From Octopus vulgaris (taxonomy: Eukaryota), in assembly GCA_951406725.2 (NCBI GenBank), contig OX597842.1, positions 21,266,001 through 21,330,000 of the forward strand: a stretch of DNA of 64,000 nt, given 5' to 3'. A model generated the notes under the pieces. It saw nothing but the letters and a program-made list of their open reading frames with translations, searched no databases and was not told the origin of the DNA. Of the stretch, positions 1 through 64,000 are shown piece after piece. Made by a program: the position numbers and the translations under genes. The stretch's first letter is position 1, and each line of letters begins with the position of its first letter.

Positions 1-214
1 AGGCAGTGTATTTCAACAGAGGTCATCGTCATCATTATCAGCATCATCATCATAATCACCATCATTATCATCATCATCATTATCATCACTCAAAGTTCGT
101 TTTCCATGCTGGCATGGATTGGACGGTTTGACAGAATCTGGTCATCCGGGCAACTGTCCCGACTCCAATTGCCTGTTTCTACAACCGGATGCCCTTCCTA
201 GCACCAACCTTCCT

Positions 215-418
215 ACTATAGGTACAAGGCCTGAAATTTGAGGGAGGAGGATAGTCAATTACATCGACCCCAGTGCATAACTGGTACTTATTTCATCGGC
301 CCCAAAAGGATGAAAGGCAAAGTCGACCACGGCGGAATTTGAACTCAGAACATAGAGGCAGACGAAATACTGCTAAGCATTTCATCCGGCATGCTACCAA
401 TTCTGCCAGCTCGCCGCC
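215..418 (-). mobile_element. tRNA-derived SINE family B (Octopus OR-type), partial
   Basis: Reverse complement reads ggcggcgagctggcagaa...gttctgagttcaaattccgccgtggtcgactttgcctttcatcc, matching the copies at 10394, 15385 and 17324. Confidence 0.8.
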
Positions 419-1056
419 TTTTCCTATCCCCAACCACTCTACAGAATATGCTGTGTGCTTTTTACGTGCCACCGGCACCCGTAAAGGACAAGTTTATGGT
501 AACAAAAGGGTTAAAGTGATCAAAATTAAAACCTTCCATTCAAAATTTTATGTTAATTTATGTTTAATATATGTTAATTTATGTTCCAAACACCAGATTG
601 ATAATGGCAAAGCTATTTTACGAAATTCTTCACCATTTTCAAAACTGATTGAAAAAAAGTACAGTTTTTCAGTTGAAGTCATCATCAATCGCATCATCAT
701 CATCATCATCAATCATCACCAATCATCATCATCAATCATCAGACATCACCATCAATCATCATTATCTTCAATCATCATCAAACGCATATTATCGTTTTCA
801 TCATCAACAACAACATTCTAACGTCCACTTTTCCATGCTTGTATTGGACAAGCAAGAGTAAGATGGAGCAGAGTTTTGGAAAAGGTGATGCCAAACCAAC
901 GATGATGATAATGACGATGTTACATAAAATATGGAGATAGTTTATGCAAAAACCAACTATTCTACCCGGGTCAGTGAAAGTCAGTAATAAGGTTGGCCAA
1001 TATCATTCCTGGCCTTTCTTAATGATAATGATGGCTACAAATACAAATATGAAAAT

Positions 1057-1205
1057 TTAGACATAGGTTGGTAAGCTGTCTTCTGATCCATTAGTTTCAG
1101 CATCTTTTGTTGTTGTTGTTTCAGCATCTTTTGTTGTTGTTGTTTCAGCATCTTTTGTTGTCGTTGTTTCAGCATCTTTTGTTGTCGTTGTTTCTGTTTT
1201 TTCAC
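1057..1205 (-). CDS. Candidate terminal coding exon with four ETTTTKDA repeats, ending ...SLPTYV*
   Basis: Minus-strand acceptor catcttttgcag, then a 24-bp tandem repeat that stays open for 48 codons to TAA; no homology recognised. Confidence 0.3.
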
Positions 1206-1623
1206 CTGCAAAAGATGAACAGTAAAACATATACTTTTTAAGCAGTAATAAATCTCAGAGCGAGTTATAAACAGTAGCTGCAACACATTGTGACGTATAT
1301 TTGCCATTTAAATATGGCTAACCCCTAAAAGTGGATGCTACTGTAGTTTGTAGCCCCAGGAGGACACCTTCTCCAGCTGTAGCCAGTGTGTCTATAGCCA
1401 GCTGGAGGAGGTGTCCTCCTGGGGCTACAAACTACAGTAGCATCCACCCTTAGGGTTAGCCATATTTAAATTGCAAATATACGTCACGATGTGTTGCAGC
1501 TACTGTTTATAACTCGCTCTGAGATTTATTACTGCTTAAAAAGTATATGTTTTACTGTTCATCTTTTGCAGGTGAAAAAACAGAAACAACGACAACAAAA
1601 GATGCTGAAACAACGACAACAAA
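1154..1623. repeat. Near-perfect palindrome, arms about 225 bp, about 20-nt centre
   Basis: 1154-1379 is the reverse complement of about 1400-1623; the ORF track gives the same peptide on both strands. Confidence 0.9.
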
Positions 1624-1799
1624 CGACCCCATATAAACGAACCTTTTGTTTACTAATATTGTGCAGAGTAAGATACACCCTTGTCACCCATAAAGTTAAT
1701 CAAGTTGTACAGAAATTTCTATGCCACTGAAACCAGAAAACTGGCCCTTATGAGCCTGGCATCGCTTGAGAAGGAAATCAAGTTGTAGTCAGATGTTAC

Positions 1800-2325
<526 letters not shown>

Positions 2326-2429
2326 ATTTGTCTAAAAGTATTGCCCAACATTTACTGAATCTTGAGTCTGTGTGCCCCAGATTCCTGAATTCTGTTCTCA
2401 TCACCTTCTTCTAAGTAAAATGCATTTGA

Positions 2430-2650
2430 TCTCATCTATTTTCTGTACATCTCTTGTGTTTATTGCACATGTACATCTACCACACACAAAGACTATTTTC
2501 CATGTTGACATTCCTCTAACATTGCAGCACCTCTTATGTGTACATAGCTTGCATGAGGTACACCTGATGAAGTTTCTACTTATGCCTCTTCCACATGTCA
2601 AGCATGGCCATTTCCCTGAAAGGATTTGTTTGCTTTCAAACTTATTAAGA
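2430..2650 (-). mobile_element. RTE-type LINE fragment (Cys-rich, PHD-like segment)
   Basis: GKWPCLTCGRGISRNFIRCTSCKLCTHKRC...FVCGRC, a segment recalled from invertebrate RTE-like ORFs. Confidence 0.55.
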
Positions 2651-3169
2651 CTATAGTCTTTGTTCCATGAAATATAAGTTCCACAAATTGCAGTTCTTGC
2701 TTCCATACCTGAAATTTCTTTTCTCATGCCATTATTTATTCAGCTAAAACAAGAAGGCAATCAACATAGTGGGGCTCCCAGGGGCATCCCAACATTAGGT
2801 TAATGTCCAGTCATAGAGTGACCAGTGGTCCCACAGCCACAAAAGTAAATGTAAGAACATGCTTGAACAAACACTGGTTACGTGAAAGGAGAGGAGAGAG
2901 ATAAGGGGTGGAGGGATAAAAGAATTAGGGGAAGAAAGAGGAAATCAAAAGAACATAGATAAGGTACAAGGAGATAAACGAGGATGGAAAGTAGGAAGAT
3001 TTAAGAAAGAAAAGGCCTGAAAATAGTAAATTTCTTTGATGAGACCCTGGACCTTGAACCAGGTACCTATATTAAGCTCCGTGTAAGGAGCTTGATATAA
3101 CTTTGAAAACAGTTTTAAATAACATTTCAAGTAAATGCAACTACAAAAGTGGAAAGAATGTCATCAAAT

Positions 3170-3685
<516 letters not shown>

Positions 3686-3892
3686 CCTGTGTGACTTTCA
3701 CTATTTTCAATACATGTCACATATCTGCGGAACATGTCTGCAGATATTGCCACCCTGTACTTGATTTAGTTGACTATCATTGCTACCCAGATGGGATTTG
3801 TTTAGTTGAACCGTTACCTCTTTCTTCTGAAAACCAGTGTTTTGAATGCGCCCGGATTATTTTAATCGTGAGGTCACAGGAGTTAAAGAACT

Positions 3893-4316
3893 CTTTTACT
3901 CTTTTACTCTTTTACTTATTTCAGTCCTTTGACTGCGGCCATGCTGGAGCACCGCCATTAGTCGAGCAAATCGACCCCGGGACTTATTCTTTGTAAGCCC
4001 AGTACTTATTCTATCGGTCTCTTTTGCCGAACCGCTAAGTGACGGGGACGTAAACACACCAGCATCGGTTGTCAAGCAATGCTAGGGGGACAAACACAGA
4101 CACACGAACACACATACACACACACACACATATATATATATATACACATATATACGACAGGCTTCTTTCAGTTTCCGTCTACCAAATCCACTCACAAGGC
4201 TTTGGTCGACCCGGGGCTATAGCAGAAGACACTTGCCCAAGATGCCACACAGTGGGACTGAACCCGGAACCATGTGGTTGGTTAGCAAGCTACTTACCAC
4301 ACAGCCACTCCTGCGC
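3893..4316 (-). mobile_element. SINE family A
   Basis: Reverse complement of the 3170-3685 consensus. Confidence 0.9.
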
Positions 4317-4709
4317 AGAACTTCAAGGTATGTATGTTCGTTACGGAATTTTGCAATCACAGTTCTTCGCCTGTTTACTTTAAAACTGTTAAAAGTTCTA
4401 CAAATGCTTTTCCCAGGTTGCAACTGGCTTAAATATATATTTTGTATTTCAGAAATATGGCAAGCTGTGAGAGAAGAAAATGCAAAAACAGCCCCTATGC
4501 CTCCCTTATATTTGTGGATGTTACTCTTTACCTAGGTCCCAAACAAACTCACAGATATTGTGAAGAAAGCTTACCTTAATTACTTTGGCATGAAACTGGG
4601 TGATCAAGACAAAACCTAGGCGCTCCATATTGTGTATAAAATGTGTTGAAAAACTGAGAAAGTTATTCATTCAAATACTCAAACAGAAAATCTCCCACTT
4701 TGTCTAGAG

Positions 4710-4898
4710 CAGTGGTTTTCAACCAAGGTTCCGCCAGTACAGTCCAGGGGTTCCGCAAGAAGTTACAAAACTGCTAAAATCGGCAGTAATTTTTAATTCT
4801 CCTGTGCAGAAGACTATTAAATTATTGCACAGGGGTTCCCCGAGCCAGTGGAATGTTTCCTTGGGGTTCCTCTCCAGCAAAAAGATTGAAAAGCACTG
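4710..4898. mobile_element. hAT (Charlie-like) MITE
   Basis: TIRs cagtggttttcaacc / gattgaaaagcactg; exact 8-bp TSD gtctagag at 4702-4709 and 4899-4906. Confidence 0.9.
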
Positions 4899-5301
4899 GT
4901 CTAGAGAGAAAATTAAGTCTGGTGTATTTCATGGGCCATAGATTGGGTGGACGTTTTGGAGATCAGATCTGGCACTGGTAAAGAAGCATGAAATACTTTT
5001 GCTGAAGCTGTCGGAATTCATTGGAAGCAAAAAGTCATCAAATTATGAAGAACTTGTGTAGAAGCTGTTAACCTGTTTTCAACATGAGTTTTCAAGTTGA
5101 TTCCCTGCACAGTCATCTTGACTACTCTCTTGGAAATCATAGAGCAATAAGTGAACAAGTTGAAAGGCTCGATGAAGAGATGGAGACCATAGGGACTAGA
5201 TCTCAAACATGATCGCTGACGACTACCTCTGGTCTGTGCAAAGAGATTATCGTGATGCATGTTATTTATGCAAAGCAGCAAAGAGAAAATTCACTCCTTA
5301 A

Positions 5302-5521
5302 CCCTTTCATTACTGTATTTATTTTGAGATGCTCCACGTTTCATTCAATTATTTTAAATATAACAAAGAATTTAGAAAATAATTTAGTTATCATTAAGCT
5401 AGTGTTAAGAACATAAATTGCGACTAAGGTTTGGTGGAAGATTTTAATGCAAAACTTATGAAAACAAGACATTTGTACTACAGAGCCAGAGCTGGTTTTG
5501 GCCGGGTTGGTAATGAAAGGG
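5302..5521. mobile_element. piggyBac-like MITE
   Basis: TIRs ccctttcattac / gtaatgaaaggg flanked by TTAA on both sides. Confidence 0.85.
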
Positions 5522-6500
5522 TTAAATAGCCCAAACTCTACTTCCACAGACATAGCTATCCTAAAGTATGTAATTAAGCATTATGTGTAATATATTTTTC
5601 TGAAAAAAGAGACACTATTTATTTTGTATTAGTTTCTTATTTTCAATACCAATTTAAAAGCAAAATTGAAATTTTCTGCTAGAAGATTAATTTCTGTTTA
5701 ACAAAAAACTTGACATGACAGAAAATTTCTGAGGGCATTTCTGAACGCAACACCATTTAATTAAGGTGGGACTAATTGCGAAAACCATGACAAATTAAAT
5801 GTTCTCCAGTGTTATGAGTAAAGATACAAGAGTGCTTATTCAGAGAGTAAGCTGTAGAAGAAGCATCTGAGGTGAAAGATGAAAACTAACTATAGTTTTG
5901 AAAAATCAGTATACCAAATTTTAATGTAAACCAAATGAAAATTATGTTCAAAATTGTCCTCCTGTGTGATCTAACATTTGCACACAGACTTAAGAACTGC
6001 AGGTTCTTTGGTCTGTTGTAACACCACTGAGATCTGTCCCTTTTTCAGCTTTGCTTACCCTTTTGTTACCCTATTTCTGTTGAAATATACTACCTTTATA
6101 TCAATATATTTTGAAAATAAAGAATTTAATAAAATACCTTTGTCGTTTTTAAGCTGATGTTTGGAACATGAATTAACATAAAACAAGGTTTTAATTTAGA
6201 TATCTTTAAACATATTTGATCGGTGGAAATGATTTTTCCGCAGCAAAAATATTGGGCAATAAAGAAATAAATATTTTCATTTTCATTTTATATTTTCAAC
6301 ATTATAGGTACATGAGGGGCTGTGTGGTTAGTATAGGTGCAGGAGTGACTGTATAGTAAGTAGCTTGCTTATCAACCACATGGTTCCGGGTTCAGTCCCA
6401 CTACGTGGCACCTTGGGCAAGTGTCTTCTACTATAGCCTCGGGCTAACGAAAGCCTTGTGAGTGGATTTGGTAGACGGAAACTGAAAGAAGCCCGTCGTA

Positions 6501-6552
<52 letters not shown>

Positions 6553-6555
<3 letters not shown>

Positions 6556-7209
6556 GTAATGCAATACGAGAGTATTGCTTTCCAGTAAAGGATAGCCCGT
6601 GAGGGTAAAATTATACATAAAAGTAAATAAATGGTACAACGAAGCACCGGTATTTACTGGAAAATAGCGAACGTAATAAAAACGACGCTAATGTATAGCT
6701 TCACTGCGTATGTACTAGTAAAGATGCGTGTGTGCAACAAACATGAAAAATATTGTCTAACCTCTTATTATACTTTTATATATAATTTTACCCTCACGGG
6801 CTATCCTTTACTGGAAAGCAATACTCTCGTATTGCATTACTATTTTCATTGAAACTTCTTCACTGTTCTCGTTCTGTTAACGTTTTGGCGTTCAGACGAG
6901 TGTACTGGCATAGATGTGGCAACATTTGAAATATTGTCGAGGTTTATGCAGCTGATGAAGATAAATCAAATATACGTTTGGCAAGCGTATTTTGAAAAAT
7001 CCGAAACCGGTACTGCATTATCCGTTATCTAGGTTTTTCATTTTTCAGATGTTCTTCCTAGAGGTAAGACAATTTTTTTCATGTTTGTTGCACATACGCA
7101 TCTTTACTAGTACGTACGCAGTGAAGCTATACATTAGCATCGTATTTATTAGGTTCGCTATTTTCCAGTAAATACCGGTGCTTCGTTGTACCATTTATTT
7201 ACTTTTATG

Positions 7210-7212
<3 letters not shown>
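6553..7212 (+). mobile_element. Penelope-like pLTR / retrozyme-like element with an inverted partial copy
   Basis: About 440-bp monomer at 6772-7212 containing a hammerhead; 6553-6765 is the reverse complement of the monomer end-to-start junction. Confidence 0.7.
6946..7018 (+). ncRNA. Type I hammerhead ribozyme
   Basis: ATGCAG-CTGATGA-[stem II]-GAAAC-CG-GTA-CTGCAT: 6-bp stem I, intact core boxes, palindromic stem III ACCGGT. Confidence 0.8.
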
Positions 7213-7253
<41 letters not shown>

Positions 7254-7860
7254 CGCGTATGTTTGTGTGTCTGTGTTTGTCCCCCTAGCATTGCTTGACA
7301 ATCGATGCTGGTGTGTTTATGTTTCCATCACTTAGCGGTTCGGCAAAAGAGACCGATAGAATAAGTACTGGGCTTACAAAGAATAAGTCCCGGGGTTGAG
7401 TTGCTCGATTAAAGGCGGTGCTCAAGCATGGCCGCAGTCAAATGACTGAAACAATTAAAAGAGAAAGAGAAAAGAGAGGGGTAGTGCTCATGTTGAACGT
7501 GAGAGATAAAGCCGAAAGACATTAACTCCGAAGTCAGACTATAGGAGTTAATGGCTGATCACTGCTGAAGTTGTACTCCACATTCTTTACAAGTGGTATT
7601 GCTACATTCAAGCACCATGTTTCAACGTAACTCCATAAATACTGTACATGTGATTGTTCTTTGAGCTGCTGGTACTTGGACACCAGAGATGAATCTATGG
7701 TATTAACTTGGAACTCACCTGAAATGGTAAATATAGAATTCTGTGTCTGTACATTTTATTAGAGATATCTGAATCAGAAAACTCACAAGATAATTACAGT
7801 TGAGAAATATTATCTAGAAAAGAATTCAACAATGCTTTCTCTACCAAATCTATTGAAGAC

Positions 7861-8315
7861 TGTCTATAGCCAGCTGGAGGAGGTTTCCTCCTGGGGCTAC
7901 AAATTACAGTAGCATCCACCCTTAGGGGTTAGCCATATTTAAATGGCAAATATACGTCACGATGTGTTGTAGCTACTGTTTATAACTCGCTCTGAGATTT
8001 ATTATTGCTTCTTTACACTTTTTCGATATCAGTGTCTGTACGATACTGGAAAAAGGATATATATTTGTGAAGGGAACCTACTTTTCATCGACGACTGTGA
8101 TTGTCACACGCTGATAACGAGTCAATACTCAGAAACTCAAGTCCATGTGTATCATAAGTTGAAGACGGGAATTATGGCTTCCTTTTGCAAATACTGATAG
8201 GGCACAGAAGGTGTGTCTATAGCCAGCTGGAGGAGGTGTCCTCCTGGGGCTACAAACTACAGTAGCATCAACCCTTAGGGGTTAGCCATGTTTAAATGGC
8301 AAATATACGTCACTA
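7861..8315 (+). mobile_element. Second Penelope-like/retrozyme-like family, 1.3 tandem monomers (353-bp period)
   Basis: tgtctatagccagctggaggagg recurs at 7861 and 8214; related pieces at 1245-1535, 14430-14690 and 52360-52515. Confidence 0.65.
8105..8149 (+). ncRNA. Variant type I hammerhead motif (CUGAUAA core)
   Basis: CACACG-CTGATAA-c-GAGT caat ACTC-a-GAAAC-tcaa-GTC-CATGTG; the copy at 14515 has GTC-CGTGTG, which restores perfect stem I pairing. Confidence 0.55.
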
Positions 8316-8469
8316 TGTATTTTGTTCTATCTTATGTAATCTGTTTTTAATTATTTTAATTCAACTTTAAATTTGAAGTTTCCATCTTAATTAGATGTAA
8401 GAACCCTTTGTAAAGTCATTTTACTAAATCACTCCAAATTGTTAATTACTTGCAAAATTATTTAACATA

Positions 8470-8850
8470 CTCTCTCTCTTTTACTTGTTTCAGTCATTTG
8501 ACTGCGGCCATGCTGGAGCACCGCCTTTAGTCGAGCAAATCGATCCCAGGACTTATTCTTTGTAAGCCCAGTACTTATTCTATCGGTCTCTTTTGCCGAA
8601 CCGCTAAATGATGGGGATGTAAACACACCAGCATCGGTTGTCAAGCAATGCTAGGGGGACAAACATACACATACATATATATACATATATACGACGGGTT
8701 TCTTTCAGTTTCCGTCTACCAAATCCACTCACAAGGCATTGGTCGGCCCGAGGCTATAGCAGAAGACTCTTGCCCAAGATGCCACGCAATGGGACTGAAC
8801 CCGGAACCATGTGGTTGGTAAGCAAGCTACTTACCACACAGCCACTCCTA
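8470..8850 (-). mobile_element. SINE family A
   Basis: Matches family consensus. Confidence 0.9.
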
Positions 8851-9639
8851 CATACAGAGGTATTTTTTAAAACTAGTAAAAAAATGTTACGAAATGGTTA
8901 AAATGGTTTAAATAGAAATGTGTGTGTGATCATGTATTAACTTTACTTACACTTATATGTTGGGGACCGCTTTTCCTCTTAAATATAGATTTCTGTCTAA
9001 GATATTCAAATATATCTCACTGTATCTACAGTAAATTTTTTAAATGTCAACATTTCAGAATATTTATCATGGTTAGATTTACATTTTATTACCTCATTAA
9101 TCCTTTAATTAACAACTCATTAATTATCAAAAGTGTTCAGTAATATCTACAGAAATGGACTCGTCCATACATCAATAACTAACATTTTCATATAAAAACT
9201 ATATTTGTAAACAATAAATGTTTACGTGTACATAATTAATTAATTTGATGTAATGGTTCCTTAATCAATTTTAATGGTTGAGTATTCCACAGACATCTAT
9301 ATCCTGATGCGATATGTGACGAATCTGTCCCTTTCGAGTGCAATCCATCTAATATGCTTCTCCACAATTTCACTTTAAATGTTTTGGGTTAATCCGAGGC
9401 TATGACAGACAACATTGGTCCAGTGACATTACTGGTGCACATCTTACTGATCCCAGAGTGACAATAGATTCTGGTAGGATTTGAACTTGCAACATAAAGA
9501 GACAAAACTAAAAATCGTATTGTAATCATTCTGTATTTACTACAAGGATCAAAGAAAGGGGTATTTTACGCGAAATGTAGTGTTTTACATGAACTGAATG
9601 AAGGGAAAGAATTCGAACCCATAATATTGAGGTAATTTG

Positions 9640-9937
9640 TTTTTGTTTGTTCCTTCTCGAGCCATGCCTGGCTCAGAAGGGCCGGTTTCCCGGTTTCTTG
9701 GCGTATAGGTTCCCCACCTGGACGGGACGCCGGTCCGTCACAGGTGAGCTGCAAGATGCAGGAGGAAAGAGTGAGTGAAAGTTGTGGTGAAAGAGTCAGC
9801 AGAAGTTCGCCATTACCTTCTGCCGGAGCCGCTTAGGTGTTTCGCTCATAAACACACACATCGCCCGGTCTGAGATTCGAACCCGCGAACCCTCGACCGC
9901 GAGTCCGCTGCTCTAACCACTAGGCCATGTGCCTCCA
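9640..9937 (-). mobile_element. tRNA-derived SINE family C
   Basis: Minus-strand head gaggcacatggcctagtggttagagc...gggttcgaatct; flanked by the direct repeat cataatattgaggtaat (about 9620 and about 9937). Confidence 0.85.
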
Positions 9938-10040
9938 CATAATATTGAGGTAATGGGTGAGATGAAGTAAAAAATCTACTCAAATGACAACAACATGCTG
10001 TAAAAGAAAGTCTCACAACAACCCATGGTGGGATTGTGCA

Positions 10041-11150
10041 GATGTAGAGGCGTGTTGCCGTCTTTATCTTCCACATTAACATCAGACTTAGAGAACAGTA
10101 GGTGCTTAGCCATGTTTGTGTGTCCATGACCACAGGCCAGATGCAGCGGTGTGTTACCATCTTTATTCACCACATTCACATCAAGTTCAAACAGTAATAG
10201 CTGTTTCAGTATGTTTGTGTGTCCATCAGGACAAGCGAGGTGTAGCGGTGTGTTATCATCATTATTCAGTACATTTACATCAGGCTCAATAAAACCCCAT
10301 TGAAAAGATGAATGAAAATGATTTGGATATTTTAGATTATTGCTGAATTACAGAAGAATAGGAAATGCAGAGATGTGGTAACATTGTTATCCACGGCGAG
10401 CTGGCAGAATCGTTAGCACGACGGGTGAAATGCGTAGCCGTATTTCGTCTGCCGTTACGTTCTGAGTTCAAATTCCGCCAAGGTCGACTTTGCCTTTCAT
10501 CCTTTCGGGGTCGATAAATTAAGTACCAGTTACGCACTGGGGTCGATGTAATCGACTTAATCCGTTTGTCTGTCCTTGTTTGTCCCCTCTGTGTTTAGCC
10601 CCTTGTGGGTAGTAAAGAAATAGGTATTTCGTATGCCGTTACGTTCTGAGTTCAAATTCCGCCAAGGTCGACTTTGCCTTTCATCCTTTCGGGGTCGATA
10701 AATTAAGTACCAGTTACGCACTGGGGTCGATGTAATCGACTTAATCCGTTTGTCTGTCCTTGTTTGTCCCTTCTGTGTTTAGCCCCTTGTGGGTAGTAAA
10801 GAAAGAAAAAAATATTGTTATTCACGACATTGACTCCAGCTTTAGACAACAAGAGAACTTTCACACCGTCTGTGCCTTCCCAACTCATGCCGGATATATA
10901 TATATATATGTGTGACACCATCTTTATTCGCCACGTTTACTTCAGTTTGTATAGTAGGAGCTGCTTCACCACATCTATGTCTCCGTTACTATTAGCCAGA
11001 TATAGCGGTGTCTTACCATCTTTATTCAGCGCATCTGTATCAGCGTTAGAGTGCAGTAGCTGCTTCACCATGTCCGTGTGTCCCTGAGCACAGGCTAGAT
11101 GTAAGGGCGTGTAACCATCTTTATCCCTCGCACTTACATCGGATTCAGAC
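10041..11150 (-). pseudogene. Ankyrin-repeat array, disrupted
   Basis: DKDGYTPLHLACAQGHTDMVKQLL, NKDGKTPLYLA, NNDDNTPLHLAC, NKDGNTPLHLACGHGHTNMAKHLL, DKDGNTPLHL; a frameshift, an (AT)n insertion and a SINE insertion. Confidence 0.85.
10391..10813 (+). mobile_element. SINE family B with internal tandem duplication of about 185 bp
   Basis: Body repeated twice; TSD attgttat at 10383-10390 and 10814-10821. Confidence 0.85.
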
Positions 11151-11300
11151 AATCGAAGACTTCAATCTTCAGTCAAGAACCGGATCATCGTAGCAATTTC
11201 GGCTGATTAATCTTGAGATCGCTCCGATCCGGCCAGCCCCAAGGAAAAACTAAGCTACGAGCATTAGATTTCTTGGAAGAAATGTATACGAAACAGGGAC

Positions 11301-11346
<46 letters not shown>

Positions 11347-11559
11347 TTTAAATAATGAGGGAGATAAATTGAATATTAATTTAATTAACATCAATTTAAA
11401 ACCAGTAGCCTAGTATACAAAAATCTGAAAAATCAGAGAAAATTCTAATACATGAAGAGAACATTCTTTTCTTTGTAGGTTGATCGTAGGTGATCTACTT
11501 CTAGCATACGGCCGACCACCTAGTGGTCTTGCCCTTTGAATATACATATATAAATATAT

Positions 11560-11616
<57 letters not shown>

Positions 11617-11647
11617 ATCAAAATAAAAACATGATGCCAAGGATTCA

Positions 11648-11723
11648 GCGGTACATATTTCGGGCCTTTATTAGACAGATTTATAACAATGCATAATGTA
11701 TGTCTGTGGCCTTCTTCAGCCGC
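11648..11723 (-). ncRNA. Hammerhead motif, copy with a 2-nt deletion in stem III
   Basis: Mirror of 12789-12866 but reads GAAATATGTA instead of GAAACATATGTA. Confidence 0.5.
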
Positions 11724-12788
11724 GCACAACAGCTTCCACAAGGACATGTGTTACATCAAAAATTCTTGGTTGGGGATGCAAATCCTCTCATTCGCGTACG
11801 ACATAATGCGGCAACAGCATAGAATTGAAGCGTCCATCTCTTTCTTCTCTCAATGTAGAATGAGGAAATTTGGATGTTGAAGTAATGTAAATAAATAAAT
11901 ACATATATAGACGTGAAGATGAAGGGGCGAGAATTCAGGACGAGGGATAAAAAATGTATGTATAAAAAGTGTAAGTATAGAAAAATATAAAAATGTAGAG
12001 TATAAAGATATAAAGGGATGTAAGGAGATGTAAAGGGGGTATAAAGAATATAAAGAAATATAAATGAATGTAAAGGCATAAGGTTATAAAGTAAAGATAG
12101 AAATAGAAGTAAAAGTAAAAAGTAAAAAAATAAAAATAGGAATAAACATGATAAAAATGTAAAAAAATATAAAAAAATATAAAGATAAGGGATGTATAGA
12201 GGTTACGGACCAAACATGGTGGTCAGGAGATTGATAAAGTTTAGTTGTAGAAGTTGTCTGGGGACCTAGTGTGTTGTAAATCAGAGCTGTTGAGCGTTTA
12301 ATCTAGTTCTTTGAACATCCCTTATCTTTATATTTTTTTATATTTTTTTTTACATTTTTATCATGTTTATTCCTATTTTTATTTTTTTACTTTTTACTTT
12401 TACTTCTATTTCTATCTTTACTTTATAACCTTATGCCTTTACATTCATTTATATTTCTTTATATTCTTTATACCCCCTTTACATCTCCTTACATCCCTTT
12501 ATATCTTTATACTCTACATTTTTATATTTTTCTATACTTACACTTTTTATACATACATTTTTTATCCCTCGTCCTGAATTCTCGCCCCTCCATCTTCACG
12601 TCTATATATGTATTTATTTATTTACATTACTTCAACATCCAAATTTCCTCATTCTACATTGAGAGAAGAAAGAGATGGACGCTTCAATTCTATGCTGTTG
12701 CCGCATTATGTCGTACGCGAATGAGAGGAATTGCATCCCCAACCAAGAATTTTTGATGTAACACATGTCCTTGTGGAAGCTGTTGTGC

Positions 12789-12866
12789 GCGGCTGAAGAA
12801 GGCCACAGACATACATTATGCATTGTTATAAATCTGTCTAATAAAGGCCCGAAACATATGTACCGC
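12789..12866 (+). ncRNA. Type I hammerhead ribozyme
   Basis: GCGG-CTGAAGA-aGGCC...GGCCc-GAAAC-ATAT-GTA-CCGC; palindromic stem III ACATATGT. Confidence 0.75.
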
Positions 12867-12968
12867 TGAATCCTTGGCATCATGTTTTTATTTTGATCAA
12901 TTTACTCCACCACCTACACCACCAAACGGTATACACAGGTGCTTATAATTATCAAGTACTCACCCCGA

Positions 12969-13013
<45 letters not shown>

Positions 13014-13739
13014 TATATATATTCTTTTCTTTTTTATTTATTTCTGTCATTTGACTGCGGCCATAAAGGAGCGTAGCCTTTAGTCGAACAAATCGATCCC
13101 AGGACTTATTCTTTGTAAACCTAGTACTTATTCAATCAGTCTCTTTTGCCGAACCCCTAGGTTACGAGAAGAGAAATACATCAAGATCGGTTGTCAAGCG
13201 ATGCTGGGGAGTACAAACACAGACACAAAGACAAACACAAATATATACATACATATAAACACATACACACACATATACACACTTATACACACACTTATAT
13301 AATATATGTTATATATATATATATGTTATATATACATACATATACATATAAGCACACACACACAGTGTGATATTTTCATACGTTTCTGTCAGTGTCGGCC
13401 TGGGACATGTCTAAATTTATAGCACAACCTGGTGAAGTCTTTCAAATCAGGATTAGGACAACATGGCCCACTCAAGTTCAGAGTTATTTTCTACGGAGAC
13501 TTATCCAGTTTATCCGGGGTTTCTTGAAGGAATTTGTCCAAAGACTTCTCGAACTTTACTATTTCTGCTTTAATGTGTTTTGGTATGTTGTTAAGGAGAC
13601 GGGGTCAACTGAGGTGAAATAATTGCGCCGTATTTTTGTTTTAAGATGCGAGTGTGATTTATGTTGTGGGCGAATAGCACGGAGCCCAAGCCTTGGGCGT
13701 ATCTTAAAGGTGAGAATATTAAAAAAATTATCAACTATC

Positions 13740-14040
13740 TTACAAACAATAACTCTGAGCATATCGCTGAGAGTTGCTGAAGCATGGAACAAACTGCCAG
13801 CATCAGTTGTTAGTTGTCGGAGGACTGCATCCTTCAAAACTTCCATGCTTCCTGAGATTCGCCAACACTACACCTGATTTTCTCCCCTCCATACACACAC
13901 AAGCATGTATCTGACTCATACACTGTTCCCTTCCCTGACATTTGTACATTACTGCATATACTTTATACGCACTTTTTGACAAGTTGTGGTACACCTGAGC
14001 ACTGTATACAATAATTTCATTATTATTATTTGTTTTATTA
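13740..14040 (+). mobile_element. CR1/L2-group LINE 3' end
   Basis: LRVAEAWNKLPASVVSC..TASFK followed by a 3' UTR and an (ATT)n tail. Confidence 0.75.
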
Positions 14041-14089
14041 TTATTTATTTTTATTATTATATATCTTGGGTGTATCTTATAGGAGATAA

Positions 14090-14202
<113 letters not shown>

Positions 14203-14899
14203 AGGTTTCTGTAAACAATACATATTAAAACCTGTTTGAATCGTGACACCATTTTTTAGATTTTTTATGTGGCTGCTTTATTTCATAAGTAGTTGGACAC
14301 ACCCAAGTAATGACACATACACCTGCAGGTGTGTATGTATGTAATTGTATATGTATGTATTATGTATGTGTGTATGTATGTACGTATGTATATGCATATA
14401 TATATATATATAATGATAAATATCAAAGTGAGTTATATACAGTAGCGGTAACACATCGTGACGTATTTTTGCCATTTCAATATGGCTAACCCCTAAGGGT
14501 GGATGCTACTGTAGTCCGTGTGTATCATAAGTTGAAGACGGGAAGGATGACTTCTCTTTGCAAATACTGACAGGACACAGAAAGTGTGTCTATGGCCAGC
14601 TGGAGGAGTGTGTCCTCCTGGGGCTAAAAACTACAGTAGCATCCACCCTTAGGGGTTAGCCATATTGAAATGGCAAAAATACGTCACTATATATATATAT
14701 ATATATATGCAAACACACACACACACACACACACAAATGTGAATGTATCTTTGCTATGGGATAATTTCCTGCAAACCGACGGCTCTTGTACATGATCACT
14801 TACACAAATATTGGTTTCAAAATTTGGTACAAGGGCAACAATTTCAGGGGAAGGGTTTAGTGGATTACATTGACCTTAGTGCTTATCTGGTACTTATTA

Positions 14900-15380
14900 T
14901 ATGAAATTATTGTATACAGTGCTCAGGTGCACCACAATTTGTCAAAAAGTGCGTATAAAGTATGTGCAGTAATGTATAAATATCTGGAAAGCGAATAATG
15001 TATGAGTCAGATACGGGCTTGCGTGTGTGTATGGAGGGGAGAAAATCAGGTGGAGTGTTGGTGAATCTCAGGAAGTTTTGAAGGATGCAGTGCTCCGATA
15101 ACTAACAACTCATGTCGGCAGTTTGTTCCATGCTTCAGCAACTCTCAACGTGAAAAAATGTTTCCTAAAGTCATGGGAGCTGTGCTGTTTTCTGACTTTG
15201 TAAACATGCCCACGGGTGTTAGACGGGTGGAGTTTAAAAAGGTGCTCAGAGTTATTGTTTGTAAGATGGTTAATAATTTTATGGGTGTCTGCCAAGTCAG
15301 CTGCCAGATGTCGGAGTTTCAATGTATCCATGCCCAAGGAAATAAGGCGTTCAGGATATGGCAAATGCCTGATGGAGGGT
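14900..15380 (-). mobile_element. CR1/L2-group LINE 3' end, same family as 13740
   Basis: PYPERLISLGMDTLKLR...NTRGH...RKHFFTLRVAEAWNKLP. Confidence 0.8.
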
Positions 15381-15814
15381 ATTCTCTTATATCGACCCCG
15401 AAAGCATGAAAAGCAAAACCGACCATGGCGGAATTTGAAATCAGAACACAAGGAAAGACGAAATGTCCCCAAGTATTTTGGCCGGACTGCTAACGATTCT
15501 GCCAGCTCGCCACCTTTAGTAATACTAATTTTCATATTAACACTCTATTGAATTAATCTATACACAGATATGCGTACATTTATGGTAAACTAAAGAAATG
15601 ATTAACAATCTGTTATTGATCAATTAGGGGGATATCATCTATGTCTAAGGTAGAAATGGTCCTGGTGGCGGAATCGAGTGGGTTGCGATAGTGAAATACA
15701 GAAGAAATCCTTAAGTCTGTAACAGATTAATGAGAAACTTATTTTGACCTTGGAAATACGACTTAAAAATTTTACTTAACAACTACGACACTTAATTTAC
15801 GTACATTAATATCA

Positions 15815-16095
15815 ATGTATGTATGTATGTATGTATGTATGTATGTATGTATGTATGTATGTATGTATGTATGTATGTATGTATGTATGTTTGCGTGTGT
15901 GTGTATGTATGTATGTATGTATGTATGCTTGTATGTATGTATTTATGTATGTATGTATGCATGTATGTATGTATGTATGTATCTATGTATGTATGTATGT
16001 ATGTATGCTTGTATGTATGTATGTATGTATGTATGTATGTATGTATGTATGTATGTATGTATGTATTTATGTATGTATGTATGTATGTATGTATG
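15815..16095. repeat. (TATG)n microsatellite
   Basis: Direct reading. Confidence 0.95.
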
Positions 16096-16350
16096 TGTTT
16101 GTGAGCCAGTCCAAATAATGCTAATTCCATAAAACTGCAGCGTGAAAAAGTTATAGAAAAGAATCATTGAACGCCTCAAGTAAGAAGGCCTTTTGTTGTT
16201 TCACTTGAAATAACATTTGGAACATAATAGTGTGACGACGACCAGTTTTTCAAGTTTTTCTCTCCTGCAACGCCTTGAAATTTTAGTACAAAAGCAGTGA
16301 TTAAGCGTTCGTATTTGGTGGTAAACAATCATTATTGTCATTATTACACC

Positions 16351-16406
<56 letters not shown>

Positions 16407-16508
16407 CACACGCGCGCGCACGCCCACACACAATACACACAGAGGCATGTCTATATTTCAAATATAAAAGTGTAAAAACCTACCTTTTTTATGTGTCTTC
16501 TCTCCTAC

Positions 16509-16740
<232 letters not shown>

Positions 16741-17323
16741 TATAGACATATGGTAGGTTGGCAGGGAGGTAGGTATGTGGGCCGGTAGGTAAATAGGTAG
16801 GTAGGTAGGTAGTAAGCTAGGTATACACGGTTAGACTTGAGACATTGTGTTTACTTGGATTCCAAAATACAAATAATAAAATATATATTGACCTTCACCG
16901 CAAACTCACTCATGATCTTCATACCTCCAGAGGTAGCAGACAAGAGTTCGTTTCATTTGTGTGCCCTGGATATTATTCAAGTTATGGCTGTCTTGAAACA
17001 ACTGTCGAGAGAAGGCTTTATATAATTCTTCTATTTAGTTTGTTTCGTTCCTCTTCATTTTGTATTCTGTATTTTGTGTGTTCCAAGCTTAAATGTATTT
17101 ATCTACCTTGCTATCTCCATAACAGTTCGATAACAATTACACTTCCAGGTAACTGTCTATGCTGAAGAGCTGGTCGTGAATAAAGAGGATGTAGTCAAGT
17201 TCTCATCCATTTGAGTACTACACTAAGATATATACACTAAGATTATGTGGCTTTCATCTACTCACTGTATATGTACAAACAGACACAGACAGAGACATAC
17301 ACACGCACACCCACATATATATA

Positions 17324-17552
17324 TTTCTTTATTGCCCACAAGGGGCTAAACACAGAGGGGACAAACAAGAATAGACAAAGGGTTTAAGTTTATTACATCG
17401 ACCCCAGTGCGAAACGGGTACTTTATTTATCGACCCCGAAAGGATGAAAGGCAAAGTCGACCTCGACGGAATTTGAACTCAGAACGTAACGGCAGACGAA
17501 ATACGGCTACGCATTTCGCCTGGCGCGCTAACGTTTCTGCCAGCTCGCCGCC
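17324..17552 (-). mobile_element. SINE family B
   Basis: Matches the 10394 copy in reverse complement. Confidence 0.85.
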
Positions 17553-17572
17553 TTGCACATACATATATATAC

Positions 17573-17612
<40 letters not shown>

Positions 17613-18061
17613 AGAGAAAGAAAGAAAGAAGGAAAAAGAAATAGAAATGCTATGTTTGTCGGCACTCAAACATAGCTGTTCTAAACCCCAGACCCTGAAC
17701 GGTTTCGACCTCTTTGTGGTCATCCACGGTGGACGTACACATGGGCGCGCGCGTCAGTGTGGACGTGTATAGTGGAATAGTGGTGTAAGCACGGAACAAC
17801 TAGTTTCAGCTGTTTAACCGCATCTGATCTCACCTGATACCGATTATTTCCCTATTCTGCCTTTCTTCTGTTATACACGCTGCTGCTCACTTGAATCACT
17901 GCCTTAAGCTAATCTTTATCAAGCAGTTATAACATACCGGTTATTTTAGTTGCTGTTCAAGTTAAAGCTTCGGTTATAAGTCACCATGAGCACTAAATGC
18001 ATGTATCTATTATCTTTCGTCAGCAGACGCAAAATTACCAGAATTTTATATAAGTGTATAT

Positions 18062-18577
18062 ATAGGCATAGGAATGGCTGTGTGGTAAGTAGCTTGCTTA
18101 CCAACCACATGGTTCCGGGTTTAGTCCCACTGTGTGGTACCATGGGCAAGTGTCTTCTGCTATAGCCTCGGGCCGACCAAAGCCTTGTGAGTGGATTTGG
18201 TAGACGGAAACTGAAAGAAGCCCGTCGTATATATTATAGGCATAGGAGTGGCTGTGTGGTAAGTAGCTTGCTTACCAACCACATGGTTCCGGGTTCAGTC
18301 CCACTGCGTGGCACCTTGGGCAAGTATCTTCTACTATAGCCTCAAGCCGACCAAAGTCTTGTGAGTGGATTTGGTAGACGGAAACTGAAAGAAGCCCGTC
18401 GTATATATTATCGGTGTAGGAGTGGCTGTGTGGTAAGTAGCTTGCTTACCAACCACATGGTTCCAGGTTCAGTCCCACTGCGTGGCACCTTGGGCAAAGT
18501 ATCTTCTACTATAACCTCGGGCCGACCAAGCCTCGTGAGTGGATTTGGTTGACGGAAACTGAAAGAAGCCCATCGTA

Positions 18578-18637
<60 letters not shown>

Positions 18638-18885
18638 GTATATGAGTGTGTGTATATGTTTGTGTGTCTGTGTTTGTCCCCCTCCCCTCACATCGCTTGA
18701 CAACAGATGCTGGTGTGTTTACGTCTCCGTAACTTAGTGGTTCGGCAAAAGAGACCGATGGAATAAGTACTAGTCTTACAAAGAATAAGTCCTGGGGTCG
18801 ATTTCCTCGACTAAAGGCGGTGCTCCAGCATGGCCGCAGTCAAATGACTGAAACAAGTAAAAGAGTAAAAAGAGAGTAAGAGTAT
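18062..18885 (+). mobile_element. SINE family A with three tandem heads (174-bp period)
   Basis: Head restarts at about 18064, 18238 and 18412; single tail. Confidence 0.9.
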
Positions 18886-21619
18886 AGCGGGGAGCCTGTC
18901 CGAACCCACTGCTGAATCAGTTTTGATTTCTCTTATTGTTGCTAAGATATCAGTAGCGTCGAAGGAAGGACATGTTGAGTATTCAAAGAAGCAAAGCTGC
19001 TTGAGTCAACTGAATCAGGGTCACTGAAAACAGAGCAGTATTAACTTTGCAGGATCTCAGCCATGTCCTGAATCGTAAATTTTGTCTGCTGTTTTTATGA
19101 AATTGCTGTTATTATTGGGTTAAAGGTAATTTTCGAAATATATGAGTAACAAACAACTTAATACATTCCTGGCAGTAAAGAAAGTAGACATTGTAACTTC
19201 TAAATGAATGACTATTCCTGTCATCATGTCTGAGAACTGGTATCCTCAAATACAACCAACATTCTACCATTTGTTGTGCCTTTATGCTCACCTAAGGATG
19301 CATAATCAGTGAGCCCTGAGTTTTCTTCTGACTCAATTTATTGCCAGTATTGAGTCCCTTTTCTTTCCCTTTTCACAACCACTCACAAATATTGTGGGTT
19401 TATGTTCCTAGACATCCCTCCCCCATCTGTGGCTGTTAAACCCACATTGGCCTCCCAGTTTTATCGCCAGTGTGACTGGATACAGTAGTTCCCTCTCCCA
19501 GACACATCCTACCAAACTGTACAAAACCGTCCTGGTTCTATCATACGAACTCCTTGTTTTAAAGATATCTAAATTAAAACCTTATTTTATGTTAATTCAT
19601 GTTCCAAACATCAGCTTAAAAATGAATGTTATTTTCCTAAATTCTTTCTTATTTTCAAAATAAATGGATATAAAGGTAGTATATTTCAACAGAAATAGGG
19701 TAACAAAAGGGTAAGCAAAGCTGAAAAAGGGACAGATCTCAGTGGTGTTACAACAGACCAAACAACCTGCAGTTCTTAAGTCTCTGTGCAACTGTTAGAT
19801 CACACAGGAGGACAATTTTGAACATAATTTTCATTTGGTTTACATTAAAATTAGGTATACTGATTTTTCAAAACTATAGTTAGTTTTCCTCTCCCATCCA
19901 AAATGCTTCTTCTACAGCTTACTCTCTGAATAAGCACTCTTGTATCTTTACTCATAACAATGGAAAACATTTTATTTGTCATAGTTTTCACAATTAGTCC
20001 TACTTTAATTTGATGGTTTTGGGTTCAGAAATGCCCTCAGAAATTTTTTAGCATGTCGAGATTTTCGCTAAACAGGAATTTTAACAAAGCTTTTCAGTCT
20101 TGCAATTAAATGCATACCAAAATAAGAAACTAATACAAAACAAATAGTACTTTTGTAGCAGGATATATCTCAAACAATCAACTTTAAAATGTACGTATCA
20201 TCTCAATATTGTGGCTTCTTTACAGAATATCAGGGGACAGGTTGAAAGTTCGATAATATTTTATTGAAAATCGTTTTAGATTGTTTTATTTGCGTTTCCA
20301 TCAGGTTATTCTAAGCACATATAGGATGGAAATTATATAAATATGATATTGCACAACAAATTTCTAAAGAAATTCTGCAACTGGGAATTTGCCAAAAATT
20401 GCAAGAAACTCAAAATGAAAACAAGGTTTGTTTATCAAAAGATAATATCCAAATGGAAGCAAAAATAAGGGGGAAATCTGAGGAAAATAGGGGAATAAAT
20501 ATATTTTTTTACGAAACAAATTGTTCTTTCTAGGAAACTGAAATTAGAAAATACAAAAATTTAAATTTGTTCAAAGGTTTTTGCAAAAAAAAAAAACGCA
20601 TTGTTCTCCAAACCTGAATAATAACAGTCAAAGGGAAATAACCACAGTTCTTTAAAGGGATGTAATAAGAGTGCCCCTTTCTTACAAACACCCTAGCCGC
20701 ATAGGCAGTTGCTGTGTTTGTTGTTCGTTAATAATTTTTTCTTCTTCATAAGCGATCAAAACAAGTTTGGAAATATTATTCTGTATGAAAACCATTTATG
20801 TCGATGTCTTTTATGAAATGTTGGCAATGTTACGAATGACTATGAATTGACAACAGAAATATTTTGAAAAGTATTTAAAATATTCGTAAGCACAAATAAC
20901 GAAATACGCTTAGTACATTTGCTTAGACTGTTAATGGCAATAAGCGAAACTTCCAGTCTTCGAGTCACTCTGTAACTTTGACCATATTATATAAAATAAG
21001 ACATATTTATGTTTCGTATTAGCGTAGAAATCAATTAATTTCACCTTCTATTGATCTATTTTTTAACTTAATTTAAATCCTCATTTAAATCTTGCCGTCG
21101 CGTGAGATATATTTGCTGCGGAATAATCATTTGCACCAATAAAATATTTTGTCGAAATAAACGACAAAACTGTCAGAAATGATCAAATGTCATTTTTTCC
21201 TCGTTGGAGCCTTTCTTTTATCAAATAAATCTTCTCAAATGTGTGTAATGTAATATTAACTTCGTGTTTGTCATGAGAACCCAGTTATTTCATATCAAAA
21301 CAATTGTTGCTTCCCACTCCAATGTACACTTTTCTATATTTCCTTGTCATCCATCCATGGCCTTCTCGCTGGTGCTGTTAATATGAAATTGCGTCTTTAT
21401 GTTTTTCATTCCACCCTTGTTTTTTTCCATCTAAGTCATTCGTAACATTGCCAACATCTCATAAAAGACATCGACATAAACCCACAATAATTGTGTGTGT
21501 TTGTGAAAAGGGAAATGATAAAGGACTCAAATCTGGCAATAAATTGAGTCAGAAGAAAACTCAGGGCTCACTGATTATGCATCCTTAGGTGAGCATAAAG
21601 GCACAACGAATGGTAGAAT

Positions 21620-22285
21620 GGTAGATTTATAAAACATCATTTTTTCTTGGCTTTATTGAGAAAATTCTATAGTTTGTAACATATTTCCACTTTAAAATCG
21701 AGCATTTCGGCAATTTTAACCAATCGCTCACCTCCATTTGGGGTGAAAAGATTCCGTGCTGTATGAATATGTCCTTTGTTTAAGAAACCGATTGGGTTTA
21801 TTTACATTTGCGAAGAAAAAAAAGATACCCTTCTCCCACCCCTAACCCTAACCCTAACCCTAACCCTAATTCTAAAATAGATTGAAATGCAATAGATCGA
21901 TACTAGGGTCATAATTATGGGTGACATTTTCCTTTGACACCGCTAGAAAAAAATTCCATTTTCCGTAGAGGTATCGTATGAAATTGTCACCCATAATTAT
22001 GACCCTAGTATCGATCTATTGCATTTCAAACTATTTTAGGATTAGGGTTAGGGTTAGGGGTGGGGCAAGGGTATCTTTTTTTCTTCGCAAATGTAAATAA
22101 ACCCAATCGGTTTCTTAAACAAGGAACATATTCATACAGCACAGAATCTTTTCACCCAAAATGGAGGTGAGCGATTGGTTAAAATTGCCGAAATGCTCGA
22201 AATTTCAGACGAAATATCTTACAAACTATAGAATTTTCTCAATAAAGCCAAGAAAAAAATGATGTTTTATAAACACATTCTACCA
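21620..22285. repeat. Head-to-head inverted pair of an interspersed element containing (CCCTAA)n
   Basis: About 21620-21930 is the reverse complement of about 21980-22285; telomere-like hexamers at 21841-21869 and 22042-22059. Confidence 0.85.
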
Positions 22286-22415
22286 GTATACGAAGTTAAA
22301 AGTGTTTAGTTAACTAAAAATTGTGTTGACATGTGCCGTTCAAAAGGAAAAGATCCCCAAAAAGAAGCACAAAGCAAGTCAGAATGAAAGCGAAACCTTA
22401 CAAGATGCTACACGA

Positions 22416-22725
22416 GGACAACATATACTTGATACTAGCAAACAGCATACAACGAGAGGGAGCAAACATGAATAATTTAAGGAAAATTTAAGGACAACAT
22501 ATACTTGATACTAGCAAACAGCATACAACGAGAGGGAGCAAGCATGAATAATTTAAGGAAAATTTAAGGACAACATATACTTGATACTAGCAAACAGCAT
22601 ACAACGAGAGGCAGCAAACATGAATAATTTAAGGAAAATTTAAGGACAACATATACTTGATACTAGCAAACAGCATACAACGAGAGGCAGCAAACATGAA
22701 TAATTTAAGGAAAATTTGTGGACAA
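22416..22725. repeat. 76-bp minisatellite, 4 near-identical copies
   Basis: ggacaacatatacttgatactagc... starts at 22416, 22492, 22568, 22644 (partial at 22720). Confidence 0.95.
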
Positions 22726-22889
22726 TAAATACTTTTATGAAACATTTTTAATATTCTTTTTCTTTGCGTGTTTTACTAGTTTAAGCTAGTAAGTGTTTGT
22801 TTAAAATATAATTTGTAGGTACGAGTATAAACGAATATACACACGCAGGTCCACACACACATACACACACATACACATACATGCATACA

Positions 22890-23290
22890 CTCTCTCTTTT
22901 ACTTGTTTCAGTCATTTGACTGCGGCCATGCTGGAGCACCCCTTTAATCGAGCAACTCGACCCCGGGACTTATTCTTTTGTAAGTCCAGTACTTATTCTA
23001 TCGGTCTCTTTTGCCGAACCGCTAAGTGACGGGGACGTAAACACACCAGCATCGGTTGTCAAGCAATGCTAGGGGGACAAATACAGACACACAAACATAT
23101 ACACACACATACATATATATATACATATATACGACAGGCTTCTTTCAGTTTCCGTCTACCAAATCCACTCACAAGGCATTGGTCGGCACGAGGCTATAGT
23201 AGAAGACACTTGCCCAAGGTGCCACACAGTGGGACTGGACCCGGAACCTTATGGTTCATAAGCAAGCTACTTACCACACAGCCACTCCTG
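22890..23290 (-). mobile_element. SINE family A
   Basis: Matches family consensus. Confidence 0.9.
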
Positions 23291-24443
23291 AAATAATATA
23301 TAAATATATATGCATACATGCAAGTATATACGTACATACATATATTTGTATATACATGCGTATATCGGCACAGGACACCACGAAACGTAAAGAACATAAA
23401 ATAAATATAAAATACAAAAATTCAGCCATAATCGAGTTAATATTTCTTTTCTAAACAGTTTTATTTTTGGATGGGATTCTGTGTTCTCTTTTCCATTTAT
23501 GCAAACTATGAAAGTAAGTCGGAACACTCTGTATATGGCAGTAAGATTAGAACCAGGAAAATTCCTCACCACCATTAACAACACCTACAACAACAACAGC
23601 AGCAACAAGGCTCAGTGGGAATCATTAGCAAAATTATCATTTGCATAATGAAACAAGCTGAGAAGGAGTGTGTCTATAGAAGATATTATGATATTAAATG
23701 AATTTATCAGGCCAACAGGTTGACATTAGAAGCTAGAAATGTTGAATGTATTCGAATAACAATAACGGTGATGGGATTATCACAGTAATTAATAAATAAT
23801 TTCCATGGATCGAACAGAGCAACAAATAAAACAGTCGAACAAGCAAAAAAGAACAAGAGACAAAATAGCGTGTTACGATATGTGTACGTGCTTGAGTGTG
23901 TGTGTATGCATACATAGGGTAAGAAAGCGCTAAACAATGTGTATAATTACCAGCTTGTTACCAGTTCAAATATGCTTGAGGCCTACTCGAATCCGTAAAA
24001 AAGCCGTTCACAGTATATTGTTGTATTGGGGGGAAATTTTCGCTGTAAATACATAGGTGTAAACACACCATAGCCTAATGGTTAGGGTGTTACAGGTAGT
24101 AAAACAATACATTTCACGAGTTGTTCTGTTATCATTTCGACATCTTACGTGTGGCACACTTCTGGACATGTACAGGCAATGTCGATTTCATGGCAGGGAG
24201 CAAACCTACGAGCACAATAACTCCACACCCCCACCAAATATATATATATATGTTCTTCTTCTTCTTCTTCTTCTTCTTCTTCCCTACCAAGAATTCACAC
24301 GAACCTTGAATCCACAAGAGTAAACAAGAGAGACAAAGAAAGGCAGAAACAAGAAAAATGCCACTTATATTTGAACACTATACAAGTATTGTTTTAAAAC
24401 AACTTTTCTTTTAATTTTTCAAAATTTAATTATTTAATTGTTA

Positions 24444-24480
24444 CAGTTGAAAAGGTCTCAAATGACCGAAACCGGTACTG
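24444..24480 (+). ncRNA. Degenerate minimal hammerhead motif
   Basis: CAG-TTGAAAA-GGTC tcaaat GACC-GAAAC-CG-GTA-CTG; stems are intact but the CUGANGA box has 2 changes. Confidence 0.45.
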
Positions 24481-24528
24481 AAATGTTCTTTATAAAATTA
24501 TTTCAGCATTATCTATCTTGACTTGTTT

Positions 24529-24568
<40 letters not shown>

Positions 24569-25029
24569 GTCATCTTTTATTTTATACAAGTTTCAGCCAT
24601 GCTGGACACCACTTTGGAGAATTTTAATCAAGTTTATCGAATCCAGTATTTGTTATTTTATTTGTTAAGCCTTGTATCATTGTATCGGTCTCTTATCCCA
24701 AACCACAAAGTTACGGATGTGTAAACACACCGACACCGGTTGTCAAGCAGTGGTGAGGGGTCAAGCACTTAGCACACATACACACATTTATGATGGGTTC
24801 TTTTCAGATTCCGTCCATCAAATCCATTCACGCTTTAAGTATATATATATACTTAATATTAAGGAGTAAATCCAAACTTACAGGGAAAAATTAGATTTAG
24901 GATTAAATCTAATTTTATAGTATAAATATATATATATTAAATTAGAGATAAAACCACTATTAGGCAAATCAAACAGTGAAAAACATAAACCAAAACATAG
25001 AAATAAAATTAATTAATATAATATACAAA

Positions 25030-25069
<40 letters not shown>

Positions 25070-25184
25070 CATACATATATATATATATAAACTTTTGTAT
25101 AAGTTTTTACCGATAATGTTTTTTTTTTCCATACCGAACTACTTGGTAAAAGTTATTAATTATTGAATTAGTAATTCTTTACCC

Positions 25185-25466
25185 TGTATGTATGTATGTA
25201 TGTATGTATGTATGTATGTATGTATGTATGTATGTATGTATGTATGAATGTATGTGTGTGTGTATGTATGTATGTATGTATGTATGTATGTATCCAAGTG
25301 TGTATGTATGTGTATATATATATGTATGTATGTATGTATGCACGTATGTATGTATGTATGTAAGTATGTATGTATGTATGTATGTATGTATGTATGTATG
25401 TATGTGTGTGTATGTATGCATGCATGCATACATGTATGTATGTATGTATGTGTGTATGTATGTATG

Positions 25467-25497
<31 letters not shown>

Positions 25498-25686
25498 GTA
25501 TGTAAGTATGTATGTATGTATTTATGTATGTATGCATGTATGTATGCATGTATGTATGTATTTATGTATGTATGTATGTATGCATGTATGTATGTATGTA
25601 TGTATGTATGTATGTATGTGTGTGTGTATGTATGTATGTATGTATGTATGTATGTATGTATCCAAGTGTGTATGTATGTATTTGTA

Positions 25687-25720
<34 letters not shown>

Positions 25721-25846
25721 CACGTATGTATGTATGTATGTAAGTATGTATGTATGTATGTATGTATGTATGTATGTGTGTGTATGTATGCATGCATGCA
25801 TATATGTATGTATGTATGTATGTGTGTATGTATGCATGTATGCACG

Positions 25847-25877
<31 letters not shown>

Positions 25878-26050
25878 GTATGTAAGTATGTATGTATGTA
25901 TGCATGTATGTGTTTATGTATGTATGTATGCATGTATGTATGCATGTATGTATTTATGTATGTATGTATGTATGTATGTATGCATGCATGTATGTATGCA
26001 TGTATGTATGCATGTATGTTTGTATGTGTACGTATATATGTATGTATGTA
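25185..26050. repeat. Long imperfect (TATG)n tract
   Basis: Direct reading. Confidence 0.95.
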
Positions 26051-26862
26051 TTCCTTTACTCTTTTACTTGTTTCAGCCATTTGACTGAGGCCAAGCTGGA
26101 GCACCGCCTTTAGTCAAGCAAATCGACCCCAGGACTTATTCTTTGTAAGCCTCGTACTTATTCTATCGGATTTCTTGCCGAACCGCTTAGTTACGGGGAC
26201 GTAAACACACCAGCATCGGCTGTCAAGCGATGTTGGGTGGGGGCCAAACACAGACACACAAACACATACATATATATATATTTATATACGTCAGGCTTCT
26301 TTCAGTTTCCGTCAAGCAAATCCACTCACAAGGCTTTGGTCAGCTATAGAAGAAACACTTGCCCAAGGTACCACGAAGTGGGACTGAAATCGGGACCTTG
26401 TGGTTGTTAAGCAAGCTTCTTACCACACAGCCACTCCAGCGCCTATGTATAGAGTTGGTTAAAACATTTACTCTTTACTCTTTACTCTTTTACTTGTTTC
26501 AGTCATTTGACTGTGGCCATGCTGCAGCACCGCCTTTAGTCGAGCAAATCGACCCCGGGCTTTATTCTTTGTAAGCCCAGTACTTATTCTATCGTCCTCT
26601 TTTGCCGAACCGCTAAGTAACGGGGACATAAACACACCAGCATCGTTTGTCAAGCAATGCTAGGGGGACAAACACAGACACACAAACATATACACACACA
26701 TATATATATATATATGTATACATATATACGATGGGCTTCTTTCAGTTTCCGTCTACCAAATCCACTCACAAGGCATTGGTCGGCCCGAGGCTATAGAAGA
26801 AGACACTTGCCCAAGGTGCCACGCAGTGGGACTGAACCATGTGGTTGGTAAGCAAGCTAATT
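26050..26862 (-). mobile_element. Two adjacent SINE family A copies
   Basis: About 26050-26443 and 26470-26862. Confidence 0.9.
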
Positions 26863-27339
26863 ACCGAGAGAGACAGATAAATAGACACCCACGCAGGCAT
26901 ATACACAACGACACATTTTGTTTTTCTGGGAGTCCCTTTTTAAAGTAGAAGAACTAGCTAACGTTTTTTGGCTGCTATTTCTAAACTTCGGTATGTGGTG
27001 AAGCAAATCTTTGCTGAACCCTAATTATTTAGTATTACTTAAGTTTACCATGAAATGGTCCTTTTTTCATACCGAATTCTACTTGGTGAAATTATTGATT
27101 ACTTCTTAATTAATTAATTTTACCCTTTGTTATTATTGATATTTAGATATATAGACAGATACATACACAAAAAGATAAATACATACGTACACACGCAACA
27201 TACATACACACACATACATGCATACTTACATACGTGGATACATAGATACATATAGGTACATACGTACATATACACATACATTTATTGAAAAAAAGATGTA
27301 CAGTCAGATATAAAAGCGACAGACAGACAGAGATGGAAG

Positions 27340-27541
27340 TTAAATAGATACTTACAAACAGACAGACAGAGATAGACAGATAGATTGATACATACATACA
27401 TACATACATACATACATACATACATACATACATACATACATACATACATACATACATACACACATACACACATACTTATATAGGTAGACACATAAATATA
27501 ATATTAGACAGACACATAACTGCATAGAGAGATAGATAGAC

Positions 27542-27572
<31 letters not shown>

Positions 27573-27617
27573 TAGATAGATAGATAGATAGACAGATAGA
27601 TAGATAGATAGACAGAG

Positions 27618-27695
<78 letters not shown>

Positions 27696-27920
27696 GTAAA
27701 CAGATAGACAGACAGACATATAGATAGATAGACAGACAGAGAGATAGATAGATAGATAGATAGAAAGATAGATAGATAGACAGAGAGACAGATAGATAGA
27801 TAAACAGATAGACAGACAGACAGACAGATAGATAGATAGGTAGATAGAATGATAGATAGATAGAATGATATATAGATAGAATGATATATAGATAGATAGA
27901 TAGACAGACAGACAGAGAGA
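27340..27920. repeat. (CATA)n and (GATA/GACA)n microsatellites
   Basis: Direct reading. Confidence 0.95.
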
Positions 27921-30029
27921 TAGTTTGACTGATAGATTGATAACACTGAAGTAGTGTCAGAGAGAGAGACAGACCGATACACGGATTTATTCCATATTAA
28001 AACTGGCAATTGTCGCCCTCATCCCCGGCATCAAGAAGCACCCTACAACAGAGGGTACCGGGTGTTTCAAAGAAGAAGGCCCATTTCGATCCTGGCAATC
28101 TTGTATGAAGGGTTCCTCTCCCAGTATACAAATATACACTGACCCCTTAAAATATTTATCGGATTCTCATTTATGTGTAACTCTGATCTTTCACTACTTT
28201 GATGACATCAATCAATTGAAGCTAGTCAATCCCAAAAGCAAGTAGCTATTAGTCTGCAAGTAGCTGGTCAGTCCCAGAAGCAACTAAAATTATTCTGGGA
28301 ATTGCGAAAGAACACAAGAGAGAAAAAAACCACAAAAGCAACTGATATGAAAGCCAACACTCCCCAAGAAGTTTCTGGACAAGTCATAACTAATTGCTTA
28401 ATTATGTATTGCGCATATATAGATATGTGTATATCTATCTTTCTACTTATCCATATGTATATTGATTGATTGATAGATAGATAGATAGATAGTCACACAT
28501 ACACACTCACACACACACATATTTATATATACATGTGTGTGTGTGTGTGTGTGTGTAACGATAAATAGACAGAAAAATAAAGAGATAGATAGAAAGATAG
28601 AAGCCATTCTCTCTTGTTCAAATTCTCTGAGGTCATTTTCTGCGAATAACCTATCAATGACCATTTGCCATTAAAGAAACAGATGCATGCGCGCTCACGC
28701 ACATTTTTATAGATTGCGGCTCCAAAGCTTCATTGTTCAGTTCGACATCGGAGAGTTCGGAATGGCTTTGTGAGAGAACATGTAAGTACATTACTTATAT
28801 ATGATCAAAAAATTTAAATTTTGTATTTCGTTTTAGTTGTGAAATTACATTTCTCATCTGCTCAAAATAGATTTTTTTCAGTTTGAGAATTATTATATGC
28901 TTGCTAAAATTTGTTTTTTACTATAACGATTCTTTTTCTTATCTTACTTTGCCACTGTGTTTTTCGCCGTTTTGTACAATTAAGTTCTCAAACACTTGTA
29001 ATTACAACTCTGGAAAGAGGAAAAGTACTCCAAAATTCTCTGATTTTTTAATTATCGGTCATAAGACTCCTTAAGCATGCTGCAGAGGAATGATCATTAA
29101 TGAAGTTAAATAAGTCAACAATTGTTTTGTATTCCATGTTTTTGCTCCTTTTCGTAATTAAATTTCTTTTTCTATGATTATATTCACATAAATTTAGTGG
29201 TGGTTGTTTGTGCTTGTATGGATCTCAGAGCATTGTTTTGCCACGATTCCTATAAAGCTGCGAGGACGGTAGATTTTCTACCTTTATTTTGCTACCTTCA
29301 GTAATCGTAGGATTTCCTGAATGCCCTGCATAGTGGATTTCGTATGTTTCCGTCAGTTTCGGGACCGGTTCTCTGCTCCCCACAACCTCTCGCAATAGGT
29401 TCGTGGCTGTCACAATTAGCTCCCCGGAAATTGGGTATTCAAACATAATGCCCTTTTCTACTCTACCATTTTGTTGTGAAATTTCCCACGGTAAATATCA
29501 GCCTCAACGAATACATGTGGGACATTGTTAGTCCAACTATGTCCGTTGCTACTTGGGAGTTCTCCATTTCATTTAGAAGTAACTGGTAGGACACGCTTAG
29601 TTACGCTTTGTCGAGATCCAACCAAACAACAGAAAGTGAGTTGTTCGCTTTTACCTCATTGCCGATCACTGATGTGCTTTCGGGGTCATTCTGAGTAGAC
29701 TAGGGCACCTCCCTTCACTTCTGTGCATGATGTCCCTAGAAAAGGTAACCCTCCACCAGAAGAGAGGGATATTTCTTCTTGGGACATCATTCACAGATAT
29801 TACTCTGCTCTCCTCGCCTTGCGTACAGTATATTAATCTCCCGCGTGAACTTGAAGTTTATAAATGCCTTCCTTTGTCTCCACCTCTCCCTTTCCATGTA
29901 TGTTTCTCTCCCTCTCTTGGTCTCTTTCTATTTCTCTTTGTCCCTCTTTCTCGCTCTCTTTTCCAATATGATTCTGTCGTGCGCAGGTGGAGCAGAATAT
30001 TTCGTTACTCCGTGCTCAGTTGCTTTAAA

Positions 30030-30500
30030 ACTAATTCATCTCGAAAGAGTCCAGAAGCTGGCTACCCGCATGGTTCTTGGTCACATGCATTTGTCTTATG
30101 AAGAAAGGCTGAAGACGCTCAACCTTTATTCTCTAGAAAAACGACGACGCCATGGTGATCTCATTCTTGTTCACAACACCATAAACTGAAAGTGTAACCT
30201 CTCGAACGAGCTGTTCTTCACTCCTGCTCCAGAGCGTCGGCTACGGGGTCACTCCGAAAAGCTCTATCTGCAACGATTTCATCTCAATCGAAGGAGAGGG
30301 GCTTTCTCCGTCCGGGTTGCGGATCCGTGGAATAAGCTACCGGACGAGACAGTGAAGATGCCGACGACTGGTCGGTTCACAGTCTCTCTTGACCAGAAAT
30401 GGCCGGAACCCTTTGCATGAACACCATCCTGTACATAATTCCATGTCCCCCTACATGACCTTGCTTTTTGCGTTTTGAGCCAAAAAATTAACTTAACTAA
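30030..30500 (+). mobile_element. CR1-group LINE 3' end
   Basis: HLERVQKLATRMV...LSYEERLKTLNLYSLEKRRRHGDLI, RGHSEKL, FSVRVADPWNKLP. Confidence 0.85.
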
Positions 30501-32899
30501 TTTTGTTCTTTCACTGTATGCTTCTTTCCACCATATTTAAGCTGTCTTTCTCTTTCCTCAATTCTGCCACCTGACGCTGATTCTTATGGAAACTGTCCTG
30601 CTTGTTGCTCTTGCTTTCCTTCAAGCCCAAATTATATTGGAAAGCCTGATGTACCAATTGCACCACGTTTCTTACCTTCCCGGTAGCGTCACCCTTCATA
30701 ATGTTGTCCGGAATAATGTTCAAGCCATTGTTCAACCGGACGCTTCTAAGATCTGTCGCTGGAGCTAAATTCACCCGTGGAATTTTTTTGTGGAGCCCTC
30801 GTCGCTTTCAAATTCTTCCCCTCTTCTTGTGAAGTAATCGAGTTAAGCAAAGAGGGCCTGGGCGTTGTGGTTTCACTTCTGACCCTAGTCGTCCTCCCCC
30901 TGAGAAGCAGTGCTAATACTAGGATGGGTGGTATAGTTCGTTGGTATACCATTTGTCACAGCCGGCACCTGCTCAATGAATTCAGACGTAGTAGGGTCTA
31001 CAAGTACAGCAATTCACTTGTTGGAGTTCATTGTCTGAGTTGACAAATTATATTCTCCTTTTAATTCCTTTTGGTGGTATAATGGTTTAGCGTATAGCAT
31101 ATGAAAATCATGGTTCTTTTGTTTAATCGTTTATACGTTCTATTGTTCCGTTATATGCTAAACGCAGTTAATGTTTTTCTCCTTCAAAATGATTTTTCGA
31201 ATTCTAGGATTGTTGCCTTGCTTCTATGCTTACATGATATCTGCTTTCATGACACGGAATGTCTATTTATGTTTTCTTTGGATGCGATGATACCCACGGT
31301 TTCCGCTAAGCATAAGTTGCACACCCGTGTTATTCTCAGTTCTCCATCCGCTACTTCCAACTTTAGTACCATATAACCTGAAGAAATGATCGCATGAATA
31401 TAATCCATCAGGTGTCCATGGTTATTACTGACTGTACTGTTATTATCTCAGGAACACGGAATAACCTTTTCCTCTCTATTTCATGCTATTCCAGTTCAAA
31501 CATTTGAAATTACTATTCTGGAAACTGAAAAAATACTCCTTGAAAATTCTTTGTCATAACACATTCAACCATTCTATAAAGAATGTTCTTTTAATGAAGC
31601 CGAAAAAGACTACAATTTTTAGCATCTCATGGTTTTGTTCATTTTAGAACTTCAATTTCCTTTTCATAACTATATAAATTCTTGTTTTTAGTGTTGGGTG
31701 TTTGTGTTTGTATGGGCCTCAGTGTAGTGTTTTGCCATGGGGCGTACAAAGCAGCTCAGACGGCCATGTATGAATCGTTTTCTTTTCACTTTGCTTCATT
31801 CAATACTAATAGAAGTCCTCACAGAAATTCCGCACTTGCTTTGAAAACTAAATGAACCATCTAGAAATACAATGTTATCAATGAAAATGCCATTTCCAGA
31901 GATTGGTCTAAATCAATTTTGGTGAGATGAGGGTCACTTTGGAAATCTGTAGGGTCATGTAAGGGACACATCAATGAAACTTAAACCAAAAATAACGAAA
32001 TGTACAAAAAATAAGTTGGCTATCCTTATTTATAATGAATGTTTTATTTCCTCCTATGCTATCTTAATAAATTAATAATGCTTTTGAAAAATAAAACTAA
32101 ATCTAAAATAATAATTCATTTTGATCATTGAAGGTAGCCAAGTTATTTTTGTAACATTACCCATTATTATTGGTTTCATTTTGACTGATATTTAACTCAA
32201 TATATCTCTAAAAGCTCAATTAATCGAATATAATTTGTTTTTAATTTTTTCTGTTAATATTTTACGACGTATTAGAACTTATTGTTCATTTTTTAAACAA
32301 AATATTTTAGATTGTTTCGTCATTAATGTTTTCAATGTATTATAATTACTTTTATTGTTATTTTCGTGTTATTAAAAGCAAATATAAATTTGTCTGACTG
32401 TATTTTTTAACATACCTTTTCCACATACAAAAGTTTTAACTTACGACAGGGATTCAGAACGTGTCACGGTTGGTGGTGCTATTTTGCAACTTCATCTTTC
32501 AGGTTGTCTATACCACCAATTTTTACCTACCTCTATTGAACAGCTGCTGTTATTTCATCGTAGACTTACCATTATAATTTCCTGACCGTAAAAAAGTAAA
32601 TGTAAAAAAAAGGTGGGAAAATAGCCAAGACAATAAAATATATAAACTTAACGATCGTCAGCAGCAGCTACGCATATTAATCCAAAACACTCTCTATCCT
32701 CAGAAAATGCCTTGGACACTAATATTTGCAGACACTATTTCAATTAAGAAAAGTGAAAGTATTTTGTACTCAGGTTATATTCTCACAAAAAATATCCAAT
32801 ATGTCCCGGAACATTCAACTGTCCGGAGGAGCTTAGAAGAGAAACATTTCCGAAGAGAATGGTGAAAGAAATTCCGCTGCATTGGCAAAGACACATAGT

Positions 32900-35050
32900 A
32901 CTGAAATTTTGTTATGCTTCGAAAAAGGGACTATCAGCTATCCCTTTTTAGGAACCAGTTACACTACTAAGTACATCTTCAGAAAATAGGGGCCACGTGT
33001 CAACCGAAAATACTGAAGATGAAGAATTACCATCAAGGGATCTAGGCCTAGCTATATGGTTTGATGCCAGCACAAATATGTATCCACGTTCTTTCAGTCA
33101 AAATCAGTGATATGTGAAAGCAAGCAGGCCCCTGATTCCTACCCAGAATCTCGACTCCATTATTAGTCAGGTGAAGGAAAACCGGGTGCAACTGTCATTA
33201 TTTTAATAATTCAATTCTTTTATACCATTGATGTTATTGCTGAGGAGCAGTTGATAAAGTGGCTCTTGTGCCACCCATCAAAGGGTGCCGTTTATTACTT
33301 TTACTGTACATTGATGTTAAGCCGATGAGACAGGTTTTCCAACGATCGGGAAAAAGCAAAGTAGAAAACGAAAACACTTAAGAAAAGTCAAGGCCCTAAA
33401 CATTCTGCGTCGAAAACAATCATTAGTGTAGGGGTTTTCATGTTAACAGGGGCTTGGAAAAACAAACAGAGGAAAACAAGAAATATTGCGCCGTGTTGTA
33501 GCTGTCATAATATTTCTAGTCGAGAGAGGTCTTGAATGTAGAATTAGGGATGAGGTCATAGTATCTAAGCATATCAAGAACGTTTCTTTTTTGTTGGTGG
33601 GAATAATTTTAAAACTTATTGCCCAGTTTGAACCATTTGTGATGGATCATTTGAAAGCAGTCGGCAATCTCAGAAGTGAAAAGCAATCATATTACGTACC
33701 ATTTACAAAGAAATTGGTGAGTCAGAATCTGTTAAGAATCATATTGAAACAGAATTTAAAGCTGCCAAGTATTTCTCAGTTTCTGTTATTCTATACTGGA
33801 CCAGGCTCATGTTGACAAGCTAACAGTTACTGTGCATTATGCTGTTTCTGCGAAGCCGATAGAAAGTTTTAAACTTTTTTTCAGACTCTTTCTCACAAAG
33901 CTGAAGTTCTACCTCTGTTAGAATTTCTTGAAAAAGAATCAACATTGAAGACTGCGAGAAGCAGTCCTATGACAGTACTAGTAATATGTTCCGTCAGCAT
34001 ATAGGACTGTGATTCAGACTTAAGACAAGGAACCAAACTACAATTTTCATTCACCGTGTTGCTAATTCACTGAATCTTGTTGGACAGACTACAGCATCTT
34101 GCTACTTTGAAGTTGTTAACTATTTTGCATTCTTACTATGTCTAAACTCCTTTTCGTATCTGCCTAAATACAGAGAAGGAAAGATATAATGGAATGGATA
34201 TAACTGCATTATTCAAAATCTACTGAAGAATATTGGAGATGATATGGAACAAACACCTGAAGCAAGGTATGGAATACAGACAGTAGCAGAGAAAATGGAT
34301 TGCCTTGAAACCGTTCTGTTGGTGAGAATCTGGAATATAATTCATCTACGGTTTAATAGTAGATATAAAGCTTTTCAAGGAGTTGAAGTAGATCTTGATA
34401 ACGTGGTGGATCTAACTGATGTTTTACGAAACTTTCTGAAATCTCTTCGGAATAGATATGGAGAATTGTCGCTGGATGCAATTGACATGTGTGAAAACAC
34501 AGACCGTAAAGTAACAATAGGTTAGCTAAGGAAGAGAGACAAACATTATGACCCAGAGGAATTTGTCCTTTCTGCAAGAGAAAAATTCGGATTCAGAATA
34601 TTCAATATCATTTTAAATCCTTTTAAATCGGTTGATTTATAAAAACTCTGTGTAGCCTATCAACCAGTGTGTGACAAGTTCAATGTTATAGTGACCTTAT
34701 GTAGTTTATCTGACACAGAAATAAGATGTGAGGCTTAAATCTCCTGAAATAGAAGAAATTGCCCAATTTGCAACCTTTGTAAGCTCAGCCCATATCCTGC
34801 CAGGCATTTTTTATCCACGTGAGGGGGCCTGCTGAAACATTTCCAAATATTGATGTAACACTTCGAAATATATCTTGAGCCTGATGGCCACTGGTTGTTC
34901 AGGAGAGAGACAATTCAGAAAATTCGGACTGTAAATGGAGTATCTGAGAATCAAGAGGACTCAGGAAACAATGAGTGATCTGTGCTTTGCCTTTGGATGT
35001 AGAGAACAGAACAATCACTAAAGATTTTTAGGATATCAAAAAAGAAAGAA
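32900..35050 (+). mobile_element. Decayed hAT transposase (ZMYM1-like type)
   Basis: QSYDSTSNM...IFIHRVANSLNLVG resembles GQxYDxAxNM...HCxAHxLNL; LIAQFEPF; C-terminal TGCSGERxF; many stops and frameshifts. Confidence 0.75.
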
Positions 35051-35289
35051 AGGTTTTTTTGTCGGAGTATACAATGGTGAGGTGGTAAAACCGGTTGTAT
35101 TTAATTTCGATGGAAACATTTTGCATTGAGAGATTCATTTAAACATTTTATGTGTTTATTTGGTTAAATTCAATTACATTCAGTTGACAGGTTTCAGATG
35201 TCAACTTGATTATTTGGCATGGATTGTAACTATTGGGTGTAAGGGATTCACATAGCATAAAGTTCCCTGGGGCTACAAGGTTTCAATGA

Positions 35290-37920
35290 GACAGACAGGC
35301 AACACATAGTCAACAACAATGATGAAAAGAAATGGGGCGAGTGTGTCTCCCTGCAGGATTCCGACTTTGATTGAGAAAGATGATGTTTCTCCGTCAGGGG
35401 TTAGGATGGTTGAAGACGTATCTGTGTAGAGGACCTTGATGACAGAAATGATTTTGTTTGGTATCCCATAGAGCTTAAGGATTTCAAACATCTTGTACTT
35501 GTCTACAGAGTCGAACGCTTTAGAAAAGTCTACAAATACCATTGCAAGATCGCGATTAAATGCTTTTGATTCTTCAATAAGTCTGCGTAGGCATAGTATC
35601 TGGCTCAGCGTTGAGCGCCCATGTCTGAATCCATTTTGGTTCTTTCGGAGCAAAGGTTCAACAAAAAGGACAAGACGATTTAGAATCAGTTTGTTGTAGA
35701 GTTTTGCAGCAATTTACGTTAGAGATATACCCCTGTAGGTGGTGACGAGGGATAAATCGCCTTATTTGGGTATTGGGATGATTTGAGACTGGTGACAAAT
35801 CTTTGGAGCGACAAAGGTGGAAAGTGTGTGGTTGCAAAGGTTGAGTAGGAGTGTGTGAAATCTATCATCCTTCCAAATTATAGCTGGGATGTTGTCGGGA
35901 CCAAATGCTTTAGAGGCTTTTAGTTGCTTGGTGGCTGCTGTTAGTTCAAATATGGTAAAAGGGGTGTTGATGTCTAGCGTGTCTGATATAGGCACACTTG
36001 GAAGAGTGGGGTTATCAGGGATTTTGGCATTCTTCCCAAGAAGGTTTTTAAAATGAGTTGACCAATTTTCTAAACGCTTCTTAGCTGATCCCCCTTTAAT
36101 TCTAATTGATGACCCAGAATTTTTGCCTGATAGGTCTTTGATGGATTTTCAGGCGAGATGGTGTTTTTTACTAATGTGCTCTTTGGATAGTTTGCTAATT
36201 TTGCCATTGATAAAGTCGACCTCGGCGTTCAAGTAAGCCTCATCAAGATTCTTCTTGGCAACTATGAGTTGGATCTTCAGTGACTGGGATGGAGAACGGT
36301 GGTAAGCTAGTGATATAGACTTTAGATGGTTTCTGGCTTCGATGACATTTGGGGAATTAGAAGGTTTGCTCTGGCCCCTACTCTTCTTTTTGGGAAGAGT
36401 AGCCAGTGCAACTTCCTCTGTTGATTTGATGAGGCTGCTGTATACTTCTTCAATGTTCTCAGCATCTATTTCAGAAGTAGACAAAGATTGAAATGTGTTA
36501 TAGACCTCAAAAGTAAATTGTTTGGACATATCGGGGTTAGATAAGACTTCCTCCCAGTCGATCGTTTTCATCGGGTGAGGCTTAGCTTTTTTGGATGAGC
36601 GAAGACTAAGCTTAACGGTAGCTGATACAATTCTGTGGTCAGAGCCGACAGAACTAAAGGAAGAGTAGGATCTCGAGTTTTTAACACTATTGCGCCACTT
36701 CTTTCGAAAGATGAGGTAGTCAGTTTGTGCCCTATCACCAAGTGGGGACTCGAATGTCCAAAGTTGACTTTTTGGTTTCATAAAATAATTGTTGGAGTTG
36801 TAGAGATTAAATTCCGCCAAGAAGTCTTTGAGCAATTCTCCGTTTCGATTAGTTTTAGAGTTGAAAGTAAACTTGGTCTCATCGGGTCCTAGTCTAGCAT
36901 TCAGATCACCATCTATAACTAGAAAATTATGGAGAGGTACTTGCTCAATGGTTGAACGAAGGGTTGTATAAAAATTCTCAATCTCGTCTGCCACAGACGA
37001 ATTATATGGGCTATACACACTTACCAATGTTGTTTTCGGGTTCCCATCTATCTCCAGCACCATAATTCTAGGTGAGATTGACTCTATACTCAAGAGAGTA
37101 TCACTGGCTTTTGATGAAAGTAGAAATCCGATACCTCCAACCGTTGAATTAACAGTATTCTTTGATGCTGAGGAGGTTACAAGTTGATAAGAACCGACTT
37201 GATGGTATTTGAGGATGTTGTCAGGGTGGTAAAATCGGTGTTCTTGGACAGCTATTATATCAATGCCATGTGATTCTGCATTTGCACCAAGTTCTTCTAG
37301 ACGGCCGAGAGAACCGAGGGTGCGGGCATTGAAGGTGCTGAGTATCATATGATTTTTACAGCTGATGAGGTGTTTGTTTGGTGTTGTTTGGTTGGGAGCT
37401 GACTCTTCTCCATAAGGTGATATCCGTCTGTTAAGATTGAGGGCATCACCGTCAATGGATGCCCTTGGAGGTGCAACGTGATCAGAGACAGGACCCGGCA
37501 AAGCAGGGACTGGACCTACATCCGCAGGTATACCATTAGGTCTGGTTCCCTGGGGAAGAGGAACCCTGGTGCAGTTAATTGTAAATTTCAGTCTTTTCAA
37601 ATGGCTAATAATGTGTGCGCGCGCCACTACTACACACATTGGAAAGCATTGTACAACCAAGTACTAAAGAAGATCTTTCCTCCTCCATAAAACAAAGCTG
37701 TTCCCGCTGGACGTCAACCCAGTATTTCTAAGCTACGGACCGAGTGATTTATTGTAAGGTTATCTCCCTAAACAGATTGCCTTCACTACGGCTAAGGAGC
37801 CCTTTCTACCCCACTGACACAGGTTGTACTGGTTTACAGTTTACCAGAAGTAGGATCCGATGCTGCATACATCAGACCTGACCTGACAAGGGCAGCCTAA
37901 TAGCTTTTTGCTTCATAGGG
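35290..37920 (-). mobile_element. RTE-like non-LTR retrotransposon: AP-endonuclease plus N-terminal RT, 3'-truncated
   Basis: 503-aa ORF with TFNARTL, QEH, GDLNA, DYL and SDH endonuclease motifs; frameshifted RT with QNGFR, FVDFSKAFDSV and GILQGDTLAPFLF. Confidence 0.92.
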
Positions 37921-38863
37921 CCAAGGGAGGGAGATAGAAAAAGAGAGGACAAGAGATAAGAAAGAGAAGGGGAGAGAATAGAGAGATATCCGGTATTGGT
38001 GGTGGGGGTGGGTGAGGGCGGGCGCTCAGCGGACAAGGGACGGTCGGAATTAAGCAAGGGGAGAAGTGAATAATTTACTTAACGAAATTCTAAGAGATGG
38101 AGCTAAAACTATCCTTTCAGTGGTCATTGAAAATGGTTAGCTTACGGAAGAGAAACAACAAGCTGTCAGTAATGAAAACATTTAAGGCAACTAACGGCGA
38201 GAGGAAACTAGGAATGGAAAAATGAGAAAGAAGAAAGAAGAAGGAGGAAATGTTCTTAGCTTGGTGTCTCATCAGAGAAACAAAGAAGTATATAGATATA
38301 GGATAAATGTCTTAATGTAAGGGTAAATATGTAATTGCCAATAGCTTGCAACCTTACACATGCTGCGATTGTTATTAACTGGTAATGGAACTGGCATTGA
38401 CACTGATCAGCCCTCACACACGTATAGTATGTTTAATAACCTAACTCACGTGGAAAGACACAAACACACACTGTGAGAAATATAAACATTCATACACTTA
38501 GACTCATACATTCATAGACAATTACCCAATCATATGCGAAAGGTGATGTCGTCGTCGAGGTTAGAGTTAAAAGTAAGTTTATGGAAGTGAAACAATATAT
38601 CACATTACAATATAGATGTTATTCTTTCACTTTTATTCTTCGAGTTTTGAGAGGTAATACGGAATCAGTGCCAATGTTGCATTGTTTTAATGCGAAACAT
38701 TTACATGTTGACACTCACGAGTTCTGATAGTATTATCATGTAGAGTTTGATTTGGTTAGGTTGAGCCGTTTGTGAATGCGTTGGGAACAAAGAGAGAGAC
38801 AAATGATTTTATATATACAGATGATTTGTGAGTGTGCGCGCGGGCATGCCTGTTCGCGAGTGT

Positions 38864-38914
<51 letters not shown>

Positions 38915-39181
38915 TTAAGGTGATAGGTCTCCAGTTTTTATTTCATATTATCACTCATGAATGCTATAATCTATAACTATATTCTTCACTCTGATCGAGA
39001 TTCAGTTTTTCTTTATTTTAAAATTATGACTTTGAAAGTAAGCGAAATCAAGGATAAATTCATCGCATGAAACAGGGACCAATATTTGTCCTTCGTAGAA
39101 TTTGCAAAATGAATGAAATAACAATAGAGTGTCTGATATTTTGTATTTTCTTGTTTTACAGATTAATCTACACATGAAAAT

Positions 39182-39372
39182 ATGCTCCGGCAAAATCACC
39201 ATTTTATGTTGACTTTTGTGTTGATAATGTACATGAGATTTCTTTTGGAGTCTCATGCTGTTTCAGACGTTTGCAGTATTCGTAAATGGATTTTTGGAGG
39301 TGATGAAGTAGACTGTAGAAATCTCAGTTTGACTTCTGTTCCACAAAATATTGGCCAGAACGTTAGTGCTTT
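39182..39372 (+). CDS. LRR protein, first coding exon: signal peptide plus LRR N-terminal cap
   Basis: Acceptor tttcttgttttacag ends at 39161; MLRQNHHFMLTFVLIMYMRFLLESHAVSDVC...EVDCRNLSLTSVPQNIGQNVSA; phase-2 donor TT|gtaagt. Confidence 0.88.
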
Positions 39373-40587
39373 GTAAGTATTGGACATTATTTTTTACATA
39401 TTTGCCATATTCAATGATTTAAATTCTCATTTATTAAGTTGTAAGTAAATACCTTATGGTGTTGATTTCACATCGTGAAACACCATGTTACATTCTAGTA
39501 AAGGAAGTCGATATATTTCTAGCTATGAAGTCAAGTAGACTGTTTTTCAGTACATATTGACTTATCTCTAATTTCCATGTCTAAGCGGTTGTACCGGGTT
39601 GTATTAAACAGAAAATTGTCTCACGAAATTCCGACTGAAAAGGTGACGTTCCTACTCCCACACTGTTTTCGATATTGATTGAAATTTGTGGTTTAAAAAA
39701 AATTTTTTTGTTCCCAAACAACACTTATTTTAGTGCTGTTCACACCGCCGGATTGAAGGGCAGTGCCCAGGTGTCGAAACCATAATGGTAACCATGGGGT
39801 AGCTGATGATACAGGTATGTTGCATTGTTCCTATGGTTGTGGAATAGTATTATAACACACATCCTTTTAATATAGAGATGTGTGTGTGTGTGTGTGTGTG
39901 TCTGTGTGTGTTTGCGTGTTTGTGTGTCGGTAGATTAAATTTACGGGAAAATAAAAGTCAAAAACAGGTGTTAGATTCAACACTCGGGAAAGTGAGAGCA
40001 TCTTTTACTTTCGAGCCTATGCTCCTCAACAGAAAGAGAAAGGAGAACATGAACAAAAAGGGATTAAAAATCTTGTCGATTTAGGGATCAAGCATGGCAA
40101 CTGGTTAGGAAAAACATAGCTTGATGGGAGAGATAGAGAGTCGGGGAGATAATAAACAACTGGAGATCCCGCGTTGGGATGTGTATGTAAGAATGTGTAA
40201 GTGTGTGTGTGTGTGTGTGTGTGTTGATAGGGCTAGTGACTATGATGTATGGGTGCGTCTGTAATGTGTGGGTGTGCGAATGATTGTGTATGGGTGTGTA
40301 GATGATGTTTTTTTGTCTGGGTATTGGAAAGTGGTTAGTGCTAGTACTAGCACAAGCACAGACACACAAATATATATAGATTTATGTATATATTTGTGTT
40401 CCCTCAAGATCACCTAATAACCAGTGTTGGTGTTACACACCCTGTAACTTAGTGGTTCGGCAAAAGACACCGAGAGAATAAGTGCTAGTCTTTCAACAAA
40501 TAAATGCTGGGCTCGATTGGTTCGAATAAAGGCTCTAGCATGGCCATTGTCAAATTACTGAAAAGAGTACATGTATAAACGTGTTGC

Positions 40588-40633
<46 letters not shown>

Positions 40634-40791
40634 TATACATATATACACACACAAATTTATACATATATATATATTGGTATATGTGTATATGTGTTTAACT
40701 ATCTGTCTGGCGATTGATAGATGTATTGATAAAGTGATAGATGGATGGATAGATCGATAGATTGATAGATAGATGGATAGATAGATAGATG

Positions 40792-40859
<68 letters not shown>

Positions 40860-41402
40860 CATGTCTCCAGTTCTAGTTTAGTCTTCTTTACCCTTTTTAT
40901 CTCATTTATCAATAACTGCTCGTCGTTAGTTTTATTCCTATTCTCATCCTTCTCTTTTGTTATAGTTTCAACTTTGCATATCAGCATCATCCTCCTCATC
41001 ATCATCATTCCAAATATTAAGAGCACCATCGGTAAATATTGTCATCATAATCATCGTCTGCGTCCTCGTGGTGGTCGTCACCATCATCGCCATCATCACC
41101 ATCATCATCATCCATATCATAATCTGGAACCACAGATGCAATGCCAGCAGACCGAAACGACTTCATCACTACAAAATCCGTCACCGTCAATGCCCTCATC
41201 ATCATAATTATCGCTTTCATCATCACTTAACACTATGCCATACACCTTTAAAATCTTCACTTATCATTTTTATAATCGTCTTCACCAAATTGTCTCACTT
41301 CTACTTATTTATCTTCTATTTCAGCAGCTAATTCATTGGACATAATCTTTGAAATATATGACTAATCACTTCTATGTTTTTTCTTCATGAATTATCTTTC
41401 AG

Positions 41403-41474
41403 AGATCTATCCAATAATGCAATCGTGAAAATTGAAAATGGATCGTTTGCAAATCTTCCGAGCTTAAAATATTT
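41403..41474 (+). CDS. LRR exon 1 (72 nt): LDLSNNAIVKIENGSFANLPSLKY
   Basis: tatctttcag acceptor, gtaagt donor, phase 2/2, fits LxLxxNxIxxIxxxxFxxLxxLxx. Confidence 0.92.
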
Positions 41475-41769
41475 GTAAGTTGAACCAGTCTTGTTCATAC
41501 TATATTCCTGAGTATATATTTCCTCAAATTTAATATCTTTCCATCTTTCTTTCTTAACCTTCTTTTGCCCTTCTCTAACTCACATTATCTCTCTCTATAT
41601 ATATATGTATGTGAGTGTGTGTGAGTTGAGCGTGTTTGTGTGTGACGATGTGTGTTTACATAAGTCTTTATGTTCTACATCACTGTTTGGTATATTGTGA
41701 AAAGTGCGCGTATAGTCATATGTATATTTATGCTTGAAAATTGTGGATAAATATATAGTCCGTTAATGT

Positions 41770-42815
41770 TACGTCTTTGGCAGGAGATATTAAACAATTC
41801 TGCGACGATATCACGTTGTAATTTTACCTCGATAAATGAGCAAAAGCTACATTTATCAAAGGAAAAACGACAGAAACATCCCGCAGAATGTCATAAAGGA
41901 ATTAGAACCAGCGGAGAGATACATGTACTTATCGCTATTTGAAGTGGACATGATAAAATATTCAGTGATGAGGGAAAGGATCAGAATAGAATATTATCGC
42001 AGGATAAAAGCAATATTCAAGACAGAGCTGAATGCAAGAAACAGGATCGAAGTGATCAGTACTTTTGCTATACCAGGCGTGACTTACAGTTTCAATATCA
42101 TTAACCCAAAGAGAGCTAATGGTACCGATGTTGACAAAGCCATTACCCATCAATGGTTAGTGTCTTCTAGCTTAAACAAACTCAGACACAGACGGATTTA
42201 ATATAGCAGCTCAAGATCAGGGGCTAACTACAAGAAACTACCATATTGAAGAACGGCAGTCACCCAGCATGTCTTGTATGTAAACAACAAAATGAAACCA
42301 TTGATCATGTTGTCTCCATGTGCAGTCTTCTTGTGCATACAGAATATCTCAACAGGCATGATTGAGCAGCACATCATATTCACTGGTTAATTTGCAAAAA
42401 CATAGACGTGCCACATGATACAATCTGTTGGGGACACGAACACCCTCCAGTTCTTGAAGATGATCGCATCTTATCCTCTAGAACTTCGCCACTCAAAGTG
42501 AAAGAAAGATAGATGCGAGTAGACCAGGCATTATATAGAAAAACTACAGGAAAAAACATGCCTCCTCATTTAAAACTGTCCCAATCGACATAAAAGTATC
42601 TGTCAAAACCTACAAAACTGAGCAAGTGTAAAGATCTTGAAAGAGAAATTAGCAAAATGTGGAAGAAAAACAATGCCTGTTGTCATAGTCTCTCGAGGAA
42701 TTATAGCTTAAGGCCTGAATCATACCTATCTCATATATAAGGAAACCCCAAAATGGCAGCAACTCAAAAGATAGCGCTAATCGGAACCGCCCATATCCTA
42801 CGTAAAATACTGTGT
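41770..42815 (+). mobile_element. Decayed RLE-type non-LTR element (R4/Dong-like), intronic; paralogous pieces at 49005-49350 and 57620-59080
   Basis: IAAQDQ.L.TRNY, CLVCKQQNETIDHVVSMC (CCHC), YLNRHD and RP.II motifs. Confidence 0.75.
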
Positions 42816-44649
42816 GTTTAATTTTATGTTTTGAAACAAACTCATATTCTTTGAACATCCTTCATGAAATTCCCGAACACCGCATTTTTTTCCTTATCTT
42901 CCTGCATTTAATTCCGTCGATATATTAAAACTGTTATGGCTAGTCTCTTCTATTATTGAATGTGCTGATATGATTTCTCGCGTCACACCGCATTCTTATG
43001 AGCCGCCACCACAAAAGACTATTTCCATTTGAAGAAAAGAGTGTTGCAATGAATACCTTATATATAGGTCCTCTAGGCTGAAGCTTTGATACCATAAAAT
43101 GATCCACGAATGAGATGTGTATCACCGAATGAAAACAAAGCAATTCTGTCACAATACACTACATGCACCACCCAGAGGCAGATGTAAATAAACTATACGT
43201 CCCACGTGAGGATGTAAGAGTGCGCAGAAGCTTCTGCCACTCTCGTAAAATAAGAGTAACCATAAGGTTAGATGACAAACAAGAAAAGCATAGACTGTTT
43301 ATTAGTATGAAAGTAGTAAGACATACACACCTTTCTTTTTCAGTAATTTCCTAAACCTGTCTTGCCACTTGTCACAGTGAGGTGGTGTGGTGCTACCCAG
43401 ATCAGGTTTTTCATCACATATCTGTGAAACCAAGAAATCCTCCACCCTACTCCAATTCCGTGATGTTTTGCCCTCGTACCGAAAGCCTCGCTAACGCAAC
43501 ATCTAATCACAGAGAACCAAGCTTTCTTTGAGGCTGCTTATGAAGTGCTTCAAATTGTATTTTCGACCCAGGACTACGTTGCTCAGCCTTTTTCACAGGA
43601 AATCGCTTCCTTCTCTTCAAGGAGGATATTGAAATGTCATGTACGGAGAACTTCCAAATGATCCATGGCAGATGCTCTATTTTTAACTCCAGGTCTTAAA
43701 ATTACCGGGAGACATCACATGTCCACTGTAGATAGTCGCCTTTCAGAATCCTTGTTGCTTTCACAAATAGATTATGTGTCACTCCGGTTTAATTTAAACA
43801 CCTTCCCCAGGTTTTTCACTGTCTTCTTGATGATGGATAGTGAGTGACCGCTACTGACTGAGGAATACCTGCTTCTAAGGCCAACTTTGTTGACTGACGA
43901 AGCTGAAACTCATGTAACTCCTAGTCATAAACTACTGAAGTAATTTTAGGATCGTCCATGCCATTATGGCAGATGTTGTGAAGAAAGTTAGGTCAAGACT
44001 ACGACTACAAGTACTCCATCTTCCTTGGTATGACTCAGCTTACAGATGCAGTTTAGTATTCCCCCACTTTTCACTATATTTACTTGGGTGGTGTGGATTT
44101 CTCTCTCACTCCACCCTCACCGTCATTATAAATGGAATTTTAAGGTTTCGATGAGAGTTTGATCGTATTATCTCTCTCTCTTCAACCGTTCTGTATTCTC
44201 CACCACACTACCTCTCTGCTTATAGCCTGTTCGCCTGGTCTTCTTAGTTCCAGTTCATTTGAATGGTTCCAGCAAGCAAAATGTGTTGTAGGTTACTGCG
44301 ATCCAGCCTCTGGAAACAGGACCGAATCCGGCTTCCTTCAGTGCAGGCGCCAACAGTTGGCATTTGACTAACACAAAATTAGGATTTCATTGGAAACGCA
44401 TTTGTTACTCATTCTGTCTGTGATGTACTGTGCAAGCAGGAACCTGTTGTGATTTGATGATTTTGATATGGAATCTTCGGCATTTAGCCTAATTACGGGT
44501 CTCAAATTATTATCAAATACATTTTGTTCGAGTTGTTTCTCAACATTGCCGTGACCCCCACCTTTTATCAGGGCTAAGAATCATCTCGTTCTTCTTCCCT
44601 TTGTTGTAGACACCTGCCATTGCACTCACTGCTATTCATGGCAAATAAT

Positions 44650-45050
44650 TTTAAACTGCGTAAGGCTGATCCTCAAGCCATGGCGACCTCCAACCCGGCA
44701 TCTCGAATACCGCAACAATTTTCCACCATTTGTTGAACGGCGTAGTTTCATTCGAGTGTTGCCGCAAGCCGTCTACGTAGACGGTTAAGAGCTTCACAGT
44801 CAATGGACCAATAACCTCCACAAACTGATGCACGTAGTGTTCCCTAAAGGCCGCAAATATCTGCTTAGAATCGAAGAGAACGCATCTAACCTGATTCATC
44901 AACACTAAATTGTTTTCCGTTGCCACGTTGCACCTACGCTCATTCGCCCATATGTCGGACATTGTCATTAAATCATGCAAAACTGAAAACAATCCTCGTG
45001 TTTACCGTTGGAGAAGCGGACAAGAGTCAATCTTGTCGGTGGCAGCGCCA
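44650..45050 (-). mobile_element. Old L1/Tx1-like fragment; paralog at 60930-61330
   Basis: FAAFREHYVHQF...YVDGL...SPWLEDQPY resembles the region upstream of the RT seen at 63800-64000. Confidence 0.5.
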
Positions 45051-45627
45051 TTTGCAGTGTATTGGGTAGCCCCTTTATTCCCTCTAGAGTGTGTTCCTGT
45101 GTAGAAATATATATAAATTTATATGTATATAATTCATATTTGTGTGTGTGTGTGTATCTGTGTTCCTGAGCTTAAATGTTTTCCCTCACCTCTTCATTTA
45201 CTTATATATAAATTCACATATATTTTTTCTCGTTCATATGGAAAAGTTATTACCTTCCTAATTCTAATTGATTCTTTATAGATCTTTTCACGGTTAAACA
45301 AACAGAAATTGGAATTTATGCTGCAACATTCAAAATTTTAATCAAGTTGAATTTAAATTTACATAGGACGTAGATTTCGTGAATATCAATGTTAATATTA
45401 AAACTAGCGAAATCATAATACTCTATCATTAGTTTAAACGAAGTGCATTTAAAGAACGGTTTAAATGCAACAAAATTTATAGTTTGAATTCCGTGTTATA
45501 TAGAGTTTTGCATTTAAACGGAGGGGAAACTATCTAAATTTATTTATAAATAAATAAATAGGTAGCGATGAAATGACTTAAGGTCACCAAGAAAAATGGA
45601 CACACAAGCATGAAATATATATATATA

Positions 45628-46213
45628 TACAACTTATAAACAAGGGCAAAAGAAAGAGAATTCAATGCCAAATATGCCGAAATAGACTTAATCGTCAATA
45701 ACCATATAATTTATCACTATACGCACGCGTCTCGAAAGCAAGTTGATAGAAATTTCCTACAAAATTTCGTTCTTATCGGATCGATCCCCATTTCTGAGTT
45801 AATTCATTTAGAATTTTCTCGTCATCAGCGATAAATACGATAAGAAAATAAATGAGATACTTACTTGTACCTATGGAAGAAGTAAACACTAAGTCATGTG
45901 CACACTTAAGTACCCCAAATATATCCAAACTAGAAATTCCGCAGCATACCTCGAGGCTCGTGTGAACGGACTGGAAATTCTCTTGGAGAATTCTATTATC
46001 GTATTTATCGCTGATGACGAGAAAATTCTAAATGAATTAACTCAGAAATTGGGATCGATCCGATAATAACGAAATTTGTTTTCGAAAATTCTATCGGCTT
46101 GCTTTCGAGACGCGAGCTTATAGTGATAAATTATATGGTTATTGACGATTAAGTCTATTTCGGCATATTTGGCATTGGATTATTTTTCTTTTGTCCTTGT
46201 TTATAAGTTGTTT
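45628..46213. mobile_element. Foldback/MITE-like element with about 220-bp inverted arms
   Basis: 45628-45848 is the reverse complement of about 45995-46213; the paralog at 61930-62275 has lost the right arm. Confidence 0.75.
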
Positions 46214-46584
46214 GTAAATTTAACCTTTAAAGGCATTTTTTTAATGTGCTGGCCATTGATAACATTTTTTCGAATATTTTATCCTATATTAGATGTAAAT
46301 TTAATACTATTCACTTCCGGACTCTCTCACTCTATGAGAACTTTCAGTCCGATCACACCTGTCTCGAGGTATGCTCTGGAAGTTAGTGTTTTAACCTCCT
46401 ATATATTGAATGATTGCACTATTGTGGTCGTTAAGGTTTTACTTTCATATCATACTACGGAAGACGGTAGAGATTATAATTTTTGTATGATTGAAAAGAT
46501 TTCACGCTGTTTAGTTACGTACTTAGGAGTTGTAATTTACTTATTGAATTATCTATTGATACGGTTATACATAGGGTAAATGTG

Positions 46585-46925
46585 AAGGCGCATGGCTCAG
46601 TGGTTAGAGCGTCTAGCTTACGATCGTGAGATTGTGAGCTCGAATCCCGGACCGGGCTGCGTGTTGTGTTCTTGAGCAAAACACTTTATTTCACGTTGCT
46701 CCAGTTCACTCAGCTGTAGAAATGAGTTGCGACGTCACTGGTTCCAAGCTGTATCGATCCTTGTCTTTCCCTTGGATAACACTGGTGGCGTGGAGAGGGG
46801 AGACCGGTATGCATGGGCGACTGCTGGTCTTCCATAAACAACCTTGCCCGGACTTGTGTCTAGGAGGGTAACTTTCTAGGTGCAATCCCATGGTCATTCA
46901 TGACCGAAGGGGGTCTTTACCTTTT
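46585..46925 (+). mobile_element. tRNA-derived SINE with 8-bp TSD
   Basis: ggcgcatggctcagtggttagagcg...gagctcgaatccc head; TSD taaatgtg at 46577-46584 and 46926-46933; empty site at about 62375. Confidence 0.9.
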
Positions 46926-47124
46926 TAAATGTGGTTGAATTTTGTGGTTTCTTTGATTTCCCATACAACACCTATTTTAGTGATGTTCACACTGCCGGAA
47001 TGAAGGCTAGTGACCAGGTGTCGAAACCATAATGGTAACCGTGGGGTAGCTGATGATATAGGTATGTTGGATTGTTGCTATGGTTGTGGAATAGTATTAT
47101 ATCACAGATCCTTTTAATATATAG

Positions 47125-47169
<45 letters not shown>

Positions 47170-47993
47170 TGTGTGTGCTTGCGTGTTTGTGTGTCGGTAG
47201 ATTAAATTTACGAGAAAATAAAAGTCGAAAACAGGTGTTAGATTCAACGCTCGGGAAATTGAGAAATTCTTTTACTTTCGAGCCTATGCTCCTCAACAGA
47301 AAGAGAAAGGAGAACATGAACAAAAAGTGATTAAAAATCTTGTCGATTTACGGATCAAGGAAGGCAACTGGTTAGGAAAAACATAGCTTGATGGGAGATA
47401 ATAAACAAATGGTGATCCCAAAACAATGGTGCACGTGCGGTGGTGTATGTAAGAATGTGCAATTGTGTGTGTGTGTGTTGATAGGGGCAATTGACTATGG
47501 CGTGTGGATGTATGCGTGCGTAGCTGTGTGCGTGCGTAGCTGTGTGCGTCTGTAGTGTGTGGGTGTGTGGATGATTGTGTATGGGTGTGTAGATGATGTT
47601 TTTTTGTCTGGGTGTTGGAAAGTGGTTGGTGCTAGTGCTAGCACAAGCACAGACACACAAATATAGACAGATTTATGTATGTATTTGTGTTCCCTCAAGA
47701 TCACCTAATAACCAATGTTGGTGTTACACACCATGTAACTTAGTGGTTCGGCAAAAGGCACCGAGGTAATAAGTGCTAGTCTTTCAACAAATAAGTGCTG
47801 GGTTCGATTAGTTCGAATAAAGGCTCTAGCATGGCCATTGTCAAATTACTGAAAAAAGTACGTGTATAAACGTGTTACATACACACACACACACATATAT
47901 ATATAGACACACAAATATATACCTATATATATTGGTATATGTGTGTATGTGTTTACGTATCCGTCTGGCGACCGATAGATGTATTGATAAAGT

Positions 47994-48046
<53 letters not shown>

Positions 48047-48640
48047 GTAGATAGATAGATAGATAGATATATACATGTCTCCAGTTCTAATTTAGTTTTC
48101 TTTACCATTTTATCTCATATATCAATAATAGCTCGTCGTTAATTTTATTCCTATTCTCATCCTTCTCTTTTGTTATAGTTTCAACTTTGTATTTCAGCGT
48201 CATCCTCCTCATCATCATTCCAAATATTAAGAGAACCATCAGTAACTATTGTCATAATCATCGTCTGCGTCCTCGTAGAGGTCGTCAACATCATCGTCAT
48301 TATGATCATCCTCATCATCACCATCATCATCATTCTTATCAGTCATAATCTAGAACCACAGGCTCAATGCCATCAGACCAAAACAACTTCATCACTACCA
48401 AATCCGTCACCGTCAATGCCCTCATCATAAAAATTATCGCTTTCATCATCACTTAACACAATGCCATACATCTTCATTATTATCTTCATAATCTTCACTT
48501 ATCATTTTCATAATCGTCTTCACCAAATTGTCTCACTTCTACTTATTTTTCTTCTATTTCAGCAGCTAATTCATTGGACATAATATTTGAAATATATGAC
48601 TAATCACTTCTATGTTTTTTCTTCATGAATTATCTTTCAG

Positions 48641-48712
48641 AGATCTATCCTATAATGCAATCGAGAAAATTGAAAATGGATCGTTTGGAAATCTTTCCAG
48701 CTTAGGCATTTT
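48641..48712 (+). CDS. LRR exon 2 (72 nt): LDLSYNAIEKIENGSFGNLSSLGI
   Basis: tatctttcag / gtaagt, phase 2/2. Confidence 0.92.
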
Positions 48713-49354
48713 GTAAGTTGAACCAGGCTTGTTCATACTATATTCCTGAGTATATATTTCCTCAAATTTAATATCTTTCCATCTTTCTTTCTTAACCTTC
48801 TTTTGCCCTTCTCTAACTCACATTATCTCTCTCTATATATATATGTATGTGAGTGTGTGTGAGTTGATCGTGTTTGTGTGTGACGATGTGCTTTTACATA
48901 AGTCTTTGTGTTCTACATCACTGTTTGGTATATTGTGAAAAGTGCGTATATAGTCATACGTATATTTATGCCTGAAATGTGTGGATAAATATATAGTCCT
49001 TCAACGATTCTACCTGCCAAGAAAAGAGGGTGGCCATAACATTTCCAATTGGAATTAACAATTGACCGAAACACCTACCTAAACAACTCTCACTGGATAT
49101 TAAGACTTGTCTCAAAGCACGAAAACAAGAAGGTGTCATACAAAGTAATAAAGCATGCAAACAAATATATAAACGAATTCCAAATACAACAAATCCCAGA
49201 GTTAGACGTACTAGAAACAAGCTCAGAAAAAGCTAAGCGAATGAAAGTACATGCAAAGAATCTGACTTTGATATTCTTACAGATATATGACAAAGAAAAC
49301 ATCTCAATGGCAAATACCCAAAGAGAGCTAATGGTTCCGATGTTGACAAAGCCT

Positions 49355-49875
49355 GGTGACATCTGCCACGTGAATATAGACATCGATACAGGAATTTTCT
49401 GAGATGCTATCAGCCTTTTCCAAAGCTTCACCACTTCACCCAAGACATAATACGAGACGTCCAGTGAGACGGTGAATCCCTTAGCCGTGATAGGTCCACC
49501 ATTGTCGACGAACATTGGAAAGCGCTCCAGAAAAGCTACTAATATCTGCTTGAAATCAATGAACACTCGCCTTTAGTGATTCATCAAAAGTCAAATTTTA
49601 GTTTCTTGATCTGATGCAGCTCCATCATTGGACCAATCAAGCGACTGATGGCAGCTTTGCTTTCACCCAGCTTTTATCGCATTTACTTGGACGGTGTAAA
49701 GTACATCTCCGGCAACCGTCATATTCCTTTTCAAACGGAGTTTTAAACATTCGATGAGATTCTGGTAGAAGTGTCTGTCTCCAATAGTTTCCATGTTCTC
49801 CGCCAAATACCTCTCCCTACTGTCTGTTTGTCAGCTCTTCTTTGTTCCCGTTCATCTAAAAGTTTCCAACAGGTG
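49355..49875 (-). mobile_element. Old L1/Tx1-like 3' fragment
   Basis: IWRRTWK...LKLRLKRNM...SWVK resembles a Tx1-type C-terminus; weak. Confidence 0.4.
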
Positions 49876-49925
49876 ACCGTTTGCATACATACATGCATGT
49901 GTACATACATACATACATACATACA

Positions 49926-49961
<36 letters not shown>

Positions 49962-49981
49962 TACATACATACATATATGTA

Positions 49982-50012
<31 letters not shown>

Positions 50013-50121
50013 GGAGAGAGAGAGAGAGGGAAAGAGAGAGGGGGAGAGATGAGTGTATTTTTCCCTTGTTAACAATTGACACGGATAAATAGATAAATAA
50101 TTACCAGGGTAGCAAATAAGT

Positions 50122-50177
<56 letters not shown>

Positions 50178-50180
<3 letters not shown>

Positions 50181-51340
50181 ATAAACTTAGATAAACTTAG
50201 ATATGTTTCGACCAAAGATTGGTCCAGGCCATGTCTAACTTAATGGCACCACTTGATAGGATTATCAACATCCTGTTTAAGTCTAGGTTTGTTTATGGTC
50301 CATTCAAGTTGTGGGGTTTTTGTTGAGTGAGTTGTATCCAGGTATGGGTGGCTTATCTGGTATTCCTTGAAGAAATCTGTCCAGACTCCGTTTAAAGTTG
50401 ATGGGATCCTTTTCCTCTTTGATCTCTTCCGGCACAATGTTAAACAGGGCAGGGCCTGTTGAGGAAAAGAAATTATGTTGCAGTGAATCTATATACTGTG
50501 ATCCTGAGTTGGGCAGGGGACGTGGTCCCAGCCTTGGATGAACCTTGAAAGTAATGCTCAGCTCGTTTGGGCAAAGTTGGCGGTATATTCTCCACATCGT
50601 ACAGATGATGTACCGCTCACGGCGACACTGGAGAGAGTAGAGGCTTTCAATTCGTTTAGTGAATGCCTTCTGGGGTGATTGAATCTTCGAGATGTTTTTT
50701 CTTGTATGGGGAGACCACAGTGGGCAGCAGTATTCGAGTTTAGCCGTACAAAGGAGGTGAAAAGTGGTATGATGACACCTTGTTCTCCGGACCGGAAGGT
50801 TCTTAAGATCCAGGAGCTCATCCTACGAGCTATATCGACCTAATTGTTGAAGTGGGCACTCCAACTGAGATTGTCATCAACAATTACGCCCAGGTTTCTG
50901 ATATTGTTAGAGGCTGTGAGCGGTTCCCCTGAAGGAAGAGAATATGGCTGTTTTAGTGTGGACTTTCTTCCAAAATGTATCAGCTCAAATTTTCCCTCGT
51001 TCAGTTGAATTTTGATTTTGTCTGCCCTTTGACTCACAGCATATAGATCAGACTGGAGTTGAGTTCGGTCCGCTTCTTCATTGACGATTTGCTGGAGCTT
51101 AGTGTCATCAGCAAATATTTTCCCGTTGCGGTAATGTACGACACTGGAAAGGTCATTTCTGTGAATTATAAAGAGGAGCGGGCCCAAGAGAGTCTGGTGA
51201 CTTTTGCTGGGCTTGAGTGGACTCCATTGACTACAACATGTTGTGTTCTATTCGCTAGGAAATACTTAATCCAGTGCAGAGGTTTTGCACGGATTCCAAC
51301 ATTTGCCAATTTTGAGAGTAGGATCATTCGAAAATCTACC
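50178..51340 (-). mobile_element. CR1/L2-group LINE RT and 3' end
   Basis: GPLLFII, IFADDTKL, LGVIVDDNLSW, FKRSLDRFL; short tandem tail (aaacttagat)2. Confidence 0.88.
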
Positions 51341-52658
51341 CAGATTATGGGATTTGTAAGATGGATCAGTCTCGCTGATACATTTTTGTTGACTATATTT
51401 CTAAATATTTAATGTATCCCCATCTTTCTTTCTCGTCCTTCTTTTTAACATTCCCTAAGTCGCATCCTCTTGCTATGTGTGTGTGGGAATGTGTGAAGGT
51501 GCTTGAGAATATGAATGTTTGCGGTTGACATCATTGTTTCATATTATGCATGTGATTGAGGCGGCGTGCTGGTAGATGTGTAATCACGCTGGACAAAATC
51601 TTGAGCTGCATTTCGTCCGCTTTTGATTGCTGAGTTCAAATTCAACCGAGGTCGACTTCACCATTTATCTATATTTAATCGATGATTCGACATAATCAGT
51701 TAGCACCCTCCGCCAGCATTCCAGGACGTGTGCCTATGATAGGAAGGATATTATATAAGTGTTGGCATGTGCATATCTATCTTTCTGTCGCCGGATAATT
51801 ATTCATTCCTTTCATTTCCTTCATTATCTTTTCCTTTACTGTTTTCCTATTGAATTAGAAATACTAAGCAGAACATAATGCATTTGTTTTATGCTTCCAA
51901 AGAATTTGACTGTTTACCGTCAGAAACACATTGGAATCAGAGGACGAGTTGGAGAAAAGTTTGCATTTAGCAGAATCATGCATCTGACACTTTTAAAAAT
52001 GTCCTCCTCCTCTAGGTCTTTCTCAGAAACCCCATTACACCTGTTTTGCTTACCCGTTGCAGTAGTCATCTACAGAAAGATCCTCGAATATGACTAGCAT
52101 ATGTCAGAATAAATCGTGTCAGGATGATGGTGACATCTACTTAGGGCGTCCCTTCATCGATTTTCGAAATTCCGCAGCTGCTTTGCTCTTTTGTTGAACA
52201 GCGTATCTTCACTCGAATGTCGCGGCAAGCCATCCTGGTAGACAATAAAGCACATCCCCGACTATGAGCTACTGTGTTCCACAAAGAGCTGCGCGAAGTG
52301 TTCCTTAAAAGCCGAAAACATCTGTATAAGCTAAAGTAGCAGACAACTCAACCGATTATAGCCCCAGGAGGACATCTTCTCCACTTGGCTAATGACACAC
52401 TGTCTGTGTCTGATTAGTATTTGCGGAAGGAAAAAACCATTGCCATCTCTAGCCTTACGTGATATACACACACCCGCGTTTCGATAACGAGTTACTACCC
52501 AGAAATCAGGGCCTGTGTTTATTACGTAACACCAGAGACGGGAACCATGATATTAGTTCGCAAATAGAAGTAAGACACAAGTGGTGTGTCGCTTTGGCAG
52601 CTAGTGGAGATGTTATCCCGGAGCTATAAGCAACAGTCGCATTATCCCCTATGGGACC

Positions 52659-52696
<38 letters not shown>

Positions 52697-52924
52697 CGCC
52701 ATGGCTCTTAGGAGCACAGTTCGATTTGTTTTTTGCTCCGCCTCTGTTCTGTTTTTGTTTTTCCAACGGATTTCCTTCTTTCTTCCTGAAGAGAAAGACA
52801 CAATATGGTCCCATTATTCAATCGGATTTTGGTAATTTGTGCCTTTCGAAACACGTGTAGAATGAAATAAAACGATTTCTGTTCAATCTGCGTTCAGCTC
52901 CATTTCTTCAATTCATCAATAATG

Positions 52925-52990
<66 letters not shown>

Positions 52991-53392
52991 TTCACAATAT
53001 ATACATGTGTATTTCACTTCATAATTTTCTTGTAATCTCCGCTTCAAATTCTATTTTTTGTACTTCTTTTATTTCATTGTCGTCATAAGCATCATGGCCA
53101 TGAACAAGACCATCACCGTCCTCAACACCACATCCGTTATCATCTCATTATCATCATCATAAACGACATCATCATTAGCATCATCTTCACCATCAGTCAA
53201 CTTCGTCACAAATCATCATTATCAATATCATCATAACCTTGACTTCTCATTATCTTCATCTTCATCTAATTTTTGCACTCCTACTTCCTTTTCTTCTACA
53301 TCTACATCCAGTTGATTAGACATATGCGTATTTAAAATTGCGTGACTAATCATTTTTATACCATTTCTCACCAATTCTCTTTCAACTTACAG

Positions 53393-53464
53393 AAAACTAA
53401 TCAATAATACAATCGCGATTATTGAACATGGATCGTTCGAGGGTCTCACCAATTTAATGACGTT
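53393..53464 (+). CDS. LRR exon 3 (72 nt, more diverged): LKLINNTIAIIEHGSFEGLTNLMT
   Basis: ttcaacttacag acceptor, gtaagt donor, phase 2/2, same tgactaatca branch-point motif upstream. Confidence 0.9.
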
Positions 53465-53999
53465 GTAAGTTTGATCTTCCTGATATTATTAATCTAATTG
53501 TATGTTTCTACATATAATGTCTTCCCTTCTATCTTCGCTCTCTCTTTCATCTTTTCTAACAGACGTTCACTTTGTCTGTGTGTGTTTGTGTGTGATTGTG
53601 TGTGTGTATGTGTATGTGTGTGTGTGTGTGTGTGTGCGCGCGGGCATGAAAATGATTAAGGATATGAGTGTTTTTGGTTTAAATTTGTTATATGATTTAT
53701 ACAAATTAATGTGAACAACGTAACATGTAACAATTAACGATTAAAGATAAAATTCCCCAATACGGGGAAAAGCCACGTAGGACGACCAAGGTGATCCAGA
53801 GATTCAGATCTAACTATATTCGACAATTAGGCGCCAGTAATTAGAAGTAGAATACACATCCAGGTGCATTCCTCCTGTATGATAAGTAAATTGAAACATC
53901 CTATGGCAGAATTCAGGAAAATTAAGACATTTTGACAACAAACGATACATATAGAGACAGTTGCGTTTATTAGATTTCACATTATAAAGCCTACTCTTT

Positions 54000-54400
54000 C
54001 TCTCTCTTTTACTTGTTTCAGTCATTTGACTGCGGCCATGCTGGAGCACCGCCTTTAATCGAGCAACTCGACCCCGGGACTTATTCTTTGTAAGCCCAGT
54101 ACTTATTCTATCGGTCTCTTTTTTGCCGAACCGCTAAGTGACGGGGATGTAAACACACCAGCATCGGTTGTCAAGCGATGCTAGGGGGACAAACACAGAC
54201 ACACAAACACACACATATATATATATATATATATACGACAGGCTTCTTTCAGTTTCCGTCTACCAAATCCACTCACAAGGCATTGGTCGGCCCGGGGCTA
54301 TAGCAGAAGACACTTGCCCAAGATGCCACGCAGTGGGACTGAACCCGGAACCATGTGGTTGGTTAGCAAGCTACTTACCACACAGCCACTCCTGCGCCTA
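54000..54400 (-). mobile_element. SINE family A
   Basis: Matches family consensus. Confidence 0.9.
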
Positions 54401-54652
54401 CAATTGTTTATATTTTATTAACATTGATAAAATCTTCAGTATACAGATGTAGCGGGAGCAATATATAAGGTTGGTAACAAAGATGCAAACACAATGTTAC
54501 AATGCTTATATACACATACATATATCTATACATAAATAAAAAATATGACGAATCTGAATTGTAAACTGAATTTCGTTGCACTCAAAAACATTTTTGTAAT
54601 TGTAGACAGAGAGGCAGATTTAAACATGCAGACTCTCACTGTCTCTCTCTCG

Positions 54653-54689
<37 letters not shown>

Positions 54690-54907
54690 GAACACACACG
54701 AACACACACGCACACACACACATACACAACCACAACACAATTTATAGTCATACACATGCTCACATACATATATATGTAAATATACATGTGTCACAAACAT
54801 ATATATATTATATATACACACGCAAATATATATACACATGTTCACAGACATATAGACAAACATAAATATATATATAGACGTATATATGTATATATAGATA
54901 CATACAT

Positions 54908-54990
<83 letters not shown>

Positions 54991-56019
54991 AAATACCCCG
55001 TCAAATGAACGGTGCTAAGTTGTCAAACATTTAAACCAAATTTTCTCAGACAACTTGTCTGACCGTCCCATAAATCTTCCCTTTGAGAAACACTGATTTA
55101 ATCTAAAGTTGAGACACCAGCAGAAGTAGAAATAAAGATAGAAGTATTCTCTATTCTGAGAAAAACGATTTTACAACTGCACGTTCCCACGGCTTTATCG
55201 ATCGCATTCTTACCTAGAATCAATTTTTGTAATTTTTTCAAGATTTATGCACGCCCTGATAGTGTCGGTATCTTCATATCTATTTTGAGTGCAATCGGAT
55301 GGAGGATGCCCAAGATCATAGAAGACGCACACACACATACAGACAGAACGGATTTTATATAATAGACAAAAAAATTTTTTTGGGGGTTTGTCCATTCATA
55401 ATAAATGAAAATAATAAGTTCGACTGTAGGGTAACTTCTTCAAGGAGTATATCTATGGAGGGACACCGGATTACGTCCACGCAGGATGCTTCACCTCAGA
55501 CTGTAAAGGGAGGTAACTAAATTGAGTTTGGCAAATTTGTTTGTCACTCAACAGTAGTTGAAAAAGAAAATAGAAAATTGATGGACTGTGTATGAAATAT
55601 GCATGCTTGGTGTTAAGGGAAGCAACTCTTATCAGCGCCATATTGTCGATTGTGCAACTAAAGAAAAACGATTTCACACGGCTTTATCGATCGCATTCTC
55701 ATCTGGAATCGATTCTTGTAATTTTTTCAAGACTTATACACGCCCTGATACCGTCGGTATCTACATATCAAATTTGAGTGCATTTGGATGGAGGATGTCG
55801 GAGATCTGAGAAGACACACACACACATACACACGCACCCACACACGCATACATACTTTCATATACGTGTGTTCGTCTTTGAGTTTCTTTATGTGCCAGTT
55901 GAACAAAACAGTGTGGTTTTTCAGTTTGCTGGAAATAACAGCCAAACCTCTCTCATACTATGGCCTTAATAGTTTTAATGGTTTTGATTTTGTTCGGATC
56001 TATGAATTTTATTATTATT

Positions 56020-56261
56020 TTAGCACAAACACAGACACACAAATATAGACAGATTTATGTATGTATTTGTGTTCCCTCAAGATCACCTAATAACCAATGT
56101 TGGTGTTACTCACACTGTAACTTAGTGGTTCGGCAAAAGATACCAAGAGAATAAGTGCTAGTCTTTCACCAAATAAATAATGCTGGGCTCGATTGGTTCG
56201 AATAAAGGCTCTAGCATGGCCATTGTCATATTACTGAAAAAAGTACATGTATAAACGTGTT

Positions 56262-56334
<73 letters not shown>

Positions 56335-56457
56335 GACACACACACAAATATATACATATATATATATATTGTATATGTGTGTATGTGTTTACCTATCTGT
56401 CTGGCGATTGATAGATATATTGGTAAAGTGATAGATAGATAGATTGATAGATGGATG

Positions 56458-56500
<43 letters not shown>

Positions 56501-56501
56501 G

Positions 56502-56548
<47 letters not shown>

Positions 56549-57377
56549 GGATAGATAGATAGATACATGTCTCCAGTTCTAGTTTAGTCTTCTTTACCCT
56601 TTTTATCTCATTCATCAACAACTGCTCGTCGTTAATTTTATTCCTATTCTCATCCTTCTCTTTTGTTATAGTTTCAACTTTGTATATCAGCGTCATCCTC
56701 ATCATCATCATCATTCCAAATATTAAGAGCACCATCAGTAAATATTGTCATCATAATCATCGTCTGCGTCCTCGTGGTGGTCGTCACCATCATCGTCATC
56801 ATGATCATCCTCATCATTACTATCATCATCATCCTTATCAGTCATAATCTTAAACCACGCATGCAATGCCATCAGACCAAAACAACTTCATCACTACCAA
56901 ATCCGTCACCGTCAATGCCCTCATCATAATAATTATCGCTTTCATCATCACTTAACACAATGCTATACATCTTCATTATTATCTTCATAATCTTCATTTG
57001 TCATTTTCATAATCGTCTTCACCAAATTGTCTCACTTCTACTTATTTTTCTTCTATTTCAGCAGCTAATTCATTGGACGTAATCTTTGAAATATATGACT
57101 AATCACTACTATGTTTTTACTTCATGAATTATCCTTTCAGATATCTAAACCATAATGCAATCGTGAAAATTGAAAATGGATCGTTTGCAAATCTTCCAAA
57201 CTTACGTGAATTGTAAGCTGAACCAGTCTTGTTCATACTATATTCCTGAGTATATATTTCCTCAAATTTAATATCTTTCTATCTTTCTTTCTTAACATAC
57301 TTTTGCCCTTCTCTAACTCACATTATCTCTCTCTCTCGCATTCTCTGTCTCTCTGTCTCTCTGTCTCTCTGTCTGAC

Positions 57378-57448
<71 letters not shown>

Positions 57449-60400
57449 GTATATGTATGTGAGTGTGTGTGAGTTGAGCGTGTTTGTGTGTGACGATGTG
57501 CGTTTACATAAGTCTTTGTTTCTACATCACTGTTTGGTATATTGTGAAAAGTGCGTATGTAGTCATACCTATATTTATGCCTGAAATGTGTGGATAAATA
57601 TATAGTCCTTCAATGTTTCGTCTTGGGCAGTAGATTCTAAACAATTCTGTGATGATATTACGTTGTCATTTTACCTCCATAAATGAGCAAAAGCTACATT
57701 TATCAAAGGAAAAGCAACAGAAACATCCCGCAGAATGTAATAAAGGAATTAGAACCAGCGGAGAGATACATGCACTTATCGGTATTTGAAGTGGACATGA
57801 TCAAATAATCAGTGATGAAGGAAAGGATCACAATAGAATATTATCGCAGGGAAAAGCAATATTCAAGACGGAGCTGAATGCAAGAAACAGGATCGAAGTG
57901 ATCAGTACTTTTGCTATACAAGTCGTGACTCACAGTTTCAATATCATTAACTGGTCAATTATTGAAATATGTAATCTTGACAGAAAAATACGAAAATTGT
58001 TGACAATGCATAGAATGCACCAGACTAAGGCAGATGTAGAACGATTTTACCTGCCAAGAAATGAGGGTGGCCGTTACATTTACAACTGGAATTAACAATG
58101 GAGAGTGCCACAATTGACCGAAATATCTACCTAAACAACTCTCATGACTGGATGTTAAGACTTGTCTCAAAGCACGAAAACAAGAAAGTGTCATACAAAG
58201 TAACAAAAAATGCAAAGGAATATATAAACGAATTCCAAATACAACAAATCCCAGAATTAGACGTACTAGAAACAAGCTCAGAAAAAGCTAAGAGAATGAA
58301 AGTACATGCAAAGAATCTGACTTAGATATTCTTACAGATAAATGTCAAAGAAAACATCTCAATGGCAAATACCCAAAGAGAGCTAACGGTACCAATGTGG
58401 ATAAAGCCATTACCCATCAATGGTTAGTGTCTTCTAATTTAAAATCAGACACAGACGGATTTAATATAGCAGCTCAAGATCAAGTTCTACCTACAAGAAA
58501 CTACCATATTAAAGAACGGCAGTCACCCAGCATGTCTTGTATGTAAATAACAAAAGGAAACCATTGATGATGTTGTCTCCATGTGCAGTCTTCTTGTGCA
58601 TACAGAATATCTCAACAGGCATGATTGAGCAGCACATCATATTCACTGGTTAATTTGCAAAAACATAGACGTGCCACATGATACAATCTGTTGGGGACAC
58701 GAACACCCTCCAGTTCTTGAAGATGATCGCATCTTATCCTCTAGAACTTCGCCACTCAAAGTGACAGAAAGATAGATGCGAGTAGACGAGGCATTATATA
58801 GAAAAACTACAGGAAAAAAGCATGCCTCCTCATTTAAAACTGTCCCAATCGACATAAAAGTATCTGTCAAAACCTACAAAACCGAGCAAGTGTAAAGATC
58901 TTGAAATAGAAATTAGCAAAATGTGGAAGTAAAACAATGCCTGTTGTCATAGTTGCCCGAGGAATTATAGCAAAAGGCCTGAATCATACCTATCTCAGAT
59001 ACTAGGAAACCCCAAATGGCAGCAACTCAAAAGATAGCGCTAATGGGAACCGCCCATATCCTACGTAAAATACTGTGTATTTAATTTTAAGTTTTAAAAC
59101 AAACTCATTTTCTTTGAACATCATTATGGTCATCTCCTTCAGGAAATCCCCAAACACCGCATTTTTTTCCTTATCTTCCTGCATTTAATTCCGTCGATAT
59201 ATTAAAACTGTTATGGCTAGTCTCTTCTATTATTGAATGTGCTGATATTATTTCTCGCGTCACACCGCATTCTTATGATCCGCCACCACAAAAACCTATT
59301 TCCATTTGAAGAAAAGACTGATGCAATGAATACCTTATGTATAGGTCCTCTAGGCTGCAGCTTTGATACCATAAAATGATCCACGAATGAGATGTGTATC
59401 ACCGAATGAAAACAAAGCAATTCTGTCACAATACACTACATGCATCTCCCAGAGGCAGATATAAATAAACTATACGTCCCACGTGAGGATGTAAGAGTGC
59501 GCAGAAGCTTCTGCCACTCTTGTAAAATAAGAGTAACCATAAGGTTAGATGACAAACAAAAGAAAAGCAAAGACTCTCTATTAGTATGAAAGTAGTAAGA
59601 CATACACACCTTTCTTTTTTCAGTAACTTCCTAAACATTTCTTGCCACTTGTCACAGTGAGATGGTGTGGTGCTACCCAGATCAGGTTTTTCATCACATA
59701 CATGTGAAGCCAAGAAATCCTCCACCCTACTCCAATTCCATGATGTATTGCCCTCGTACCGAAAGCCTGTCTAACGCAACATCTAATCACAGACAACGAA
59801 GATTTCTCTGAGGCTACTTATGAAGTGCTTCAAATTGTATTTTCCACTCAGGACTACGTTGCTCAGCCTTTTTCACAGGAAATCATTTCCTTCTCTTCAA
59901 TGAGGATATTGAAATGTCATGTACGGAGAACTTCCAAATGATCCATGACGGATGCTCTATTCTTAACTCCAGGTCTTAAAATTACCGGGAGACATCCCGT
60001 GTCCACTGTAGATAGTCGCCTTTCAGAATCCTTGTTGCTTTCATAATTAGATTATGTGTCACTCCAGTTAAATTTAAACACCTTCTCCAGGTTTATCACT
60101 GTCTTCTAGATGATGGGTAATAAATGACCGCTACTGAATGAGGAATACCTGCTTTTAAGGCCAACTTTGTTGACTGACGACGCTGAAACTCATGTGACTC
60201 CCTGTCATAAACTATTCAATTAATTTTAGGATCGTCCATGCCATTATGGCAGATGTTGTAAAGAAAGTTAGGTCAAGACTACGACTACAAGTACTCCATC
60301 TTCCACGGTATGACTCAGCTTACAGGTGCAGTTTAGTATTCCCCCACTTTTCACTACATTCACTTGGATGGTGTGGATTTCTCTCTCACTCCACCCTCAC

Positions 60401-61890
60401 CGTCATTATAAATGAAATTTTAAGGCTTCGATGTGAGTTTGATCGTCTTATCCCTCTCTCTTCAACCGTTCTGTATTCTCCACCACACTACCTCTCTGCT
60501 TATAGCCTGTTCGCCTGGTCTTCTTAGTTCCAGTTCATTTGAATGGTTCCAACAAGCAAAATTTGTTGTAGGTTACTGCGATCCAGCCTCTGGAAACACG
60601 ACCGAATCCGGCTTCCTTCAGTGCAGGCGCCAACAGTTGGCATTTGACTAACACAAAATTAGGATTTCATTGGAAACGCATTTGCTACTCATTCTGTCTG
60701 TGATGTACTGTGCAAGCAGGAACCTGTTGTGCTTAGATGATTTTGATATGGAATCCTCGGCATTTAGCCTAATTACGGGTCTCAAATTATTATCAAATAC
60801 ATTTTTTTAAAGTTCTTTCTCAACATTGCCGTGACCCCCACCATTTATCAGGGCTAAGAATCATCTCGTTCTTCTTCCCTTTGCTGTAGACACCTGCCAT
60901 TGCACTCACTGCTATTTATGGCAAATACTTTTACACTGCGTAAGGCTGATCCTCAAGCCATGGCGACATCTAATCCGGCATCTCGAATACCGCAACAATT
61001 TTCCACCATTTGTAGAACGCCGTAGTTTCATTCGAGTGTTGCCGCAAGCCGTCTACGTAGACGGTTAAGAGCTTCATTGTCAATGGACCACTAATCTCCA
61101 CAAACTGATGCACATAGTGTTCCCTAAAGGCCGCAAATATCTGCTTAGAATAGAAGAGAACGCATCTCACCTGATTCTTCGACACCAAATTGTTTTCCGT
61201 TGCCACGTTGCACCAACGCTCATTCACCCATATGTCGGACATTGTCATTAAAGCATGCAAAAATGAAAACAATCCTAGTGTTTACCGTTGGAGAAGCGGA
61301 CAAGAGCCAATCTCGTCGGTGGCAGCGCCACTTGCAGCATATTGGGTAGCCCCTTTATTCTCTCTAGAGTGTGTTTCTGTGTAGAAATATATATAAATTT
61401 ATATGTATATAATTCATATTTGTGTGTATGTGTATGTGTTCCTGAGCTTAAATCTTTTTCCCTACCTCTTCATTTACTTATATATAAATTCACATATATT
61501 TCTTCTTGTTCATATGGAAAAGTTATTATCTTCCTAATTCTAATTGATCCTTTATGGCTCTTTTCACGGTTAAACAAACAGAAATTGGAATTTATGCTGC
61601 AACATTCAAAATTTTAATCAAGTTCAATTAAAATATTACATGTGACGTAGATTTCATGAATATCAATGTTAATATTAAAACTAACGAAATCAAAATACTC
61701 TATCATTAGTTTAAACGAAGTGCATTTAAAGAACGGTTTAAATGCAACAAAATTTATAGTTGGAAATCCGTGTTATATAGAGTTTTGCATTTCAACGGGG
61801 GGGGGGGATATCTAAATTTATTTATAAATAAATAAAGAGGTAGCGATAAAATGACTTAAGGTCAGCAAGAAAAATGGACACACAAGCATG

Positions 61891-61936
<46 letters not shown>

Positions 61937-62380
61937 CTTATAAACAAGGGCAAAAGAAAAGAATTCAATGCCAAATATGCCGAAATAGACTTAATCGTCA
62001 ATAACCATATAATTTATCGCTATAAGCACGCGTCTCGAAAGCAAGTTCATAGATATTTCTAAAAAAATTTCGTTATTATCGGATCGATCCCATTTCTGAG
62101 TTAATTCATTTAGAATTTTCTCGACATTAGCGATAAATACGATAAGAAAATAAATGAGATACTTACTTGTACCTATGGAAGAAGTAAACACTAAGTCATG
62201 AGCACACTTAAGTACCCCAAATATATCCAAAAATAGAAATTCCGCAGCAGTGCTCGAGACACGTGTGAACGGACTGAAAATTGTATGATTTAAAAGATTT
62301 CACGCTGTTTAGTTACTTATTTAGTAGTTGTAATTTATTTATTGAATTATTTATTGATACGGTTATACATAGGGTAAATG
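56020..62380 (+). repeat. Segmental duplicate of about 40350-46580 (exon+intron cassette)
   Basis: Colinear paralogous ORFs (e.g. 42940/59217, 43966/60246, 44159/60433, 44910/61190) and shared TE relics. Confidence 0.95.
57141..57212 (+). CDS. LRR exon 4 (72 nt): LYLNHNAIVKIENGSFANLPNLRE
   Basis: atcctttcag acceptor, gtaagc donor, phase 2/2. Confidence 0.92.
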
Positions 62381-62580
62381 TGGTTGAAATTTGTGGGCTT
62401 TTAAATTTTTTTGTTCCCAAACAACACATATTTTAGTGCTGTTGACACCGCCGGAGTGAGGGGTAATGACCAGGTGTCGAAACCATAATGGTAACCGTGG
62501 GGTAGCTGATGATACAGGTATGTTGGATTGTTGCTATGGTTGTGGAATAGTATTATAACACACATCCTTTTAATATATAG

Positions 62581-62617
<37 letters not shown>

Positions 62618-62900
62618 TGTGTGTGTTTGCGTGTTTGTGTGTCGGTAGATTAAATTTACGGTAAAATAACAGTCGAAAACAGGTGTTAAATTCAACGCTC
62701 GGGAAAGTGAGAAATTCTTTTACTTTCGAGCCTATGCTCCTCAACAGAAAGAGAAAGGAGAACATGAACAAAAAGGGATTAAAAATCTTGTCGATTTAGG
62801 GATCAAGCATGGCAACTGGTTAGGAAAAGCATAGCTTGATGGGAGAGATAGAGAGTCGGCGAGATAATAAACAACTGGAGATCCCAAAACAATGGTGTGC

Positions 62901-64000
62901 GTCCCAGTTATTATCCATTTGGAGGTCCGGACTGAACCAGACCCCGAGCAATTTAACCGGTCCGTCCATCCAGCGTCCCACTACTGAGCCGCAGTCGGAC
63001 GGCATGGGCTTGCTTCTCCAGGTGCCGAGTAGCAAACCCACTGACTTTTCCGGGTTAATTTTCGCTCCCCTCACCGTTTCGTATTTACTTAGTGTCTCGC
63101 CTATCATCTGGATGTGTTTGTCGCTCGACACTATGACGGTGACATCGTCCGCATATGCCGACACGCTCGTCCCGCAACCCAGTTTCCGTGGGATGTCCCT
63201 CAGTGTTTCCAGCTTCCGCAGTAGCGGCTCGAGAGTCAATACATACAGAAGCGCCGACAGGGGACACCCCTGACGGACCGAACGCGTGATGTCAAACGGT
63301 TTCGACAGGTGACCGTTCACCCGAATCACCGATCGGATGCCGCTATACAAGGCAGCGATCCAACCGCGGAAGACGGGACCGAAGCCAGTCGCACTGAGGA
63401 CGGCCGCCAAGTACCGATGGTCGACCCTATCGAAGGCTTTAGACCGATCCAAATTTATCACCACCCCACCCATGCCAGGATCCTTAACTACCCTGTCCAT
63501 AATGTAGCGCATCAGATGGAGGTTATCATGTACGGTTCTGCCCGGCACGGCGCATGTTTGCGCCCTGTCGACCAGTTTACCAATGACAAGCGCCAATCTC
63601 TCGGCTATTACTTTGGCCAAAAGTTTCAAATCTGCGTTGAGCAGAGTGATGGGCCTGAAATTATCTATAAAATTCCCCTTGTTTGGGTCCTTCTTCAGCA
63701 ACGTCACTGCACCTCGGCTCACGAAACCGGGGATTCTCCCGTTTTGTTGCCAGTTGCAGTAGACTGGTGCTAAGAGGTCGCCAAACAAGTCTGGCATTTG
63801 ACAATACAGCACGTAGGGTTAACCATCCAATCCAGGCGACTTATCCCTCGCGCAGCCCGCCATCGCATCCCGCACGTCAGCGGCTGTAATGGGACTTTCA
63901 CAACACTCCGCTTCTCTTGCCGAGAGCCGCGGCAGGTCGGTCAGATAGGCCCTGAAATCCATCCCGCGTTCCGACCCACCACTCGCACCAAACAGTCGAG
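62901..64000 (-). mobile_element. L1/Tx1-clade LINE reverse transcriptase, relatively young
   Basis: SPGLDG*P, NFRPITLLNADLK, LDRSKAFDRVDH, VRQGCPLS, AYADD, GAKINPEKS; continues past the window end. Confidence 0.92.

Follow-up and report, generated by a model that had tools for sequence, protein, structure and literature searches.

Jawless-vertebrate VLRs are built from 24-residue leucine-rich repeat (LRR) modules whose concave face is variable and which lie between LRRNT and LRRCT caps. They are assembled somatically from cassettes that flank an incomplete germline gene, and their products have a stalk and GPI anchor or are secreted, with no seven-transmembrane (7TM) domain. In Dscam-type arrays each transcript carries one exon per cluster, and the LRR GPCRs of the LGR/GRL101 kind have a rhodopsin-class 7TM. 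We know of no variable-receptor system in cephalopods.

Comparable systems have been described elsewhere. Brown-algal ROCO genes contain LRR exons of type I (Zambounis et al. 2012, PMC3341825; Teng et al. 2024, PMC11378527), WD repeats are exchanged within and between loci in the Podospora NWD genes het-d and het-e (Paoletti et al. 2007, PMC1805685), and exon 5 of the primate red/green opsin genes shows a divergence peak under gene conversion (review, PMC3924837). For octopus, an octopus-specific expansion of adhesion GPCRs, group 3, has been published (Ritschard et al. 2019, PMC6408891). In the parts of that paper drawn on here, LRRs were found in 5/22 sequences, selection was detected at the level of branches with no individual selected sites, and a role in neural adhesion was proposed.

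The window, a 64,000-nucleotide stretch of Octopus vulgaris DNA, includes four LRR exons that are part of an octopus adhesion GPCR, here named gene B. Each is 72 nt long, AG/GT-bounded and phase 1-1, and encodes one LRR. The features of the window are:

39162..39372, forward strand: first coding exon of gene B, signal/LRRNT; first detected through the loose ends of spliced contigs, then located and translated
40348..45979, forward strand: duplicated intron-exon-intron unit around B1; matches 56021-62282 around B4
41403..41474, forward strand: LRR exon B1, type F1, DLSNNAIVKIENGSFANLPSLKY; spliced contigs from runs X1 and X15 cover it exactly
48641..48712, forward strand: LRR exon B2, type F1, DLSYNAIEKIENGSFGNLSSLGI; in public model P0060
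51320..51355, forward strand: 3' half of an F3-type LRR exon, probably dead, donor intact; skipped by the single RNA joint spanning the site
53393..53464, forward strand: LRR exon B3, type F2, KLINNTIAIIEHGSFEGLTNLMT; in P0060
57141..57212, forward strand: LRR exon B4, type F1, YLNHNAIVKIENGSFANLPNLRE; in P0060

The first exon has a start codon at 39182, a hydrophobic leader, called a signal peptide by eye, an LRRNT cap and, at its end, the LRR array's first x-x-L. Its LRRNT part is present in P0060, as are three of the four LRR exons (B2, B3 and B4). The variable codons of B1 are 41404-41406, 41410-41415 and 41467-41472, and the B1 and B4 units share three matching blocks with 89–93% identity. 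A repeat search over the whole window returned mostly microsatellites.

Gene B continues past the end of the window with another seven LRR exons of 72 nt, a terminal one of 69 nt and a further 19 exons, and runs to about G000:C29:21436280. Its GPS and 7TM lie approximately 100 kb downstream of the signal/LRRNT exon. Pfam matches on family proteins were to 7tm_2, GPS and LRR, and the family numbers up to about 50 strong 7TM matches. The secretin-family 7TM domain (PF00002) was found on P0001-P0003, and identity between the gene B exon and P0001 is 85%. A GPS (PF01825) was found on P0003 (E 5.5e-15), and in gene B a GPS with an H-L/T cleavage consensus, CSCYHLTSFAILM, precedes TM1. GAIN was matched only below its cut-off, on the relative P0012, and residues 640-983 of P0009, where confidence in the structure model is low, match ADGRG6 (E 1.9e-60). 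On these predicted 7TM and GPS domains, gene B is an intact adhesion GPCR (class B2). As P0060 shares 48% identity over 1032 aa with A0A0L8FLR8, which is listed as group 3 in the InterPro supplement of Ritschard et al., full-length similarity would place gene B with the octopus group 3 adhesion GPCRs. Among the 50 matches listed, 49 are named, and 49/49 are from Octopus.

Gene B is one of three recent duplicates, A, B and C, in which the frame stays open from the terminal LRR to the end of the 7TM. Their other introns diverge by only about 3%, and yet the genes carry 19, 11 and 9 LRR exons, respectively, in differing orders. The flanks of the LRR exons are mosaic, with upstream and downstream distances uncorrelated (Mantel r -0.07 for F1 and -0.06 for F2). 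Three LRR half-exons that are probably dead were found, plus one inverted intact exon at C29:18798968. As every LRR exon is 72 nt and phase 1-1, any gain, loss or swap of a cassette preserves the frame. Unequal crossing-over and gene conversion would copy cassettes within and between genes.

A sequence-only reading of the window had compared the F1 exons by hand, and a recount confirmed its figures. B1 and B4 differ at 11 positions, are identical over the 46 nt from nt 12 to 57 and have a single synonymous codon (CCG/CCA), and B1 and B2 differ at 10, all within six amino-acid-changing codons. The residues that it listed at the variable positions (KY/GI/MT/RE, D/D/K/Y and SN/SY/IN/NH) are correct. 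Multi-base swaps such as CCG/TCC include one synonymous step whichever path is taken. The share of non-synonymous changes, which had been offered as evidence for selection, is uninformative, as 10/11 at 78% replacement sites gives P 0.27 and the non-LRR exons set a pN/pS baseline near 1.

The claim that changes cluster at exposed positions held in copies from elsewhere. We defined as hot the exposed beta-strand positions, codons 22, 23, 1, 3 and 4 of the 72-nt LRR exon. Among 14 F1-type copies outside the window, hot-codon diversity was 0.374, compared with 0.079 in gap-free intron columns (0/200,000 resamples). In 17 near-identical F1 copies, the predicted binding-face positions vary approximately 4–5 times as much as the surrounding introns, and in the eight independent closest F1 pairs 42/120 hot nt differ, where 5.3 were expected. 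The AlphaFold model of a family member has confident strands every 24 residues at x3-L-x5, and the variable positions, mapped onto it as the earlier reading had suggested, fit the strand layout. Outside the LRRs the model is of low quality (mean pLDDT 51), so Cys-rich, SEA-like and HRM are by-eye names. Codons 1, 3 and 4 neighbour codons 22-23 only in the protein; in the DNA they are at opposite ends of the exon.

The introns, which had been put forward as the neutral baseline, are not a neutral clock: two gene A exons differ at 15/69 nt and their flanks at 5/770, and synonymous exon sites differ too. Because the introns have been homogenised by recombination, which leads them to overstate dN/dS, and because flank trees mismatch exon trees, intron-anchored dN/dS values (approximately 8 for F1 hot codons and 32 for codons 22-23) were not trusted. 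Mixture tests with three trees per type gave 2dL of 38–108 (F1), 17–77 (F4) and 12–16 (F2). When only exons were used, the codon test for F1 gave 2dL 39.9, above 580/580 neutral simulations with free recombination. The exon-only values for F2 (15.6) and F4 (17.4) are near the 95th percentile of an F1-sized recombining null (15.1–18.5) and hence are not significant alone. Consensus codons are under purifying selection (pN 0.014), and codons 1, 3 and 4 show 20 additional alleles at positions 1-2 against three at position 3 (P 0.026).

Nine clusters from three other genes provided replication. Replacement changes were found at 12/111 hot sites, compared with synonymous changes at 2/127 (P 0.002), and other replacement sites had changed at 7/239 (P 0.004). 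Against introns, the same clusters gave P 0.13 when the full set of 18 flanks was kept; a value of P 0.003 was reached only once two visibly non-homologous flanks were removed. These comparisons support diversifying selection on the exposed beta-strand positions. Of the earlier case for it, the conclusion survives on out-of-sample, exon-only and replicate tests, and the arguments from the non-synonymous share and the intron baseline fall.

Homogenised introns are also what would be seen if the exposed positions were merely unconstrained and old and conversion had made the introns look young, and the non-LRR exons, with a pN/pS of 0.71–1.07, are under little purifying selection. However, neutral codons would be homogenised together with the introns on both sides. 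Simulations at omega 1 with free recombination reached a hot-codon diversity of at most 0.33, compared with the observed 0.386, and never matched it or the test value (0/580), and in young duplicates hot replacement changes outnumber exon synonymous changes. Relaxed constraint is largely refuted, and we consider it highly improbable.

A hotspot of mutation or micro-conversion just upstream of the donor could instead generate the diversity of codons 22-23 in a purified framework, with little need for positive selection. Whole-codon swaps without intermediates are in keeping with this, as are the inferred steps per site at codons 22-23, where synonymous (2.24) and replacement (2.42) values give a local N/S ratio of 1.08 and both are approximately five times the exon synonymous baseline of 0.45. 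The three probably dead half-exons also vary at the same six bases (3/5 changes, P 0.035, post hoc), and a short inverted repeat made up of codons 20-21 and the donor surrounds codons 22-23, with a 9-bp stem in one allele. But the donor-proximal bases of 18 non-LRR exons are hardly elevated (10/108 versus 85/1516) and thus show no general exon-end hotspot, and the adjoining intron is the least variable part (0.02–0.04). An inverted-template signal was absent in the alleles (P 0.12–0.81), and template switching from a donor hairpin was rejected; one direct-repeat test, of eight tests, gave P 0.007. Nor does the hotspot account for codons 1, 3 and 4, which lie at the opposite exon end and have nearly silent third positions. 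We regard it as unlikely. Write-back of A-to-I edited RNA was rejected as a source, as A>G is not clearly in excess (43% of A changes in exons and 35% in introns).

Close copies of these exons are found in spliced transcripts. Spliced contigs from two other samples contain further new codons at the hot positions, and 5/9 distinct RNA joints have hot-position codons absent from the reference catalogue, in keeping with diversified hot codons. Hot codons of the reference were seen again in independent spliced contigs, and assembly error was therefore rejected as their source. Run X13 contigs gave only intron coverage. The public models drop many 72-nt exons, P0060 having 8/11 of the gene B LRR exons and P0002 0/9 of those of gene C, which may explain why earlier site tests found nothing.

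Frame-neutral cassettes, dead half-exons, an inverted intact exon and the three of 11 LRR exons skipped in P0060 might suggest a VLR- or Dscam-like device, in which somatic rearrangement or alternative splicing gives each cell a different receptor. So might the RNA joints, as 5/9 do not match the reference. Alleles of other animals explain the unmatched joints as simply, though, and exons skipped in an automatic model are no evidence of splicing. In the germline the gene is complete and its splice sites are canonical, and all four assignable RNA joints are consistent with neighbouring exons in genomic order. We judge such a device very unlikely. A broader proposal is an anticipatory repertoire on a GPCR chassis, in which dozens of adhesion GPCRs with recombined LRR arms, targeted codon rewriting beside donors, and exon skipping or somatic exchange would let the surfaces that bind pathogens, self/non-self or neuronal identity differ from cell to cell; this seems to us rather improbable.

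The reading that we favour, and consider probable, is that one-LRR-per-exon cassettes are kept diverse at their exposed beta-strand codons by selection for new binding specificities amid recombination. Recombination would copy and homogenise the DNA around the exposed codons, and selection would fix new concave-face residues and resist their being overwritten. Ligand binding would then signal via the GAIN/tethered-agonist 7TM module. A fast-changing foreign or non-self molecule is the most likely candidate ligand, with about an even chance of being correct; a variable self or neuronal partner is possible but less likely, and an environmental chemical less likely again. The octopus-restricted expansion was previously read as a neural adhesion family. 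As receptors that chase changing targets show this pattern of shuffled cassettes and diversification focused on the surface, the family is a concrete candidate for a role in recognising pathogens, self/non-self or neuronal identity, and the five named codons per repeat provide a handle for testing this putative role. The immune or chemosensory role proposed in the earlier reading is likewise putative.

Like group 3 as described in the consulted parts of Ritschard et al. 2019 (PMC6408891), the family has a GPS and an adhesion 7TM, LRRs in some members and tandem clusters. One-LRR exons, shuffling and concave-face variation, found here, are not described in those parts, and a literature search, mainly outside subscription journals, turned up nothing published on such cassettes of LRR exons in the adhesion GPCRs of octopus.

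The earlier reading pointed to VLRs and plant NLRs. VLRs share the 24-residue LRR modules that vary on the concave face between LRRNT and LRRCT caps, but the gene is an adhesion GPCR and belongs to neither class. Unlike VLRs, the octopus gene is complete in the germline and spliceable, with exon-to-exon RNA joints, and a GPS and 7TM come after its LRRs. Unlike Dscam, spliced contigs join F1-type exons head to tail, which is still compatible with optional skipping, and unlike LGR/GRL101 the family shows only 7tm_2. As in opsin exon 5, introns are homogenised and an exon-sized island of divergence is kept by selection, although the opsin case involves two genes and two fixed sites and the octopus case dozens of cassettes and many alleles (PMC3924837). 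As in het-d/het-e, repeats would be exchanged within and between loci, and diversifying selection acts on a small number of surface codons in each repeat, but the Podospora genes have WD40 repeats and proven allorecognition, whereas the octopus LRRs are parted by kilobase introns and have a putative role in recognition (PMC1805685).

ROCO genes and the octopus genes have several features in common. In both, a single 72-nt exon encodes each LRR, the exon number differs between recent duplicates, introns contain dead and inverted LRR exons, and the concave face is under positive selection, with a caveat of hypermutability for octopus codons 22-23. ROCO proteins are intracellular GTPases of an unrelated lineage, while in octopus the LRRs form the extracellular arm of an animal adhesion GPCR, and no Pfam match to a ROC-COR GTPase domain was found on five family proteins. 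ROCO is a working analogue and not a homologue. The best reading of the octopus locus is concerted evolution of exon cassettes combined with diversifying selection, as in the brown-algal ROCO and fungal het genes.

Gene B, the adhesion GPCR gene of the window, continues downstream of its first coding exon with eleven 72 nt LRR exons, a 69 nt terminal LRR exon and 19 more exons, and its frame is open through the LRRCT, the GPS (CSCYHLTSFAILM) and the secretin-class 7TM. The exons considered here and the two recent duplicates of gene B, on the same contig (OX597842.1, here C29), are:

Window 39162–39372: first coding exon of gene B (leader and LRRNT)
Window, starts at 41403, 48641, 53393 and 57141: LRR exons of gene B, 72 nt, AG/GT-bounded, phase 1-1
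20.79–20.94 Mb, minus strand: gene A, duplicate of gene B
21.57–21.71 Mb, minus strand: gene C, duplicate of gene B

The public model P0060 (adhesion GPCR G6-like, Octopus vulgaris) is gene B without 3 of the 11 LRR exons, and shares 48% identity across 1032 aa with A0A0L8FLR8, which Ritschard et al. (PMC6408891) list as group 3 in their supplement. Fifty relatives were found, 49 of them named, and all 49 are from Octopus. A genome search with a 7TM query returned 89 matches, approximately 50 of them strong.

Each of the four exons encodes one LRR. As the 5' exon boundary falls within the codon for the second Leu of LxxLxLxxN, codons 22, 23, 1, 3 and 4 (the hot codons) are the exposed x positions. 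The pairwise counts of the sequence-only reading were exact, both for the pair with 11 differences, in which 46 consecutive nt are identical and a single codon change is synonymous, and for the pair with 10 differences, which lie within six replaced codons. The strand carrying the exposed x positions builds the concave binding face of LRRs. In the AlphaFold model of the family protein P0009, which resembles the LRIG1, LGR5 and LRRTM2 folds, the LRR region has pLDDT mostly 80–97 with strands at 24-residue spacing, and the first regular strand (residues 87–89, E-L-Y) corresponds to codon 23, the junction Leu and codon 1. With this mapping, which that reading had suggested, the strand placement of the hot positions fits the predicted structure.

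Four LRR exon types (F1–F4) are distinguished, with 41403, 48641 and 57141 in F1 and 53393 in F2. Among the 17 F1 copies, hot codons had a pN of 0.43, compared with 0.014 for consensus codons and 0.14 for the remaining codons; pS was 0.14 and flank diversity 0.075–0.10. With the window's own exons left out, hot-codon diversity exceeded intron diversity in F1 (0.374 versus 0.079; 0/200,000 resamples), F4 (0.382 versus 0.096; 0/200,000) and F2 (0.273 versus 0.136; P 0.025), which bears out the proposed clustering at ligand-facing positions. A custom codon mixture test, which compared omega capped at 1 with free omega on flank, combined and exon trees, gave 2dL of 38–108 for F1, 17–77 for F4 and 12–16 for F2. 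Under a neutral null of 580 simulations (omega 1, with a separate tree for each codon or each block of four), the F1 exon-only value of 39.9 was above all simulations (maximum 37.6), and the F2 and F4 exon-only values were near the 95th percentile. For replication, three older genes at 18.67–18.96 Mb supplied 46 72 nt exons, reduced to 44 when two of terminal type were dropped, and 24 of these were grouped into nine young clusters. The 111 hot sites there had 12 replacement changes, compared with 7 at 239 other sites and 0 at 143 consensus sites, and synonymous changes numbered 2 at 127 sites. Against introns, P was 0.13 with all 18 flanks kept and 0.003 once two partly non-homologous flanks were dropped. 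The LRR exon pattern is well supported as real.

Around their non-LRR exons, the introns of genes A and C diverge from those of gene B by 2.6–3.1%. Genes A, B and C have 19, 11 and 9 LRR exons, respectively, with the F1–F4 types in differing order. The unit around 41403 occurs in 17 copies (91–100% identity) and the 53393-type exon in 12. In F1 and F2, upstream and downstream flank distances are not correlated, a sign of exchange within the exons or close to them. Within approximately 1.3 kb of the exon in six approximately 5.9 kb units of gene A, intron diversity is mostly 0.00–0.03 per 144 nt bin, with two exceptions at 0.06 and 0.10, while exon diversity is 0.16, synonymous changes included; one pair differs at 5/770 flank but 15/69 exon positions. 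The introns are thus homogenised and unfit to date the exons, and they cannot serve as the neutral baseline that the sequence-only reading proposed. An intact LRR exon with splice sites, one synonymous base from a live copy, lies on the non-coding strand of the family gene E (C29:18798968, minus strand).

The non-synonymous share emphasized in that reading (10/11; P 0.27) has little meaning alone, as pN/pS in the non-LRR exons of genes A, B and C is 0.71–1.07. Relaxed drift as the source of the LRR exon pattern is the least probable of the explanations considered. At codons 22–23, inferred synonymous steps per site equal replacement steps (ratio 1.08), at roughly fivefold the baseline of the exon. 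The cleaner selection signature is that of codons 1, 3 and 4, with a ratio of 2.4 and a third-position deficit (P 0.026). Three half-exons that keep the donor are probably dead:

Window 51320–51355: half-exon
C29:21351925: half-exon
C29:20922906: half-exon

Read by eye, an upstream CAG would yield an in-frame 81 nt exon in all three, and half-exons are skipped in both RNA joints that span them. Three of their five changes fall within the six nt of codons 22–23 (P 0.035, post hoc). These changes and the codon 22–23 steps fit old retained alleles, multi-base events or local mutability. A local hotspot plus purifying selection would account for synonymous steps raised as much as replacement steps and for variation in dead copies, but exon ends are not hot as a rule, and a template-switch signal was looked for and not found. 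This explanation is unlikely.

Runs X1 and X15 are two samples of one study, neither recorded as RNA. Their contigs cover 41403–41474 only and run from the end of one exon straight into the start of another, and are therefore spliced. Four of the nine distinct joints, three in gene B and one in gene A, match adjacent exons of the reference. The remaining five have hot-position codons missing from the reference exon catalogue and may come from alleles, from paralogues absent from the assembly or from a sister species. None of the nine joints skips a live exon, and somatic or splicing diversification is very unlikely, though marginally less so than drift.

Elsewhere in the family, the last 7TM exon of gene B (among the last exons, C29:21431801–21436280) is 391 nt, versus 392 in genes A and C, giving a short tail in another frame that ends VQAPVMKK as in P0060; the gene C tail differs again. 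The LRRNT cap varies, being CSICTCTPGGQEVDC in gene C and CSIRKWIFGGDEVDC in gene B, which gene A resembles, so that B and A both lack two of four cap cysteines. Gene A has a 1 nt insertion in its first coding exon (C29:20940354 region) and one 70 nt F4 exon (C29:20890244). Either could be an assembly artefact or a true lesion, and the end of that first exon has a match in a spliced contig. Beside gene A, a disrupted 7TM exon together with an LRR exon differing from one in the family gene F by a single change, in codon 4, suggests a further, decayed copy (C29:20733870–20764994). On another contig (G000:C9, 28.33–28.88 Mb), more than 20 weak 7tm_2-like matches, mostly within open frames of 600–700 aa, probably represent an array of class B GPCR genes without introns. 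A long inverted repeat at 11655–12857 in the window (527 nt arms, 99% complementary, 149 nt spacer; inner arms purine-rich/pyrimidine-rich) is possibly a fold-back transposon.

The mechanism that we consider most likely, and probable overall, combines recombined cassettes, homogenisation and selection on exposed residues. Non-allelic recombination would duplicate, lose and convert frame-neutral cassettes while homogenising introns and framework codons, and selection would favour and protect new exposed residues. In a literature search, no account of such a cassette design turned up for octopus. The design is of a known kind, that of shuffled, surface-selected repeat arrays, here on an unusual chassis and with a putative function.
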